NCBI GenBank assembly: GCA_965279375.1
Contig: OZ257156.1
Span: 608,001 to 672,000 of the forward strand
Direction of reading: 5' to 3'
Source of the DNA: Gemmatimonas sp.
GTDB taxonomy: Bacteria; Gemmatimonadota; Gemmatimonadetes; Gemmatimonadales; Gemmatimonadaceae
DNA: 64,000 nucleotides
Within the stretch, counting starts at the first letter, position 1. Each line of letters begins with the position of its first letter. The position numbers were made by a program, and so were the translations under genes. Below, piece after piece: positions 1-64,000 of this stretch. Below the pieces are notes generated by a model. It ran no database searches and had not been told where the DNA came from. It saw only the letters and a list, made by a program, of their open reading frames with translations.

Positions 1-447
1 CCGCATCTGGTCCGGCGGAATCACGACAGCCGCATTCACGACGCGCTCGGACTTGGTGCCGAGCATCGCCTCGGCCGTGATGTTGAACAGACAGTCGGAC
101 TGCTCCCAGCGGAAACGCAACGAGGCCTCGTTGGGCGCGTCGCGCGGGTCGGGGGTGCGGGTCCAACCGGCAGCGCGCACCCGCTCGTAGAAGCGCACCG
201 CCTCACGCTGCACGCCGATCTCCGTCGCACCAGCAGCGGTGATGCGGCAGCCGGGCACGCGCTGTCCCGTCCGCCAGTCATCGATCGTGTCGCGGTCGAT
301 GACAGCGGTCATCTGCTGCGTCTCTCGCGCGAAGCGTGCCGCGGTCGCACAGTGGACCGTGTCCGCGGGCTGCGCGCCGGCAGAGATCAGCAGCAGCGAA
401 ATCAGTTGAATCGACACCACCACTCCGTTGAGCTCGTGTTCATGCAT
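1..447 (-). CDS. Hypothetical, probably exported protein; truncated at window start
   Basis: Manual translation from ATG at 447 (MHEHELNGVVVSIQLISLLLISAGAQPADTVHC...) stays open to position 1; hydrophobic signal-like segment; divergent from cbbM. Confidence 0.6.
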   Translation of the reverse strand, partial: MHEHELNGVVVSIQLISLLLISAGAQPADTVHCATAARFARETQQMTAVIDRDTIDDWRTGQRVPGCRITAAGATEIGVQREAVRFYERVRAAGWTRTPDPRDAPNEASLRFRWEQSDCLFNITAEAMLGTKSERVVNAAVVIPPDQMR

Positions 448-548
448 GTCACCGTACGGGACTCCCCTGACTTACTGCGCCCCTCTGCAATGCTACCTTG
501 GCCCGCGTGGGCAAGATACCGCCACATCATTTCCCGGACCCAACGGCC

Positions 549-1928
549 ATGGACCAATCGAATCGATACGCCGACCTGACCCTCGCCGAAGCAGAGCTCA
601 TCGCTGGTGGCGAGCACATTCTCGCGGCATACAAGATGAAGCCCAAAGCCGGACACGGATATCTGGAGGCTGCAGCGCACTTCGCGGCGGAGTCCTCCAC
701 CGGCACCAATGTCGAAGTCTCCACCACCGACGATTTCACGCGCGGTGTGGACGCGCTCGTCTATCATATCGATGAAGCCACGGAAGAGTTGCGCATCGCC
801 TACCCGCTCGCGCTCTTCGACCGCAACATGACCGATGGGCGCATGATGCTGGTGTCGTTTCTCACGCTCGCTGTGGGCAACAATCAGGGCATGGGCGATA
901 TCGAGCACGCCAAGCTCTACGACTTCTGGGTGCCGCCGCGCGCGCTGCAGCTTTTCGACGGGCCCGCCAAGGACATCTCCGATCTCTGGCGCGTGCTGGG
1001 ACGCCCGGTGCAGGACGGAGGCTACATCTCCGGCACGATCATCAAGCCAAAGCTTGGGCTGCGTCCGGAACCGTTCGCCGAAGCAGCGTACCAGTTCTGG
1101 CTGGGCGGCGACTTCATCAAGAACGATGAGCCGCAGGGAAATCAGGTCTTCTCGCCCATGCGCAAGGTGATCCCGCTGGTGGCCGACGCGATGCGACGCG
1201 CGATGGACGAAACGGGACAGGCCAAGCTCTTCTCGGCCAACATCACCGCCGACGATCACTACGAGATGTGCGCGCGCGCCGATTTCATTCTCGAGACGTT
1301 CGGCGACGATGCCAACAAGGTGGCGTTTCTGGTGGACGGCTTTGTGGGTGGACCAGGGATGATCACGACCGCACGACGCCAGTACCCTAACCAGTACTTG
1401 CACTACCATCGGGCCGGTCACGGCATGGTGACGTCGCCGAGTGCCAAGCGCGGCTATGATGCGTATGTGCTCGCCAAGATGGCGCGGCTGCAGGGTGCGT
1501 CGGGCATTCACGTAGGGACGATGGGCTTCGGCAAGATGGAGGGCGCCAACGACGATCGCGCGATCGCCTACATCATCGAGCGCGACGACTACCAGGGGCC
1601 AGCCTTCCGTCAGCAGTGGTTGGGCATGAAGCCCACGACGCCGATCATCTCCGGCGGCATGAATGCGCTGCGCCTGCCGGGATTCTTTGCGAACCTGGGT
1701 CACGGCAACGTGATCACTACAGCAGGCGGCGGCGCGTACGGCCATCTTGATTCACCGGCCGCAGGCGCGATTTCGCTGCGGCAGGCGTATGAATGCTGGA
1801 AGGCCGGCGCGAACCCGATCGAGTGGGCACGCAGCCACCGCGAGTTCGCCCGTGCGTTCGAGTCCTTCCCGCACGACGCGGACCAGCTCTACCCGGGATG
1901 GCGCGCTCAACTCGGCGTCAGCGGCTGA
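549..1928 (+). CDS. cbbM: Ribulose-1,5-bisphosphate carboxylase/oxygenase, form II
   Basis: N-terminus [22 protein letters not shown], catalytic motif [47 protein letters not shown]; no small subunit gene. Confidence 0.97.
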
Positions 1929-1956
1929 TTGCCAACGGCTAATTGCCAACGGCTGA
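1922..1956 (+). repeat. 14-bp tandem repeat x2.5 (CGGCTRATTGCCAA) spanning the cbbM stop
   Basis: cggctgattgccaa / cggctaattgccaa / cggctga. Confidence 0.8.
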
Positions 1957-1986
1957 CCCTTTCACCAGACACGTCACCACACACGC

Positions 1987-3060
1987 ATGCCCATCGGCGG
2001 ACGTTCCACCATCGCGCAGTTCCTCATCGAAAGCCGTCGTCGCGCCACGACGGCGACGGGCGAGTTCGACTCGTTGGTTACCGATGTGGCGCTCGCGTGC
2101 AAGGCGATTGCCAATCGCGTGGCGTTTGGCGCGCTTGGCGATACCACCGGGCGCGCCGGCACACAGAACGTGCAAGGCGAGGAGCAGCACACACTCGACG
2201 TCGTCGCCAACGAGCTCTTTCTGCGGGCCACCGAGTGGGGCGGTCACCTGGCCGGCATGGTCTCCGAGGAGATGGAGGAGGTGTACACGCTGCCGGTCGA
2301 GTATCCGCGCGGAAAGTATCTGCTCTGCTTCGATCCACTCGACGGCTCGTCGAATGTCGATGTGAACATGACCGTGGGTAGCATCTTCTCCATTCTGCGT
2401 GCCCCGACGCCCGGACAGGACGCGACGCGCGAAGACTTTTTGCAGCCGGGCACGGAGCAGGTGTGCGCGGGCTACGCGGTGTACGGCCCGAGTACGATGC
2501 TGGTGCTCACGATGGGCAACGGCACGCACGCCTTCACGCTCGATCAGCAGTTGGGCGAGTGGGTGCTGAGTCATCCAGACCTTCGCATTCCCGACGAGAC
2601 GCGCGAGTTCGCGATCAATGCGTCCAACAGTCGCTTCTGGGAGGCGGCGGTGAAGCGCTACGTGGACGAATGTCTCGCGGGTCAGTCTGGGCCACGCGGC
2701 GTGGACTTCAACATGCGCTGGATTGCTTCGCTGGTGGCAGAAACGCATCGCATCCTGATGCGTGGTGGTGTGTTTCTCTATCCGCGAGACACGAAGGACG
2801 TCTCCAAGCCCGGGCGCCTGCGGCTGCTCTACGAGTGCAACCCCATCGCGTTCGTGATCGAGCAGGCGGGAGGCATGGCCAGCACGGGACATTCGCGTCT
2901 CACCGACGTGGTGCCCACCGCGTTGCACCAGCGCATCGGCTTTGTGTTCGGATCGCGCGCCGAAGTGGAGCGCATCGAGCGCTATCACTCCGAAGATCCG
3001 CACGAGCCCTACGCGTCGCCGCTCTTTGCACGACGCGGTCTCTATGCCGCACCCGACTGA
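1987..3060 (+). CDS. cbbF: Class I fructose-1,6-bisphosphatase (Calvin-cycle CbbF type)
   Basis: NVQGEEQHTLDV, SEEME, FDPLDGSSNVD, RWIASLVAETHRIL, GRLRLLYECNP; between cbbM and prk. Confidence 0.93.
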   Translation: MPIGGRSTIAQFLIESRRRATTATGEFDSLVTDVALACKAIANRVAFGALGDTTGRAGTQNVQGEEQHTLDVVANELFLRATEWGGHLAGMVSEEMEEVYTLPVEYPRGKYLLCFDPLDGSSNVDVNMTVGSIFSILRAPTPGQDATREDFLQPGTEQVCAGYAVYGPSTMLVLTMGNGTHAFTLDQQLGEWVLSHPDLRIPDETREFAINASNSRFWEAAVKRYVDECLAGQSGPRGVDFNMRWIASLVAETHRILMRGGVFLYPRDTKDVSKPGRLRLLYECNPIAFVIEQAGGMASTGHSRLTDVVPTALHQRIGFVFGSRAEVERIERYHSEDPHEPYASPLFARRGLYAAPD

Positions 3061-3095
3061 TCGCGTTCGGCGATCCTTTGTCCCTCAGTTCCCTT

Positions 3096-3143
3096 TCGAG
3101 TTTCCTGTCGAGTTTCCTGTCGAGTTTCCTGTCGAGTCTCCTG
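3096..3143 (+). repeat. 12-bp tandem repeat x4 (TCGAGTTTCCTG) abutting the prk start codon
   Basis: Three exact copies plus TCGAGTCTCCTG, then ATG at 3144. Confidence 0.9.
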
Positions 3144-4022
3144 ATGTCAGCGAAGCATCCGATCATTTCGATTACCGGTTCGTCCGGCGCGGGTACCACG
3201 TCGGTTACGCGCACGTTCGAGAACATCTTTCGTCGCGAGGGCGTGAAGGCGGCCATCGTGGAAGGGGACAGCTTTCATCGCTACGATCGTGCGGCGATGA
3301 AGGTCGCGATGGCCGAAGCCGAGCGGTCGGGCAATACCACGTTCAGCCATTTCGGTGACGAAGCGAATCTGTTTGCCGAACTGGAGCTGCTGTTCAAGGA
3401 CTACGGCGAAACGGGGCAAGGGACCGCGCGCAAGTATCTGCACAACAACGAGGAAGCGGCGCCGTTCAATCAGCCGCCGGGCACGTTCACGTCATGGGAG
3501 CCGTTGCCGGCGAGCGAGCTGCTGTTTTACGAAGGGTTGCACGGCGCGGTGGCCACGGACACGGTGGACGTGGCGCGTCACGCCGACCTGCTGATTGGTG
3601 TGGTGCCGGTGGTCAATCTCGAGTGGATTCAAAAGATCCACCGCGATCGCAACACGCGCGGCTACAGCACCGAAGCCGTGACCGACGTGATTCTCCGCCG
3701 CATGCCCGACTACGTGCATTACATTGTGCCACAGTTCAAGCGCACGCACGTGAACTTCCAGCGCGTGCCCGTGGTGGACACGTCGAATCCGTTCATCGCG
3801 CGCACCATTCCCACCGCCGACGAAAGCCTCGTGGTCATTCGCTTCGCCAATCCGCGCGGCTTCGACTTCCCCTACCTGCTCAGCATGTTGCAGGGATCGT
3901 GGATGTCACGTGCCAATACCATTGTCTGCCCCGGCGGCAAGATGGAGTTGGCGATGCAGCTGATCTTCACGCCGATGGTGATGCGGCTCGTGGAACGTGG
4001 CCGCAAATCCAGTGGCACGTGA
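3144..4022 (+). CDS. cbbP: Phosphoribulokinase, proteobacterial type
   Basis: MSAKHPIISITGSSGAGTT P-loop, EGDSFHRYDR, FYEGLHG, NLEWIQKIHRD, NFQRVPVVDTSNPFIAR. Confidence 0.96.
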   Translation: MSAKHPIISITGSSGAGTTSVTRTFENIFRREGVKAAIVEGDSFHRYDRAAMKVAMAEAERSGNTTFSHFGDEANLFAELELLFKDYGETGQGTARKYLHNNEEAAPFNQPPGTFTSWEPLPASELLFYEGLHGAVATDTVDVARHADLLIGVVPVVNLEWIQKIHRDRNTRGYSTEAVTDVILRRMPDYVHYIVPQFKRTHVNFQRVPVVDTSNPFIARTIPTADESLVVIRFANPRGFDFPYLLSMLQGSWMSRANTIVCPGGKMELAMQLIFTPMVMRLVERGRKSSGT

Positions 4023-4690
4023 AGCCATTTCGACAGCTCGGGTCAGCCACCGCGCCTGACGGCACGCTGCTCACGCTCTTCGAGCACGACGGCGCTTACA
4101 TGATCCGCGTGAACGGCATCGAGCTGATGTCCACGCGGCGCCACCAGTCAGAGGATGCGCTCGCCGAGCTGGTCTGCGCACCGCTGGCGCAGCAGCGCGG
4201 CGTGCGCGTGTTGATTGGTGGGTTGGGACTGGGGTTCACGCTGCGAGCCGCGCTGCGTGTGCTTCCCGCGGACGCACAGGTGGAAGTGGCGGAGATCGTG
4301 CCGGAGGTCGTCGCGTGGAATCGCAATCCGGAATTTGCGTTGTCGCACGCCGCGCTGGCCGATCCGCGCGTGACCGTACTCGAAGAAGACGTTGGGCGTG
4401 TGCTACGTCGCAGTCAGAACTGGTTCGACGCGATCATGATGGACGTGGACAACGGCGCCGAATCGTTCACGACGCGCAGCAACGCGGCGCTCTATCGCGA
4501 ATCGGGGGTGCACTTTGCTGTGGCCGCGTTGCGGTCGGGTGGGCGCGTGGCGTATTGGTCTGCCACTGCCGAAGAGAACTTCGCCGGCACCATGCGGCAT
4601 GCGGGCCTCGAGGTGCGCGTCACGCAGGTGCGCGCGCACACCACCGCCGGCCCGATGCACACGATTCTGGTGGGGCAGCGCAAGGAATGA
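4019..4690 (+). CDS. Spermidine-synthase-like SAM-binding protein
   Basis: GTG start overlaps prk TGA; ELMSTR, VLIGGLGLGFTL SAM motif, FDAIMMDVDNG. Confidence 0.8.
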   Translation: MKPFRQLGSATAPDGTLLTLFEHDGAYMIRVNGIELMSTRRHQSEDALAELVCAPLAQQRGVRVLIGGLGLGFTLRAALRVLPADAQVEVAEIVPEVVAWNRNPEFALSHAALADPRVTVLEEDVGRVLRRSQNWFDAIMMDVDNGAESFTTRSNAALYRESGVHFAVAALRSGGRVAYWSATAEENFAGTMRHAGLEVRVTQVRAHTTAGPMHTILVGQRKE

Positions 4691-4832
4691 TCAAATCGCC
4701 ATCAAATCCTATGCAACTGCTCACGCGGCCGTAATCGCGACGTAATCGTGCCCTCATGGGCGCTTCACGTACGCGGTGAACGATGGAGACAGGTCGGGCA
4801 TGCGGTCCGGCCGTCACCATCAGGAGGCCTGC

Positions 4833-5537
4833 ATGTTCAGCACCCTGCTCGAAACGAACAACGCACCCGCGCGTCGCGGCGGTGGTTCGCTGCTCTCCGT
4901 CGTCGTGCATGTCGGCGCTATCGCGGCGTTGGTCATCGCGACAGCCAATGCGTCCGTGCCCACGGTCGACGAGCAGCGGGTGGAGCAGCTCCACTTTACC
5001 AAGCCAGCGCCAACGCCTCCTGTGCCTGTTCCACCGTCGGCCAAGCAGGTGTACACGGCGGCACCGCAGGCCCGGGGCTTCAGTACCGTGATTGCGCCCA
5101 TCGACATTCCGTCGGTGCTGCCCAACATCGATCTCAGCGTCACGCCAACCGATCAAACGCGCTTCTCCGCACGCGGCGTGCAGGGCGGCAGCCCCGATGG
5201 CATCGAGGGTGGCACGATCGTCGCGCCAGCGAACGGCGTCTACAGCGCGCTGCAGGTGGAGAAGGCGGTGGTGCCGCTGCCCGGCGCCACAGGTCCGGCC
5301 TACCCCGAGATGCTGCGCTCGGCGGGCGTCGAAGGTTCGGTGCTCGCGACGTTCGTGGTGGACACGAGCGGACGCGCCGACCTCGTGTCGTTCACCGTGC
5401 AGCACAGCGATCACGCGCTCTTCGCGTCGGCGGTCCGCACGGCGCTCGCGCGCATGCGATTTCTCCCGGCCGAAGCGGGCGGACGCAAAGTGCCTCAGCT
5501 CGTGCAGCAGACGTTTCAGTTCAACCTGAACCGGTGA
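4833..5537 (+). CDS. TonB family energy transducer
   Basis: AGGAGG RBS; N-terminal TM SVVVH, Pro-rich linker, C-terminal PAYPEMLRSAGVEGSV...FVVDTSG. Confidence 0.85.
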   Translation: MFSTLLETNNAPARRGGGSLLSVVVHVGAIAALVIATANASVPTVDEQRVEQLHFTKPAPTPPVPVPPSAKQVYTAAPQARGFSTVIAPIDIPSVLPNIDLSVTPTDQTRFSARGVQGGSPDGIEGGTIVAPANGVYSALQVEKAVVPLPGATGPAYPEMLRSAGVEGSVLATFVVDTSGRADLVSFTVQHSDHALFASAVRTALARMRFLPAEAGGRKVPQLVQQTFQFNLNR

Positions 5538-5559
5538 GCGACGCGCAGAGCTTCAGACC

Positions 5560-7479
5560 CTAACCCCCGATCGGCGATCCCGGCGCGCGCGCCAACCCGA
5601 TGCGCTTGAACGCCAGCGTGATCTCATCGAGCGTGCTCGGATCGTCGATCGTGGGTGGCATCGTCCAGCCATCACCGTCGGCGATCGCGCGCATCGTTTT
5701 GCGCAGCACCTTCCCCGAGCGCGTCTTGGGCAAGCGCGCCACCACCGCCACTTGCTTGAAGTTGGCCACCGGCCCCACCTGATCGCGCACCAGTTGCACC
5801 AGCTCCGCCTCGAGCGCGAAGTGCAGCCGGTCCACGCCGGCCTTGAGCACCACGAGTCCAACCGGAAGCTGCGTCTTCAGCGCGTCGCGCACGCCGATCA
5901 CCGCGCACTCCGCGACATCAGGATGGCTGGCCAACGCCTGCTCCATCGAACCAGTGGAGAGATTGTGCCCCGCCACGATGATGATGTCGTCCACGCGACC
6001 CATGATGAACAGATAGCCGTCTTCATCGATGTAGCCGCCATCGCCGGTGAGATAGTAGCCCGGGTACTTGCTGAGATACGTCTCGATGTAGCGTGCATCG
6101 TTGCGCCAGAGCGTAGGCAACGTCCCCGGCGGCAGCGGCAGCTTGATCACCACCGCGCCTTCGCGATTGGGTGGCAGCGCGTGGCCGTCGTCGTCGAGAA
6201 TCTCCACGACGTATCCCGGCACCGCCTTCGTTGGAGATCCTGGTTTGACGGGAAATGGCGAAAGCCCAAGACAGTTGGCCGCAACCGCCCAACCGGTTTC
6301 CGTCTGCCACCAGTGATCGATGACGGGCTTGAGCAGCAGCGCGCGCGCCCAGTGATACGTGTCGGGATCGAGTCTCTCGCCGGCAAGAAAAAGCGTGCGA
6401 AACTTCGACGTGTCGTACTTCGCGAAGAACGTCCCCTTGGGATCTTCACGCTTGATCGCGCGAAATGCCGTCGGTGCGGTGAACAGCACACGCACGTCAT
6501 GCTCCTCGATCACGCGCCAGAACTCACCGGCATCGGGCGTGCCCACCGGCTTCCCTTCATGCACCACTGTCGTGCATCCGGCCAGCAACGGTGCATACAC
6601 GATGTACGAATGCCCCACAGCCCATCCAAAGTCCGAGGCGGCCCAGAACACTTCACCCGGCTCCACGCCATACACGTTCCGCATGCTCCAGAGCAGCGCG
6701 ACCGCGTGTCCACCGTTGTCGCGTACGACGCCCTTGGGCTGCCCCGTGGTTCCCGATGTGTAGAGGATGTACAGCGGATCGGTGGCCAGCACTGGTACAC
6801 AGTCGGCGGGCGCCGCCTGCGCTTCCACCTCACGCCAGTCGAGGTCGCGCCCCGGCGTCAGCGCACAGGGATGCACCTCGCGCTGCAGCACGACACAGTG
6901 CGACGGTTGATGCGTGCTCAAGGCCAACGCCTGATCGAGCAGCGGCTTGTACGGCACCACCCGCTGCACTTCGATCCCGCAGCTCGCCGTCAGCACCACC
7001 TTGGGCTGCGCATCATCGATGCGCACCGCGAGCTCATGCGGCGCGAAGCCGCCAAACACCACCGAGTGCACCGCGCCGATTCGCGCACAGGCGTACATGC
7101 CAATCAGCGTTTCCGGCGTCATCGGCATGTAAATCACCACTCGATCGCCGCGCTCCACGCCCAGATCGCGCAGCACACCGGCAAAGCGCGCCACCTCATC
7201 GCGCAGTTCGCGATACGTGATGTGCCGCTTGGTCTTGGTCACCGGGCTGTCGTAGATGACCGCGACCTGCTCCGCCCGACCGTTCAGCACATGCCGGTCG
7301 ATCGCGTTGTAGCAGGTGTTGAGCTGACCGCCCGTGAACCATCGATAGAGCGGCGCGTTCCGGTCATCGAGCACCCGCTCCCACGGCACATCCCAGTGCA
7401 GCGCCTGCGCCGCCTCCCCCCAGAAGGCCTCCGGGTCTGACGACGCCGCCGCGTAGGCGGCCTCGTAGGCGCTGCTCAT
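5560..7479 (-). CDS. prpE: Propionyl-CoA synthetase (acetate/propionate-CoA ligase family)
   Basis: YILYTSGTTGQPKGVVRDNGGHAVAL, DHWWQTETGW, LPKTRSGK; start re-picked at MSSAY. Confidence 0.85.
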   Translation of the reverse strand: MSSAYEAAYAAASSDPEAFWGEAAQALHWDVPWERVLDDRNAPLYRWFTGGQLNTCYNAIDRHVLNGRAEQVAVIYDSPVTKTKRHITYRELRDEVARFAGVLRDLGVERGDRVVIYMPMTPETLIGMYACARIGAVHSVVFGGFAPHELAVRIDDAQPKVVLTASCGIEVQRVVPYKPLLDQALALSTHQPSHCVVLQREVHPCALTPGRDLDWREVEAQAAPADCVPVLATDPLYILYTSGTTGQPKGVVRDNGGHAVALLWSMRNVYGVEPGEVFWAASDFGWAVGHSYIVYAPLLAGCTTVVHEGKPVGTPDAGEFWRVIEEHDVRVLFTAPTAFRAIKREDPKGTFFAKYDTSKFRTLFLAGERLDPDTYHWARALLLKPVIDHWWQTETGWAVAANCLGLSPFPVKPGSPTKAVPGYVVEILDDDGHALPPNREGAVVIKLPLPPGTLPTLWRNDARYIETYLSKYPGYYLTGDGGYIDEDGYLFIMGRVDDIIIVAGHNLSTGSMEQALASHPDVAECAVIGVRDALKTQLPVGLVVLKAGVDRLHFALEAELVQLVRDQVGPVANFKQVAVVARLPKTRSGKVLRKTMRAIADGDGWTMPPTIDDPSTLDEITLAFKRIGLARAPGSPIGG

Positions 7480-7641
7480 CTCTTGCTCATCTCTTTGCTC
7501 ATGCGCGCGAACATCGCGCCGGTCCATGACGCTGTCGAGACGCATTCCGAGGGCCGCGACGCAGGGGTTTCTCCCACACAAGCCGCCTCGACTGCGTGAA
7601 GCCGTCCTCAACTTGCCGGAACTCAGGCCGATCCTAGAGAG

Positions 7642-10600
7642 GTGTCTCTACGTCCTGTCTTCCATGATCCCTCCGGCCGCCGCGGTCGCCTGACGCGTTG
7701 GGTGGCCTTTCTGGCTGTCGCCGCCACGGTCCTCGTTGGCGGCTCGCTCGCGCTCGGCGTGTTGCACCCGCCAGTGGTCGAACCCCTGCCGATGCGCTCC
7801 GGCGCGTCGATCGCTGCCCGCGCGCCAAGGTCACGCGGACCGTCCGCCTCGCAATGCGGCAGCGCCATGCGGCGCCGCTGCCCCCCGATGCCGCTCCCCA
7901 CGCATCGCGCCGAACCGGTCGCCGATCCGATCGTCGCCGCCTTCGCCGTACAATGGGATGCCGGGAGCCGAGCCGCGCTGAAGAAGGTAGGCGACCACCT
8001 GGATTGGGTGATCGTGGAAGGCGCCTTCATGGGACGCGCTGGTCTTGGCGAGCTGACGATCACGATGGACAAGGACCTGCTCGCCGACGCCCGCAGCCGC
8101 GGCGTGGACGTGCACCTGATGGTCACCAACTTTGCCGGCGGCTCCTTCAGTGAGCAGCTGGTGGACGTCATCGTCCGCACGCCGGAGCGCCGGCGCAACG
8201 CCATCGCCCAGCTGGTGGGCGCGGTGGACGAGTTCGGCCTCCGCGGCATCTCCCTCGACTTCGAAAAAGTCCGCCCCGAGTCCCACGAGGCGGTGCTCGC
8301 CTTCATCCGCGAGCTGCGCACCTCGCTCGCCCCCTCCGGCGCCACGGTCTCCATGGCGATGCCGTTGGGGGAAGACACCAGCTACCCGATCGCCAAGTAC
8401 GGCGCCGCGGTGGACTATCTCATCCCGATGCTCTACGACGAGCATGTGGCGGGGAGCGATCCCGGTCCGATCGCCAGCGCGACCTGGTTTGCGCAGGCGC
8501 TCGATTCGGTGCTGACGCTGATGCCCAGGGAGAAGCTTCTGGTGGGGCTGGGGCAGTACGGCTATCACTGGCGCGACGACCAGACGGACGGCGTGAACGT
8601 CAGCGTGAGCGAGGCGATGGCGCTGGGACGGTCAGCCACGGGCGGCCCGTGGTTTGATGCAAAAAGCCGGTCTCCACATGCTGAGTGGCGCGATAATGCT
8701 GGTTTAATGCACCGTGTATGGTATATGGACGCGACCACGGCCTGGAATCAGATCCGGGCCGCGAACCTCACCGGGACCGCCGGCGTCGCCCTCTGGCGGC
8801 TGGGCAGCGAGGACGTCACCCTCTGGTCCGTACTCGGCCGAACCGGCCTGACCGGCACCACCGCAGCGCTCGAAACGCTGCCATCCAACGGCATCTCCGT
8901 ACTCATCGGCGACGGCGAAGTCCTGGCCGTCGATGGCCGACAGGGGAGCGGCAACCGCACCATCGGCGTCGACTCGGCGGGCTTCGTCGAAACCGAACGC
9001 ATCGTCAAACCGGCGGGCGGCTACGTCATCACCCGCGCCGGCGCCGCCACCAAACGCGTCGCCCTCACCTTCGACGACGGCCCCGACCCCGAGTTCACGC
9101 CGCAGGTGCTGGACACGCTTAGACAGCGAAAGACCGTCGCCAGCTTCTTCGTGATTGGGCGGCAGGTGCAACGCTACCCCGAGCTGGCGCGGCGCATGAC
9201 GGCCGAAGGCCATGAGATCGGCAACCACACGTGGAGTCATCCCGACCTCGCCGGCCTGAGCGAGTCCGCCATCAAGTTCGAGCTGGCCGCCACCGGGCGC
9301 GTGATCGAGGCCGTGACCGGCCGCCGTCCCATGCTCTTCCGTCCGCCGTATATCGGCGACGCCCGCCCCTCCACCGAAGAGCGCCTGCGGCCGATGGCCG
9401 TCGCCAACGAGCTGGGATATCGCGTGGCCGGCCTGGAAGTCGATGCGCGCGACTGGGAGCAGCAGGACCCAGCCGCCATCATCGCGACCACGCTCGATGA
9501 GCTCGATCACGGCAAGGGCAACATCATCCTGCTGCATGATGCCGGCGGCGACCGCACCCCCACCATCGAAGCGCTCGGTCCGCTGATCGACTCGCTGCAC
9601 GCGCGCGGCTACACCATCACCACCGTGGCGGGACTGCTCGACGTGACGCCGGAGGCGGGCATGCCCGCGGCCCCCACCGCAGAGGCGCCGCACCGATTGC
9701 TGGACTTCGCAGCGCTGCGACTGCTGAGCACCGCCGAAACCGTGCTGGTCGGGGCGTTCCTCGTCGCACTGGTGCTGGGATTCGTGCGGCTGCTGGGCAT
9801 CGGTGGTCTCGCGATGTGGCAGCGATCACGACAACGCTTCGCCAGACGCCTGTCGGATGTGGGCTACGCACCGCGCGTGACCATTCTCGTGCCCGCGTAC
9901 AACGAAGGGCGCGTCATCGCGCGCACGATCGACTCGCTGCTGACGCAGGACTATCCGCTCCTCGAGCTGATCGTCATCGACGACGGCTCCACCGATGACA
10001 CCCTCGATGTCGCGCTCGCCGCCAACCGCGACGCACGGGTGCGCGTGTTGACGCAGAAGAACGCCGGCAAGTCGCACGCGCTGAACTTCGGCATCTCGCA
10101 AGCCACCGGCGAGATCGTCGTAGTGGTGGACGCCGACACGTTGCTCGCCCCGATGGCCATCCGACATCTCGTGCGTCCGCTCGCCGACGTGCGCGTTGGC
10201 GCCGTGGCCGGCAACGCCAAGGTGGGCAATCGCGTCAACCTGGTCACCCGGTGGCAGGCCGTCGAATACGTCACCAGTCAGAACCTTGATCGCCGCGCGT
10301 TTGCGATGCTCAACTGCATTACGGTGGTGCCCGGCGCGATCGGTGCCTGGCGACGTGACGCCGTGCTGGCAGCAGGCGGATTCCGCTCCGACACGCTCGC
10401 GGAAGATCAGGATCTGACGATGACGCTGTTGCGCGCCGGTCATCGCGTGGCGCTCTCGGACAAGGCGATCGCGTGGACGGAAGCGCCTGAAACGTTCGAT
10501 GCGCTGCTCAAGCAACGATTCCGCTGGAGCTTTGGCACACTGCAGTGCGCGTGGAAGCATCGCGGCGCGCTCTTCCGGCGCTCGGGCGGCGCGTTGGGCA

Positions 10601-11055
10601 CCGTGGGTCTCCCCAACATCTGGCTCTTTCAGCTGCTCTTCCCGTTGCTCGCCCCCGCCGCGGATATCGCGCTGGTCGCGTCGCTGGTTCGCCTCGCAAC
10701 GGAAACACCCGCCATTGGCGCGCACGCCGCATGGGCGCACGCGGAGCCGGTGCTGGGTCTCTACCTGCTCTTCCTCGTGATCGACACGGCGACGGCGTTG
10801 ATCGGCCTGAGCTTCGAGCGTGAGGAATCGATGGCGCAGGCGCTGCTGGTGCCACTGCAGCGTGTGGCGTATCGGCAGGTGCTCTACTTCGCGCTGGTAA
10901 AGGCGATGCGTGCCGCCATCAAGGGATGGGCGCCGGGGTGGGGGAAGCTCGAGCGCACGGGACGCGTAGAAGAGGGGAAGCCAGTGCTCGCATACGCGGC
11001 GTCGGACGTCACGTCGCCACACTCGTACGAAGGTCCGGAGCGTCGCACGCGCTAG
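7642..11055 (+). CDS. GH18-like / polysaccharide deacetylase / GT2 glycosyltransferase fusion
   Basis: GH18-like ISLDFE and MLYDEH; NodB TFDDGP, HTWSHP, FRPPY, LLHDAGG; GT2 IDDGSTD, DADT, LAED, QRFRW; TM helices. Confidence 0.9.
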   Translation: MSLRPVFHDPSGRRGRLTRWVAFLAVAATVLVGGSLALGVLHPPVVEPLPMRSGASIAARAPRSRGPSASQCGSAMRRRCPPMPLPTHRAEPVADPIVAAFAVQWDAGSRAALKKVGDHLDWVIVEGAFMGRAGLGELTITMDKDLLADARSRGVDVHLMVTNFAGGSFSEQLVDVIVRTPERRRNAIAQLVGAVDEFGLRGISLDFEKVRPESHEAVLAFIRELRTSLAPSGATVSMAMPLGEDTSYPIAKYGAAVDYLIPMLYDEHVAGSDPGPIASATWFAQALDSVLTLMPREKLLVGLGQYGYHWRDDQTDGVNVSVSEAMALGRSATGGPWFDAKSRSPHAEWRDNAGLMHRVWYMDATTAWNQIRAANLTGTAGVALWRLGSEDVTLWSVLGRTGLTGTTAALETLPSNGISVLIGDGEVLAVDGRQGSGNRTIGVDSAGFVETERIVKPAGGYVITRAGAATKRVALTFDDGPDPEFTPQVLDTLRQRKTVASFFVIGRQVQRYPELARRMTAEGHEIGNHTWSHPDLAGLSESAIKFELAATGRVIEAVTGRRPMLFRPPYIGDARPSTEERLRPMAVANELGYRVAGLEVDARDWEQQDPAAIIATTLDELDHGKGNIILLHDAGGDRTPTIEALGPLIDSLHARGYTITTVAGLLDVTPEAGMPAAPTAEAPHRLLDFAALRLLSTAETVLVGAFLVALVLGFVRLLGIGGLAMWQRSRQRFARRLSDVGYAPRVTILVPAYNEGRVIARTIDSLLTQDYPLLELIVIDDGSTDDTLDVALAANRDARVRVLTQKNAGKSHALNFGISQATGEIVVVVDADTLLAPMAIRHLVRPLADVRVGAVAGNAKVGNRVNLVTRWQAVEYVTSQNLDRRAFAMLNCITVVPGAIGAWRRDAVLAAGGFRSDTLAEDQDLTMTLLRAGHRVALSDKAIAWTEAPETFDALLKQRFRWSFGTLQCAWKHRGALFRRSGGALGTVGLPNIWLFQLLFPLLAPAADIALVASLVRLATETPAIGAHAAWAHAEPVLGLYLLFLVIDTATALIGLSFEREESMAQALLVPLQRVAYRQVLYFALVKAMRAAIKGWAPGWGKLERTGRVEEGKPVLAYAASDVTSPHSYEGPERRTR

Positions 11056-11088
11056 CCAAGTCGCGTCTGCCGCGACAGTGTACGCGGC

Positions 11089-12354
11089 ATGCGGATCTTC
11101 CTCAGCTACGCCTCGCAGGATCGCAGTGCCGCGGAGCCCATCAATCGCGCACTCCTCGATCAGGGGCACGACGTCTTCTTCGATCGAGACGATCTCGCGC
11201 CGGGTGAGGAATATCACATCCAGATTCGCAACGCGATCGAGCGTTCCGAACTGTTCGTCTTTCTGATCAGCGACGACGCGCTCGACACGGGGAGCTACAC
11301 GCTCAACGAACTCGCGATGGCCGAACGCGTGATCACGCGGGCCTCGGGGCGTTTGCTCCCCGTGATGCTGCGCCCCACGTCGTTCGATCGCATTCCCGAG
11401 TTCGTGAAGTCGGTCACGCTGCTGCAGTCGCCGGGCAACATCACCGCCGCGACGGCCGACGCGGTGCATCGCCTCGCGCAGAAGCGGCAGCGCGCGCTCT
11501 GGGGAAAGATCGCTGGCGGCGTGACCGTGGTCGCGCTCCTCGCGATCGGCGCGTGGTCGCTGCGCGGCAACGTGAAACAGACCGCCACTCTCCCGGCCGA
11601 CTCGAGTGCCGCGACGACATCGACGACTGCCACAGGCGCAGGGTCGAATGCGCCCGCCGCTTCCATCGACGGAGCGCCGGAGTCACTGGTGCCTGCCGGT
11701 GCCTTCGTGATGGGCGACGACGAACACGCCCCGATGCGCGAGGTCTATGTAGACAGCTTCTACATCGACACGTACGAAGTCACGACGAGTCGCTACGCGA
11801 AATTTCTCGCAGCAACCGGCGGTATTGCGCCGCCCGATCAATGGGAGACGCTCGAGCCGACAAAGCATGCAAACCTTCCTGTCATCGGCGTGAGTTGGAC
11901 GGATGCGCGCGCGTACTGCGCGTGGGCGGGACGTCGCATGCCGACCGATGCGGAATGGGAGAAGGCCGCGCGCGGCACGGATCAACGACTCTATCCCTGG
12001 GGAAGCGTCTCGCCGGGCATCGATCGAGCCAACTTCGGCAACGCCTCGCCCAGTGCGTACGACGGCGGGTTGTCGGACGTCGGGTCGCACGCAGCAGGAC
12101 GGAGTCCATACGGCGTCGAAGACCTGGCCGGCAACGCCAACGAGTGGGTCGCTGATTGGTACGCCGAGTCATTTCCGCGCAGCGATGTGCGAAATCCGGT
12201 TGGGCCGGAGAGTGGCCCTGGTCGCGTCGTGCGAGGTGGTGGCCGCTATGAACCGCCAGAACGCTTGCTCTCCGCGCGCCGTTACTACGCGGCTCCTGAT
12301 GGTCGACAGGACGATCTGGGCTTCCGTTGCGCACGGAGTGTGCGCGCACGCTGA
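11089..12354 (+). CDS. TIR domain - TM - FGE-sulfatase (SUMF1-like) domain protein
   Basis: IFLSYASQD, VFFDRDDL, YTLNEL (TIR); TM helix; FVMGDD, YEVT, RMPTDAEWEKAARG, DLAGNANEW, LGFRC (FGE). Confidence 0.88.
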   Translation: MRIFLSYASQDRSAAEPINRALLDQGHDVFFDRDDLAPGEEYHIQIRNAIERSELFVFLISDDALDTGSYTLNELAMAERVITRASGRLLPVMLRPTSFDRIPEFVKSVTLLQSPGNITAATADAVHRLAQKRQRALWGKIAGGVTVVALLAIGAWSLRGNVKQTATLPADSSAATTSTTATGAGSNAPAASIDGAPESLVPAGAFVMGDDEHAPMREVYVDSFYIDTYEVTTSRYAKFLAATGGIAPPDQWETLEPTKHANLPVIGVSWTDARAYCAWAGRRMPTDAEWEKAARGTDQRLYPWGSVSPGIDRANFGNASPSAYDGGLSDVGSHAAGRSPYGVEDLAGNANEWVADWYAESFPRSDVRNPVGPESGPGRVVRGGGRYEPPERLLSARRYYAAPDGRQDDLGFRCARSVRAR

Positions 12355-12429
12355 GCCGCTGTCACACGCGCATCTCTCGCGTTGAATGCTGGCCGCGTAG
12401 TCGGCACGGTACGTGCGCTGCATGCGAGG

Positions 12430-13752
12430 GTGAAACACATACGGATCGGCCTCATCGTATCGCTCGTGTTGCTTGGCGGGCTCTGGCTGGCCGGTGATCC
12501 AGCACCAACCGCACCCGTCACGCTGCTGACCGTGCGAAGTTGGCTGGTCAGTGGCACAGGGGTGCTGGCCATCGGAGCGATGAGCTTTGCGATGATACTC
12601 GCGATGCGACCCGTCCTGATCGAGAGCTATCTGGGCGGTCTCGACAAGAGCTATCGCCTGCACCGCTGGTTCGGCATTTCGGCGGCCGCATTCGGCGTGG
12701 CGCACTATCTCGCGGTGCAGGCGCCCAAGTGGTTGCCGAGCAATGCGCCGCGTGGCCCTCGTCAGGCGCGCGTGATGGAGACTGTGCCGTTGTTCCGGTT
12801 CTTTCAGGAGCAGCGGGGTTTCGCCGAGTCGATTGCGACCTTGGCGCTGGTCGCGCTGCTGCTGCTCGTGGCGCTGGCGTTGATCAAGCGATTTCCGTAT
12901 CGACTGTTTGCGCGTTCACATCGACTGCTCGCGCTCGTCTTCGCGGTGCTGGTCGTGCACGGCGTGATTCTGATGCCGTTCGACTACTGGCGCTCGCCGA
13001 TCGGGCCGGTGCTGCTGCTGTTGATGCTCGGCGGCGTGGCGGCATCGATTGGTTCGTTGACGCGTCGCGTCGGCTTCACGCATCGCGCCGCGGCGAGCAT
13101 TGCGTCGTTCACGCGGCACGAAGAGAATCGCGTGTTGCAGGTGGAGCTACTCTTGTCGAATGCGTGGGCGGGACACGAGGCGGGGCAGTTTGCCTTCGTC
13201 ACCTTCGATGCACATGAGGGAGCGCATCCATTCACCATCGCATCCGACTGGCGCGGCGATGGATACATGCAGCTGCTGATCAAGGAACTCGGCGACTACA
13301 CGCGTGCGCTGCCGACGCTCCTCACGGTGGGAAGCGCCGTCACGGTGGAAGGACCGTACGGTCGTTTCAACTTTCGCGGAGCGCCGCGGCGGCAGATCTG
13401 GGTGGGCGGCGGGATTGGCGTCACGCCGTTCATCGCGCGGCTGCATGAGTTGGCGCGTATGCCCGACGGCAAATCGGTGGACTTGTTCTATTCCACTCGC
13501 GAGCCCGACGCCGCATTCGTGCAGCAGCTACAACACGACGCCGATGCGGCGCACGTGCCGTTGCACGTGATGGTCGAGGCCACCGATGGGTTTCTGACGG
13601 TGGCGCACATTCGCGAGTCGGTGCCGGACTCAGCGAGCGCCGATGTGTGGTTCTGTGGGCCCAGCACCTTCGGGCACATACTGGAAGCCGATTTCCGTGC
13701 GGGTGGGCTCGCCCGCACGGATTTTCATCAGGAGCTATTCGAGATTCGCTGA
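12430..13752 (+). CDS. Ferric-reductase-like transmembrane protein with FAD/NAD(P)H-binding domains
   Basis: GGLDKSYRLHRWFG, haem-type His residues in TM helices, HPFTI, EGPYG, GGGIGVTPF, WFCGP, FHQELF. Confidence 0.85.
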   Translation: MKHIRIGLIVSLVLLGGLWLAGDPAPTAPVTLLTVRSWLVSGTGVLAIGAMSFAMILAMRPVLIESYLGGLDKSYRLHRWFGISAAAFGVAHYLAVQAPKWLPSNAPRGPRQARVMETVPLFRFFQEQRGFAESIATLALVALLLLVALALIKRFPYRLFARSHRLLALVFAVLVVHGVILMPFDYWRSPIGPVLLLLMLGGVAASIGSLTRRVGFTHRAAASIASFTRHEENRVLQVELLLSNAWAGHEAGQFAFVTFDAHEGAHPFTIASDWRGDGYMQLLIKELGDYTRALPTLLTVGSAVTVEGPYGRFNFRGAPRRQIWVGGGIGVTPFIARLHELARMPDGKSVDLFYSTREPDAAFVQQLQHDADAAHVPLHVMVEATDGFLTVAHIRESVPDSASADVWFCGPSTFGHILEADFRAGGLARTDFHQELFEIR

Positions 13753-13756
13753 GGAA

Positions 13757-13924
13757 TCAGGTACCGCGGCGGCCGCCGTTCTTGGCCTTGGCAGGTGGCT
13801 TTTGCGGCTGACGCGGGTTGGGAGTGTGGCTCTTCTCACCAGCAACCGGCGGCTTGACGCCGGCCGCCGGTGCGGGACGCTTGCGTGAGAAGTCGGGAAT
13901 GGCGGCCGTGTTTCGCTTTTTCAT
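13757..13924 (-). CDS. Small basic hypothetical protein (55 aa)
   Basis: AGGAG RBS before ATG; MKKRNTAAIPDFSRKRP...GGRRGT. Confidence 0.5.
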   Translation of the reverse strand: MKKRNTAAIPDFSRKRPAPAAGVKPPVAGEKSHTPNPRQPQKPPAKAKNGGRRGT

Positions 13925-14019
13925 TGCATGCTCCTGAGACTGCTCGGGGCGCCGTAGCGCGCGTGTGCCGACGTTGTGTCGTTGCTCTGTCTCAGGAAAT
14001 GTAGTCACCCGTCAGCCGC

Positions 14020-16053
14020 TCATCGCTCGCCGTGAGGCCGCCGGAGGTACCCCCCGTAGTAGTAGGGCTCCTCCACGATGATCGTCACGGCAGCGAGGCG
14101 TGTGAGTCCGCCGCTGCGGCCTCGGATGACCACGACGTGCTTGCCGGCGGCGACCGACGCGTTCGCGGTGATCTGCATGATCGTGCTGTTGAGGGGACTC
14201 GGCTCCCCTGGGAGAAACGTGATGGTGAAGTCCCGCGGATTGGCGAGGACCGCGTCGTAGGCGAGCGTGCCGCTGAAGCCACTTAGACGTAGTACATCCA
14301 CCTTGAGCGTCGGCGGCGTTGGCGGCTCACCCTTGGTGATGGTGAGTTCAGTCTGTTGTGGCAGCAGACTGAAATCGGGAATGGATGACGCGACGACGTT
14401 GACCGTGGCCGTCGCTGACGGCGGTGTGGTACCGGCCAATGCCGTGACCCGCAGCGTCGAGGTGCCCACGGTTCCGCCAATCACCTGTAGTGTTGCCGTG
14501 TCGCCGCTCACCCACGTGGGGGCGATCCACGCGCTGCCTCCGCCGACGACGGCTCCTGTCAGCCGCAGCTCGATCAGCTGCCCCACGTAGCTGCCGCTTC
14601 GCGTGATGCGCACGGGAATGAGTGCCATGGCGCGCGGTGCGATCGTCACCGACGGCGTGAGCACTTCGACGGCTAAGGTGTTCGCCGGCGGCGGCGGGGC
14701 CGGCACGGTGAGTGTGACGGTGGTGGTTTTGGAGAGTGTACCCGCCACGCCGCGCACGGTCAGCGGATAGACGCCGACTGCGGTGGAGTTGGCCACGCTC
14801 AGCGTCAGCGCGGAAGTGGCGCCAGTCGCGCTCGCTGGCGAGAAGGCCGCGGTCACGCCCGCCGGCAAGCCGAGTACGTCAAGTGCGACGGCTCCGGGTG
14901 AACCGGTGCGCTGCAGTGCCACGTTAGTCGCCCCGGAAGCACCACGCGCGACAGTGAGCGCACTGGGCGATGCAGAGAGTGTGAAGTCTGCCGGTGTCGT
15001 GACCGTAAGCGTGACCACTTGCGTGCGTACGAGCGGGCCGGCTGTGGCGGTGATGGTGATGGGGTAGGTGCCGTCCGGCGTGGCAGCGGTCGTGGTGACA
15101 TCGAGGCGCGAGGTGGTGCCCGTCACCGTGGCGGGCGTGAATGCGGCCGTGACTCCGGTTGGCAGCGCGCTCGTGGTGAGCAGGATATCTCCGATTCCGG
15201 GTGCGGAGCGTGTCATCGCGATGTTGAACGCAGCACTGCCGCCGGGCGCGACCGCCGCGACACTTGGCGTGGCCAGAAGCGTGATGTCGGGTGGGATCGG
15301 AACGTCGGCGACGGTGAGAAGAAAGCGCGCGGTGTCGCTCGAAGCGCCAGCGGTCCCGATCACTCTCACCAGATAGCGGCCGGCTGTTGCGTTGCCCGGA
15401 ACGGAGAGGCGCAGTATTCCAGTCGCGCCGCTCATCGTGGGCTGATCGAACGACGCCTTCGTGTTGGCCGGAAGCGTTGTTGAATCCGCCACCAGTGTCA
15501 CCCCGCTGGTGAAACCATTGACGCGATTGAGTCCGATATTGACATCGACGACACCGCCGACCGTGACGCTCGCCGACGACGCCGACATGGTGAACGGCTG
15601 AATCACTTCGAGAGTCAACGGTTGCTCACTGGACACGTTGTTGGGTGCGCCCGTCGATACCGCGAGCACAGACGCCGTTGCCAGCCCCGGCCGCGCAGTC
15701 GCGTTCGCTGACAGCGTGAGCGTTGACGAACCGGACGCGGTGAGCGTTGCCGGTGCGAAGCTGGCAGTCACGCCCGGCGGCAGTACGCCTGCGACGCTCA
15801 ACTGCGCGCCGGTTGCCGCGCCAGAGATGGTGACTGCAACCGATGCCGTCGTGCTGGCGCCCGGTAACACGTTCAATCGCGAAGGATTCACGACGGCGGT
15901 GATGGTGGGCGCGACGATCGTGTCCGCACTCGGCGCCGTCACCTTCGTGCAGAAGCCAAGGTCAAATATCGTGCACGCGGTGAGCAGCGTCGCAGGCACC
16001 AGTCGAAGGGTGCGCAAGCCATTCCGAAAATTCGTCCGCACGGTGTGCTCCAT
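14020..16053 (-). CDS. Putative lipoprotein with about six tandem Ig-like beta-sandwich repeats
   Basis: Lipobox-like LLTAC; repeated DF(T/S)L..P..LTV..G...LP.GVTA.F.PA...G.TS.L.L units; Thr/Ala/Val rich; alternative GTG start at 16041. Confidence 0.75.
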   Translation of the reverse strand: MEHTVRTNFRNGLRTLRLVPATLLTACTIFDLGFCTKVTAPSADTIVAPTITAVVNPSRLNVLPGASTTASVAVTISGAATGAQLSVAGVLPPGVTASFAPATLTASGSSTLTLSANATARPGLATASVLAVSTGAPNNVSSEQPLTLEVIQPFTMSASSASVTVGGVVDVNIGLNRVNGFTSGVTLVADSTTLPANTKASFDQPTMSGATGILRLSVPGNATAGRYLVRVIGTAGASSDTARFLLTVADVPIPPDITLLATPSVAAVAPGGSAAFNIAMTRSAPGIGDILLTTSALPTGVTAAFTPATVTGTTSRLDVTTTAATPDGTYPITITATAGPLVRTQVVTLTVTTPADFTLSASPSALTVARGASGATNVALQRTGSPGAVALDVLGLPAGVTAAFSPASATGATSALTLSVANSTAVGVYPLTVRGVAGTLSKTTTVTLTVPAPPPPANTLAVEVLTPSVTIAPRAMALIPVRITRSGSYVGQLIELRLTGAVVGGGSAWIAPTWVSGDTATLQVIGGTVGTSTLRVTALAGTTPPSATATVNVVASSIPDFSLLPQQTELTITKGEPPTPPTLKVDVLRLSGFSGTLAYDAVLANPRDFTITFLPGEPSPLNSTIMQITANASVAAGKHVVVIRGRSGGLTRLAAVTIIVEEPYYYGGYLRRPHGER

Positions 16054-16194
16054 CGTCAGAGGTCGTGCACGCCTCCGCTGGATCGGGATGCGCGTCCAAC
16101 CGCTGTACGTCGGCCGACCTGCAGTCGTCTCACTCCAATTTCTGCGCGAGCCGACGCAGTTGCCGTCGTAGCGGCAGACCATAGGTTGCGACGG

Positions 16195-19122
16195 ATGCGG
16201 AGCCTGTCCTCACGCCTGCTCACACTCTGCGCGGTACTAGCGTCGCCGATGGCGGACCGATCCATAATGGTCGCGCCGCCTCTGCCGCGCGCCGAGCGAT
16301 CTGCGCCGTTGTCAGTGAGCGCGCGCGAACTGAGCGCCGCCGCGTTGCGCGCGGCTGAAGTCGGCACGCTCGATCGATGGAGTACGCCGTGGAATGAGCG
16401 ATTGCGTATCGCTCCCACCGACCGCTCAGCGCTGTTCGCGGTGGCCACGTCGGAGCGGCTGCGGTATCGACTGCTGCGCGCCGACTCGCTGTACGCACGC
16501 GTGGCTTCTTCAGCACCCGATGACGTGCTGGCACGACAGGCGACCCTCTGGCGCGCGACGCTGCGCGCTGTGCGCGGCCAGGCGGCAGAGGCGAGCACGC
16601 AACTCCTTCAGCTCGAGCAACGGTCGCTTCGCGACACAGATACCTCGACGGCGCTGGACGCGATTCTCGTACGATCCGCAACCGTGATGCGCGTTGACGG
16701 CGCATCGGCGGCGGCGCTCGTCCTCGCGCGCGGCGACTCGCTCCGCTGGTCGCGCGAGCCAATGCTCGACGCTGCGTCGCGCTGCCGCTGGGCCTCGGTG
16801 CGTTCACGGCTCGGGGATCGCCTGTCGGCGCGCAAGCTTGCACGCGAAGGTGAAGCGATCGCACTGCGCGCCGGGCTTTCGCGACTGGCAGCGACGTGCG
16901 TGTTCACCTTGGCGACGGAGTTCGCTCGTAGCGGCCTCACCGACTCGCTGCGTGCGCCGATGCTGCGCGCGATCGCCATGCAGGAGCGCACCGGAGACCT
17001 GGCGGGACTGGCGAGCACCAGTCAGTGGGCCGGATTCTATGTGTCCTCGCTCGGCCACTTCACGCCCGCGCAGCGGTATCTCGCGACGGCGTGGAGCGCG
17101 TCCATGCGGGCGGGAGTGGTGGACGTGGCCGCGTGGACAGCGCTCAATCGTGCGGCAATCGCGCAGCGCTTCTTCGATGCCGCGGCCACGACACTCTGGC
17201 TGGCGCGTGCGGATTCACTGATGCGCATCGTCAACGATCCGCAAGGTCGCATTGAAGTATCGCGGACCATGGCGCGTCAGTCAGCGCTGCTGGGCGACTA
17301 CGATGGCGCACGGGCGCAGTTGATTCAGGCGCTGGAAGTCGCAGAGCGACTGGGTGAGCCTACTGGGCGCGTATCGATCATCGCGACACTGCAGGACACC
17401 GACCTCCGCGCGGGGCGGCTCGACGATGCGGCCCGATGGCTACGCGAGAATGAAGTGCTGATTGAGCGATACAAAATGTCAGGGTTGCTCAGCTCGCAGC
17501 ACGACCGCGAGGCGGAGCTGGCGTTGCATCGCGGCGACGCGCGTACCGCACTGCAACTGCTGGATCACGCCGATGATGCGCTACACCCGAGCCAGTATCT
17601 CTATCGTCACGGACTGGAGCTCCGGCGCTCGCTCGCGCTGGCCATGACCGGCGACGTGGCCGCCGCAGCGCGCTCAGCGCTTTCTGCGGGCGATACCTTC
17701 GATCGCTGGCGGGCCTCGTTGAGCGACAGCTCCTTGCGGTTGCTCACGGTTCAGGCGCAACGCGGCAGCGGTTGGTACGTCTCTGAACTCACCGCGCGCC
17801 TCGCCGACGCGGGCGAAGTCGAGGTCGCGTTCACACTCGCTGAGCGTCGTCGTGCGCGGGATCTGCGTGAGCGACTGCTGATGGCGGGGGGCACTCGTCT
17901 GGCGCCCGACGCAACACCGCTGGGCATCGACGCACTGCGCCGTGCGATTCCCGATGCGTCGACTGCCATCGTCACGATCGACGCCGGCGAAGATGACGCG
18001 CGCGGGACCGCGTTCATCCTCACGCAGCAGTCGATGACAGCGTTCCCGATGCCATCGGTTCGCGAGATCGCGCCGCGCATTCGTCGGCTGGTTGCGTGGC
18101 ATGAATCCGGACGCGACGCGTCCGTCGATGCACGAATGCTGGGCACTGCACTGATTGGCCCGCTGCTCTCTCAGCTCGACAGCGAACGGATCACGCGCCT
18201 CGTGATTCTTCCCGAAGGCGTGTTGCATCGCCTGCCCTTTGATGTGCTTCGACTACCGGATGGGCGCTATCTGTTGGAGCGATTCGAGACCGCGGTGGCA
18301 CCGTCGGCCAACGTACTGGCCAGACTGCGCGCGTTGCCAAGCGTGATTGGCTCGTCGACAGCCGCAGGCAGCACCGGACGCGCGCGCGCACTGGCGCTGG
18401 CCGATGCGCGCGTCCCCGTGCGAGTGGGCACGGACACGACGCTGGGCGGCCGACTACTGGCTGCGATGCTGGGGCGCGACAGGCGCTTGCCGCGTCTTGT
18501 CGGTGCGCGCGACGAGGTCGCCTGGATCGAGCGCGCGATGCCCGGCACAGTCGGATTGCGCGGTGCTGCAGCGCGAGAGGATGTGTTCAAACGTGATGCC
18601 GGCGGTTTCCCACTGCTGCATCTGGCAACGCACGCCGTGGTGGATGAATGGTCGGGTGCGACCGCGGCCATCGCGCTGACGCCCGGCGGCGACGACGATG
18701 GCACGCTCGACAGTGGAGAAATTTCGACGCTGTCGCTCAACGCCAACGTGGTCGTCCTTTCGGCCTGCCGCACCGTCGGCGGCGAGATCATCGCCGGCGA
18801 AGGAGTACGCGGACTGACCAGTGCGTTTCTTCAGGCCGGCGCGCGCAGCGTTGTTGCAACGTCGTGGCGCGTGAACGACCGTGCCGTGGTACCACTGGTG
18901 GGCGCGATGTACGAGTCGCTGGCGCTCGGTCAACCGATCGGGCGCGCGCTGCGTGACGCCAAGCTCGCGTCGTTGGCGCGCGGCGATGGTCCTTCGGTTT
19001 GGGGCGCGTTCACGCTCGTCGGTGATCCGATGCGTACCGTCTCTGCCGCGTCGCGCGCTACCGCACCCGTAGTCGCACCACCCGCGAGCGGCGCTCGTTT
19101 CCGTCCACGCGGCGCGCCGTGA
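16195..19122 (+). CDS. TPR-like repeat + C-terminal CHAT (caspase-like) protease
   Basis: LVILPEGVLHRLPF, LLHLATHA (His), VVLSACRT (Cys), AFLQAGARSVVATSWRVND, WGAFTLVGD; helical N-terminal region; possible signal peptide. Confidence 0.9.
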   Translation: MRSLSSRLLTLCAVLASPMADRSIMVAPPLPRAERSAPLSVSARELSAAALRAAEVGTLDRWSTPWNERLRIAPTDRSALFAVATSERLRYRLLRADSLYARVASSAPDDVLARQATLWRATLRAVRGQAAEASTQLLQLEQRSLRDTDTSTALDAILVRSATVMRVDGASAAALVLARGDSLRWSREPMLDAASRCRWASVRSRLGDRLSARKLAREGEAIALRAGLSRLAATCVFTLATEFARSGLTDSLRAPMLRAIAMQERTGDLAGLASTSQWAGFYVSSLGHFTPAQRYLATAWSASMRAGVVDVAAWTALNRAAIAQRFFDAAATTLWLARADSLMRIVNDPQGRIEVSRTMARQSALLGDYDGARAQLIQALEVAERLGEPTGRVSIIATLQDTDLRAGRLDDAARWLRENEVLIERYKMSGLLSSQHDREAELALHRGDARTALQLLDHADDALHPSQYLYRHGLELRRSLALAMTGDVAAAARSALSAGDTFDRWRASLSDSSLRLLTVQAQRGSGWYVSELTARLADAGEVEVAFTLAERRRARDLRERLLMAGGTRLAPDATPLGIDALRRAIPDASTAIVTIDAGEDDARGTAFILTQQSMTAFPMPSVREIAPRIRRLVAWHESGRDASVDARMLGTALIGPLLSQLDSERITRLVILPEGVLHRLPFDVLRLPDGRYLLERFETAVAPSANVLARLRALPSVIGSSTAAGSTGRARALALADARVPVRVGTDTTLGGRLLAAMLGRDRRLPRLVGARDEVAWIERAMPGTVGLRGAAAREDVFKRDAGGFPLLHLATHAVVDEWSGATAAIALTPGGDDDGTLDSGEISTLSLNANVVVLSACRTVGGEIIAGEGVRGLTSAFLQAGARSVVATSWRVNDRAVVPLVGAMYESLALGQPIGRALRDAKLASLARGDGPSVWGAFTLVGDPMRTVSAASRATAPVVAPPASGARFRPRGAP

Positions 19123-19807
19123 CCATCCAGTCCGCCGCGGCGTGCTTTCGCAAAAGCGCCGCCTCGGACTCCGAGAGTGTTAGCGTCGAGTCGCTTGTCT
19201 CACGCGCGAGAATCACCACACCCGCACTGTCGACCAGTTCAAACGCATAGCGAACGGCGCCGGGCACCGCGTGCCAGACGAAGACGGGCAACGACTCCGC
19301 GACTTCCTGCATTGGCGCAACCAGGCTGACCTCGGCGGGATCTCCGCGAACGATCGAGCCGCGCGACTGCCGCAACCGCTGGCCGCCGATGCCGACCGCG
19401 ACAAGCACCAACGCAGCCGCTGCGAGATTGCGCAGCGACCACATCCGGGGCGCTGTCCTGCTTACGGCGCGTGACTTGGTGGCACCGGTCGGCTGTGTGT
19501 CAGTTACTCGCAGGCGATCGGCAGCCTCCGCCTCCGCGATACTCCGTAGCAGCGCAAACTCGGCGTGACACGAGGTACAGCGCAGCACGTGTTCGAGCTG
19601 CTGCAGATTGGGATCGCCCGCCGTCGCGCCGCGCGCGAGCAGTTCCAGCGCCTCGGGTGATGGACACGCCTCGCGAGAGACCGGCCGAGCGGCGTCGGCA
19701 TTCGCCTTCGTGTGTGCTTGAAACGCAGCACGCAGCGAAGCGCCGCCCTGATGGTCGCTCACGTCGCTCTTGTCGTCGTGCGTGTTGTCGCTTTCGTGCT
19801 CGCTCAC
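19058..19807 (-). CDS. Zinc-binding (zf-HC2/ZAS) transmembrane anti-sigma-like protein with extracytoplasmic beta domain
   Basis: CPSPEAL...HVLRCTSC (HxxxCxxC), TM LAAAALVLVAVGIG, FVWHAVPGAVRYAFEL; GTG overlaps sigma stop. Confidence 0.8.
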   Translation of the reverse strand: MSEHESDNTHDDKSDVSDHQGGASLRAAFQAHTKANADAARPVSREACPSPEALELLARGATAGDPNLQQLEHVLRCTSCHAEFALLRSIAEAEAADRLRVTDTQPTGATKSRAVSRTAPRMWSLRNLAAAALVLVAVGIGGQRLRQSRGSIVRGDPAEVSLVAPMQEVAESLPVFVWHAVPGAVRYAFELVDSAGVVILARETSDSTLTLSESEAALLRKHAAADWMVTARRVDGNERRSRVVRLRVR

Positions 19808-20433
19808 GCGTCCTCCGGCCATCGATAGCCCGCGCGAACGAGTCGCTCCCGCAGGTCCTGCAGTCCGCGATACAGCAAATTGCGAACTTTCGCGTCTGAC
19901 CAACCCAACACCGTCATGATCTCGGCGCGCTCGTAGCCCGACAAATGCATCCGCACCACGATACGTCGCGCTTCGACGATCGACTCGAGCTCACGCGCGA
20001 CGGCCGCACCGAGCTCGGACTCCAGAAGCGCAGCGTCGGTCTGCTCATCCGCGATCAACGACGACGGAGTCGCAACGTCCAATGCGGGCTCGCGCTCCTC
20101 CGTTCGGCGCCGCTGCCGTACGAGGTCCACGGCCGCCGTCATCGCCGTCCGATACACGTAGGACGTTGGCAACTGCGCAATCTGCTCACTGTCGGGATGC
20201 GCACGCCAAATCCGAACGCGCACCTCCTGAACAAGGGCATCCAGGTCGGCGTCGGTCAGGCCATGCCGAACGCCCGCTGCGCGCACCATCCGACCGAGCC
20301 GTTGCAGTACGGCTTCGATCGGGAGCGACAGCATATCCGGTGACGATTTCGGCGCGTTCACGGCATCGATCGTAGATCGCAAACCGGCTGCCCGCCAGCG
20401 GCCATCCAGTGAGTCGCGGTCAATTGCGGTCAA
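19804..20433 (-). CDS. ECF sigma-70 factor
   Basis: DLDALVQEVRVRIW, YVYRTAMTAAVDLVR (sigma2); EIMTVLGWSDAKVRNLLYRGLQDLR (sigma4); start uncertain (TTG 20433 or ATG 20334). Confidence 0.87.
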   Translation of the reverse strand: MTAIDRDSLDGRWRAAGLRSTIDAVNAPKSSPDMLSLPIEAVLQRLGRMVRAAGVRHGLTDADLDALVQEVRVRIWRAHPDSEQIAQLPTSYVYRTAMTAAVDLVRQRRRTEEREPALDVATPSSLIADEQTDAALLESELGAAVARELESIVEARRIVVRMHLSGYERAEIMTVLGWSDAKVRNLLYRGLQDLRERLVRAGYRWPEDA

Positions 20434-23400
20434 TTCCAGCCAAACAGCGCGCCGATCCTCGAGTCGCGGGACGCAAGCTCAAACCCTCCCATCAGATATC
20501 CTTGCAGATCGCCTTCCGCACGACTCGCGAGCGATTCCAGGTCGAGCTGCACTGCGGCCGCCTCACGTGTCTTGCCGTGCGCTGAAAGTTCGCTCATGCG
20601 CCGTAGCAGCACGCCATGCGCCCACGCCGCCCGATGGGCGCGGGTCCGCGAGCCTGCCGGCGCATCATCGACGTAGGCCTGCACAACGGGGCCGAGCGAC
20701 CGAGCGGGAGACGCAGGTACCGCCGCACCGCCCGCTTGCTGCAGCGCCGTGATCGCATCCAACGCGCGGGCGAACTTCGCCGCCGGTGGCTCGACGGGCG
20801 CGTCGGTTAGCGATGCATGCGACAGCAATCGATCACGCAGTGCCGCGCTCACTGCAGTCAGCTCTGCATCGAACGCTTCACCATCTGTGAGCGCCAGCCG
20901 TAGCGCCTCCGCCTGCGCGGCGGCGCGCTCCGGTTCAAGGTGCGTGATGCGCTGTGCACTATAGAGAAAGTAGAGCAAGCCGGCGGCCACGCGTTGCGCA
21001 TCGAGTTGGATCGTGCGTGGCAGCCAACCGCGCTCGATCGCGCGCAATACCCACTGCCGAGCGACTGCCTCGCACGGATGTGCCTCGACGAAGCGATTGC
21101 GCTGGCCCATCACCACGATGTTGTAGCAAGAATCGGCCAGCGACAGCTCGTGGAGTCGCGGCTCAACGAGATCTCCCGATCGCGTCGACTGTCGATCGAC
21201 GGAGTATTGAATCTCGAAGAACGCTGCCACGGCCGGATCGCTTCGATCGTTCACCGACAACCCGCCCGCGTTGAACGTCTCGGGCTCCCGCTCGAGATCC
21301 GCTCGCTCACGTTCGGCCAACAGCGCCCGCACCACGCCGCGCCACTCCGGCTCACTCAACGCGATCCGTTCGGCGAGGCTGATCGCGCGATCGAGTGCGA
21401 GGTTTGCGGCAGCCTCGCTGCCAGCCTCTCCTCCGCCAAGATTCGCCATCTCCGAGTCACCGGCAGTCGCCGAGCGTAGCGCGCTGGCCGCGAGTTGCTG
21501 GCAGACCGCTTCCACATCGGGTGCGCCGAGGTCGCGGGCAAGTGCGCAGAGCGCGAGTGCCTCGCTCGCGGACGGCGTCGGTTCACCCTCTTCGACGGAG
21601 AATGCGAATATTCCTTCCACACAATCGAGTGCGGCGCTCAGGCGAAGCTGCGCCGGGTCCGACTCGAGCGACTCGCGCGCTGTCATGAGCAACTTCGTCA
21701 ACGTCTCGGACTGCGTTTCGGGCGCGCGCAACCCGACACAGAACTCCGCCACGCATCGCAGCAGGGCGACCGCGATGTCATCGCTCGCACCCCAGTCGTC
21801 GTTGCGTTCATCGCCGACGTGATCGTTCCGACGATCCGCGACGTGCTCGCTGTCGCCCAAGCGGCGCCACGGGTCGCCGAAGAGCAACAATGCTCCCCAT
21901 GCATCTGGGGCGTGCGCGGAGGACGCTGCCGCGCGCGCGTGGCGCATTGCGCTACCCACGGTGTCGGTCAGGGCATGGCGATAGAATGCTTCTGCCATCT
22001 CAGCGGCAACCGTATCGTACACCGGCAGTTGACTGGCCACGACCGCTGGTGCGCCACGCTGCATCAGAGCGGCGGCGAGCCCGCGGCTCGCTCCGCCGCC
22101 CAGATAGTCACTGGCGCCGACAGAGCAGACGTTGAGGTACGTGATCGCGGCGCATTCGCTGGCCGCCGAGAGTACATCAGCGGTGGAAAGTCGCGCGCTG
22201 GGTGAGAGCCAGATGCTGTGCAGGCCGTCTTCAACGTCTGCGTGCGCGGCGACATGCACGAGCGCCGCCGCACGCAGACCGCGCAGCATCGAGGAAGCGG
22301 AGAGCTCGTCCGAAGGGAGCTCCGGGACGTCCCACGCGCCGCGCGCCCGCAGCGCGTGCGCGAGACGATCACGCTCGGGCGTCGCAAACGGCAGTGGGTC
22401 GGATGAAATCGCTTCCGCGGCGGCGACGCACAGCGCACGAGCCGGCGCGACCTCCATGCGCGTGGGCGCTTCGAGAATGGTCGTGAGTGCGCGCAGCGAC
22501 GACGCGCGCGATACGACGTGCGTGGTGCCCAGATAGCCGCGCGTGGTTCGCAACAGTTCCCAGGGAATCTCTGCCTGCGCCGCCGAAAGATCGGGAGAGA
22601 TGAGCAGCGTTGCGTGCGACTCGATGAGGTGCTGCACGCGCGGTGGAATGGACGACCAGATTGCGCGCGCTGCGGCGTCGAGCGTCGCCGTCGCGGCGTC
22701 TTCGTCTACCGTTTGCTGATCGAGGAAGGAGCGCATGATCAGCGACACTGAATCGGCAGCCGATTCGAACCCGTCGAGCGCGCGATGCAGCTCCAGACCG
22801 CCCTCTGCCGTCACCACCACGAGCGTGGTACCGCGCGCCGTTGCCGTCGGAATGAGAACGAGCGTGCTCGCCAGTGCCGCGTCGCGCGCCCCCTGCTCCT
22901 CCGACGCCTCGCGCCGAGTGCTCTGCGCCATTCGCTGTGCGATGCGCCCAAGCCAATCGTTGGCCAGTGCACGCGCACGTTGCACCGGGCTTGCCCGATC
23001 GTGATCGGTGCGATCGGCAAACACCTCATCGGTAGTGCGCGTGGTTTCAAGGCACGCCGAGAGGCGCACGCGGGCGTTGTCATCGCCTGAGTCCAGATAG
23101 CGTGCAATGGCTGCGTCTGTGACGCGATGTAGCGCGCGCTCCGCGTACGCGCGAAATGGCAGATGCTGCAGCGTATCTCGCAGCGACTTCTCCGTCAGCC
23201 GATAGCAGGTCATGAACAGCTCGATCGACGCCGTGGTCGCTTCGCCTTGCGTGCGCACGAGGTAGTCGAGTCGATCGTAGGCGACCGTCGTCCAGGAGAG
23301 CGCGTCGGCCGCGCGTGTGAGTGCAGCATTGGCCTGCGCAAAGTCGGCATGCGCAAGGTCGGCATGCGCAGATTCGGCATGCGCGTCCGACGCGTCGTGC

Positions 23401-24398
23401 CTGTTGCCTCGCAGTCCGTAGAGCATCGCCACGAGCGCCTGCTCGTGGCGATCATCGGAGTCGAGCCGCGATGCCAGCAGGGCATCGAGTGCAGGGATGC
23501 GCTCTGCCCCGTCGAGATGCTGGAGCGCGGCGTGGACCTCTGTCGCGCCCAGCGCACTCGGAATACCAAAGGCCTCACACATCGTGGCCGCGGCCAGAGC
23601 GGCGCTCGCGGCCTGATCGCGCGTTACTGTGCGCGCAACTCCCAGCGCCGCACGGACCATGTGCCCGTGCAACGGACGCTCGAGCAGCTTCACGGCAGCG
23701 GCGTCCTGTTCGGCGAGGTCCGGCGAGTCGCCAAAGCACACGCGAAGCCATTCGTGCGCGAGGGCGCGCGTGGACGCCGTAGTACGCACGAGCGGCTCGG
23801 CGAACGTCAGCGCGCGACGATAGTGGCCGGCGGCCGCGCGTCGCTCCAACAGCGACTCCGCCAGCATCCCCTCGATCAAGCTGAGCTGTGCGTGAGCCCA
23901 AGCGTTCAGGGGCCGTGCACTCGTCGCCTTCCCAAGCAACAGGCGCGCGTGAGCCAGGGAGCGGCGTGCAGCCTGCAGATCGTCGCTTGCAGCAGACGCA
24001 TCGGCATGGAGAAGCGCGGCCAACACCACCGACAGCTCACCATCCACGCTGTTGCCGCTGCCCACCGAGGCTGCACGTGACGACGCTGGCTGAAAGAACC
24101 ATGCATCCAGCACGACGGTGCTGAAGGCAATCACCAGCGAGCTGGAACCCGCAGTCTGCGCGGTGAATGCCGACGACAGCGCGAGTCGACAGACATCGGC
24201 GGAGTGCTCAGGAAACGCGTTGAGCCACTCGGCGAGCGCCTGGGCGGCACGCTCACCACCGGCAGCATTGCGATAGCCTGAACTGATCCAGGCCTGCGTT
24301 GCCGCGAGATGCTGCTGCCAGAATGCACCGGCTGTCGGTGCGTCATCATTGGAAGTCATCGGCCTCTCCGGTCTGGTAGGAGCCGGCGCAGCGTTCAA
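20430..24398 (-). CDS. Large CHAT-domain protein (central CHAT, long helical flanks)
   Basis: LLISPD...IPWELL, LVHVAAHA (His), YLNVCSVG (Cys), ALMQRGAPAVVASQLPVYD, WGALLLFGDP. Confidence 0.82.
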   Translation of the reverse strand: MNAAPAPTRPERPMTSNDDAPTAGAFWQQHLAATQAWISSGYRNAAGGERAAQALAEWLNAFPEHSADVCRLALSSAFTAQTAGSSSLVIAFSTVVLDAWFFQPASSRAASVGSGNSVDGELSVVLAALLHADASAASDDLQAARRSLAHARLLLGKATSARPLNAWAHAQLSLIEGMLAESLLERRAAAGHYRRALTFAEPLVRTTASTRALAHEWLRVCFGDSPDLAEQDAAAVKLLERPLHGHMVRAALGVARTVTRDQAASAALAAATMCEAFGIPSALGATEVHAALQHLDGAERIPALDALLASRLDSDDRHEQALVAMLYGLRGNRHDASDAHAESAHADLAHADFAQANAALTRAADALSWTTVAYDRLDYLVRTQGEATTASIELFMTCYRLTEKSLRDTLQHLPFRAYAERALHRVTDAAIARYLDSGDDNARVRLSACLETTRTTDEVFADRTDHDRASPVQRARALANDWLGRIAQRMAQSTRREASEEQGARDAALASTLVLIPTATARGTTLVVVTAEGGLELHRALDGFESAADSVSLIMRSFLDQQTVDEDAATATLDAAARAIWSSIPPRVQHLIESHATLLISPDLSAAQAEIPWELLRTTRGYLGTTHVVSRASSLRALTTILEAPTRMEVAPARALCVAAAEAISSDPLPFATPERDRLAHALRARGAWDVPELPSDELSASSMLRGLRAAALVHVAAHADVEDGLHSIWLSPSARLSTADVLSAASECAAITYLNVCSVGASDYLGGGASRGLAAALMQRGAPAVVASQLPVYDTVAAEMAEAFYRHALTDTVGSAMRHARAAASSAHAPDAWGALLLFGDPWRRLGDSEHVADRRNDHVGDERNDDWGASDDIAVALLRCVAEFCVGLRAPETQSETLTKLLMTARESLESDPAQLRLSAALDCVEGIFAFSVEEGEPTPSASEALALCALARDLGAPDVEAVCQQLAASALRSATAGDSEMANLGGGEAGSEAAANLALDRAISLAERIALSEPEWRGVVRALLAERERADLEREPETFNAGGLSVNDRSDPAVAAFFEIQYSVDRQSTRSGDLVEPRLHELSLADSCYNIVVMGQRNRFVEAHPCEAVARQWVLRAIERGWLPRTIQLDAQRVAAGLLYFLYSAQRITHLEPERAAAQAEALRLALTDGEAFDAELTAVSAALRDRLLSHASLTDAPVEPPAAKFARALDAITALQQAGGAAVPASPARSLGPVVQAYVDDAPAGSRTRAHRAAWAHGVLLRRMSELSAHGKTREAAAVQLDLESLASRAEGDLQGYLMGGFELASRDSRIGALFGWN

Positions 24399-25123
24399 TG
24401 CTGCGTCGAGAGCCAGCGTCGCAATCGTGTGGCCACGTCGGGGGGAATCACTTCGGACAGCCCGTCAAGGAGCGCGTTCGCTCGCTCAATGTCGCCCGAC
24501 CTTGCGGTCAGCGCCACCGCGTTCTGCGCGGCCTGTTCGATGCGCTTCGCGCCGCTGTCGTCGTGCTCGGCCTCCCGCAACAGCATGACCAGCGCCTCCA
24601 GCGTGGTCTTCGCCGCCGTCGCATCGTCTCCTTCGCGTTCAAACACGCCCGCCTGCAGGAGTTTGAAGAGTGCGACAGCCGACGGTGCGTCGAGCTGTGT
24701 GGCAATCGTGAGTCCGTCGGCCACGCGCGCGGCTGGGTATGGGCCAGTCGCACTCACAATGTCGTCGTAGCAACGAAAGAGCTCGAGCACGCGCGCACGA
24801 TCAGGCGCCTCGTCGAGAAACGCGTGCACCGCCGCGTACCGCTCGGGCGACGCCGCACCCGCGCCCCGGAAATCCTCGATGAGCAGATACACCGCCTCGG
24901 CCTCTTCATAGGAGATGCCGCCATACGGTGGCGATCCACCGACAGACCAGAGCAGCTGCGTGAACGACGCCTCGTCGTCCGCGAGCATGCTGCGCAGCAG
25001 CCAGTGCGGCCAGGGCATCGACGTTTCGTCCGTCTCGCTGCTCCCCGCTTCGCTTGATGCACTGTCGGATGCGTTGTCGGATGCGTTGCCAGAGCTGTGA
25101 TCAGAAGTGCTGTCGGCCGACAT
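24395..25123 (-). CDS. Hypothetical helical protein, first gene of the CHAT-sigma operon
   Basis: GGAGG RBS; Ser/Asp-rich N-terminus; TPR-like C-terminal helices; stop overlaps next start. Confidence 0.7.
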   Translation of the reverse strand: MSADSTSDHSSGNASDNASDSASSEAGSSETDETSMPWPHWLLRSMLADDEASFTQLLWSVGGSPPYGGISYEEAEAVYLLIEDFRGAGAASPERYAAVHAFLDEAPDRARVLELFRCYDDIVSATGPYPAARVADGLTIATQLDAPSAVALFKLLQAGVFEREGDDATAAKTTLEALVMLLREAEHDDSGAKRIEQAAQNAVALTARSGDIERANALLDGLSEVIPPDVATRLRRWLSTQH

Positions 25124-25283
25124 GAATACCTCCGGACGCGGGGACGCACAGCATCGCAGCAAGACTGCCGCAGGATGCAGGACTTCCGCACCACTTTATG
25201 CGCCATTGCGCAGAGCACAAGCGCGTCGATCCTTTCGATCCGGTCAATCGATGCTTCAGCTCGCTGGCCGCTGTGCGAACTCA

Positions 25284-25315
25284 GGGATTTCCCCATCACG
25301 AACTGGGGAGTTCCC
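25284..25315. promoter_or_regulatory. Two quasi-palindromes (GGGATTTCCC, GGGAGTTCCC) 22 bp apart upstream of bchE
   Basis: Seen at 25284-25293 and 25306-25315, each preceded by CGAACT. Confidence 0.5.
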
Positions 25316-25398
25316 TTATCCCGAGCAACCGAGCACGAAGGAAAGTTCTCCGACAGCAAGCATCGTCCTTTCCTTGACCGTCTCGTCGGAGCCTCCGC

Positions 25399-27090
25399 AT
25401 GCGCATTCTCCTCATCCACCCGAACTACCACTCCGGCGGCGCGGAGATCGCGGGTAATTGGCCACCTGCATGGGTGGCATATCTGGCCGGTGCACTCAAG
25501 GGCAACGGTTACACGGATATCCGGTTCATCGACGCGATGACCGATCATATCGACGACGCGGCGCTGGAAGGAATTCTGCGCGAGGAGAAGCCGGATCTCG
25601 TACTCTGCACGGCGATCACCCCGGCTATCTACAAGGCGCAGTCGACGATGGCGCTGGTCAAGCGCCTGCACCCGAATGCGGTGACGGTACTCGGCGGCAT
25701 CCACGGCACGTTCATGTACGGTCAGGTGCTGACCGAGACGCCTGATATCGACTACATCATTCGCGGCGAAGGCGAGGAGATTCTCGTCAACTTCGTGAAC
25801 GCGTTGAGTGCGGGGCGCCTGACCCAAGAACGCGCGAGCATCAAGGGGATCGCGTATCTCGAAAACGGCATCCCCACTGCGACGCCGGCACACCCGCCGA
25901 TCCAGGATCTCGACTCGCTCAAGCCCGACTGGAGCATCCTGAACTGGGATCGGTACATCTATATCCCGCTCAACTGCCGAGTGGCGATCCCCAACTTTGC
26001 GCGCGGCTGCCCGTTCACCTGCAGCTTCTGCTCGCAGTGGAAGTTCTGGCGTCAGTATCGCACGCGCGATCCGAAGAAGTTCGTGGACGAAATCGAAGTG
26101 CTGGTGAAGCAGCATAACGTCGGATTCTTCATTCTTGCCGACGAAGAGCCGACGATCAATCGCAAGAAGTTCGTCGAGCTGTGCGAGGAGCTGATCAAAC
26201 GCGACCTGGGCATCAAGTGGGGCATCAACACCCGCGTGACGGACATCCTGCGCGATGAAGAATTGCTGCCGCTCTATCGCAAGGCTGGCCTCGTGCACGT
26301 GTCGCTCGGCACAGAGGCGGCGGCGCAGCTCAAGCTCGATCGCTTCAACAAGGAGATCAAGGTCGAGCAGAGCAAGAAGGCGATCGCACTGCTGCGCGCG
26401 AACGGCATCGTGACGGAGGCGCAGTTCATCGTCGGCCTCGAGAACGAGACACCGGAGACGCTCGAAGAGACGTACAAGATGGCGCTCGACTGGAAGCCCG
26501 ATCTGGTCAACTGGAACTGCTACACACCGTGGCCCTTCAGCGATCTGTTCCAGGAGCTGGGCGACAAGGTCGAAGTGCGCGACTACGCCAAGTACAACTT
26601 CGTCACGCCGATCATTCAGCCGGACGCGATGACGCGCGATGAAGTGCTCAAGGGCGTGCTCAACAACTATCGCCGCTTCTACTTCAAGAAGGCGACGTGG
26701 GGCTACTTGTGGGACAAGGACGCCTACCGACAGAAGTATCTGCGCGGCTGCCTCAAGGCCTACATGAAGAGTGCGATGGAGCGGCGCTTCTACGACCTCG
26801 GCCGCATCAACTACTGGGGTCAGAGCACAGTGGACTGGAAGTTCGATGAGTCAAAGACCACCAGCAAGGAAGAGCTGATCCGCCTGCGACAGAAGCGCGA
26901 GATCCAGCACGTGCGCGTGGAAGGCGGTCACCAGAGCGGACAACGCACGGAGTTGCCGATGATCGCGATGGGCGGACACAACCTGCCTGCCGACGAATTC
27001 ATCGCGCCGAAGCGCTCGCGGTTGGTGGCCGATGGTACGCCACCACTCGACGATACGGAGAAGTCTCACGAGCCCATTCGAGCCTGCTGA
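25399..27090 (+). CDS. bchE: Mg-protoporphyrin IX monomethyl ester anaerobic oxidative cyclase (B12-binding radical SAM)
   Basis: Diagnostic N-terminus [35 protein letters not shown] (CxxxCxxC), [29 protein letters not shown]. Confidence 0.94.
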
Positions 27091-27108
27091 CCGCTCGCCA
27101 CTACCGAC

Positions 27109-28221
27109 ATGCCGCATGCCCTGACACCCGAGAACTATGACGCCATCGTCGCTGACTTTCAGCGCGATGGTGTCGTGGTGTTGACCGATGTCGATCCGCG
27201 TCCGCTCGAAATTCTCACCCGCATGCTCGCCGAGCAAAGCGGGCTCGATACCGCCACCATTCGCGCCGCTGGTCATGACGCCGGCGTCGAGATTGGCGCG
27301 GATGTGCGACAACGCATCGCGCGTGGCCACATGACGTCGGAGTTGCGTGAGACGAGCCACGCCGTCTTTGGCGATCTGCTCACACGCTTGATCGGTCCGC
27401 TCATTCACACGAGTCAGACCTTTCACTACCAGCTCAAGCCGCGCGATCAGCGGGATGTGATCCTCCAAGGCTATAGCGGCGACGGACGCGAAGTGCAGGC
27501 GCTCTACGGCATCCACAACGAATTTACGGCCGCGCGCGTGCTCACCAGTCCGAGCGCGGTCGTCTGCTGGATTCCGCTCAACACGTTCGACGGCAAGGCG
27601 CTCTACTTCTATCCGGGCTCACATCGATTGGGCATGGTAGCCAACCGCTGGCTTCCTCGTCACGATGCGTGCGAAGGAATCGAGCGCGTGGGGCCGGTGG
27701 TGGAGTATCAGCCCAAGCTCGGCGAAGTGGTGATCTTCAACTTCCTGCTGCTGCACGGCAGTGGGGCCGCGGTGCAGGGCGAACCGATGCAGGGGCCGCA
27801 GCCGACGCGTATCAGCTGCGACCTCCGCTTCTTCCCGTTCAGCGGAGTGCTCGACTCCGAGGCGTCTGCGCTCCGCCCCGACCCGATCGGGTGGATCAAC
27901 GCACATCTGCCAACGCTCACGGACGACCTGCTGTTGGCGCCGCTGTATGAGGTGCTGGCGTACATGGGGCAACCCATCGACTGGCCAACGCTCCCGAAGC
28001 ACTCGGTCGCGCACTGGGCGCGCTTCGTGGAGGGATTGGTCAGCGGCGACACGGCACAGCGGTACGACGCGATCGCGCAGCTCGCCAACACCGACATCGG
28101 CTTCGATCCGCTACAGAGCTACCTCGACCGGTTTGCCGGCGCCGCGCTCACGCAGCGCCCGTACGAATCGATACGTGGAGTCGTGCCGCAGGCGGAGGCG
28201 ATGCTATCGAGTTTGGCGTAA
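27109..28221 (+). CDS. Phytanoyl-CoA dioxygenase-like Fe(II)/2-oxoglutarate oxygenase
   Basis: FQRDGVVVL, IHNE (HxE), VVCWIPL, YPGSH, GEVVIFNFLLLHGS, RISCDLRF. Confidence 0.7.
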   Translation: MPHALTPENYDAIVADFQRDGVVVLTDVDPRPLEILTRMLAEQSGLDTATIRAAGHDAGVEIGADVRQRIARGHMTSELRETSHAVFGDLLTRLIGPLIHTSQTFHYQLKPRDQRDVILQGYSGDGREVQALYGIHNEFTAARVLTSPSAVVCWIPLNTFDGKALYFYPGSHRLGMVANRWLPRHDACEGIERVGPVVEYQPKLGEVVIFNFLLLHGSGAAVQGEPMQGPQPTRISCDLRFFPFSGVLDSEASALRPDPIGWINAHLPTLTDDLLLAPLYEVLAYMGQPIDWPTLPKHSVAHWARFVEGLVSGDTAQRYDAIAQLANTDIGFDPLQSYLDRFAGAALTQRPYESIRGVVPQAEAMLSSLA

Positions 28222-28251
28222 GCGCGCAGACATCCAACCCACACTCCGATC

Positions 28252-29835
28252 CTACCGCGCGACCGCCGCACGCATCGGCCACGCGCGCATGCCAACCAAC
28301 GTCGCATTGCCGCCCATCGCGCGCAGTGCGACGTTCGTGCTGCTGGGCCGAGGAAAGATCCGGTCCGTCAGTACCACGCGACCGTCGCCTCCAAAGAGCT
28401 CGACCGACGACCGATCGACGAATACGCGCAGTCGTACGCGACCATTGCTTACGGCCATGGGCGCACTGTGCCTTCCCGCAAATGTTTTGCTGAACGCGCT
28501 CTGCCCCGCGTGCGATCGATCGATGAACACCGACGCGCTCGCGACATCGTAGCCCACGAGCGTCTCTTCATCGCCGCCACGCCGCACTGCGAGGGCCACT
28601 TCGCGCGCCGACCCGAGCGCGATGTCGAGCTCGAACTCCATCGCGTCACTGCGGAGTGCGCGTCCCGTCAGTACATCGGCTCCATCGCGCATCGCGACGT
28701 TGGTCAAGGCGACGGGCGAGCCGCGCAACGCGCGCAGCTCGGCCACTGGCGTTTGTGTAAGCACGAGGTCGCGCCCGTCTGGCACCAGCGAGAGTGCACG
28801 CGGTATGGTCATGGCACCGCGAAACGGTGACGTCGGCTCGTCGTTCGCGTACTCCCAGTTGCTCATCCACCCTAACCACACACGTCTGCCATCCCGCGCC
28901 GGCACGTCACTCCACGACACCGCGGCGTAAAAGTCCTTGCCGTAGTCCACCCAGCGTGTGCGTGTGGGCGCATCGTCCGAGACAAACGTCGTTCCGTCGA
29001 ATCGCCCCACGAAGTACTGCGCCCCCGATCCACCCGCCGGCGCGCCCGGGTTGATGTTCACCACCAGCACCCAACGCGTCTCGCCGGCGCGCCCCTGCAC
29101 CGGAAGCTCGAACAGGTCCGGGCATTCCCACTGTCCGTTGCTCGCACCAGCGGGCCCGAACTCGCTCAGCTGCTGCCAATGTGTGAGATCGGGTGAGGCA
29201 TACAGTCGCAGCTTCTGTTGCGTTGCCAACGAGACCACCATCACCCAGCGCTTGCTCGGCGCGTGCCAGAACACCTTGGGATCGCGAAAGTCCTTCGCGC
29301 CGATGTCCAGCACCGGATTGCCTGCGTACTTGGTCCACGTGCGACCACGATCGTTGCTGTACGCGATGTGCTGCGACTGATTGGCCTCCGTGTGCCCCGT
29401 GTAGATCGCCACGAGACACGACCGATCCGTTCCGTGCGGCGTACACAATCCGCTCGTGTTTTCCCGGTCCACCACCGCGCTTCCCGAGAAAATCATCACC
29501 CCGCGCTCCTCGGCCAGCGCCACGGGCAGATGCGTCCAGTGCACTAGATCGCGGCTGACCGCGTGCCCCCAGCTCATGTGCCCCCACTTATCGCCAAAGG
29601 GGTTGTGCTGGTAAAAGAGGTGCCACTCTCCCTGATACCAGACCATGCCGTTGGGATCGTTGGTCCAGTTGGTGGGCGGGGTGAAGTGAAAGCGAGGGCG
29701 ATCGACCTCAACGGCGAGGGTACCGCGCACGGCTCCCTGCGCCCGGGCGGTCACCGACGCGAAGGTGACCAGCAACGCGGCGAGCGCACTGACACCCACT
29801 CGCAGAGGGACTCGGCGCGACTGCGGCAACGGCAT
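28252..29835 (-). CDS. GH32 levanase / beta-fructosidase, exported
   Basis: WTNDPNG, WGHAVS, FSGS, FRDPKV, WECPDLF; signal peptide. Confidence 0.93.
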   Translation of the reverse strand: MPLPQSRRVPLRVGVSALAALLVTFASVTARAQGAVRGTLAVEVDRPRFHFTPPTNWTNDPNGMVWYQGEWHLFYQHNPFGDKWGHMSWGHAVSRDLVHWTHLPVALAEERGVMIFSGSAVVDRENTSGLCTPHGTDRSCLVAIYTGHTEANQSQHIAYSNDRGRTWTKYAGNPVLDIGAKDFRDPKVFWHAPSKRWVMVVSLATQQKLRLYASPDLTHWQQLSEFGPAGASNGQWECPDLFELPVQGRAGETRWVLVVNINPGAPAGGSGAQYFVGRFDGTTFVSDDAPTRTRWVDYGKDFYAAVSWSDVPARDGRRVWLGWMSNWEYANDEPTSPFRGAMTIPRALSLVPDGRDLVLTQTPVAELRALRGSPVALTNVAMRDGADVLTGRALRSDAMEFELDIALGSAREVALAVRRGGDEETLVGYDVASASVFIDRSHAGQSAFSKTFAGRHSAPMAVSNGRVRLRVFVDRSSVELFGGDGRVVLTDRIFPRPSSTNVALRAMGGNATLVGMRAWPMRAAVAR

Positions 29836-30013
29836 CGTTCGAGTGCGCACGAGTATCCTGAGTGAGGCGGTAGGGCGGCGGTGAGGTGTCGTGCCCATAA
29901 ATGTGTCCTGCCACGGGTTGCGGCAAGCGATAGAATGTCCTGAGCTTGCTTCAGACTTTCCTGGGGCCTCGCCGACCGGCTGGCGAATCCCCCCTGAACC
30001 CCTTCTGCACTCG

Positions 30014-32101
30014 ATGACGGCGACCCGCGATTTCGCAGAGTTGATCAGCGCTGAACTGAGTCTTCTCGCCTTTCAGCGACGAGTGCTCGCGCTCGCGGAG
30101 AATCCCGCAACGCCACTGCTCGAACGACTGCGCTTCCTGGGCATCGTCACCAGCAACATCGACGAGCTCTACATGGTGCGCATGGCCGAGTTGCGCGCCG
30201 ATGCGCTTGACGCTCGCGAGGATGACTTCACCACGCGGGCGCATGGCTACGGACCGACGGCGCTGCTGCGCGCGGTCGAAACGGAGATCGCCGACATCCT
30301 CGCGGCGCAGTCGCGCTGCGCGGAGTCTTGCCTACGCGACGTCGCGGCTGCTGGCGTCGAGCTCCTCACCTGGGATGCGCTCAGCGACGACGAACGACAC
30401 GCGCTTACCGAGCGTTACCTCGAAGAGATTCAGCCGGACCTGATGCCGCTGGCGATCACGATGGCGCCCGGATTCCCGCTGCCGCATCTGCCACACCTGG
30501 GACTCTTTCTCGCCGTGGTGTTTCGGGCCTCGCCTACGGATCGGCCGCACCTCGCCGAGCATGAGCTGCCGCGCGACATGCCGCGCCTGCTGCCGGTGGC
30601 CGGTCGGCACGGCGCGCTGATTGCGATCGAAGAGGTCCTGCGGGCCAACGCGCATCGCCTCTACCCGCACGCGCTGGTGGACGGCGCGCATCTGTTTCGC
30701 GTGACGCGCGGTGGTGATCTCCCCATTCACGACGAAGACGCGGGCGACCTGTTGGGCGCCGTCGAGCGTGCGACCGAGCGACGTCCCAACAACCCCGCGG
30801 TGCGTGTGGAAGTGGAGCGCACGATGCCCGCGTATGTCGGAAGCCTGATTCTCGACACGCTGCGCCGCGAGGCGATCGGACGCGACATGGAGCTGACGGT
30901 CGACGCTGTGCAGGTGATCGATGGCCTTCTCGACTTGCGCTGCCTGCAGTCGTTGCCGCTCGCGCGCAGCACCCGCACCCAGCAGTCGCCGTTCGAATTT
31001 CCGGCGCTCGAGTCGCACGATCCCGTTGCAGCAGACATCTCGATGTTCGAGGCGATGCGCGCGCGCGACCTGCTCGTCCATCACCCGTTCGAGTCGTTCG
31101 AGCGCACCGTCGTGCGTTTTCTGCAGGAGGCCGCCGCCGATCCCGACGTCACCACGATCAAGACGACGCTCTATCGCGTGGGCGATCCGTCTCCCGTGGT
31201 GGAAGCACTGCTCGCCGCCGCAGCCGCCGGGAAAAAGGTGTTCGCGCTGGTGGAGCTCAAGGCACGCTTCGACGAAGTGCACAACGTCCAGTGGGCGCGT
31301 GCGCTCGAAAAGGCGGGCGGACGCGTGGTGTATGGCCTGTCCGGACTCAAGGTGCACGCCAAGCTGGCGCTGGTGGTGCGACGCGAGGGCACACGTCTGG
31401 TGCGCTATGCGCACGTGGGTACGGGCAACTACAACACGCGCTCCGGGCGGCAATACACCGACCTTTCGCTCTTTTCCGCGCGCGAAGATCTCACCACCGA
31501 CGTGGCCGACCTGTTCAACGCGCTCGCTGGTGCCTCCACGCCGCCGCAGCGGCTGTCGCACGGCGCACTCGTCGCACCGCACCAACTGCTCCCGGCGCTG
31601 CTCGAACGCATCGAGCGCGAAGCCGAGCATGCGCGCGCCGGCCGACCAGCACAGATCGCGGTCAAGATCAACGGACTTGCCGACACCGAAGTGGTGCGCG
31701 CGCTCTGCCGGGCCTCGCAGGATGGCGTCCAGATCGACCTGATCGTGCGTGGCATCTGCACCCTCCGTCCGGGGGTGGATGGGCGCTCCGAGCGGATTCG
31801 CGTGGTTTCCGTGGTCGGGCGGCTGCTGGAGCACTCTCGCGTCTACCGCTTCGCCAACGGCGGGGAGCCCGAGTACTTCATCGGGTCCTCGGACATGCGA
31901 GCCCGCAACCTGCGCCGTCGCGTGGAAGTGCTGGTGCCGGTCCCCGACCCCGCCCACCGAGTCCGCCTGGACGAGATTCTCGCCCGGTACCTCGAGGACG
32001 GCACCGGCTGGGAGCTGCTGTCGACGGGCGAATACGTCCAGCGGGACGGGTCGCGCCCGGGGGCCCAGGCGACCTTCGCCGGGCTGACTGCAGAGGGATA
32101 G
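30014..32101 (+). CDS. ppk1: Polyphosphate kinase 1
   Basis: PLLERLRFLGIVTSNIDE, HHPFESF, IKTTLYR, ELKARFDE, KVHAKL, GTGNYN, RLLEHSR. Confidence 0.92.
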   Translation: MTATRDFAELISAELSLLAFQRRVLALAENPATPLLERLRFLGIVTSNIDELYMVRMAELRADALDAREDDFTTRAHGYGPTALLRAVETEIADILAAQSRCAESCLRDVAAAGVELLTWDALSDDERHALTERYLEEIQPDLMPLAITMAPGFPLPHLPHLGLFLAVVFRASPTDRPHLAEHELPRDMPRLLPVAGRHGALIAIEEVLRANAHRLYPHALVDGAHLFRVTRGGDLPIHDEDAGDLLGAVERATERRPNNPAVRVEVERTMPAYVGSLILDTLRREAIGRDMELTVDAVQVIDGLLDLRCLQSLPLARSTRTQQSPFEFPALESHDPVAADISMFEAMRARDLLVHHPFESFERTVVRFLQEAAADPDVTTIKTTLYRVGDPSPVVEALLAAAAAGKKVFALVELKARFDEVHNVQWARALEKAGGRVVYGLSGLKVHAKLALVVRREGTRLVRYAHVGTGNYNTRSGRQYTDLSLFSAREDLTTDVADLFNALAGASTPPQRLSHGALVAPHQLLPALLERIEREAEHARAGRPAQIAVKINGLADTEVVRALCRASQDGVQIDLIVRGICTLRPGVDGRSERIRVVSVVGRLLEHSRVYRFANGGEPEYFIGSSDMRARNLRRRVEVLVPVPDPAHRVRLDEILARYLEDGTGWELLSTGEYVQRDGSRPGAQATFAGLTAEG

Positions 32102-32229
32102 GCCGCCAGCGGTGGGCGACTGGGCGGTGCGAATTCGTTTCGCGACCGCCCCCGAATCGTTTTGTGGGGAGGGACTTGGCCGCGATGCCGTGAGGCCACC
32201 CTGACGATTCTCGTACGCTCCAAACTTGC

Positions 32230-34320
32230 ATGCACGCCGCCGCGCCATCGGGCTCCTCCAGTCCGACGACACCGCACGCCCATCTGCTGCTGACGCGACT
32301 CGTGGTCGCGTTCAGCCGTCGTCGCGCGTACCCGGCCACGCATCCGCTTGTGCGCACCGCCGAGGAGCAGGCCTTCGACACGGTGCGCTCGCTCGTCAGT
32401 GGCCGGCATGGCATCAGCATCACGCTGACCCGTCACGGCCTGCTCATGGACGACGCAGAGGTAGACAGCCCGGTCGCACGCGACCTCGCCGATCGCCTGC
32501 GGTTGCGCGGCGTGGGCGGCCTGTCCGTCGAGAACTCGGTCACTGCCGACGCGCTGCGCGATGCCGTCGCCTGGCTGGCCTCCGAGCACGCTGACAACGC
32601 CACCGACGTCAGCGCCGCACCGCCCGTGCTCCCCGGCATCCGCATCTCGCGGATCGACTACGGCAAGCTGGCGCTGGGTGACGAGACGGGTGGCGACCTG
32701 CTCTCCACCGAGGACATCTGGCGCGAGCTCGCACTCGGCGCGCTCGAAGAGGATGTTGAGTCGGGGGAGCTCGACCCGACTGGGCAGGGCCAGGCCTCGT
32801 CTGGCGACTCCGGCTCGATGGTCGCAACGGTCGAACGACGCCTCGCGCGCCCCGACGCCGCCCGCAATGCTGGCTCGGTGTTGTTGCGCGTCGCCGATCA
32901 GATCACGCGGGCCAGTGGCTCGTCGCGCGCGCAACTCGCCGAGCGACTGCAGGCCGTGCTCAGCACACTGCAATCGTCGTCGCTGACGTTCGTGGTGGAC
33001 TCATGCGGCGATAGCAGCGAGAAGCGCCGCTTCATCGCGCAGATGATCGAGGCCTTGCCTGCGGACGCGATCGTCGACTGGCTGACAGCTGCTGCGCACG
33101 CCACGGGCGAGCCGCTCTCGCCGCAGTTGCTGCGCATGCTGACGTCCGTCCTCGCGCGCGCCAAGCAACAGCGCGGCGCGCACGACGGCGAAGCGGCGTT
33201 TCGCAGTGCGGCGCGTGATCTCGTGAACGGCTGGTCGCTGGACGAACCGGCGCAGTCTGAGCACGTGGCGCTGCTCGATCGCGTCAGCGCGTTCGACGCA
33301 ATGCGTGTACTGGCCGATGTGTCGGATACGGGTGCGGCGCGCGTGGTGCAACAGGCACTGGAGATCGACGCCTTTGGCGACGACGCGGTGGAAGCGGCAC
33401 AGCAGCTCCTCGCCGACGGTCGGGTTGCCGATCTCATGGCGTGGAGCAGCGGAGCGACGGGCGAGCGGTCGGCGGAAACGGTGCGCAAGCTGCTCCGCTC
33501 GAAGGCGGTCGTGCACGCGGTGCTGTTGCGTGATCCGATGGACCAGCAGTTGGCGCGCACGCTCCTCGCATCGCTGGATAGGCAGGCCGTCGATCTCCTG
33601 CTCGACGTGCTGCGTGATGCCCAGGGGCGCACCGCGCGACGCATGGTGCTGGCGCGGCTGCGCGAGTTCGGCCCGGGAATCTCGGAGTTGCTGGTGGCCC
33701 GACTGGATGGCGCGCCGTGGTATTTCGCGCGCAATCTTCTCACGCTGTTGCGCGAACTCTCCGCCGACGACGAGCACTCGGTGTCGGCGCATACGGCGCT
33801 GCTGCAACAGCTGGCCACGCACCCGCAGGAACAGGTGCGCGTGGAGGCACTGCGGTTGCTGGTACTCGAGCCCAAGACGCGCGATGGCGCGTTGCGACAT
33901 GCACTGGACGATGCGGCAGATCGCGTCGTGAAGATGGCCATCGATGCCATGGGCGGTGCCGACGTGGCAGCGCGCGCGCGGCTCCTGCCCGCCGACATCT
34001 GGCAGCGTGTGGTGCGTGTTGCAGAGAGTGAGTCGAACGAGGATGAGACCCGCGGTCACGCGTTGCGCCTGCTGGGCCATGCGCCGCCGAACGCTCGCGT
34101 GCGAGATCTGCTGCTGTCGCTCGTGACAGTGCGTTCGCGCATCCTGCGGCGCGTAACGCTGGCCGATCCTACCGCGCTGTCGGTGGCCGCACTGGAAGCG
34201 CTGGCGCGTCGGTATGCGTCCGATGCGCAGGTGAAGGATGTGCTCGAGCGTGCCGCCGAAAGCACCGAACGTCGCTACCGCGATGCGCTGCGGCCGTCGA
34301 CGGCCACGGCCGGCGTCTGA
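32230..34320 (+). CDS. HEAT-repeat-containing protein
   Basis: YPATHPL N-terminus, PWYFARNLLTLL, VRVEALRLL helical repeats; adjacent to HD-GYP gene. Confidence 0.75.
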   Translation: MHAAAPSGSSSPTTPHAHLLLTRLVVAFSRRRAYPATHPLVRTAEEQAFDTVRSLVSGRHGISITLTRHGLLMDDAEVDSPVARDLADRLRLRGVGGLSVENSVTADALRDAVAWLASEHADNATDVSAAPPVLPGIRISRIDYGKLALGDETGGDLLSTEDIWRELALGALEEDVESGELDPTGQGQASSGDSGSMVATVERRLARPDAARNAGSVLLRVADQITRASGSSRAQLAERLQAVLSTLQSSSLTFVVDSCGDSSEKRRFIAQMIEALPADAIVDWLTAAAHATGEPLSPQLLRMLTSVLARAKQQRGAHDGEAAFRSAARDLVNGWSLDEPAQSEHVALLDRVSAFDAMRVLADVSDTGAARVVQQALEIDAFGDDAVEAAQQLLADGRVADLMAWSSGATGERSAETVRKLLRSKAVVHAVLLRDPMDQQLARTLLASLDRQAVDLLLDVLRDAQGRTARRMVLARLREFGPGISELLVARLDGAPWYFARNLLTLLRELSADDEHSVSAHTALLQQLATHPQEQVRVEALRLLVLEPKTRDGALRHALDDAADRVVKMAIDAMGGADVAARARLLPADIWQRVVRVAESESNEDETRGHALRLLGHAPPNARVRDLLLSLVTVRSRILRRVTLADPTALSVAALEALARRYASDAQVKDVLERAAESTERRYRDALRPSTATAGV

Positions 34321-34329
34321 GGTGATGAC

Positions 34330-35547
34330 ATGATCAATCCGACCGTGCTCTTCCTGCAGACGCTGGGGCAAACGCTTGCCGCGCAGGGGCTCTATTCCGA
34401 AGGACACCCGATGCGCGCCGCGGCGCGTGATCGTGCGCACGTCGCGCTCATGCGCGTGCTCGAGAATCGTGGCGAGCTACGCATCTCGTTTCTCGACGGT
34501 GCCGTGGTGGTGGGCTCACGCGTGCTGCCCGAACTGCGCGGATGGGAGTGGGGCACCAAGCTGTCGGCCGTGGGCGTGCAGCGATTCGAAATCGATTCGG
34601 TGCCAACTCCCACCACCGAGGAGCTGGAAGCGTTCATCGTGGAGCTGCACCGTCGGCTTGTGGCAGGAGCACAGGGTTACGTCGGTGCGCCGCTCTCCGG
34701 TTTCCGACTCGGTGCGCTGGGTGTCGCGGGTGCGACGGAGTCCGGTGGTGGCGACGATGGTTCGGCGGGTGACGCTGATGGCGCCGATCCGATGGAGTCG
34801 CTGATCGACGTCATTGCGCACATTCCGTTGACCGCCGAATCCGCGGCCATTCGCTGGATTCACGAGCAGGTCGCCAACGGTGCCGACGTGCCGCTCGCGG
34901 AAGCGGCGGTGGTGGTCAACTCGCTCGCCCTCGCGATGCATCAGGAGCAGCGCACCGTGCTGCCACTGATCGACATCAGCGCGCACGATCAGTACGCGAC
35001 CGCGCATGCCTCCAACGTGGCGACACTGGCGATCGCACTGTCGGAGCAGATGGGGCTCGCTCCGGGCGATGCGCGCGCCATCGGCATGGCCGGCCTCGTG
35101 CACGATATCGGCAACGTCTGCGTGCCCCCCGAGCTGCTCAGCAAGCCGGGGCAGCTGACCGACGCCGAGTGCGCGATTGTCGCGCAGCACACCATCGAGG
35201 GCGCGCGAATGTTGAGCACGCGCGGCCGCGGCAATGCGCTCGCCGCCACGGTGGCGTATGAGCACCACCGCTGGGAGGATGGCGTGGGCGGCTATCCGAA
35301 CTTCCAGTGGCCTCGCCGATGCCACTTTGCGAGCCGTCTCGTGCGCGTCTGCGACATCTACGACGCCATGCGCTCGCCGCGTCCATACCGCCGTGCGTTG
35401 ACACAGACGGAAACGCTGAACTACCTGCAACAGCGTTCTGGCACCGAGGTGCAGGGCGAGATCGTGCGGGCGCTGGTGGAGCTGCTGGCCCATACGCCAG
35501 AAGCGCGGACGCCCATGGAAGAGACGTCCGCGCTTGCGGTGATGTAG
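34330..35547 (+). CDS. HD-GYP domain phosphohydrolase
   Basis: HASNV, GLVHDIG, YEHHRWEDGVGGYP, CDIYDAMRSPRPYR. Confidence 0.88.
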   Translation: MINPTVLFLQTLGQTLAAQGLYSEGHPMRAAARDRAHVALMRVLENRGELRISFLDGAVVVGSRVLPELRGWEWGTKLSAVGVQRFEIDSVPTPTTEELEAFIVELHRRLVAGAQGYVGAPLSGFRLGALGVAGATESGGGDDGSAGDADGADPMESLIDVIAHIPLTAESAAIRWIHEQVANGADVPLAEAAVVVNSLALAMHQEQRTVLPLIDISAHDQYATAHASNVATLAIALSEQMGLAPGDARAIGMAGLVHDIGNVCVPPELLSKPGQLTDAECAIVAQHTIEGARMLSTRGRGNALAATVAYEHHRWEDGVGGYPNFQWPRRCHFASRLVRVCDIYDAMRSPRPYRRALTQTETLNYLQQRSGTEVQGEIVRALVELLAHTPEARTPMEETSALAVM

Positions 35548-35592
35548 GGCGGGTGTAGCTCGCCGGTTTAACCCGGCATTACAGCGTTGTCG

Positions 35593-38500
35593 TTACGGCA
35601 CGATCTTCGCGACCGGTGCGGTCTTGGGGTCCACGAGCGGGCGACGATCCTTGAGATGTTCTTCCATCTGCAGGCGCGGTACGCCGTCCTTGAGCCAAGT
35701 CGGTGCCGGCTGGTCGCGCAGGAACGTGTCGAACCACTCCGTCATGCGCAGGTTGTAATCCTTCTGGTTCGCGGGACGCGCGAGGCCGTGATTCTCGCCC
35801 ACGTACTCCAGCAGCACCACGTCCTTGCCCAGCTGGCGCAGATGGTTGTAGTACGTGATGCCCTGATTGAAGTCCACGGCACCGTCGCGATCGTTGTGCA
35901 GGATCATGAACGGGATGTTCAGATTCTGCGCAAAGTTCTGCGGCGAGTTGCGCATGTAGGCTTCGGGCACGTCATTCGGGCCGCCGGTAAAGCGTCCCTG
36001 GCTCGAGATGAAGATCGACGCGTCGGTGCTGCCGGAGTTCCAGTACATCGAGCCGAACATCGACACCATGTCGGTGAGTGGTGCACCGGCCACGGCTGTC
36101 TTGAAGATGTTCGTCTGCGTGGTGATGAACGACGTCTGGTACCCGCCCCAGCTGTGTCCCTGCAGGCCCACGCGCGCCGTGTCGATCATGCCTGTCGCAA
36201 TCGCGGCCTTCACTGCCGGCACGACGCACCACACCGCGCTGCGCCCCGGATCGTTGATCTTGTATTCGATGTCCGGCTTGAGGAACGCGTAGCCGCGTGA
36301 CGTATACACGCTCGGATTGCTGTAGCGCGTCGCGTTGGGCTCGGTGTAGACGTTGTACTCCTGGCTCAGCTTCTCGTAGATGTAGGTGAGCATCGGATAC
36401 GTCTTCCCCTGCTCATAGCCGGCCGGCAGGTACAGCACCGCCTGATGCTTGCCGCCGCCGTTATCGCAGGTGTAGTCGATGAGCTTCGCGCCCGGCGTCC
36501 AGGCGATCTCCTTCTGCTGCGGATTGGCATCGGTTAACCGACGCTCGTTCTTGAGCAGATCGTCTGCGGCGTAGAAGTCGGGATACTTCACGACGGTCTG
36601 TCGTGCGTACACCCACGTGTTCGCGTCGCGCGCCTTGCGATAGTCCACCTTGGCATCTTCCCACGCGATCGTGCGCGTGCCGCCCTTGAGCGCATCCACC
36701 TGCACGAGCCCTTCCTTCTTCGTCCACTCGCCGTACGTCTCCATGAACAACGGCTTGGTGACGTCGATGATGCCACGATCGCGCGGATCGGAAAGCACGC
36801 GATTCTGATAGCGGATCTGCTCGCTCTTGCCGTTCATCGTGAGATTGACGGCCGTCGTCAGCTTGCTGCCCGCGGAGCCCGTGGGCAGACGCCACAGATC
36901 CCAGTTGTCGCGTACGAACACATTGGCCCCGTCCTTGGTCCAGCCAACGAGCGCACCACCGATCGGCGGCTTCACCTGATTGTGATCGTCCTCGGTGTTC
37001 CAGAACTGCGTCGGCACACCGGTGGTGATCGTCTTCGTGGCGCCCGTCGCGAAGTCGTACGTCTTCCAGTCGCCGCTGTCGTAGTAGGCGTACTTGCCGT
37101 TGTCGGGGGAGAAGTTGGGTGACGGGCCACCACGTCCGCCGCCACCGCCGCCGCCCGGCACCTTGCCCTGAATCAGCTTGCGCTCGCCGGTGCTCACATT
37201 GATCGCGTACACGTCGCGAAACGCCGAGCCGTTGATGCCGGCCACGCGCTCGTACGCGGAGACGTCCGTACCGACGGCCCACGTGTCCTTGGGGCCCACA
37301 GACACATCGCGCACCTTCTCGTCGGCCAGCTTCACGACTTTCGCGGCCGCCACCTGAAACGCGGCCAGATACGCGAAGGCCTTGTCCTGCCCTTCCTGTA
37401 CCTGCTGCTGCGCCTGCGGACGTGAGTCCTTCCAGTGCCACAGGATCAGCGACGGCACCTCAGCGTCCGTCTGCGGTGCGGCGGCCACCTGACCACCCGC
37501 GCCCGCGCCCGGCGCCGTGCCACCCGGATTGGGCGGCGTGAATCCACCAGCGGTACGCGGGCGCGGCGGACGCGGCTCGCGCAGTCCGAAGTAGAGCACG
37601 CCCTGCTTGTCACCCCACTCGATCGCCCGATCGCTGCTCACCACCAGCCCGCCCGTCACGCCAGCCGACTTCCCGGTGATTTCCGCAGGCTTGGCGTTGG
37701 CCAGCGCCGCGTGCGACCACGCGAGAATGGCTGCGTCATCGTCGCCACCCGCCGTGTCCGTCACCACGCGCAATACGGCGAGCGCATCAGAGGAATCCGC
37801 CCACGTGAGGCGACGGTACGACGCCTTTTTCAGATCCAGCGTGCGCGCGACGCCAGACGACAGCTGACGCAGTTGCACACTGTTCCCGCTCTGGTCCGCG
37901 GTGCCGATCGCCAACGCCACCCAGTCGCCGCTGTCATCGAACGCAAATTCCGTCACGTCGGACACGGGCGACGGCGTGCCGCCGGTCAGGTTCACCAGCT
38001 CGAGCGTGCTTCCGGTCGCCGGCGCCGGTGCGCCGCCGGGCGCAGGAGCCGCCGCCACACGGGCCGGCGCATGATGCACCGCCAGCCAGTCCGACTTGTC
38101 ACCGGCAAAGCGGAACGCCCGCGCATTCTCGAACTCGCGCTTGGTGCCGTCGGCGAGGTTGACCACGATCAGCTTGGGCTGCGCCGGCGTTGCTGCGGGC
38201 GCCGCAGGAGCTGCGCCACCGCGGCCGCCCCGTCCTCCGCGACCGGCGGCCGCACTGCTCGCGTACTGCAGGAAGCCCACCCACTTGCCGTTGCCACTGA
38301 TCGCGAGGCTGGGCGAACCGCCGCCACCGGGTCCACCGCGACCGGCCCCGCCGCCGCTCGGATCGCCGACGGGGAAGCGCATCTCCTTGGCACCCGCCGC
38401 CGTGCCACGCACCACCACTTCGGCGTCGCCCTCGTTGGGCGCCAACACGTACGCGAACCACTTGCCGTCGTTGGAGAGCGCCGGCGTGCGCACCCCCTTC

Positions 38501-38739
38501 CACGACAGCAGGTCGTTGACCGAGAGCTGTCGGCCAGCCGACGCGGGCGGCGTCCACTTGGAGACGGGCTTGTCGTCCTTGGCGCCAAAGGGGAGCGCGG
38601 TGAGCGTATTCACCGGGCCGGCGGGCGCACCATTCGGAGGCGCCTGGTTGCCCGCCTGCGCGTTCGCAACGGCGGCGTGGAGACCGGCGGCGACGAACGC
38701 GCCGCGGATCATGGAGAGAGTACGGAGCTGAGATCGCAT
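35593..38739 (-). CDS. S9 prolyl-oligopeptidase-family serine peptidase, exported
   Basis: GHSWGG, HNDRDGAVD, ENHGL triad motifs; signal peptide; start re-picked at MRSQLR. Confidence 0.9.
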   Translation of the reverse strand: MRSQLRTLSMIRGAFVAAGLHAAVANAQAGNQAPPNGAPAGPVNTLTALPFGAKDDKPVSKWTPPASAGRQLSVNDLLSWKGVRTPALSNDGKWFAYVLAPNEGDAEVVVRGTAAGAKEMRFPVGDPSGGGAGRGGPGGGGSPSLAISGNGKWVGFLQYASSAAAGRGGRGGRGGAAPAAPAATPAQPKLIVVNLADGTKREFENARAFRFAGDKSDWLAVHHAPARVAAAPAPGGAPAPATGSTLELVNLTGGTPSPVSDVTEFAFDDSGDWVALAIGTADQSGNSVQLRQLSSGVARTLDLKKASYRRLTWADSSDALAVLRVVTDTAGGDDDAAILAWSHAALANAKPAEITGKSAGVTGGLVVSSDRAIEWGDKQGVLYFGLREPRPPRPRTAGGFTPPNPGGTAPGAGAGGQVAAAPQTDAEVPSLILWHWKDSRPQAQQQVQEGQDKAFAYLAAFQVAAAKVVKLADEKVRDVSVGPKDTWAVGTDVSAYERVAGINGSAFRDVYAINVSTGERKLIQGKVPGGGGGGGRGGPSPNFSPDNGKYAYYDSGDWKTYDFATGATKTITTGVPTQFWNTEDDHNQVKPPIGGALVGWTKDGANVFVRDNWDLWRLPTGSAGSKLTTAVNLTMNGKSEQIRYQNRVLSDPRDRGIIDVTKPLFMETYGEWTKKEGLVQVDALKGGTRTIAWEDAKVDYRKARDANTWVYARQTVVKYPDFYAADDLLKNERRLTDANPQQKEIAWTPGAKLIDYTCDNGGGKHQAVLYLPAGYEQGKTYPMLTYIYEKLSQEYNVYTEPNATRYSNPSVYTSRGYAFLKPDIEYKINDPGRSAVWCVVPAVKAAIATGMIDTARVGLQGHSWGGYQTSFITTQTNIFKTAVAGAPLTDMVSMFGSMYWNSGSTDASIFISSQGRFTGGPNDVPEAYMRNSPQNFAQNLNIPFMILHNDRDGAVDFNQGITYYNHLRQLGKDVVLLEYVGENHGLARPANQKDYNLRMTEWFDTFLRDQPAPTWLKDGVPRLQMEEHLKDRRPLVDPKTAPVAKIVP

Positions 38740-38827
38740 CGGAGAAATCCGGTTGGAGTCGATCACTACGCTACCGCTCGGCGGAACGCTGCGAAAGACG
38801 ACCGGCCGATCAGCATGCTGAGCTCGA

Positions 38828-39217
38828 CTACGCTCGTCCCACCGGCGCCAGATCCGATGCCACCCATTCGATCGCGGCCGCAAAGTCGCGGAAGACGTGC
38901 ACGTCGTAGCCCAGCCCTTCACGCTGCATCTCCCACATGCGGAACATGCCGTACGCTTCATCCGTCTCGGCAACCATCGCCACGCGTCCGCCGCGCAGCA
39001 GGTCCACGAAGGCCGCGGCCATGTCGGCGAGGCGACGCTGACCATCCACTGTGATCGCCATGTCCGTCATCAGGCGCCCGTCGACCACTTCGCGCCAGAC
39101 GTCGCGCGGTTGGTGAAAGACCGGCTGTGCGTAATGCGTCAGCAACTCCTCGTTGGTGACGCGTCCAATCAGTACCGTGTGGAGGACTGCGCCGTGCTCT
39201 TGCAATTCGATCGGCAT
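38828..39217 (-). CDS. Hypothetical SpoIIAA/STAS-like small protein
   Basis: GRVTNEEL, EVVDGR, RVAMVA, VHVFRDFAAAIEWV pattern. Confidence 0.6.
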   Translation of the reverse strand: MPIELQEHGAVLHTVLIGRVTNEELLTHYAQPVFHQPRDVWREVVDGRLMTDMAITVDGQRRLADMAAAFVDLLRGGRVAMVAETDEAYGMFRMWEMQREGLGYDVHVFRDFAAAIEWVASDLAPVGRA

Positions 39218-39224
39218 CTGCGAG

Positions 39225-40949
39225 TCAGCCCTGATACATGGTTTCGCCACCAACGACGGTACGCACGATCGCAATATCCTTGATCGTCTCCGGCTTCACC
39301 GTGTGCGGATCCTCCGCGAGCATCACGAAGTCGGCGAGCTTGCCCACGGCGATCGATCCTTTGCTCTGCTCTTCGTGCGACGCGTAGGCGCCGTTGAGCG
39401 TGTTCACACGAATGGCATCATCGACGCTGATACGCTGATTCACGCCCCATGAAGTGCCGTCCCAACCGGTGCGCGTCACCATCCCCTGAATGCCCATCAG
39501 CGGGGCGAACGGACCGGGACTGAAGTCGGAGCCGGCGGCCGCGTGGATGCCGGCATCGAGCAACGTACGGAACGCCATGCACTGCTTCATCATCGCTTCG
39601 CCGTAGAACGGGAACTTGTCGGTGTTGTAGTAGGCGTACGTCGTGAACATCGCCGGAATCGCATCGAGCGCCTTCATGCGACGCACGAGGTCGTCGTTCA
39701 CCAATGTGCAGTGCGTGATCTTGGGACGCGCGTTGGCACGTGGGGCCTTCGCCAACGCTCGTTCGAAGGCGGTGAGATACATGTCGATGGCCACGTCGCC
39801 GTTCGCATGGCAATTCACCTGAATTCCCGCGCGATGCACCCGCTCCACCCACGCATCGAGTTCGGCCTGCGTCTCGGTCACGTTCCCCTTGTACGTCGTG
39901 CCGGGATACGGCGTGCTCAGGGCCATCGTGCGCTCGGAGAATGAGCCGTCCACGGTGTGCTCCGAGGTAGCTCCAAAGCGAATCCAGTCGTCGCCGAAGC
40001 CCGACTTGATGCCGTTCGTGATCATCGCCTCGAGCGCACGCCCCGACGCTTCGTAGTTGATTCGATGTTTGAGATCTCCGCGCGCCCGCACGTCCTGCAT
40101 CGCGGCGAGATCGCCGCCTTCGTGATGCACCGTGGTGAGTCCGTAGCGCGCGAACTGCTTGGAGATGTGCGCCACCCCATCGCGCTCGCGCTTGTCACGC
40201 TCGGCTTCACTGAACTCAGGGCGCTTGCCGGCCGCGTTCAACATGCCCATCGCGCGATCGGTCACGCGTCCCGACAGTTCGCCAGCGCTGTTCTTGTCGA
40301 AGGTGCCGCCCGGCGGCGCGGGGGTATCCTTGGTGACCTTGGCGAGTTCGAACGCCTTGCTGTTGTAGAACGCCGTGTGTCCACCGCGATGCCGTACGAC
40401 GACCGGTTGTTCGGTGGAGACCTGATCGAGATCCTGCATGGTGATCAGACGCTTGTCCTTGAGCTTCGTGTCGTCGTGGAAGTAGCCCGACACCCACGTA
40501 CCGGGCGGGGTCTCACGCGCTCGCGCGCGCAGCTTCTCCACCACACTCGCGATCGTCACGAACTCCACCTCGAACGGATTGCCCACCAGCACTTCATAGA
40601 GCAGCGTCGTGCCACCGGCGTGGTTGTGCGTGTCGATGAACCCAGGCACGATCGACATCCCCTTGGCATCGATCACCTGAGTGCGTCGTCCGGCCAGCGA
40701 TCGCATCTCTGCGCTGGTACCCACCGCCACGAAGCGACCAGCGTTCACCGCGAAGGCCTGCGCCACCGGTTGCGTGCGCTCCATGGTGAACACCTTGGCG
40801 TTCACCACGACCAGCTCGGGATCGATGGCGGCACTGGTCTCGAGCAGGGCTCGCGGCGAGGACGCGCCGAGGAGGGAGGGCGCGAGTGCGCCGGCCGCTC
40901 CGGCGACGGTGAGCCCCATGAACTCGCGGCGGGTCCGTGGATTGCGCAT
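39225..40949 (-). CDS. Tat-exported amidohydrolase (amidohydrolase_3/YtcJ-like)
   Basis: GAGGAG RBS; TRREFM Tat signal; PGFIDTHNH, HANGD, AAGSDF, GSIAVGKLADF. Confidence 0.88.
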   Translation of the reverse strand: MRNPRTRREFMGLTVAGAAGALAPSLLGASSPRALLETSAAIDPELVVVNAKVFTMERTQPVAQAFAVNAGRFVAVGTSAEMRSLAGRRTQVIDAKGMSIVPGFIDTHNHAGGTTLLYEVLVGNPFEVEFVTIASVVEKLRARARETPPGTWVSGYFHDDTKLKDKRLITMQDLDQVSTEQPVVVRHRGGHTAFYNSKAFELAKVTKDTPAPPGGTFDKNSAGELSGRVTDRAMGMLNAAGKRPEFSEAERDKRERDGVAHISKQFARYGLTTVHHEGGDLAAMQDVRARGDLKHRINYEASGRALEAMITNGIKSGFGDDWIRFGATSEHTVDGSFSERTMALSTPYPGTTYKGNVTETQAELDAWVERVHRAGIQVNCHANGDVAIDMYLTAFERALAKAPRANARPKITHCTLVNDDLVRRMKALDAIPAMFTTYAYYNTDKFPFYGEAMMKQCMAFRTLLDAGIHAAAGSDFSPGPFAPLMGIQGMVTRTGWDGTSWGVNQRISVDDAIRVNTLNGAYASHEEQSKGSIAVGKLADFVMLAEDPHTVKPETIKDIAIVRTVVGGETMYQG

Positions 40950-41083
40950 CAGGTCTCCTCGGTGAGCAGGCGATGGATGGTTCTGTCCCAACCTGTGCGC
41001 CGCGACGCGGCTGCGCCAGACAGGCCGTCGCCTCGCTCCACCACGGCACGCACGATAGACTTCGCCTTCGTATGGAGCCTCGT

Positions 41084-41755
41084 GTGACGGACGCTGCGCC
41101 AACCGGCGCGCACATTCTGGTGGTCGCGGCAACCGCTCGGGAAATCGCGCCGGCGGCCGGATGGCGCACGCTGCTTTGCGGCGTCGGCCCGGTCGACGCT
41201 GCCGCGGCGACGGCGGCGGAAATCGCAGCGCATCGCCCCGCCGCGATCCTGCACGTGGGCATCGCTGGCGCGCGGCAGTCCAGTGCGCTCTCGCCCGGTA
41301 CCCTCGTGGTGGGCACCGAGTCGCACTATTGCGACTTGGGCGTCCCCGAACAGTTTGCGCCGCGCGTGGTCGCCCCGAGCGCGCTACTGCTGGAGGCGGT
41401 GTTGCGCGCGCTGCCTGGCGCGCCGGCGCTCTCCATTGGCACGACAGCACACGTTGGCGGCAGTCTTCGCAGCGGTCGCGCGGCGACCGCGAGTCATGAC
41501 GGCACGCGCGACTGCGACGTGGAAGCCATGGAAGGGTTCGCTGTCCTGCGCGCCGCGCAGCTGGCTGGTGTTCCGGCGATCGAAGTGCGCGCGATCAGCA
41601 ACGAGATCGAAGAGAAGGATCGAGCGCGCTGGCATTTCGACGCCGCGTTTCGCGCGATCCGACTGGTCACGCCGATGCTCGTGCAGACGATTCATCTCGC
41701 GCTGGCGGATGCACCACCGTCGGGTGCGACGCAGACGGACAGATCACATGCGTGA
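41084..41755 (+). CDS. mqnB: Futalosine hydrolase
   Basis: ILVVAATARE, GVGPVDAA, GIAG, EAMEGFAV, EVRAISN; overlaps mqnD. Confidence 0.8.
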   Translation: MTDAAPTGAHILVVAATAREIAPAAGWRTLLCGVGPVDAAAATAAEIAAHRPAAILHVGIAGARQSSALSPGTLVVGTESHYCDLGVPEQFAPRVVAPSALLLEAVLRALPGAPALSIGTTAHVGGSLRSGRAATASHDGTRDCDVEAMEGFAVLRAAQLAGVPAIEVRAISNEIEEKDRARWHFDAAFRAIRLVTPMLVQTIHLALADAPPSGATQTDRSHA

Positions 41756-42530
41756 GCTGACCTTCGGCTACTCGCCCTGCCCCAACGACACGTTCGCGTT
41801 TCACGCGCTCACGCACGGGCTGGTCGATGTGCCTTTTCGCATCACGCCGGTGCTGCTCGATATCGAAGAACTGAATCGGCGTGCGCATACCGGCGCGTTC
41901 GATCTCACCAAGCTGAGCGTGGGCGCATTCGCTGCCGTCGGCGATCGCTATCGCATGCTGCGCAGCGGTGCCGCGTTAGGCATGGGCGTCGGTCCGCTCG
42001 TGGTCACGCGCACGCCTGCGACCTTGGCCGACGCGACACGCGGTCGGATTGCGATTCCCGGTCGCGAGACCACCGCGTATCGGCTGCTGCGACTGGCCGC
42101 GCCGTCGCTCGGTGAGGTGATCGAAATGCGCTACGATCGCATCCTGCGCGCGGTGGAATCGGGCGAGGTGGACGCGGGGCTGATCATCCACGAGAGCCGG
42201 TTCACATACGCCGAGCATGGGCTGCACAAGGCAGTGGACCTGGGTGACTGGTGGGAGCGTGAGACGGGGCTGCCCGTGCCGTTGGCCGGCATTTGTGGGC
42301 GCGCTGATCTTGGTGCCGAGCTACTCGCGGCCGCGGAAGTCGCTATCCGCGCCAGCGTGCAGTACGCGTTCGACAATCCCGCGGCGAGCCGCGAGTATGT
42401 GCAGGCGCACGCGCAGGAGATGTCCCCCGAAGTGCAGGCCCAGCACATCGCGCTGTACGTGAACGCACACAGCCTCGATGTGGGTGACGATGGATTGCGC
42501 GCGATCGAGCGATTGGTCGCAGCGCAGTAG
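41748..42530 (+). CDS. mqnD: 1,4-dihydroxy-6-naphthoate synthase
   Basis: GYSPCPNDTF, DIEELN, GLIIHESRFTY, DLGDWW, HIALYVN. Confidence 0.93.
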   Translation: MRELTFGYSPCPNDTFAFHALTHGLVDVPFRITPVLLDIEELNRRAHTGAFDLTKLSVGAFAAVGDRYRMLRSGAALGMGVGPLVVTRTPATLADATRGRIAIPGRETTAYRLLRLAAPSLGEVIEMRYDRILRAVESGEVDAGLIIHESRFTYAEHGLHKAVDLGDWWERETGLPVPLAGICGRADLGAELLAAAEVAIRASVQYAFDNPAASREYVQAHAQEMSPEVQAQHIALYVNAHSLDVGDDGLRAIERLVAAQ

Positions 42531-42588
42531 GAGTGCCGTAGCGGTTCCGTAGCGGCAATCGACAGTTACCCTCTGACTCGACATCGCC

Positions 42589-42972
42589 ATGCCGAGATTG
42601 ATCGATCAGGACATGGTTCGTGAGATTGCGCTCTCCCTGCCGGGCGCCGAGGAATCGCCGGACTACTTCGCCTTTCACGTGATGGTGAAGGACAAGGGGA
42701 AGGGATTTCTCTGGACGTGGCGCGAGCGTGTCGATCCCAAGAAGCCCCGCGTACCCAACCCGCGGGTCATCGCGGCCCGCACGCGAAACGTGGCCGAGCG
42801 TGACCTGATGATCGAGTCAGATCCGCGTGTGTTCTTCACCGAGCCGCACTACAACGGGTATCCCGCCGTGCTGCTGCGGCTGGATGCCGTGTCACGAGAG
42901 ACGCTGGAGATCGTCATCACTGAGGCGTGGCGGTGTGTGGCGCCGCGTGAGCTGACATCGCTGGTTGACTAG
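42589..42972 (+). CDS. MmcQ/YjbR-family protein
   Basis: IALSLPGAEE, FFTEPHYNGYPAVLLRL, TEAW. Confidence 0.8.
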   Translation: MPRLIDQDMVREIALSLPGAEESPDYFAFHVMVKDKGKGFLWTWRERVDPKKPRVPNPRVIAARTRNVAERDLMIESDPRVFFTEPHYNGYPAVLLRLDAVSRETLEIVITEAWRCVAPRELTSLVD

Positions 42973-42982
42973 CGGGCTTGGG

Positions 42983-43064
42983 CGCGGCCGAGGGTCGTCC
43001 AGTCGCCGTTTACTGCGCGTCGCTTCGCTCGCGCAGAGACGGCTTTGGACGACCCTCGGCCGCG
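42983..43064 (-). repeat. REP-like palindromic element, copy 1 (inverted orientation)
   Basis: 19-bp perfect inverted repeat CGCGGCCGAGGGTCGTCCA...TGGACGACCCTCGGCCGCG; interior homologous to copies 2 and 3 on the opposite strand. Confidence 0.85.
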
Positions 43065-43118
43065 TGGCGGCGGCGCGACTTCATTCAACGGCATTTAAAG
43101 ACGCGGCACACTGATTCT

Positions 43119-43379
43119 ATGACCAAACCCATCGACGAAATGAACGCCGACGAGCTCACCGCGCACGAGAAGGCGCTGCGCACGACGCTCGGCGTGGCCT
43201 TCGGTATGGACGCCGTGTTCGTCGCGGCGCTCGCGTTCATGACCTACCGCGGCGGCTTGAGCCTCGCCGCGCTCCTCGCCTTCATTCCCATCCTGCTCGC
43301 CAACGTGACCATGATCCGATCGTTCCGCGGGCTGCAGCAAATCCACAAACGACGCGACGCGCTGTCGGCGAAGCGCTAA
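43119..43379 (+). CDS. Small two-TM membrane protein
   Basis: MTKPIDEM... 86 aa with two hydrophobic segments; lies between repeat copies 1 and 2. Confidence 0.65.
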   Translation: MTKPIDEMNADELTAHEKALRTTLGVAFGMDAVFVAALAFMTYRGGLSLAALLAFIPILLANVTMIRSFRGLQQIHKRRDALSAKR

Positions 43380-43422
43380 CGCTCAACCGCAGCCGTCGGC
43401 GCCACGCGTAGGCCCAGGCCGC

Positions 43423-43495
43423 AACGCCGAAGGGTCGTCCAAAGCCGCTTCTGCGCGAAGCGCAGTTGGCGGCGACTGGACGACCCTTTGGCGTT
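43423..43495 (+). repeat. REP-like palindromic element, copy 2
   Basis: 57-bp core 43431-43487 identical to 45251-45307. Confidence 0.88.
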
Positions 43496-43534
43496 ACGAC
43501 CCCGCTTTTAACGTAGGCGACTCGCCCAGGTCGC

Positions 43535-45055
43535 TTACCGGGCCGTGGGCATGATGAAATCGGCGCCGGCGCGCGTGGTTTCCGGCCAGCGCTGCATGAT
43601 GGACTTCTGGCGCGTGTAGAAGTGCACGCCTTCCTCGCCGTACACATGCGTGTCGCCAAAGAGGCTGCGCTTCCATCCGCCGAAGCCGTGCCATGCCATT
43701 GGCACGGGAATCGGCACGTTGATGCCCACCATACCGACCTCGATGCGGCGGGCAAACTCTCGCGCCGTGTGGCCATCGCGCGTGTAGCAGGCAACGCCGT
43801 TGCCGAATTCGTGTGCGTTGATCAGCGCGATCGCGCTAGCGACATCGGGCACGCGGACGCAGCACAGCACGGGGCCAAAGATCTCCTCGCGATAGATGCG
43901 CATGGCAGGCGTCACGTGATCGAACAGCGTGCCGCCGGTGAAGAAACCGTCCGGTCGATCGGACGGGCGCACACCGCGGCCGTCCACGACGAGCGTCGCG
44001 CCTTCTGCTGCACCAAGTTCGACATAGCCCTCGATACGGGCGAGCGCATCGCGTGTGATGACGGGCCCCATGTCGACATCGTCGCGCATGCCGTCGCCGA
44101 TGCGCAGCGCTTTCACTCGCGCGGTTAGCCGTTCGATGACTTCGTCGGCAATGTCGTCGACCAGCACCGCCACGCTGATCGCCATGCAGCGCTCGCCCGC
44201 GGACCCGTAGGCGGCACCAATGAGTCCGTCCACCGCCTGCGCGAGGTCCGCGTCCGGACAGACCACGAGATGATTCTTGGCCCCGCCCAGCGCCTGCACA
44301 CGCTTCCCCTGCTGCGCGGCGCTCTGGTAGATGTGACGCGCAATTGGCGTGGAGCCGACGAAGCTCACCGCGCGAACATCCTCGTGCGCGAGCAGGGCGT
44401 CCACCACCACGCGGTCGCCCTGCACCACATTGAACACGCCGTCCGGCAGACCGGCCTCGGTAAGCAACCGCGCCATCAGCAGCGACGCGCTCGGGTCGCG
44501 CTCACTGGGCTTGAGCACGAACGCATTACCGCACGCGAGAGCAATGGGAAACATCCACATCGGGACCATCGCCGGAAAGTTGAACGGCGTGATGCCCGCC
44601 ACGACGCCGAGCGGTTGCCGCAGCGTCCAGTTGTCGATGCCGGTGGACGCCTGATCGGAGAAGGCGCCGCGCAGGAGCTGAGGAATGCCGGTGGCGTACT
44701 CCACGATCTCGATGCCGCGCGTCACCTCACCCTGGGCGTCCGAGAACACCTTGCCATGCTCGGCGGTGATCACGGCGGCGATCGCATCCCGATGCTCATT
44801 GAGCAGCGCGAGATAGTTGGTCAGGACGCGCGCTCGCCGAATGGGCGCCGTATCGGCCCATGCGCGCTGCGCGTCCGCGGCCGACGCGACGGCAGCCTGC
44901 ACGTCGGCAGCGGAGCCCCGCACAACCTCACGAGCGACCTGCCCGGTGGCCGGATTGTAGACCGGACTGCGAGCAGTCCCGACTCCGGTCGTGACGCGGC
45001 CGTTGAGGTAATGCCCGACGAGGGCAGAATCGACGAATGCTTGGGCGCCAGGCAT
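43535..45055 (-). CDS. mmsA: CoA-acylating methylmalonate-semialdehyde dehydrogenase
   Basis: [59 protein letters not shown]. Confidence 0.92.
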
Positions 45056-45245
45056 GGGCGCACTCCGAAATGGCGGGAGGGGCACCCCGGACTTCACGCA
45101 GTTCAGCGGAGCCGTGGTGGGTTGGATTTCAGGTGAGCGTTGATCTTACGGCCTCGAACCGTTCGGAGGCGAGAGCGGACGTGGGGCGAGGGCGAAGCGG
45201 CGGCGATGCGTGGAAGAGAGTCGCGCAGCCCCGCCCAGCCGCAAC

Positions 45246-45312
45246 GCACGAGGGTCGTCCAAAGCCGCTTCTGCGCGAAGCGCAGTTGGCGGCGACTGGA
45301 CGACCCTCGTGC
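45246..45312 (+). repeat. REP-like palindromic element, copy 3
   Basis: GCACGAGGGTCGTCCA...TGGACGACCCTCGTGC, downstream of ettA. Confidence 0.88.
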
Positions 45313-45350
45313 CGGCGCGGCTCCGCGCCGATCTATCCGAAGACTGACAA

Positions 45351-47027
<1,677 letters not shown>

Positions 47028-47168
47028 ACGGGAGCAGGGGCAGAGGATACCAGAACGGGAGCCAGCTGCCAGAATCTAGTCGCTCGGGCTGGTTTGTTGC
47101 GGGACGTCGGTGCCTCCGCCCGCGCCGCGACCATGGCTGGACGTGGTCGATGTGCCGTCCTCGACCGC

Positions 47169-48707
47169 TCACGGTGTGGCTGGCCCGGCTCCCATCACTG
47201 TTGCCCGCTCCAACTGCCACCCCTTTGTGCCGTCTCGGTACATCAGGAACACGACGCCGTTGTGCCCGAAGCCGGCGATAGAGCGCCCGACAGGGAGTCT
47301 CACGCGATACGACAGTTCGCCGCGGTTGTTGACCACGTCGTACACCAGCTCACCGGCCTTCGACTGCGCTGAGGTGGTGGGGACGATCCACAGCTGTCCA
47401 TCGAGGTCGGCGCGCGCCGCGCCGGCACGAATGGCCGGGTAGTAGTCCGCGATTTCTTTCAGCGCGACATACTCCACCGAGATGCTCCCGAGCCCTCCGG
47501 GAGGGCCGCCGGGACCGGCACCTGGAGGCCCGCCGCCGAAACCACCCGGTGGACCACCGCCCGGTGGACCGCCGCCCGGAGGACCGCCACCGAAGCCACC
47601 ACCACCGCCCGGCGGCCCACCTCCAAACCCGCCGCCACCCGGCGGGCCGCCACCGAAACCGCCACCCATGGACGCCATTGCGCTCGCGATGGTCGCTTCC
47701 TGCGCCGCAGCGGCCGCCGCGGCCGGATTCGTCGCGGAGGCCTTCGCATCGGCGACGGCCTTGTCCTGCACGGCACGCGCCGAATCGATCAGGGCCTGCT
47801 TGTCTTCGTCCGTCAGTCGCTTCCAGTCGAAGGGCAACTTGGCGGCAGCATACGTCTTGCCATCAGGCTGCGTCACGTCGATGTGATAGTCGTGTCCACG
47901 CACCAAAGCGATGGTGCCGTCGGACAGCACGGCCCATTCGTCCACGGTGTTGATTGGATTGACGATGAGCTTCAGCTGCATCTTGCCATTCGCGTCCAAC
48001 GACATGTTCGGGCGATTGCCGCTCTGCACTTTCAGCTTGCCGATCGTGTCGACGATGCGCGTGTCGAAGTTGGCGCGTAGCAACGGCGCCGAATCCGGCA
48101 CCTGTACTGTCGGCGGCGCCTGGCCAGGCGCAGCGGTCGGCGAAGAGTTCGCCGCGCTTCCCGCTCGGACGGCCACCTGGAGTCCGCCTCGATAAATCAG
48201 ATTGCCCTTGGCATCGACGCCGCTGGCACCTCCAGCGAGGTTGCGCAAATCGTTGGGGCGAGGAGCCGACATCACGTGCGCGATCTTCCCCGTGGGATCG
48301 ATGACGAGCAGCGACAGCGACGTCCCATCGACGAAGAGCGACGAATCGGCAAGATACGGAATGAGCGGTTGTGCACGTGGACCATACCCCTGACCGCCGA
48401 CGGCGACGGAATCCACAACGACCGTCGGATTGCCCAGCGTGTTGTCCAGCACCACCAGCTGTCGGCGCACACCGTCGTTCACCAGTACTCCACCACCGGC
48501 CAGCTGCCGTACGCCGAAGATGTTGCCGAAATACGTGGAGCTCTTGGCGTCGATCGGCGCCAACTCGCGAATGGGCACGGCGCGCTGCGCCGCTGCGGCC
48601 GGTGCGATGATCAGCGGGCAGCCGAGGGCGACAAGAACACCGGCGGTCGCGCGAGAGATCGGTGCGCAAACCGCCGCTTGGAGCGAGAACCAAATGGGTC
48701 GAGTCAT
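47169..48707 (-). CDS. Exported hypothetical protein (beta-propeller-like) with GGPPG low-complexity insert
   Basis: Signal-like N-terminus; beta-strand repeats (LVVLD, LLVID, LWIV, VYDVVN); Gly/Pro tract. Confidence 0.7.
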   Translation of the reverse strand: MTRPIWFSLQAAVCAPISRATAGVLVALGCPLIIAPAAAAQRAVPIRELAPIDAKSSTYFGNIFGVRQLAGGGVLVNDGVRRQLVVLDNTLGNPTVVVDSVAVGGQGYGPRAQPLIPYLADSSLFVDGTSLSLLVIDPTGKIAHVMSAPRPNDLRNLAGGASGVDAKGNLIYRGGLQVAVRAGSAANSSPTAAPGQAPPTVQVPDSAPLLRANFDTRIVDTIGKLKVQSGNRPNMSLDANGKMQLKLIVNPINTVDEWAVLSDGTIALVRGHDYHIDVTQPDGKTYAAAKLPFDWKRLTDEDKQALIDSARAVQDKAVADAKASATNPAAAAAAAQEATIASAMASMGGGFGGGPPGGGGFGGGPPGGGGGFGGGPPGGGPPGGGPPGGFGGGPPGAGPGGPPGGLGSISVEYVALKEIADYYPAIRAGAARADLDGQLWIVPTTSAQSKAGELVYDVVNNRGELSYRVRLPVGRSIAGFGHNGVVFLMYRDGTKGWQLERATVMGAGPATP

Positions 48708-48777
48708 GACCGATTGACTGAGAGTGATGTGCAACTGGCGTTTCGACGAGCGTGCAGCAACCGCGCCTCCGGCAGTG

Positions 48778-51700
48778 CTATCGGATGAAGAACGCGCCGC
48801 CATCACCCGAGCTCGAGGAGCGCAGGAACTTGAGCACGCGCTCATCGAGATAGTTGGTGAGTTGCAGCGGCAGCTTTCGCTTTTGCGACGCGCTCAACAG
48901 GCGTTTGACGTGTGGAACGAGCGTGATCAGGTAGTCCACGGTCTCTTCGCGCGCGGCGACATAAGCGCCGTACGCCGCCGTGCGATCGTAGTTCGTCGGC
49001 AACGACTCCAGCTGCGCCGAAACTGGCGACCAGAGCGCATCGGCCCGCTGCGTGAACAAGCGGCTCAGCGCCGAGATGCTGTCGGCCTGCAGGCGCGTGA
49101 GCTTGAGCGAATCGGGCTGCTGCAGGATCAGCGCCATCGGATTCGGGATCGTGCTGCTGCCCAGCGCCTTGAGCGATGACGCGTTGAGCTTCGCGCCGTC
49201 TCTCCCTCGTCCTTGATCGAGGCGCTGCGTCAGCACCTGACGTTCACGCGGCGTGCCCACGTCCAGTTGCACACGCAAACTGATCAGCGGGATCTGTCGA
49301 TTCGTGGATTGCGTCGGCCGCGTGCTGCCGAAGCGCTGGTTCACCTCGTACTTGTACTGACGCGTCGCGGGATCGAACCCGCGCACCAGCAGCAGACTCG
49401 CGTCGGGAGCGATTGTCTGTCCCCAGCCGCGGATGTTCTGGCCGTTCACGAGCAAGTCCGCCAACCCGAGGGGATTGTTCACCGTGAAGTTCACGCTCGC
49501 GCGCTTCGGTAGCCGGATCTTCTGCGGATTGAAAGCGAAACTCAGACTGCTGGACGCCGTCCACGGCGACTCGCAACTGCCACGCGACGCCAGCGTCCCC
49601 AACTGACTGCGCAGGCATTTGCGGGCGGAGGCGTCACCGCTCGACAGCAGCGTGCTCATGGCCGAGCCAAGCGCGGCCTCCGAAACGGTGGCCGGATTGA
49701 ACACGAACGCCCGATCGTTGCTGCTGCTGCCATCGCCATTCACGTCGCCCGCAATCGACGGCGTGTATCTCGCGCCGGATTGAAAGGAGATGTTCCACGT
49801 CACGTAGACGACATCGAACACCGGAATGCTGCTGAAACCGACACCGACAGTGTGCCGACCCTGCTGCAGCCCTCGGCCCCATGCCTTTTCGAATGGATCG
49901 CCGACGGTGCTGCTGAAGCCGCGATACTGCTCACTCACCGCCAGCAGCTGATACGACACGTTCCACTTGAGCTTGGGATTCGCCGTCACCGGCTTGAGCG
50001 ACACGAACAGCTGCTTCGTGTCCGAGCGGAGATCGGAGCGCTGCTCAGAGACGCGGAGAAAATCGAGTGTGCGTCGCGTGTCGCCGAGTGCGACGGTGCC
50101 AGTGCGTTCGTCGATGGCGGCGACGTTCGCAAAGACGGGCCGACCACCTTCATTGCTGAGTGTGAATCGCTGAATGTTGGAGAAATTGAGATCGACGGCG
50201 TCTTGCTGACCGAGGTTGAGTGAGAACGTTCCCGAGAGGCCCAGCGCGAAGCGATTGTCGAGCACGGGTCCACTCCAACTCAGACTGCTGCGCCACGATT
50301 TGGACTGCGCGTAATCCTGCGCGAAGAGCGTGACATTCGGCGTCGCATTCGAGAACTGCGTCCCTTGCGTGCCATCGGCGCACGCGCTCGGTATCGACGC
50401 CGGGTTCGTCGCGTAGTCGCTCCAGCGCGGGCTCGGCGATGCCGGCCCATTGCACGAGATCTGTTGCGTGGAGCTTGATAGTCCCGTGCTGTTCACCGCT
50501 CCGGAAATGAGATCGGCGCCGCGCACGTTCTGAAACAGGCCGAGTCCACCCTGAACGACCGCACGCGGCGGTCGCGCGGCGCCGGGCACAAAGTCAATCT
50601 GATTCTGCTTCCCGTAGAACCAGCTGAAGCCCACGCGAGGACTCACAACGAGCCCGTTGGGCACGACGTCGTTCCGCGCACCCAGGCGTTGCTCCAGCAG
50701 CGGGTTTCGATCCGGCGCTGTCAGGAATCGGTTGCCATCAACTCGCGCGCCGAACTGCACCTGCACGTCGGTTGAGGGACGCCACGAATCGCCGAGCGAA
50801 ACGGCACCCGTGAGTTGATTGCCGATGCGTCGCGGTGACGACAGTGTGCGCGTGAACGATGCCGGCTGACCCGCGGCCAGATCAGCGAGGGAGTTGTAGG
50901 CGAAGGAGCCGTACAGATTGGTGCTCTGTTCCGCCGAGCTTTGTTCGGTACGCAACGTCGACGTCAACTTCAGCGCGTGCCGATTGTTTCCGGAGTACCA
51001 GCGCAACTCGTTCGAGAGCTCACCGTTGGTGGTGCGCGAGTTGAGCAGCGACGGATTCCCGCCGAAGGACAACGTACGCACCGCCGCTGAGCCATCGTCC
51101 AATAGCGAGTTGATGCGCACCGTGCCACTCGGGACCCGCAGGTACGGAGCATTCTCCTGTCCCGCCAGGCTGACTCCAATGTTCGTTGTCGACAGAAAAC
51201 TCGACCAGATGTAGGCGCTTTGCTTGGCGGTCAGCTGCGCGCTCCAGCTTTGCGATTCGCCGTTGTGCGCTGGGACGCTGAGGATCGCTGAATTCGTGCC
51301 TACGCCAATACCGCCCACAGCACCGATGGGACCGCCGCCACCGAGCGGAATGTTTCCAAAGCCGCTGTTTCCGCCGATGACCTGTCTGTTTTTGGTGTAG
51401 TTGCCGACGTACCCGAGCGTGAATCCGTTGCCCGTGCCGTTGGCATTCGGCGTGATGTCAAAGTTGCCTTGCGCGAGATACTGATCGGTGATCTGCTGCG
51501 ACGGCGCGCTGGCGATCGAAACCGGAATCTTCAGGCCGCCCAGGATATCGAGCAGTCGCGTGACCGAGTCACGCGCGACGCCGGCCGACGACAAGCCGAG
51601 CGCGCTGGTATTCAGCAGCGACGGCAGATCGTTGAAGCGGCGCGAGACCTGGGCGGACGTGTTGTAGAAATTCCTGTCCATCGTGATCGGCCCACGGCCG

Positions 51701-52545
51701 CCGAAACCCAGCTGGACGTTGGTGTACTTCTTGTTCTGCGCTTGCGCCACATCGTCGGCAAATTGGAGCGTGGGCGAGATGGCGTTCGTGCTGGCTTGAC
51801 GATTCGAAAAATTGGTGCCGGGCTGCGTGGTGACGGAGATGCGTCCGCCGCTGAAGCTTCCGATCGCGGGATCGAACGTTGAGGTCACCACCGTCGCGGT
51901 CACCTGAGCGTCGGAGGGCAACACGCTGACCGCCGAGCCGAGCCCGTTGAACGTGCTGCTGTTCTGATCCGACGAGAGCCCCAGCGCGGAGAAGACGTCG
52001 GCCGCGCCGTCGAGTCCTGGTATGAGTTGGATGCCGGGTAGTCCAGCGGCGAGCACCGCGAGATTTCCCATCTGATCCGGTGACACGCTCTTGTTGTTGA
52101 GCGCCGTCTCATTCCCGCCGACGTTCACGTTGCCGGCGTTGCGGTTGGCCAGCGCGCGCGGACCGTCGGCGCTCACGTTCATCGCGTCCAACGTCGCTAT
52201 GCTCGAGACCAGCTTGGTATCCGCGATCAGGACGTCCTCGTCCGCGATACGCTTGACCTCGAAGCGCTTGCGGACAAAGCCGACCGCGCTGAACTCCAGC
52301 CAATAGTCGCCTTCTCCATTCGGATACGTGATCGAGTAGCGGCCGTTCTTGTCCGAGCGCGTGGTCTTGGCCACGTTGCCCGAGTACCCGGTGGCACGCA
52401 CCATCACGTTCGGCAGCGGCTCGCCGTCTGGACCTGTGATGCGGCCGCGGATGACGTCGAGCGTTTGTGCCGAGGCAACGGACGAAACGAACGCCGCCGC
52501 GCAGATGGCAATGACCTGCAGGACGACACTGCGCGTGAATCGCAT
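48778..52545 (-). CDS. Carboxypeptidase-regulatory-like domain / TonB-dependent-receptor-like outer membrane protein
   Basis: Signal peptide, IRGRITGPDGEPL, NGRYSI, plug-like region, SPRVGFSW, GDVNGDG; helical C-terminal tail. Confidence 0.75.
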   Translation of the reverse strand: MRFTRSVVLQVIAICAAAFVSSVASAQTLDVIRGRITGPDGEPLPNVMVRATGYSGNVAKTTRSDKNGRYSITYPNGEGDYWLEFSAVGFVRKRFEVKRIADEDVLIADTKLVSSIATLDAMNVSADGPRALANRNAGNVNVGGNETALNNKSVSPDQMGNLAVLAAGLPGIQLIPGLDGAADVFSALGLSSDQNSSTFNGLGSAVSVLPSDAQVTATVVTSTFDPAIGSFSGGRISVTTQPGTNFSNRQASTNAISPTLQFADDVAQAQNKKYTNVQLGFGGRGPITMDRNFYNTSAQVSRRFNDLPSLLNTSALGLSSAGVARDSVTRLLDILGGLKIPVSIASAPSQQITDQYLAQGNFDITPNANGTGNGFTLGYVGNYTKNRQVIGGNSGFGNIPLGGGGPIGAVGGIGVGTNSAILSVPAHNGESQSWSAQLTAKQSAYIWSSFLSTTNIGVSLAGQENAPYLRVPSGTVRINSLLDDGSAAVRTLSFGGNPSLLNSRTTNGELSNELRWYSGNNRHALKLTSTLRTEQSSAEQSTNLYGSFAYNSLADLAAGQPASFTRTLSSPRRIGNQLTGAVSLGDSWRPSTDVQVQFGARVDGNRFLTAPDRNPLLEQRLGARNDVVPNGLVVSPRVGFSWFYGKQNQIDFVPGAARPPRAVVQGGLGLFQNVRGADLISGAVNSTGLSSSTQQISCNGPASPSPRWSDYATNPASIPSACADGTQGTQFSNATPNVTLFAQDYAQSKSWRSSLSWSGPVLDNRFALGLSGTFSLNLGQQDAVDLNFSNIQRFTLSNEGGRPVFANVAAIDERTGTVALGDTRRTLDFLRVSEQRSDLRSDTKQLFVSLKPVTANPKLKWNVSYQLLAVSEQYRGFSSTVGDPFEKAWGRGLQQGRHTVGVGFSSIPVFDVVYVTWNISFQSGARYTPSIAGDVNGDGSSSNDRAFVFNPATVSEAALGSAMSTLLSSGDASARKCLRSQLGTLASRGSCESPWTASSSLSFAFNPQKIRLPKRASVNFTVNNPLGLADLLVNGQNIRGWGQTIAPDASLLLVRGFDPATRQYKYEVNQRFGSTRPTQSTNRQIPLISLRVQLDVGTPRERQVLTQRLDQGRGRDGAKLNASSLKALGSSTIPNPMALILQQPDSLKLTRLQADSISALSRLFTQRADALWSPVSAQLESLPTNYDRTAAYGAYVAAREETVDYLITLVPHVKRLLSASQKRKLPLQLTNYLDERVLKFLRSSSSGDGGAFFIR

Positions 52546-52621
52546 TGGGGCGAAGCCGGAGAAAGACTCGGGTGCACCGTCCCGTACTGCGATTGACGAG
52601 TGCGTTCGACGTGTCTTTTAG

Positions 52622-52650
52622 GTACCGCGCCCACTTCACAAACGTTTGGT
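52622..52650 (-). promoter_or_regulatory. Putative ECF promoter, site 1 (ACCAAACGTT-N14-GGTAC)
   Basis: Upstream of and co-oriented with 48778..52545; identical spacing in four copies. Confidence 0.7.
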
Positions 52651-52676
52651 GCGTCTCTGCCGCACCAAGGTGCCGT

Positions 52677-53117
52677 TCAGTTTCGCTGCTGGATTCGTGA
52701 TCGCATGGAATCCAGTCTCGCCCTCTGCGTGGGCGTGAGCACCGAATCGATGGCGCGCTGGTTGCCCTGCATGAGTGAGTCGAGCAGCGGCCGCATCGTT
52801 TGTGCGGCCCGCTGCATCGACTCGAATTGGAGCGACATCAGGCTGTCGACCTGTGTGCGTTGCGTCGGCGAGAGATCAAGCTCGTCCGCCATACGCTCGG
52901 AAATGCGTCGGCGCATCTCGGGCGAGATGGTCGGCGGACCATTGCCCGCCGCAGGAAATGGCGGTGGCATGGGGCCACCGAACCGACGCGGCAGCAGCAC
53001 CGTGCGATCCAGGGCCACGCCGGCGACGGCGCCCACCAGCGCCACGATCAGGAGGACGATCAACGCGGTCCAACGAGGCGAGAGCCCCGCACGAGTACCC
53101 ACCGCCGGATCGCTCAT
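52677..53117 (-). CDS. Spy/CpxP-like periplasmic accessory protein
   Basis: N-terminal TM, ELDLSPTQ and VLTPTQ (LTxxQ motifs). Confidence 0.75.
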   Translation of the reverse strand: MSDPAVGTRAGLSPRWTALIVLLIVALVGAVAGVALDRTVLLPRRFGGPMPPPFPAAGNGPPTISPEMRRRISERMADELDLSPTQRTQVDSLMSLQFESMQRAAQTMRPLLDSLMQGNQRAIDSVLTPTQRARLDSMRSRIQQRN

Positions 53118-53548
53118 CGAGCGTCGCGTGAGTCGCGTGAGGCCACGGTCTGTACGCCCAGCAACATCGCGTCTGCGCTCGCGGGGAGCAGCAGTTGATC
53201 GGCGACTTGCAGGGTGAGCGTCGCATCGGCACCCAAGCCGTACGCCAGCAATGAGCTCGGGTCGTCGCGGACCGGCGAGCCTGGCTGGGCACGCACCAAC
53301 ACAATGCAGAGCACGGCCGCGGCGAGTCCGATCGGCACGGCAAAACGCCCGATCGCGCTCGTCGCATCGAGCCAGGATGTCGCCTGCCGGCGACGCTGCG
53401 CCAACGGAAACGCCGCGGCACCGCGAACACGCGCGCGAAGCGCCTCGACCTCGACCGGCGTGCCGACGCGATGCATCGCACGCAAGCGCGCCGCGATGTC
53501 TACGTCGCGCGCGTCGGCAAGATCGTCCGGCAGTTCATCATCCCTCAT
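53114..53548 (-). CDS. Putative transmembrane anti-sigma factor
   Basis: Single TM; ATGA overlaps with both neighbours; follows ECF sigma. Confidence 0.65.
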   Translation of the reverse strand: MRDDELPDDLADARDVDIAARLRAMHRVGTPVEVEALRARVRGAAAFPLAQRRRQATSWLDATSAIGRFAVPIGLAAAVLCIVLVRAQPGSPVRDDPSSLLAYGLGADATLTLQVADQLLLPASADAMLLGVQTVASRDSRDAR

Positions 53549-54183
53549 GTGGTCTCCGACATAGTCTCGTCATCACCGTCTCGCAGCACCGCCAGCGCTG
53601 CGCGCAATGTGCGCCGCGCGTCGTGCAGATGCCACCGCACCGTCTGCACGGCGACATTCAGTTCGATCGCGATCTCCGCAGCATTCCATCCTTCCACCTC
53701 GTGCAGCATGATCACCTGTCGCTGTCGTTCCGAAAGCGACGCAACCGCCTGCCCAAAGCGCTCTTCCACATCGACACGGACCGCGTGATCCGCCGGTGTC
53801 GGTGCCGACGCAGCGGCCGTCTCGCTCAGCAGCTCGTGTCGCCGCACCCGTCGTGCCTGCTGATGATTCAGTCCGAGATTGACCAGCAGGCGAAAGAACC
53901 ATGGGGCAAACGGTCGCGATTGGTCGTGTTGCTCCAGTCGATCGAGCGCGCGCAGACACGCGTCCTGCACGAGATCTTCAGCATCTTCCTCGTGTTCAAG
54001 CAGGCGACGCGCGAGTTGCAGTGCTCGGGCAAGGAGCGGCGTGATGAGGGCGTCGAAGGCCGACGCGTCTCCCGCCTGTGCACGTGCCACCAGCGCCGCA
54101 TCCTGCGCGACCGACGACGGCGCGTGTGATTCATCGTCGGGCGATCCCACGCGATCAGCGACGATCCAGCTCTCGTCCGCCAT
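53545..54183 (-). CDS. ECF sigma-70 factor
   Basis: AQAGDASAF, DAEDLVQDA, FAPWFFRLLVN (sigma2); LSERQRQVIML, EIAIELNVAVQTVRWHLHDAR (sigma4). Confidence 0.9.
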   Translation of the reverse strand: MADESWIVADRVGSPDDESHAPSSVAQDAALVARAQAGDASAFDALITPLLARALQLARRLLEHEEDAEDLVQDACLRALDRLEQHDQSRPFAPWFFRLLVNLGLNHQQARRVRRHELLSETAAASAPTPADHAVRVDVEERFGQAVASLSERQRQVIMLHEVEGWNAAEIAIELNVAVQTVRWHLHDARRTLRAALAVLRDGDDETMSETT

Positions 54184-54886
54184 CCGGGGACGCTAGCTTC
54201 GGCACCGCCTTCCGCAAGGACGCGGTTTGTGCGTCGAGCACTTTCGTTGCACGATCGCGTTGCTCATCGGTCACGAGCGCCAAACACGACGCCACATCTG
54301 CGGGACGCCGCTCAACGAGCGCGTCGCCGATCTCGGCCATCACCTTCATCGCCTGCATCGTCACCGCCATCTTCTTGTCATCGGGCGCGGCACCGCCACC
54401 CGCCGGCGGTCCTCCCATGCCACCCCCCGGCGGTCCCCCCATACCGCCTCCCGGTGGGCCCCCCATGCCACCACCCGGTGGGCCCGACATCCCCTCGGGC
54501 GGACGCGGCGGCTTGAAATCCCGGCGCACGGAATCGTACCTCGCGATCAAGTCCGCATTGCGCTCGAAGAGCCGCGCCCGCAGCGCGGAGAGTGAATCCA
54601 GCTGCGCGTCGGTCAGCTTCAACGACTTCTTGTCCCGCAACAGGGCCTCTGCCGCGTTGAACGCTTCGAGCTCTTTCGCCGTCGCGAACTTCGGCATCGC
54701 GCCGCCGCGCGGCATCGGCGCCATTCCGCGACCACCCATGCCTCCCGGCGGACCACCCATTCCGCCGCCCATCCCGCCCTGCGCTCGCACTGTTGTCGCG
54801 GTCGAATGCAGCAGCATGACGTTCGCGAGGCACAGCAGCGCGAACACCGCGCGGGGCATCGGTTGCTTTGTGATCAGTCGGTCCAT
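54155..54886 (-). CDS. Exported Spy/CpxP-like protein with GGPPGG repeats
   Basis: Signal peptide ...VRAQ, LKLTDAQ and VTDEQ motifs; start uncertain (54886 or 54859). Confidence 0.65.
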   Translation of the reverse strand: MDRLITKQPMPRAVFALLCLANVMLLHSTATTVRAQGGMGGGMGGPPGGMGGRGMAPMPRGGAMPKFATAKELEAFNAAEALLRDKKSLKLTDAQLDSLSALRARLFERNADLIARYDSVRRDFKPPRPPEGMSGPPGGGMGGPPGGGMGGPPGGGMGGPPAGGGAAPDDKKMAVTMQAMKVMAEIGDALVERRPADVASCLALVTDEQRDRATKVLDAQTASLRKAVPKLASPDGGRELDRR

Positions 54887-54961
54887 GACGCGGTTCCTCG
54901 CGTGTACAGGTTCAACGAAAGACGCCAGGCCCAAACCGGGCGTTCATCCTCAACTGATCAA

Positions 54962-54990
54962 GTACCGTCGCGTGGCGCCGAACGTTTGGT
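54962..54990 (-). promoter_or_regulatory. Putative ECF promoter, site 2 (ACCAAACGTT-N14-GGTAC)
   Basis: Upstream of the operon containing the ECF sigma itself. Confidence 0.7.
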
Positions 54991-55052
54991 GGGCCGCTGG
55001 CGTGCATCGCGCGCCGTCCACTTGTGCGCAAGCCATCGGCGCGGCGCCACGA

Positions 55053-55706
55053 TCACCGTTCGTCTGCTGCGGCAAAACCGTCCGAGAGGATGCGGCTGAG
55101 TTGTCCTATCAGTCGCAGCTGAAGGGCGGTCGCTTCCGCGTGGATGCCGTGCGCCTCCGGTGGTGCCAGGTGCATCGCGGCCACGCACGCGCCGAGCATG
55201 CAGTGCGCACGCAGCAGCGCGAGCTCGTCGCGGTCGTCTACCGACGTCTTCTCTGCGGGGTCTACAGGCTGACCCTCGGTCAGCGCCGCGAGACTCCGCC
55301 CAAGCGGTCGAGAGCGCATGACCAGTGCGTCCCGAATGACAACGCGAAGCGCACCCGTCGGGCGGAGCAATTCGTTGCTCAACAATTGGAGGTGCACGCT
55401 CTCTGGCTCTCCTCGAAGCGCCGCGCCGACCAGGCTACTCACCAGAGCGTGGAGCGATGCCTGCCTGCTCGTTCGAGGAGACGGGAGGGCGTCGAGCGGA
55501 CGCAGCGACTGCTCGAGGGCCGCGTCGATGGCGGCCGCGTAGAGGGCTGCCTTGCTGCCGAAGTGGTAGTTGATGGCCGCCTGATTGGCCTTCGCGCGGT
55601 CGGTGATCTCACGTACGGTCGCGGACTCGTAGCCGCGAGCGGCAAAGACATCCATCGCGGCGTCGAGCAGGCGCAGACGTGTTTCGACGGATCGAGGATG
55701 CGTCAT
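55053..55706 (-). CDS. TetR/AcrR-family transcriptional regulator
   Basis: TRLRLLDAAMDVFAARGYESATVREIT...AINYHFGSKAALY. Confidence 0.9.
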   Translation of the reverse strand: MTHPRSVETRLRLLDAAMDVFAARGYESATVREITDRAKANQAAINYHFGSKAALYAAAIDAALEQSLRPLDALPSPRTSRQASLHALVSSLVGAALRGEPESVHLQLLSNELLRPTGALRVVIRDALVMRSRPLGRSLAALTEGQPVDPAEKTSVDDRDELALLRAHCMLGACVAAMHLAPPEAHGIHAEATALQLRLIGQLSRILSDGFAAADER

Positions 55707-55714
55707 TCATCCCT

Positions 55715-55743
55715 GTACCCGCGGCATCAAACAAACGTTTGAA
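55715..55743 (-). promoter_or_regulatory. Putative ECF promoter, site 3 (TTCAAACGTT-N14-GGTAC), overlapping palindrome TCAAAC-N4-GTTTGA
   Basis: GGTAC ends 8 nt before the tetR ATG; palindrome at 55727-55742. Confidence 0.65.
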
Positions 55744-55844
55744 ACGGACTCGGTACGCCAGCTGCATCAAGTCGACGCCTGGTCGGCGACCGCCGACCCG
55801 GACGCGTGCGTCCGTCACGTTCACCGCAGCCGCGGGAGTTCCCC

Positions 55845-56324
55845 ATGCAGATCGGAAGCATCGGCAGTTTCGCACCATCGCAGGCCATGCGCGACAAGAT
55901 GTTTGCCAGGATCGACAACAATAGTGACGGCAAGCTGAGTCTCGACGAGTTCAAGGCGGGATCGCCCAAGGGTGACGCCGCCAAGGGACCGGGCGCGCCG
56001 ACGGCGGCCCAGACGGAGAAGATGTTCAAGACGTTCGACTCCGACGGCGATGGCTCGCTGACGCAGCAGGAAATGGATGCTGGCATGGATGCGATCGGCC
56101 AGAAGCTCAAGGCTGCCATGGCCCAGCATGCGACGGGCGACAGCACATCGTTGGTCGACATGCCATTCGGCGAGAAGGATGCGACGTCCGGCGACAGCCG
56201 CGCGACGGACGACTCCTCCACTGACGCGACAAGCAAGACGCAGCAGCAGCGCCAGGTGCAGTGGATACTGGATGCGTTCGTAAGTCAGCAGAAGGTTGCG
56301 GCAGCATCCGCGTACAACAGCTGA
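55845..56324 (+). CDS. EF-hand domain protein
   Basis: DNNSDGKLSLDE and DSDGDGSLTQQE loops. Confidence 0.8.
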   Translation: MQIGSIGSFAPSQAMRDKMFARIDNNSDGKLSLDEFKAGSPKGDAAKGPGAPTAAQTEKMFKTFDSDGDGSLTQQEMDAGMDAIGQKLKAAMAQHATGDSTSLVDMPFGEKDATSGDSRATDDSSTDATSKTQQQRQVQWILDAFVSQQKVAAASAYNS

Positions 56325-56333
56325 TCACGGCGG

Positions 56334-56362
56334 ACCAAACGTTTCGCCGACGTCAGTGGTAC
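56334..56362 (+). promoter_or_regulatory. Putative ECF promoter, site 4 (ACCAAACGTT-N14-GGTAC)
   Basis: Upstream of and co-oriented with TBDR 56554..59037. Confidence 0.7.
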
Positions 56363-56553
56363 ATGTCGTCGGCGAGGCGTGCGTGATGACGTGTCGCTCG
56401 CTCGTCGTTGCACAAGATTTCGCACTCGCGCGACGCAGTGCATGCACACGCGAGAGCGCGTAGGGTTCGTCTGCGATGTCGTGTTCATCTGTCCGTCCAC
56501 GTGCAGCGGTGCGTTGCGTTCGCCACGCCGCCCTGTACCAAGCCGGGTCTCGT

Positions 56554-59037
56554 ATGAACAATCCACATCGCGTCGTGATCCTCTGGCGTGCCACACTGCT
56601 CGCGACGATGTTCGCAGCAAGCGTTGCCGGAGCGCAGACACAAACTCCACCGCGTACCATCACGCTCACCGGAGTCGTGCGCGACTCGATTACAGGCGAA
56701 GTGTTGCCGAACGCGCGCGTCGGTATCAATGCGCTCACGCGTGCGGTGCAGACCAATGCCGACGGTCGCTTCGCCCTGCTCGGTGTGCCCGCCACGGTGC
56801 AGACACTGCGAGTGCAATACATCGGATATGGGTCGCGCACCTTGGTCATTCGCGCCGACACCATCAAGGCGCCGATCACCGTGACGCTCGCGCGCGCGGT
56901 CGTGCAACTCGCAGCGACTGACGTCAAGGCGCAGACAGATCAGTCACCCACCGTCGCCGCGATCGGACGTGACGCTGGACAGCTCGCCATTTCCACAGCG
57001 CAGGTGGAGGCAATGCCAAGCGTTGGCGAAGCCGACGTGTTTCGAACGTTGCAGATGTTGCCGAGTGTGGCCGGCGCGGGAAACGGGACGGCGAGTCTGT
57101 CGGTACGAGGTGGCACGGCGGATCAGAATCTCGTGCTGCTCGACGGCATGACCGTATACCATGTCGATCACTTCTTCGGCCTCTTCAGCGCCTTCAACAC
57201 GGATGCACTTAAAGACATTCAGTTGTACGCGGGTGGATTTCCCGCACGATACGGCGGGCGCGTCTCCTCGGTCATCGACCTCACCGGCAAGGCCGGCGAC
57301 GAGAAGGAATTCCACGCAAGCGGCGGTGCGAGTCTCCTGAGCGCGCGCGGGGTCGTTGAGATTCCGTTGGGTCGCGGCGCCTTGCTCATTTCCGGCCGAC
57401 GATCATACACGGATGTCATCAAGAGCTCGCTGTACGGCAAACTGTTCGATTTCGCCAAGAGCCAAAGTGGCTCGACGCAGCAGGCCGGACCTGGCGGCGG
57501 CAATCCCTTTCAGCGACAAAGCGTCGATCCTTCATTCTACTTCTACGACTTCAACGCCAAACTGACGTATCGTCCGTCATCCCGCGATGTCACGACGCTC
57601 AGTGCATACAGCGGACTCGATAATCTCGACCAGTCGCAATCGCTTGGCGGCTTTCCCGGCCAGTCGACGACCGCGGCCCGCACGACACTCAGCGACATCA
57701 CGGAGTGGGGGAACAAGGGTGTCAGTGCGCGCTGGTTCCGGCAGTGGGCCAGTCGCCTCAGTACCGACGCGTTGCTGTCGTCGTCGCACTACACCAGCAA
57801 CGGCGACCGCTCCTCGAGCGGAGGCGGGCCGACCACTGGCGGCGCTCGTTCGACGTTTGGCTTCGTCGAAAAGAACAGCGTCAACGATCTGACGGCGCGA
57901 ATCGAAAACTCGCTGGCCGTTGCGCCATGGTCCCGCGTCGACTTCGGTGTGTGGTCCACGCGCAACGCGGTCACCTACGACTTTCTGGTCGGCGCCAACG
58001 ATTCCACGCAGCGTGGACGCAATACCAGTCGCAACGGCACCGCAAATCTTACCGCCGGCTATCTGCAGCACACCTGGACGCCCATTGCGGCGGTCGACAT
58101 CACCACCGGCGCGCGGGCCAACCGCTACAGCGCGACGAGCGACACATACATCGAGCCTCGCGCCGCCGTCGGTTTACAACTCACGCAGTCGTTGAGACTC
58201 AAGAGTGCGTGGGGGAAGTACCATCAGTTCGTGAATCGAGTGGAGAACGAAGACGTGCTCTCCGGCAGCCGGGATTTCTGGCTGCTCGCCGATACCGCGC
58301 TGCGTCCGCAGGCGGCGACGCATACGATCGTCGGTGTGCAGTATGATCGCCCTTCGTGGGCATTCAACGTGGAGGCGTACGACAAGCGACTGGAAAACGC
58401 GACCCTGTTTTCGCGGCGGTACCGTCAGGCGCTCGGCGTGAACACTGGCTCGTTCTTCTTCACGGGAACCGGTCGATCGCGCGGCATCGAACTGCTGTAC
58501 GAAAAGAAGAGAGGCGCGGTGACGGGGTGGGCCAGCTACACGCTCGCCAAGGCAACCAATCGTTTCGCGAATGTCGACCAGGGGCGCGAGTTCGCGTCGT
58601 CACAGGATCAGCGCCACGAACTGAAGGGCTTTGGCACGGTGCAACTGGGCGGCATCGACTTCTCCAGCACCGCCATCTTCGGTTCCGGTCGCCCGTACAC
58701 CGCCCCTGTTGGTCAGTACCAGATCAAACTGCTCGACGGATCGACGCAGACGTACATCAACGTCGGCGACAAGAACGGGGAGCGACTCGCCGCGTATCAA
58801 CGCGTCGACCTCTCGGCGTCAAAGCTGATCAAGACGGAGGGTACGTTCGACTGGCGAGTCGGTGTGTCGCTCTACAACGTCGCCAACCGCAAGAACATTT
58901 CGTATCGCAGGTTTGATCTGAGTTCGTCGCCGATGTCGATCAGCGATGTCACGCAGCTGGGCTTCACGCCGAGCATTGATGTCAAACTCACGCTGCGCAG
59001 TCTCAAGGATCGCAGCCCGTACCTGGAGCAGAAATGA
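56554..59037 (+). CDS. TonB-dependent receptor with carboxypeptidase-like N-domain
   Basis: GVVRDSITGEVL, VRGGTADQNLVLLDG, GGFPARYGGRVSSVID, EPR, YNVANRKN. Confidence 0.9.
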   Translation: MNNPHRVVILWRATLLATMFAASVAGAQTQTPPRTITLTGVVRDSITGEVLPNARVGINALTRAVQTNADGRFALLGVPATVQTLRVQYIGYGSRTLVIRADTIKAPITVTLARAVVQLAATDVKAQTDQSPTVAAIGRDAGQLAISTAQVEAMPSVGEADVFRTLQMLPSVAGAGNGTASLSVRGGTADQNLVLLDGMTVYHVDHFFGLFSAFNTDALKDIQLYAGGFPARYGGRVSSVIDLTGKAGDEKEFHASGGASLLSARGVVEIPLGRGALLISGRRSYTDVIKSSLYGKLFDFAKSQSGSTQQAGPGGGNPFQRQSVDPSFYFYDFNAKLTYRPSSRDVTTLSAYSGLDNLDQSQSLGGFPGQSTTAARTTLSDITEWGNKGVSARWFRQWASRLSTDALLSSSHYTSNGDRSSSGGGPTTGGARSTFGFVEKNSVNDLTARIENSLAVAPWSRVDFGVWSTRNAVTYDFLVGANDSTQRGRNTSRNGTANLTAGYLQHTWTPIAAVDITTGARANRYSATSDTYIEPRAAVGLQLTQSLRLKSAWGKYHQFVNRVENEDVLSGSRDFWLLADTALRPQAATHTIVGVQYDRPSWAFNVEAYDKRLENATLFSRRYRQALGVNTGSFFFTGTGRSRGIELLYEKKRGAVTGWASYTLAKATNRFANVDQGREFASSQDQRHELKGFGTVQLGGIDFSSTAIFGSGRPYTAPVGQYQIKLLDGSTQTYINVGDKNGERLAAYQRVDLSASKLIKTEGTFDWRVGVSLYNVANRKNISYRRFDLSSSPMSISDVTQLGFTPSIDVKLTLRSLKDRSPYLEQK

Positions 59038-59885
59038 TCCTCTCGCGTCCGATCCCACGTGTCGCCGCGATGATCGGCGGCATCACTCTCGCCGTGGCTG
59101 CGGCGTGCGGCGATGTGACCTCCACTGCGCCAAGTGTTCGTCAGCCCGTGGTGCGCGCCTACTTGTACGCGGGCCAGCCGGTCAACGATATCCGGCTGAC
59201 GTGGACCGCACCGATCGGCACCGCCGACTCTGTCGCAGACAGCATCGCGCCGCCGATCAACAGCGCGCAAGTCGTGCTGGAGCGCGGCGGCTCGCGTTTT
59301 GTCCTCTCGCCTGCTCCCGGAGACAGCGGCTACTATCGCTACACCGGAACGGACTTGGTCGTCCGCGAAGGCGATGTGTTCGACCTGATCGCGACGATTG
59401 ACGGACAAACGCTGACAGCCCGCACCTCCGTGCCGGTACGTCCATCGGGCGCGCGCGTGTCGTCCGCCGTGCTCAAGGTGCCCACCTTCTCGTTTGGATC
59501 CGGACCGCCCGACTTCAGCGCCTCGACGGTCCAGGTGCGATGGCAAGCGGTGAATGGTGGGCTCTACTTCGTCACGCTGGAAAACACGGAGAAATCGCCA
59601 ACGACTATCGACCTCGGCTTTCCGGGAGGCGTGACGAATCGCGTGCGACGCATCGTGTTTCCACCAACCTCGGCGGACAGCGTGCCGGTGAACATCTTCT
59701 CGCTCTCGTATTTGGGAAAGCACACGGTGCGCGTCTGGCGCGTGAACGACGAGTACGCGCAGCTCTATGCGACGCTCCAGCAGGATTCCCACGACCTCAA
59801 CGAGCCGGCCACGAATATTCACGGGGGCCTCGGCGTGTTCAGCGCCTTCGCGGCCGACTCCACCACCATCACCGTGGTCAAATAG
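59034..59885 (+). CDS. DUF4249-like lipoprotein
   Basis: Lipobox VAAAC; C-terminal TNIHGGLGVFSA; ATGA overlap with TBDR. Confidence 0.75.
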   Translation: MILSRPIPRVAAMIGGITLAVAAACGDVTSTAPSVRQPVVRAYLYAGQPVNDIRLTWTAPIGTADSVADSIAPPINSAQVVLERGGSRFVLSPAPGDSGYYRYTGTDLVVREGDVFDLIATIDGQTLTARTSVPVRPSGARVSSAVLKVPTFSFGSGPPDFSASTVQVRWQAVNGGLYFVTLENTEKSPTTIDLGFPGGVTNRVRRIVFPPTSADSVPVNIFSLSYLGKHTVRVWRVNDEYAQLYATLQQDSHDLNEPATNIHGGLGVFSAFAADSTTITVVK

Positions 59886-59998
59886 GCGAGACCCTCACCA
59901 GGAACGGGACTCGAGCTCACCCGGGTTCCGCCCCCTTTCCACGTCCCCGTACCATTCCGGAGGGAACGGACCGGCCCCCAATCCCCTATGTTTCGCAC

Positions 59999-60730
59999 GT
60001 GATTCAGATAACCGACGTCTCCGCCCAGCTCTCCGGCAACCCCGCCGCCGCCCTCCCGCTCCTCTTTGGCGCGGGGGTGCTGACGTCGTTGACGCCCTGC
60101 GTCTACCCGATGATCCCGATCACCGCGGCCATCGTCGGCGGGCAATCGGCCGCCGAACAGGCAGGGACGGCGATCGTCTCGCGGTGGCGCCCGCTGCTGC
60201 TGTCGCTCACGTACGTGCTGGGTCTCGCCTCGGTCTACGCCGGCTTAGGCCTGCTGGCCGGCCTCACCGGGACCATGTTCGGCACGGTCAGCGCCAATCC
60301 GTGGGCGTTCTTCGCGATGGCCAACCTGCTGCTGCTGGCCGCGCTCTCCATGCTCGACGTCATCCCGGTCCGCGTTCCGGCGGCCATCCTGCAACGGGCC
60401 TCCAACGCGGGAACCGGCGGACGGGTCGCGGGTGCTTTCATCATGGGTGCAGCCTCAGGTCTCGTGGCCGCCCCCTGCTCTGCACCGGTCATGGCCGCCG
60501 TCCTCACCTGGGTCAGCACCACGGGCAGTGCGCTCCTCGGCTTCGCGTACCTGTTCACCTTCTCGCTCGGCATGTGCACGCTACTGGTGATCGTCGGCCT
60601 CTCGGCTGGCGCCATCGCCCGTCTGCCACGCGCCGGCACCTGGATGCTGTGGGTCAAGCGCGGATTCGCCGCCATCATGCTCGGCATGGCCGAGTACTAT
60701 CTCGTCAAAATGGGTCAGGTCTACTTCTGA
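59999..60730 (+). CDS. CcdA/DsbD transmembrane disulfide-interchange protein
   Basis: GVLTSLTPCVYPMIP and AAPCSAPV Cys motifs, LPRAGTWM. Confidence 0.87.
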   Translation: MIQITDVSAQLSGNPAAALPLLFGAGVLTSLTPCVYPMIPITAAIVGGQSAAEQAGTAIVSRWRPLLLSLTYVLGLASVYAGLGLLAGLTGTMFGTVSANPWAFFAMANLLLLAALSMLDVIPVRVPAAILQRASNAGTGGRVAGAFIMGAASGLVAAPCSAPVMAAVLTWVSTTGSALLGFAYLFTFSLGMCTLLVIVGLSAGAIARLPRAGTWMLWVKRGFAAIMLGMAEYYLVKMGQVYF

Positions 60731-60744
60731 CCCCGGAGTCGTTC

Positions 60745-61296
60745 ATGCGTTTTGCCCTGCCCGTCATCCGCACCGCCAACGCTTCACTGCGTCTCTGGCT
60801 CGCCTTCTTCGCGCTCCTGACGGCCACCGTCGCCAAGCCGCTGACGGCCCACGGCACCGTGGCCGCGCAGGACACGGGTATCGCGATCGGCGAAAAGGCG
60901 CCGGGCGGTCCGCTCGAAACGCTGGACGGCAAGATCGTCGACTTCTCGAGCTATGTGGGCAAGGGCCCGCTGGTCATCGAGTTCTGGGCGACGTGGTGCG
61001 GCAACTGCAAGCAGCTCGAACCGTCGCTGCGCGCCGCAGTCACCAAGTACGCCGCGCAGGCCAAGTTCGTCACCATCGCGGTGTCGATCAATCAGTCGAT
61101 CGAGCGCGTGAAGGCGTGGCAGGCGATCAACAAGATGCCCGGCGAAATGCTCTACGATCGCAAGGGCATCGTGTCGGGTGCGTTCGATGCGCCGGCCACC
61201 AGCTACGTCGTGGTGCTCGACAAGACCGGCAAGGTGGTCTACACCGGCGTCGGCGGCACCCAGAACGTGGATGCCGCCATCAAGAAGGCGCTGTAA
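60745..61296 (+). CDS. TlpA-like periplasmic thioredoxin
   Basis: FWATWCGNC; signal peptide; VVLDKTGKV. Confidence 0.88.
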   Translation: MRFALPVIRTANASLRLWLAFFALLTATVAKPLTAHGTVAAQDTGIAIGEKAPGGPLETLDGKIVDFSSYVGKGPLVIEFWATWCGNCKQLEPSLRAAVTKYAAQAKFVTIAVSINQSIERVKAWQAINKMPGEMLYDRKGIVSGAFDAPATSYVVVLDKTGKVVYTGVGGTQNVDAAIKKAL

Positions 61297-61331
61297 CCGG
61301 ATGGTTGTAGCCGGAGCGCGGTAACGCGAGG

Positions 61332-62606
61332 TTAATCCGGCGTCTTCGCCGCGTTGCTCAGGACCACCGCGTCCTTCGCATCAAAGCCCACCTGCAGCTT
61401 GGCCGCCTCAGCGACGGCGGCCAACGCCTGCCCCGACGACTGCAGACCGATGCGCAGCGACACGGTGCGCGTCCCCAGCGACGGATCGGCCAGCGACGCG
61501 TTCACGTCGAACCAACGCTGCAGCTCCGGCAACACCGTGGACATCGGCGCGTTGACGAAGACCAGCGTATCGTGCACCCACTCGAGCGCCAGCTGACGCG
61601 TCGCGTCGTCGAGCATCTGCACGCTGCCGTCCTTGCCGAGCCGCATCGCCTTGCCCGCATCCACCGTCGTGGTACCACTCGCGACCGTAGCGCGCACCGA
61701 CACGCTCCCTTCATCCACGCCGATGTAGACCGCGCTGTCCTCCGGGAAGGCACGCACAGTGAACACCGTGCCCGTGGCGGTCACGACGGCGTTCCCCGCA
61801 CGCACCACGAATGCACGCGAAAGCCCCTGCTTGACCGTGAACATCGCCGTGCCGTTCAACTCCAACGTGCGCACGTTGCCGCCGAAATCGTTGGGCAACT
61901 TGAGGTGCGAATCGGAGCCCAGCTTGGCCAGTGAGCCGTCGCTCAACGTCACGCCGCCGCGCTGACCGCGCGCTGAATTGACGGTGCGCGCGTTGTCCGC
62001 TTTCAGTGCTTGCGTCGCGGCCACCTCTTCGCTGCTCGCGCCAAGCCAGCGCATGAGACCGAGCACCGCAATCGTGCCAATCACGACGATGACCGTCGGG
62101 GCTTTCCAACCTCGTCCGCGCGCGACCTGCTGCACATGTTCGGCGGCGGCATGCTTGCGTGCCGCTTGCGCCGCTTCCTGCGCCACGGCGTGGTCCACCG
62201 GCGCCGCGTGCAGCTCGGCCAGCAATCGGTCCACCGCTTCATCGGCGGAGGCTACGCTGAGATGCGATGCCTTTGATGCGTCCGCGGAGACTCGCGTCGT
62301 GTGGTCGCCGTGATGCAACGCCTGATGCTTGCGACGCTGGATTGCTGCTTCGGTGCGAATCGCGTCCTCGAGCGCAGCCGTCAGTCCGATGACGTTCTCG
62401 TAGCGGTCGCGGCGATCCCACGTGGTGAGCATCGCCTGCTGCGCAACGCGTCCGCTGAAGTGCGCGAGATCGGCGCCTAACGCGTCGGCAGCGAGCTCAG
62501 TGAGCGCGTCGTACTGCGTGCGGTATATGCGCGCGAGCGCGTGTTCATCTCCACTGGCGAACGCGCGAAACTGCGTGATGTCTGGTGGTTGCAGCAGGTC
62601 GGCCAT
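61332..62606 (-). CDS. FecR-domain protein with N-terminal sigma2-like region
   Basis: GGGAGG RBS; TM; VTLSDGS...L, RTLELNGTAMFTV, ATGTVFTV, VDEGSVSV, LVFVNAPM. Confidence 0.82.
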   Translation of the reverse strand: MADLLQPPDITQFRAFASGDEHALARIYRTQYDALTELAADALGADLAHFSGRVAQQAMLTTWDRRDRYENVIGLTAALEDAIRTEAAIQRRKHQALHHGDHTTRVSADASKASHLSVASADEAVDRLLAELHAAPVDHAVAQEAAQAARKHAAAEHVQQVARGRGWKAPTVIVVIGTIAVLGLMRWLGASSEEVAATQALKADNARTVNSARGQRGGVTLSDGSLAKLGSDSHLKLPNDFGGNVRTLELNGTAMFTVKQGLSRAFVVRAGNAVVTATGTVFTVRAFPEDSAVYIGVDEGSVSVRATVASGTTTVDAGKAMRLGKDGSVQMLDDATRQLALEWVHDTLVFVNAPMSTVLPELQRWFDVNASLADPSLGTRTVSLRIGLQSSGQALAAVAEAAKLQVGFDAKDAVVLSNAAKTPD

Positions 62607-62812
62607 CGGTCCTCCCATCGTGCGGACAGGGTGCATACCGGGCGGCGCGGGCGCGGTGGCCGTGCGCGTCGTCTGTGCGTGTCCTGTACGCTGTGATGGT
62701 ACGCCAATAGGCGCAAACGGGCTCCGCCGGTCGAGGATGTCAGGCAATCCCCGAAGTCACGATGACGAGATGCGCGATGACGCGAGCCCAGCAACACCGC
62801 GCGGTGCGTGAC

Positions 62813-63841
62813 TCAGCCGTTCCGTCGCTCCGTGAGCGAATGTCGATGCCCGTCCCACCGCCAGTGATGCGCTGTCGTCAGATGCACACCACCAATCCAG
62901 CGATCGAGTCCGTTGAGCGCGATCGCATCGGCGCGAGCACGCACGACGTCGTGCCCGACCGCTGTCAGCACCACGCTGCGCTCCCAGAATCCCTTGCCGG
63001 ACTTTGACGGCGCGAGCACCTGGGTGCCGTTTGCATGCGTGATGAGAGGATGCGTGCACTCGCTCAGACGCTGCACGTACCAGGCAAAGCTGCTGTCGCC
63101 CAGCCATGCCCACGACTCGCTCGCCGCATGCGCCGCATGGAAGAGCTTCGACAGCACCATCTCGCCCGGCGCGAGCGCTTCGCACAGCTGCTGCTCGCTG
63201 CGGCTGAGTCCCTGCTCCACGCTCGGATACTCTTCGAGCTGGCGACGCAACGCCGCGGCCAGATACGGCAACCGCACCTGCGGGTCCGCATCGTACGTGC
63301 GCGCTGGCGCATGCCGATCGAGCGCGGTCGCCACATCCAGCAACCGCGCCGGCGATTCCGCGGTGAAGGCGCGCCACACATCGGCGGCCTGGGCAACATC
63401 CGATGCCTTGATGCCGCGCCGCGCTTCGAAGAGCGGCCGAAAATGCTCCGGCTTCATCGGGCCCAGGAAGCAGTCGGCCGGCACGATGGTGAGCGTCGGG
63501 CTGTGGTCGGCCGGCAGATCGGCGAAGCGTGCGAGGATCTGGCAGAGCTGGAGCTGATCGTAGAGGTCAGGCTCGAACCAGAGCACCACTTCGTCTCCGG
63601 CCGAGAGTCCAGCCAGACGCGCGTCGCGTGCCGCGAAGTCCTCGACGATCAGGGAGGCTTGCGGCGCACCGCGTGACTCGAGAAACGCCGCTCGCGTGGC
63701 ACGGAACGAGGACAGATCGCGATCGGAGGGGACCGGTCCGTCATGCAGCACGTCGCGCCATGAAAGGACATCGCCGCGCAACCCGGACCGGGCAAGGCCG
63801 GCGGCGGCCATATCGCCGTTCGTGACGTGGAGAAAGAGCAT
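62813..63841 (-). CDS. DUF1835-like protein
   Basis: LHVTNGD, WRDVLHDGPV, VVLWFEPDLYDQLQL, GLSRSE, RWIGGVHL. Confidence 0.78.
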   Translation of the reverse strand: MLFLHVTNGDMAAAGLARSGLRGDVLSWRDVLHDGPVPSDRDLSSFRATRAAFLESRGAPQASLIVEDFAARDARLAGLSAGDEVVLWFEPDLYDQLQLCQILARFADLPADHSPTLTIVPADCFLGPMKPEHFRPLFEARRGIKASDVAQAADVWRAFTAESPARLLDVATALDRHAPARTYDADPQVRLPYLAAALRRQLEEYPSVEQGLSRSEQQLCEALAPGEMVLSKLFHAAHAASESWAWLGDSSFAWYVQRLSECTHPLITHANGTQVLAPSKSGKGFWERSVVLTAVGHDVVRARADAIALNGLDRWIGGVHLTTAHHWRWDGHRHSLTERRNG

Positions 63842-64000
63842 TCGATGACGTCGGGAGGATAGTGGCGGGACCGTACCGGCTGACGCCTGCGCGCGGCGTG
63901 CGTATGTTGCGTAGTCGCTGGCGCGTTCGCCAGTCGTCCCGCGCTTCACTACTCCTCGTGCCAACACGAATGTCCCAGTCCAGCGCCAGTGGCCATCGCA

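Follow-up and report, generated by a model that had tools for sequence, protein, structure and literature searches.

Calvin-cycle genes are already on record in Gemmatimonadota, in accounts cited here from selected passages of each paper. Soda-lake metagenome-assembled genomes (MAGs) of the order SG8-23 carry pufLM, prk, and a form IC RuBisCO from Alphaproteobacteria, and their Calvin genes are ascribed to one transfer followed by vertical descent, with activity unproven (PMC6748926). Among wastewater MAGs of the phylum, 36.7% have type II RuBisCO and 16.3% have puf, with phototrophy tied only to type I RuBisCO (PMC10581226). The bare occurrence of RuBisCO or Calvin-cycle genes in the phylum is not new, as these two studies have published it. 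Among cultured species, G. phototrophica and G. groenlandica are described as being without prk and a true RuBisCO, one of them having a form IV protein, and G. groenlandica showed no autotrophic growth (PMC7844134). According to passages of the same paper, cultured Gemmatimonas have a photosynthesis cluster with acsF, and bchE and hemN occur in microaerophilic species; aerobic phototrophic Proteobacteria are thought to have descended from CO2-fixing anaerobic forms, and descent of phototrophic Gemmatimonadota from CO2-fixing anaerobes was left open. Aerobic anoxygenic phototrophs are reported to have no RuBisCO and usually no bchE (passages of PMC12654162). In photoheterotrophic R. palustris, form II RuBisCO balances redox potential (passages of PMC9431616).

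Here we describe a form II operon, cbbM-cbbF-cbbP (cbbMFP), at the start of a 64,000-nucleotide stretch of Gemmatimonas sp. DNA (the window). A literature search with limited subscription coverage did not turn up any report of a form II operon accompanied by puf in Gemmatimonadaceae, of cbbF relics, of a link between cbbM and bchE, or of the CbbF tail described below.

The cbbMFP operon and its neighbors

The features discussed are as follows, in window coordinates.

1..447, minus strand: core gene of 170 amino acids, function unassigned, divergent from cbbM; it extends 65 bases beyond the window start
467..499, plus strand: putative cbbM promoter motif (CYGACW, 20-21 nt, TACBTY), no more than a lead
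549..1928, plus strand: cbbM, form II RuBisCO large subunit (459 amino acids; NF010002)
1987..3060, plus strand: cbbF, class 1 fructose-1,6-bisphosphatase of proteobacterial cbb type (357 amino acids; NF006779)
3001..3057, plus strand: CbbF tail at the C terminus (residues 339-357 approximately; core PLFxxRxL), outside the FBPase fold
3144..4022, plus strand: cbbP, proteobacterial-type phosphoribulokinase (292 amino acids; NF011997)
4019..4690, plus strand: spermidine-synthase-like gene overlapping the cbbP stop (weak, sub-cut-off matches to NF002956 and PF01564)
25399..27090, plus strand: bchE, oxygen-independent Mg-protoporphyrin monomethyl ester cyclase (TIGR02026, 779.9 bits, cut-off 481)

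The three cassette genes were called by curated NCBIfam cut-offs, which all three co-directional reading frames pass. CbbM scores 887.6 bits (cut-off 489), with form I and form III models scoring under their own cut-offs, and its top PDB match is 5c2c ('Form II RubisCO', 887 bits). It has nine of the nine RuBisCO active-site motifs sought, including GDFIKNDE with the carbamylated lysine and the loop-6 lysine. A pHG1 query for cbbS had no match in the genome. CbbF scores 508.6 bits (cut-off 349) and is 66% identical to CbbF of Cupriavidus necator plasmid pHG1. The C. necator enzyme is bifunctional, and we infer a sedoheptulose-bisphosphatase activity for the CbbF described here as well. CbbP scores 498.3 bits (cut-off 362), and 425 bits against PDB 1a7j. 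All three reading frames are unbroken and show purifying selection, with dN/dS of 0.06-0.08 for cbbM (versus genomes G074 and G301), 0.16 for cbbF, and 0.07-0.08 for cbbP, at dS near 1. One sample, which may be the source DNA itself, has contigs from two runs that show zero differences to window positions 1-3978 and 3949-8000.

The preliminary description had reported an intact form II RuBisCO, FBPase, and PRK in one co-directional run, and this is borne out. Its span of 549..4690 stands for 549-4022; the gene at 4019-4690 lies outside the cassette. This gene is a resident neighbor: it is missing at the G074 locus, and in G076 it is found close to the core gene although no cassette is present there. 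The 170-amino acid gene was likewise rejected as a cassette accessory because it is found in 75 of 87 genomes of the genus. It matched no Pfam family, its nearest Atlas clusters are mainly Gemmatimonadota, and it lies immediately upstream of cbbM in six genomes of two genera.

Neither cbbR, cbbQ/O, tkt, nor an aldolase gene adjoins the operon, as had been noted earlier, and no mobility genes were recognized in the cassette flanks. The CYGACW/TACBTY pattern is present upstream of cbbM in five of nine cases and has 15 matches across the genome, the pattern having been derived from those same upstream sequences. A promoter and terminator scan gave nothing above chance, and no FNR or PpsR box was found upstream of cbbM.

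Host genome and the rest of the Calvin cycle

The host is a single-contig Gemmatimonadaceae genome (G000), 99.95% complete with 0.95% contamination. A chimera was rejected on the single contig and its contamination value, on the match to the run contigs, and on the presence of the operon with its neighbor in five further genomes (G074, G012, G301, G414, and G242).

At the gene level the predicted Calvin-Benson-Bassham cycle is complete, with genes for RuBisCO, PRK, PGK, GAPDH, TPI, aldolase, FBPase, TKT, RPE, and RPI. The genes tkt, gap, pgk, rpe, and rpiB lie elsewhere in the genome, as does tpi, which was recognized from sequence only. Queries with class I and typical class II aldolases had no match in the genome, and the aldolase at first appeared to be missing; this was overturned by a divergent class II protein (PF01116, 46.6 bits, cut-off 25.5). 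The transketolase and aldolase not seen beside the operon are thus both encoded away from it, with the other cycle enzymes. A split transaldolase was set aside as an assembly error, the run contigs carrying one extra base. Searches of the genome found no CbbQ activase, no clear CbbR (best LysR match 31%), no form I enzyme or cbbX, and no form IV RuBisCO-like protein.

The genome has a full photosynthesis cluster (pufLM, bchFNB, bchYZ, acsF, and ppsR) with a type II reaction center, in agreement with the earlier suggestion of a Gemmatimonadota phototroph. The bchE gene that had been placed about 21 kb away lies 20.7 kb from position 4690 and is unlinked to the operon; bchE, hemN, and bchJ all score above cut-off (TIGR02026, TIGR00538, and TIGR02019). 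Complex I genes and cbb3, bd, and aa3 oxidases are present. A motif scan of the genome for nitrogenase gave just two NifH-like motifs, those of BchL and BchX in the pigment cluster. The molybdopterin family, in which nitrate and DMSO reductases were sought, is limited in this genome to an alternative complex III subunit and NuoG, and nosZ and norB (N2O and NO reductases) were not found in it.

A genome search for electron-donor genes, as had been proposed, was positive for hydrogen and sulfide. A hydrogenase cluster complete with maturation genes lies at 1.765-1.780 Mb of G000, and its large subunit matches PDB 7uus/7utd (884 bits, next match 212), which we take to be Huc, a group 2a hydrogenase. 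There is also an FccB-like flavoprotein gene with an adjoining cytochrome gene (FccAB); SoxY was not found in the genome. With these genes for H2 and sulfide oxidation and the aa3 oxidase, other uses of the operon are possible.

Proposed origin of the operon, its probable losses, and the CbbF tail

CbbM is 81-87% identical to proteobacterial records, and trees of CbbM, CbbP, and CbbF each place a single Gemmatimonadaceae clade among proteobacterial sequences (CbbM, 9 rows, support 97; CbbP, 7 rows, 100/99; CbbF, 7 rows, 100/99). The closest CbbM rows outside the clade are Accumulibacter, with weak support (36). The proteobacterial type of the cassette proposed in the preliminary description is therefore upheld by trees and identity, and its fresh import into this host is not: GC3 of the three genes is host-like (43rd to 51st genome percentile), the same operon and core gene occur together in two genera, and 26 genomes hold cbbF relics. 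A recent genomic island was rejected likewise, with GC3 at the genome mean and relatives holding cbbF relics at the site.

Within the genus, cbbM occurs in 4 of 87 genomes, and 26 have cbbF without detectable cbbM or cbbP; in 19 of these, cbbF adjoins the 170-amino acid core gene. The relatives are mostly fragmented MAGs, where failure to find a gene is weak evidence of its absence. Between G074 and cassette-less relatives, cbbF is 82-86% alike and the flanks are 84-88% alike. Trees and synteny suggest a single entry of the operon into the family, with a donor resembling a betaproteobacterium, and its presence early in the genus, followed by repeated loss that often left cbbF behind. The genus group likely lost CO2 fixation several times. 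Because the three carrier genera do not form one clade in the RpoB tree, a one-time ancient acquisition and movement of the operon from genus to genus are equally likely. Acquisition by a common ancestor exclusive to these three genera is unsupported, the RpoB tree requiring three changes.

The tail of CbbF follows the presence of cbbP. It occurs in 11 of 11 Gemmatimonadaceae cbbF genes with cbbP next and in none of 25 orphan copies; at proteobacterial loci, read by eye, the counts are 18 of 18 with cbbP next and 0 of 2 without (pooled, 29/29 versus 0/27). Residues P345, L346, F347, R350, and L352 are invariant in 26 rows, and the tail has pLDDT <50 in the monomer model. If the pattern holds in larger sets, the tail would be a simple marker of Calvin-cycle bisphosphatases, and possibly also a mechanism for them.

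The operon also co-occurs with bchE, which is found in 17 of 87 genus genomes: all four cbbM carriers and 13 of the 83 others (Fisher p 0.001; p 0.005 among 48 good genomes). In a family sample, the figures are 5 of 6 carriers and 19 of 395 others. These Fisher tests overstate the link, since the species tree offers only four independent contrasts (3.6 concordant, none opposed, p 0.125). For pufLM alone there is no association with cbbM in the genus (p 0.61). Photosynthesis genes occur in eight of nine form II carriers (in G047 as a bchB fragment only, at a contig end), and bchE also in eight of nine. In G301, which is 96% complete, puf, bchE, and bchB were all not found; G012 and G047 gave no pufLM hit. 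Four carriers (G301, G390, G414, and G468) have form I alongside form II RuBisCO. The 13 genus genomes with bchE and no cbbM count against an electron-sink role for the operon, as do G301, G012, and G047 and the failure to find a CbbQ activase or a clear CbbR in the host genome.

Proposed role and comparison with known systems

By a modest balance of probability, the gene content points to cbbMFP as an electron sink for photoheterotrophy on organic carbon at low or zero oxygen, as in purple non-sulfur bacteria; redox balancing was among the roles proposed earlier, and is the one supported and carried forward here. In favor of it, the genome searches turned up no alternative anaerobic sink among nitrogenase and the nitrate, DMSO, NO, and N2O reductases. 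Light-driven cyclic electron flow would provide ATP, and oxidation of organic substrates would generate surplus NADH. CbbP would make RuBP and CbbM would fix CO2, with NADH consumed by the host PGK and GAPDH and the sedoheptulose-bisphosphatase step supplied by CbbF.

A different role would be photolithoautotrophy or lithomixotrophy, in which electrons from hydrogenase or flavocytochrome c pass by light-driven reverse flow through complex I to NADH, and CO2 becomes biomass. The full group 2a hydrogenase cluster with its maturation genes, the FccB-like flavoprotein with its cytochrome neighbor, and the complex I genes favor this role, as does the finding that two carbon-fixing species with such a hydrogenase grew better when given H2, whereas G. 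aurantiaca, unable to fix CO2, did not (passages of PMC7784904). Hydrogenase, however, shows no association with the operon (1 of 4 cbbM carriers, 12 of 87 genus genomes; Fisher p 0.45), and with SoxY, a form I enzyme, cbbS, cbbX, and an activase all not found in the genome, we consider this role unlikely, though a serious contender.

The ATP demand of the Calvin cycle is easier to cover in light, photosynthesis genes occur in eight of nine carriers, and the same count holds for bchE, whose sole function is in pigment synthesis. It is accordingly quite improbable that the operon is a light-independent sink or supplement in microaerobic chemoheterotrophy, linked to photosynthesis only through a shared low-oxygen habitat, even though G301 has the operon with no photosynthesis gene found, form II exceeds puf among the wastewater MAGs (36.7% versus 16.3%), Accumulibacter is closest in the CbbM tree (weakly supported), and the genome encodes cbb3 and bd oxidases. 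Three intact frames under purifying selection and conserved active-site motifs make a silent leftover, being lost as in relatives, very improbable; it would fit the retention of cbbM in just four genus genomes, the sister lineages of each carrier being without the operon, and the lack of a detected regulator or activase in the genome.

We offer as a speculative and rather doubtful proposal that the genus ancestor was a facultatively anaerobic CO2-fixing phototroph resembling purple non-sulfur bacteria. Aerobic photoheterotrophic Gemmatimonas would have arisen as bchE, cbbM, and cbbP were lost repeatedly, with cbbF surviving as a fossil stripped of its tail; the present host would retain the old state and also be capable of photoautotrophic growth on H2 or sulfide, and the tail would be a previously undescribed docking or specificity motif of Calvin-cycle bisphosphatases. 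The near-complete genome would then retain a predicted older state, with the loss steps visible at one locus in relatives.

The operon shares its enzyme families with proteobacterial form II operons (R. palustris, R. sphaeroides cbbII, and R. rubrum; 5c2c, 4lf1, and 1a7j). The fbp-prk pair is common to it and to purple non-sulfur and betaproteobacterial form II operons, and the proposed redox role is the same. Unlike those operons, it has three genes only, without cbbR, cbbQ/O, tkt, gap, or aldolase; the 83 comparison loci contain 50 CbbQ-motif ORFs. The type II reaction center, bacteriochlorophyll genes, and bchE/hemN resemble those of purple non-sulfur bacteria in function, not in taxonomic membership: the host belongs to another phylum, and nitrogenase was not found in it. 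Nitrogenase is a common, though not universal, second sink in purple non-sulfur bacteria.

Compared with the cultured phototrophic Gemmatimonas as described in the passages cited, this genome shares the acsF cluster and differs in that it encodes CbbM and CbbP but lacks a form IV protein. It differs from aerobic anoxygenic phototrophs in having cbbM, cbbP, and bchE together (passages of PMC12654162). The wastewater MAGs have form II, sometimes plus form I as in G301, G390, G414, and G468, and are probably of the same clade as the present carriers; on their type II enzyme, the passages cited are silent as to operon, synteny, origin, and role (PMC10581226). Like the soda-lake MAGs, this genome combines Calvin genes with a type II reaction center within the phylum (passages of PMC6748926). 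In contrast to their form IC enzyme, the RuBisCO described here is form II, of betaproteobacterial type, and in Gemmatimonadaceae, accompanied by cbbF, bchE, hydrogenase, and relics in relatives.

Gene content of the operon and its genome

The window occupies positions 608001-672000 of a single contig of 5,309,734 bases (completeness 99.95%, contamination 0.95%), referred to as genome G000. Three co-directional Calvin-cycle genes, each above its curated cut-off, adjoin a core gene that marks the locus in relatives.

Features of the window; cbbM, cbbF, and cbbP are co-directional
1-447, minus strand: core gene, divergent, 170 amino acids, outside the operon
549-1928: cbbM, form II RuBisCO
1987-3060: cbbF, class 1 fructose-bisphosphatase (FBPase)
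3144-4022: cbbP, phosphoribulokinase (PRK)
25399-27090, plus strand: bchE, oxygen-independent Mg-protoporphyrin monomethyl ester cyclase (anaerobic pigment route)

The operon is real and intact, as claimed in the preliminary description, whose coordinates also took in a fourth gene (4019-4690) that is instead a resident neighbour. All nine RuBisCO motifs looked for are present in CbbM. Against relatives, cbbM and cbbP both have dN/dS values of 0.06-0.08 and cbbF has 0.16, at a dS of ~1. The contigs of sequencing runs from one sample, which may be the source DNA, agree exactly with positions 1-3978 and 3949-8000. Short tandem repeats occur in the gap after cbbM (1922-1954; 14-bp unit, 2.4 times) and between cbbF and cbbP (3087-3143; 12-bp unit, 4.8 times), and were not seen in the two corresponding gaps of G074, another carrier in the genus. 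A proteobacterial class II aldolase is the fourth operon gene, 3' of cbbP, in genome G390 (L137) and in the Gemmatimonadaceae record L015, possibly a less reduced form of the operon; a LysR-like gene lies upstream in G390.

Elsewhere in G000, pHG1 plasmid queries located transketolase, GAPDH, PGK, and RPE; TPI adjoins PGK, and RpiB and a divergent class II aldolase complete the Calvin-cycle gene set. A second FBPase is the housekeeping copy. Neither form I RuBisCO, cbbS, or cbbX nor a clear CbbR candidate was found in the genome. Of the transketolase, cbbQO, hydrogenase, and sox genes named in the preliminary description, the genome yielded transketolase and hydrogenase, and CbbQ and SoxY were not found. 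A frameshift breaks the transaldolase gene of the assembled genome (L230, G000:C1:3046329-3047491); since contigs from two sequencing runs have one extra base at that point, we rejected the split as an assembly error.

The hydrogenase large subunit matches PDB 7uus/7utd, of group 2a, at 884 bits. Its complete NiFe cluster of group 2a type (L109, G000:C1:1765527-1780017) includes maturation genes and a two-component pair. An FccB-like flavoprotein and a cytochrome gene form an FccAB-like flavocytochrome c sulfide dehydrogenase pair (L225, G000:C1:2026160-2027820). The terminal oxidases are aa3, cbb3, and bd.

That the host is a phototroph is borne out by a photosynthesis cluster at ~3.08-3.13 Mb (pufLM, bchFNB, bchYZ, acsF, and ppsR); the PDB entries closest to its PufM are 9h19 and 7o0u, both Gemmatimonas complexes. 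Together with the core gene and the L015 matches described below, this makes Gemmatimonas the probable genus. Outside this cluster lie bchE, hemN, and bchJ, with bchE apart from hemN-bchJ; the three are together in G047 (L234). Between puh and puf lie five genes unrelated to photosynthesis, whose sequences resemble vWA, phosphatase, and kinase proteins (L111, G000:C1:3109194-3115439), and eight tandem ABC-permease-like paralogues adjoin the cluster (G000:C1:3136167-3146215). The window also encodes a protein in which a TIR domain is joined to a formylglycine-enzyme-like domain (11089-12354). A divergent region that scores low for coding (16315-24359) holds an ECF-sigma-like gene and encodes two large proteins.

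Distribution, origin, and probable loss

Among 87 genus genomes, in which relatives' assemblies may be incomplete, form II cbbM occurs in four (G000, G074, G012, and G047), PRK in six (going with form I RuBisCO in G048 and G050), cbb-type FBPase in 30, bchE in 17, hydrogenase in 12, and pufLM in 57. The family sample of 401, with one unpublished genome counted only as a non-match, has form II in 6 genomes, bchE in 24, and cbb-type FBPase in 12 (3 of 77 genera). Form I RuBisCO in the family is also served by cbbF-cbbP, in the order cbbL-S-X-F-P in G048 (L193); in G352 (L265) and G430 (L266), cbbF-cbbP adjoins the core gene and form I lies elsewhere in the genome. Several form II carriers have cbbLSX as a second locus (L140-L143).

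The window's CbbM, seven others from our set, and L015 form one Gemmatimonadaceae group (88 rows, support 97), as do the seven Gemmatimonadaceae rows in the trees of CbbP (28 rows) and CbbF (26 rows; support 100/99 in each). Outside rows were the best 80 among the matches listed, mostly beta- and gammaproteobacteria; with no true outgroup in any of these trees, the donor can be described no further than as betaproteobacterium-like. The genes proposed earlier as a horizontal acquisition are of proteobacterial type, the GC3 of all three is at the genome mean, and the operon is probably old in the genus. The core gene, whose Atlas clusters are mostly Gemmatimonadota, adjoins the operon in G000, G074, G012, G301, G414, and G242. 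Housekeeping genes of L015 are 40-78% identical to those of G000. The RpoB protein tree (30 rows) does not unite the three carrier genera and needs three changes, which fits a single family entry followed by between-genus transfer as well as a very ancient gain followed by widespread loss.

Within the genus, cbb-type cbbF without cbbM or cbbP being found occurs in 26 genomes, and 19 of these orphan copies directly adjoin the core gene, at the place of cbbM in G000. On the RpoB DNA tree (23 rows; matches in 22 of the 30 genomes sought), carriers are scattered, each with close relatives having orphan cbbF or nothing, and operon state needs five changes. Compared with G074, genomes G038 and G003 lack exactly cbbM and cbbP, and their similarity to it is as high in cbbF (86 and 82%) as in the flanks (84-88%). 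The simplest reading is repeated loss from an operon-bearing ancestor; a possible alternative is that closely related strains returned the genes by recombination. In G057, which is close to G074 and lacks cbbM, the bchE match is partial and contains a stop codon (G057:C58:12735-13733).

Genes accompanying cbbM and the CbbF tail

All four genus carriers of cbbM have bchE, versus 13 of 83 other genomes (p 0.001); in the family sample, the counts are 5 of 6 versus 19 of 395. The link is suggestive but not proof in a tree-aware test (four independent contrasts, 3.6 in the same direction, none opposite, p 0.125). We found pufLM in G000, G074, and four of five other-genus carriers; bchB is complete in G012 and a fragment in G047, and neither pufLM nor bchB was found in G301.

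When cbbP comes next, CbbF carries a C-terminal tail of ~19 residues whose core reads PLFxxRxL. Among related rows, it occurs in 11 of 11 such Gemmatimonadaceae proteins and in 18 of 18 proteobacterial ones, the latter scored by eye (a strict pattern matched fewer). It is absent from 25 of 25 orphan copies, with the broken G043 copy left out, and from both proteobacterial FBPases without adjoining cbbP. The tail lies outside solved FBPase folds and is of low confidence in a monomer model. It could be a putative PRK docking element or a putative tuner of SBPase activity, or could merely have been clipped by the deletions that take out cbbP.

Proposed role and known systems

Calvin-cycle genes in Gemmatimonadota are already known. 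PMC10581226 reports that 36.7% of wastewater MAGs have type II RuBisCO and that type I accompanies puf in MAGs from soda lakes and wastewater; its supplementary data may include form II with puf. PMC6748926 describes form IC with prk and puf, and PMC8547001 freshwater phototroph MAGs with form IV only. Cultured phototrophic Gemmatimonas are reported in PMC7844134 to have neither prk nor true RuBisCO, and PMC7784904 reports better growth with H2 for two carbon-fixing species with this kind of hydrogenase, but not for G. aurantiaca. The available portions of PMC12654162, PMC12011081, PMC10576062, PMC11194577, and bioRxiv 10.64898/2026.09.02.748891 do not mention this operon, and our literature search returned no account of cbbF relics, the cbbM-bchE link, or the CbbF tail. 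This analysis adds a form II operon within a near-complete phototroph genome, evidence that the operon is old in the genus and decays until only cbbF is left, a link between cbbM and the anaerobic pigment route, and the CbbF tail.

We favour, with moderate confidence, a role for the operon's Calvin cycle as an electron sink in low-oxygen light on organic substrates. Cyclic electron flow would then supply ATP, organic substrates would yield surplus NADH, and the Calvin cycle would take up its electrons. No nitrogenase, molybdoenzyme reductases, NosZ, or NorB was found in G000, which makes the Calvin cycle the likely sink. The genes that accompany cbbM across genomes suggest that phototrophy at low oxygen is what keeps the operon in place.

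Autotrophy or mixotrophy supported by H2 or sulfide is less probable: the hydrogenase cluster and FccB-like protein are possible inorganic electron donor routes, but hydrogenase occurs in only one of the four genus carriers, and this co-distribution speaks against autotrophy on H2 being what generally keeps the operon. A microaerobic sink independent of light is unlikely. That the operon is a silent relic is very improbable, given intact genes under low dN/dS.

The electron sink that we favour would resemble the redox-balancing role that PMC9431616 describes for form II RuBisCO in photoheterotrophic R. palustris; for G000, we infer it from the genes and their distribution.

Follow-up and report, generated by a model that had tools for sequence, protein, structure and literature searches.

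The locus examined here encodes two large proteins with a caspase-like CHAT domain (Pfam E-values 1.9e-24 and 1.3e-56), one on each side of an ECF sigma factor gene and the gene of a membrane-bound anti-sigma factor, which raises the question whether both proteases serve the same sigma switch. Caspase-sigma modules outside CRISPR have been described in earlier work. From the 64,000 nucleotides of a Gemmatimonas sp. contig analyzed here (hereafter the window), the original prediction had derived a CRISPR-independent cascade, in which a possibly exported CHAT protein acts on the outer part of the anti-sigma factor while a cytoplasmic CHAT protein and its small partner form an inner arm. Our analysis points instead to two unrelated modules that adjoin, a common switch (module A) and a rare gene pair (module B) likely inserted beside it. 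The explanation that we favor as a whole, with a probability of roughly 55%, is an independent switch, in which the protease CHAT2 would cut the anti-sigma factor at Arg154 and the ECF sigma factor would then drive a lipoprotein gene, next to the inserted CHAT1/X pair. The features of the locus are the following:

14020..16053, minus strand: lipoprotein, 677 aa, predicted output of the ECF sigma factor (module A)
16105..16133, minus strand: predicted ECF promoter GTGAGAC-N17-CGTAC, about 50 bp ahead of the lipoprotein start
16182..16187, plus strand: TAGGTT, probable promoter for leaderless transcription of CHAT2 (TAnnnT box 7 nt ahead of ATG 16195)
16195..19122, plus strand: CHAT2, TPR-CHAT protease of 975 aa with a signal-like N-terminus, predicted periplasmic site-1 protease (module A)
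19058..19807, minus strand: anti-sigma factor, 249 aa, with CHCC-type zinc domain, TM helix, flexible linker and FN3-like periplasmic domain (module A)
19346..19348, minus strand: Arg154 (SIVR-G) in the periplasmic linker of the anti-sigma factor, candidate P1 residue
19804..20361, minus strand: ECF sigma factor, probably starting at GTG 20361, with ATG 20334 as the alternative (module A)
20369..20374, minus strand: TACGAT, probable promoter for leaderless transcription of the ECF gene (TAnnnT box 7 nt ahead of GTG 20361)
20430..24359, minus strand: CHAT1, 1309 aa, with helical N-terminus and unnamed C-terminal domain (module B, likely inserted)
24395..25123, minus strand: X, helical-domain protein (domain of about 210 aa, motif WSVGGSPPYGG), partner gene of CHAT1 (module B)

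Gene calls and translation starts

The six genes and their strands were reproduced in the ORF listing of the window, as was the 65-bp convergent overlap between CHAT2 (ending at 19122) and the anti-sigma gene (ending at 19058). The minus-strand genes had further been described as a chain of 4-bp overlaps. This holds for the ECF and anti-sigma genes (GTGA, 19804-19807), but the overlaps of X with CHAT1 and of CHAT1 with the ECF gene are artefacts of start calling that require the farthest-upstream TTG. CHAT1 starts at ATG 24359, which has GGAGAGG in front and agrees with the codon model, giving a protein of 1309 aa and not of 1322 aa as first annotated. Since the homology of the ECF protein to its orthologues begins near GTG 20361, and since a TAnnnT box lies 7 nt upstream of this codon as one does at 32 of 60 orthologous ECF ORFs, the sigma factor gene likely has its own leaderless promoter and is uncoupled from CHAT1. 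A sigma-70 consensus promoter was not found anywhere in 13500-25600. TAnnnT boxes also precede the start in 14 of 47 CHAT2 orthologs, their genome-wide peak being at 5-8 nt, and the box before ATG 16195 would fix the CHAT2 start that gives the signal-like peptide.

CHAT2 and the linker of the anti-sigma factor

Module A is widespread: the anti-sigma family is present in 115 of 401 genomes of the phylum, 52 of 61 window-type loci have a CHAT gene inside the fetched flank, which is convergent in 46 of them, and the nearest homologs of the ECF, anti-sigma and CHAT2 proteins all come from the same loci. PADLOC returned no match for the module-A proteins. Three of 90 related loci (L072-L074) contain, after a sigma gene, a single ORF of 1305-1331 aa that joins anti-sigma domain, TM helix, FN3 and TPR-CHAT, and this arrangement places the CHAT domain on the periplasmic side. 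Both CHAT proteins keep the His and Cys dyads originally noticed, namely H813 (18631-18633) and C858 (18766-18768) in CHAT2, invariant in 49 of 49 aligned homologs, and H706 (22242-22244) and C745 (22125-22127) in CHAT1, invariant in 6 of 6 (numbering from ATG 24359). Judged by hydropathy, the sole measure used for signal peptides, the N-terminus is hydrophobic in 44 of 49 CHAT2 homologs compared with 84 of 980 interior windows, and 19 of 49 also carry a C-terminal hydrophobic anchor; the N-terminus of CHAT2 itself has a modest value of 2.03. CHAT2 is thus a predicted exported, periplasmic protein.

The presumed substrate is encoded next to an ECF protein with sigma-70 r2 and r4 domains (Pfam, NCBIfam). 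As predicted, the anti-sigma factor possesses an HxxxCxxC zinc motif (C48-H73xxxC77xxC80), which is present in only 34 of 60 window-type homologs, and a single TM helix (about 19382-19435). A resemblance of its FN3-like outer domain to DUF928 was considered and dropped, there being no Pfam DUF928 match in nine members. The linkers are 17-39 aa long, and an arginine is retained in the linker of 88 of 89 anti-sigma homologs. Within the window-type clade, P1′ is G, A or S in 55 of 59 sequences and P4 is D or E in 31 of 59, while RG occurs in 57 of 89 linkers against a mean of 26 and a maximum of 41 in 1000 shuffles. Separases cleave after the arginine of ExxR (PMC11506125). Arg154 is accordingly a candidate for a separase-like cut site, albeit one whose sequence in the window, SIVR-G, has no acidic P4.

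A model of the complex of CHAT2 with the anti-sigma factor reached a score of 0.55, with 0.01 for the best control, the runs sharing at least 86% of contacts and the partner having a pLDDT of at least 74. Of 157 solved pairs, 116 come up to the mark applied to such scores, as do 2 of 215 mismatched ones; at 0.60 or below, however, only 18 of the 157 solved pairs do so, together with both mismatches. Moreover, the score may stem from resemblance to solved TPR-CHAT structures. The model hence lends weak backing to binding of the anti-sigma factor by CHAT2. It agrees with the fusions and the linker arginine in pointing to an action of CHAT2, predicted to be exported, on the outer part of the anti-sigma factor, as originally proposed. 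The arginine and the weak complex score suit docking equally well, and CHAT2 might therefore bind and not cut: acting as sensor or scaffold, it would grip the linker, with the arginine as docking or pseudo-substrate residue, and keep RseP or a different site-1 protease away from it until released by a signal. This would accord with Myxococcus DdvA, whose TPR-CHAT part blocks RseP and whose dyad mutants equal the wild type at rest, with no autoproteolysis seen (PMC11506125). We consider it unlikely, however, as the dyad is invariant across the homologs and a small P1′ with an acidic P4 looks like a protease site.

The output of the switch was sought upstream of the lipoprotein gene. The protein had been described as an Ig-repeat lipoprotein, of which the lipobox (LTAC, with Cys27 at 15973-15975) and beta-rich repeats stand (NCBIfam invert_tail, E 1.8e-5) but the Ig assignment finds no match in Pfam; orthologs lie divergent from the CHAT gene in L025, L107 and L162. 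The motif TGAGAV-N17-CGT precedes the lipoprotein gene and other secreted-protein genes in 18 of 59 outward flanks compared with 11 of 373 distant genes, a count made in the same 59 regions, from related genomes, in which the motif was discovered. On the reverse strand it turns up in 1 of the 59 flanks, and its 17-bp spacer is sharp in the spacer and strand controls. It was recovered de novo, is conserved at orthologous loci and is present in the held-out locus L162; 37 of 59 flanks have not even a looser form. A motif from the co-directional clade proved to be CHAT coding sequence and was discarded. The predicted promoter thus supports, by inference, the earlier suggestion that the lipoprotein is the sigma output.

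Secreted-protein genes flank module A in both clades, and 7 of 8 full-length window-type anti-sigma factors that have no CHAT gene inside the fetched flank still carry RG, so that retention of the arginine does not depend on a neighboring CHAT. Both observations would suit an active exported protease with a different substrate, such as the lipoprotein that the switch induces or a protein of foreign origin, the anti-sigma factor being inactivated in another way. We regard this as rather improbable, because the anti-sigma/CHAT fusions, the co-inheritance of the three genes and the complex score favor the anti-sigma factor, and because the secreted proteins in the flanks show no homology among themselves and hence share no obvious cut site.

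In the favored switch, CHAT2 would be exported to the periplasm and bind the linker-FN3 part of the anti-sigma factor. An envelope signal would open the TPR-gated active site, whereupon CHAT2 would cleave between R154 and G155 in a separase-like manner, with arginine at P1. RseP, whose gene is present in the genome, would then cleave the stump and the sigma factor would be released; the freed ECF protein would transcribe the lipoprotein gene and probably, at another place in the genome, the gene of a second Ig-like lipoprotein.

Module B, a rare pair of CHAT1 and X

CHAT1 has no signal peptide by hydropathy and is predicted to be cytoplasmic. Neither X nor the CHAT1 C-terminal domain occurs in any of the 90 module-A loci, module B is absent from 400 other genomes of the phylum, and the ECF and anti-sigma genes of the window are found at none of 30 X loci, many of which lie on short contigs. 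The neighborhood conservation that had been named as a check thus extends to the sigma, anti-sigma and CHAT2 genes but not to CHAT1 and X. Elsewhere X and CHAT1 pair with each other and without sigma genes, and X is also fused to TPR, TIR-TPR and TPR-CHAT proteins. A DUF900 alpha/beta hydrolase gene sits between X and CHAT1 in 2 of 10 X-CHAT1 loci (L035, L168), and other X loci encode TIR, TPR and further caspase- or C25-like proteases. That CHAT1 and X were recently recruited in this lineage as a cytoplasmic arm on the same sigma/anti-sigma pair is highly improbable: X and CHAT1 lie immediately upstream of the ECF gene in the same orientation, read-through is possible with no terminator-like site between CHAT1 and ECF, and codon use is atypical in both modules, but these points stand against the separate distributions, a congener whose syntenic locus has module A and no CHAT1 before ppk, the different clades of CHAT1 and CHAT2 in a quick tree, the artefactual overlaps and the TAnnnT box of the ECF gene itself.

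For X and the CHAT1 C-terminal domain we found no Pfam family above cut-off, no PADLOC model and no solved structure. CHAT1 as a single-protein query had no match in GTDB contigs, nor did its C-terminal alignment in metagenome contigs or, in a weak search, among longer proteins of 2184-5000 aa. A homology of X to the CHAT1 C-terminal domain was rejected (hhalign probability 0.2; HMM E 0.14), and the atlas look-alikes, X as DUF6707 (0.95) and CHAT1 tail (0.89), as well as weak matches to VMAP-M0 (E 0.0087) and QatB (E 0.0026), were unconfirmed and set aside. Module B is most likely a cytoplasmic, sensor-gated protease of the conflict or defense type, with X as interaction partner or substrate, and most likely takes no part in the sigma switch.

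The most striking claim, a two-protease cascade, is thereby removed, and a separate rare module of an X domain and a cytoplasmic CHAT is exposed. In the split form of module A the protease and its presumed substrate are distinct proteins, and the candidate bond (R154-G155), the residues for catalytic controls (H813, C858) and a reporter promoter can all be named, so that it is testable in vitro as well as in a heterologous host. Taken at its broadest, the phylum would contain trans-envelope switches, split and fused, in which an exported separase-like, Arg-specific caspase-clan protease would be the site-1 enzyme for a membrane anti-sigma factor; every copy would switch on an interchangeable surface lipoprotein or PEP-CTERM protein of its own through TGAGA-N17-CGT, the product would feed back as ligand of the TPR region, and X-CHAT1 would be a second, undescribed cytoplasmic caspase module. 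If true, this would be the first demonstrated site-1 cleavage by a CHAT protease, with bond and reporter promoter named; as a joint claim it is tentative, and we doubt that all of its parts will hold together.

Comparison with known systems

Literature searches, with most subscription papers outside their scope, listed no description of X or of a split module with ECF sigma factor, anti-sigma factor and exported CHAT. The type III-E Craspase (Csx29/Csx30/CASP-sigma; PMC10028731), originally taken as the model, likewise ties a TPR-CHAT protease to a sigma factor and inhibitor, but Csx29 is cytoplasmic and gated by Cas7-11. The genome has no cas1, which agrees with the CRISPR-independence inferred for the switch, the called genes of the window include no Csx29, Cas7-11 or Csx30, and the NCBIfam Csx29 model scores 11.5 against a cut-off of 300. 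ECF54 genes also lie beside TPR-CHAT genes; however, they are Actinobacterial, no anti-sigma factor is reported, a carboxypeptidase-regulatory-like protein at +1 and a subtilase are the neighbors, and the promoter is GTATCAG/CTCC (PMC7826278), whereas here a TM anti-sigma factor stands at +1 and the motif is TGAGA/CGT. X-CHAT1 loci with a hydrolase (L035, L168) resemble a defense module of a caspase-like protease and an alpha/beta hydrolase (bioRxiv 10.1101/2025.11.14.688446), but the window has no such effector gene.

Separase (Peptidase C50) shares with CHAT2 a TPR-like solenoid, a caspase-clan domain and cutting after arginine, the last predicted for CHAT2 from substrate conservation and with the P4 acid missing in the window; separase is, however, eukaryotic and cytoplasmic or nuclear. 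Among fold matches of the CHAT2 model, DdvA came top, followed by separase (ranks 3-11) and Csx29. Closest to module A, in place of Csx29/Csx30, is Myxococcus DdvA/DdvS, in which anti-sigma factor and CHAT are fused (PMC11506125, PMC6061681; PDB 8rot, 8rw5). Both have an ECF sigma factor followed by a CHCC-type zinc anti-sigma domain (C48, H73, C77 and C80 in the window), one TM helix, a flexible periplasmic linker, a TPR-CHAT with His-Cys dyad as proposed site-1 protease, periplasmic in DdvA and predicted from hydropathy to be so in module A, and CGT at -10. In module A, by contrast, the TPR-CHAT has a convergent gene to itself, fused only in L072-L074, and bears a signal-like peptide; further differences are the FN3-like outer domain and near-invariant linker arginine of the anti-sigma factor, and a predicted -35 of TGAGA before secreted and surface protein genes in place of a CBASS/CRISPR regulon. 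On the strength of sequence and models, module A is a split variant of DdvA/DdvS.

Gene content of the locus and its surroundings

The host genome is complete (5.3 Mb), and all six open reading frames of the original prediction are present in the window, which we group as module A and module B:

14020..16053, minus strand: lipoprotein (module A)
16195..19122, plus strand: CHAT2 (module A)
19058..19807, minus strand: anti-sigma factor (module A)
19804..20361, minus strand: ECF sigma factor (module A)
20430..24359, minus strand: CHAT1 (module B)
24395..25123, minus strand: X, a helical domain protein of ~210 aa and CHAT1 partner gene (module B)

Pfam places a CHAT domain in both large proteins as claimed (CHAT1 576–842, minus strand; CHAT2 646–944, plus strand) and sigma-70 r2/r4 in the ECF, and returns no match over cut-off for the anti-sigma, X and the lipoprotein. 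The convergent overlap indeed measures 65 bp. The supposed chain of 4-bp overlaps holds for ECF/anti-sigma and not for the other two junctions, which depend on the farthest-upstream TTG; CHAT1 has an alternative ATG at 24359 preceded by GGAGAGG. A TAnnnT box stands 7 nt before the ECF GTG (20361), as in 32/60 orthologous ORFs, and genome-wide (G000:C1, the host contig) such boxes are most frequent 5–8 nt upstream of the called starts (230 counts over 4319 genes), which suggests that leaderless transcription is frequent in the host genome.

Several neighbouring genes were also seen. A small basic Pro/Lys-rich ORF (13757–14008, minus strand) follows the lipoprotein here and in locus L162; many congeners match it at the DNA level, and Pfam returns no family for it. 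A protein with a TIR domain, a TM helix and an FGE-sulfatase domain (11089–12354, plus strand) is found in several congeners. At 25399–28221 (plus strand), within an interval missing from a congener locus, lie a B12-binding radical-SAM gene, presumably BchE-like, and a gene for a PhyH-family dioxygenase; no photosynthesis cluster is visible next to the two. The genes at 549–4022 (plus strand) we take, from their N-termini, to be RubisCO large subunit, fructose-bisphosphatase and phosphoribulokinase. The host genome holds seven CHAT genes in all.

Module A is common and separate from module B

With the window ECF as query, matches were obtained in 10/41 related genomes (own-genome paralog included), and nine of these ten other ECF loci also contain an anti-sigma and a TPR-CHAT gene. 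The anti-sigma profile matched in 115 of 401 phylum genomes, the own genome counted; module A is thus common. We mapped 90 loci, namely the 10 from the ECF query and 80 among the higher-scoring listed anti-sigma profile matches. A window-type ECF is present in 61/90, with a CHAT gene within the fetched flank in 52 (convergent in 46, including L116 and L123 as judged from locus coordinates; upstream in 2 divergent and 3 co-directional cases; downstream in 1) and none within that flank in nine. For the remaining 29 the upstream gene encodes a different sigma in 7/7 tested; in 18 the CHAT gene follows on the same strand, in 1 it is convergent and in 3 it is fused to the anti-sigma, while 7 loci, one of them with a frameshift and several cut by the end of their contig, fall outside CHAT scoring. 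For the three module-A proteins, pairwise identities correlate (rho 0.58–0.70 across 51 loci), part of which relatedness alone can explain. The nearest homologs of the window ECF, anti-sigma and CHAT2 lie in the same three loci, which differ from the loci nearest to the own-genome paralog; relatedness may likewise contribute to this. This paralog (C1 ~844.7–849.3 kb; L008:7801–13315) comprises an ECF, an anti-sigma without zinc motif and a convergent TPR-CHAT, next to a divergent PEP-CTERM gene with a variant promoter motif (N18, GGT), and offers a natural specificity control for the window module.

CHAT1 and its small partner had been regarded as an arm of the same cascade, which the loci do not support: X and the CHAT1 tail match in 0/90 module-A loci and each in 0/400 other phylum genomes. 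Among 40 relatives a CHAT1 ortholog is absent, the sole match being a CHAT2 ortholog, and a protein search with CHAT1 gave one full-length homolog. The 69 X homologs stand alone, are joined to TPR or TIR-TPR, or sit at one or the other end of TPR-CHAT proteins; a CHAT1-type gene lies downstream of X in 10/30 X loci, two with a DUF900 hydrolase in between, and the window ECF and anti-sigma profiles match 0/30 of these loci, many on contigs below 4 kb. In a quick tree CHAT2 falls within the module-A clade (97), CHAT1 joins the X-linked CHATs (90, open), and a branch of 98 separates the two. In the congener locus, lipoprotein, CHAT2, anti-sigma and ECF are 49, 58, 40 and 66% identical to those of the window; upstream of them come a single short gene and ppk, where the window has CHAT1, X, the radical-SAM gene, PhyH and GH32. 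Module B is hence separate from module A, and the TIR, TPR, caspase and C25-like protease neighbours of X suggest that it may be a cytoplasmic conflict module. A Peptidase C25-like gene (~420–500 aa) repeatedly adjoins X (L173, L177, L186, L187), and a caspase (C14) gene is upstream of it in L189. A Lentzea X-CHAT1 locus (L035:1317–8289) is near a MoxR / NB-ARC-TPR cluster, and a Streptosporangiaceae X-TPR-CHAT gene (L038:2–9310) lies downstream of a Tc-toxin TcA-like gene.

CHAT2, the anti-sigma factor and its linker arginine

In the anti-sigma model (pLDDT 80.8), a helical N-domain is followed by a TM helix, then by a disordered linker and finally by a predicted beta-sandwich whose top structural matches are FN3-like modules. 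For the CHAT2 model (pLDDT 87.7), DdvA is the first match (E 6e-15), followed by separase and Csx29. The His/Cys dyad attributed to CHAT2 is borne out at the alignment level, H813 and C858 being invariant in 49/49 aligned homologs. By hydropathy, 44/49 CHAT2 homologs have a hydrophobic N-terminal stretch, versus 84/980 interior windows, and 19/49 a C-terminal one; 0/6 CHAT1-type proteins pass.

One arginine, the candidate cut site R154 in the linker of the window anti-sigma (SIVR-G), aligns in 88/89 full-length anti-sigmas (the 90 loci less 2 partial, plus the window), the lone exception, L124, having no CHAT nearby; it is one of two invariant columns in alignment A6, which leaves out L124. 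Around it, the window-type clade has G/A/S at P1' in 55/59 and D/E at P4 in 31/59. An alignment-free count finds RG in 57/89 linkers (shuffle mean 26, maximum 41), and a wider pattern, picked after the data were seen, gives 82 versus 31 by shuffle. Against R154 as a cut site, the window sequence has no acidic P4, and RG is kept in 7/8 loci without an adjacent CHAT. Co-modelling of CHAT2 60–948 with anti-sigma 143–249 scored 0.55, against 0.01 for the best of the controls, with a contact agreement of ≥86% and a partner pLDDT of ≥74. The calibration mark was reached by 116/157 solved and 2/215 mismatched pairs, yet scores at 0.60 or under comprise only 18/157 solved pairs and both mismatches. 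The co-model thus lends weak support to a CHAT2–anti-sigma complex, to which likeness to solved structures may contribute.

Predicted sigma output and comparison with DdvA/DdvS

Upstream DNA of three orthologous lipoproteins aligns as GTGA(G/T)ACG...CGT. A de novo search in 59 outward-reading flanks returned GTGAGA(A/C/G)-N17-CGT (score 381 versus 295–301 in four controls). The fixed pattern occurs in 18/59 flanks, a circular count since the motif was discovered in them, versus 1/59 reverse strands and 0/22 other-clade flanks; spacers of 12–16 and 18–22 give at most 3 matches, a looser form is absent from 37/59 flanks, and 11/373 more distant genes carry the pattern, most of them secreted-looking by their N-termini. 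With a matrix built without own-genome sites, the window site ranks third among the genome's intergenic sites, and in the held-out locus L162 the motif precedes the lipoprotein. The second-ranked site lies upstream of a 920-aa Big_2 lipoprotein-like gene (C1:4179777–4182664; L163) with an additional GTGAGAC half-site, making it a candidate distant regulon member. The flanks of module A encode, among others, PEP-CTERM, Ig, RCC1, Kelch and WD40 proteins (48 of the 192 neighbours, chosen by hand). Unannotated secreted proteins (~430, 700 and 155 aa) recur with one module-A subclade (L029, L078, L081, L097), several with the promoter motif.

The host genome lacks cas1, in keeping with the proposed CRISPR-independent switch, and encodes RseP. 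Going beyond gene content and conservation, we infer that, most likely, an envelope signal would activate a periplasmic CHAT2, which would cut the anti-sigma after R154; RseP would remove the stump and the ECF would transcribe the lipoprotein. The original prediction is confirmed in part in its observations and supported in part in its interpretation.

The CGT at −10 is common to the module-A motif and myxobacterial ECF promoters (PMC6061681). In L072–L074 (genomes G063, G080 and G097), a fused anti-sigma-TM-FN3-TPR-CHAT protein is encoded between a 255-aa ECF upstream and a secreted protein downstream; the TPR-CHAT after the TM helix is the DdvA topology, a DdvA-like architecture outside Myxococcota, and the His motif pattern is unmatched in most members of this clade. 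Although the window module A falls outside the Myxococcus xanthus DdvA/DdvS type (PMC11506125) on fusion and on regulon, we propose that it operates alike.
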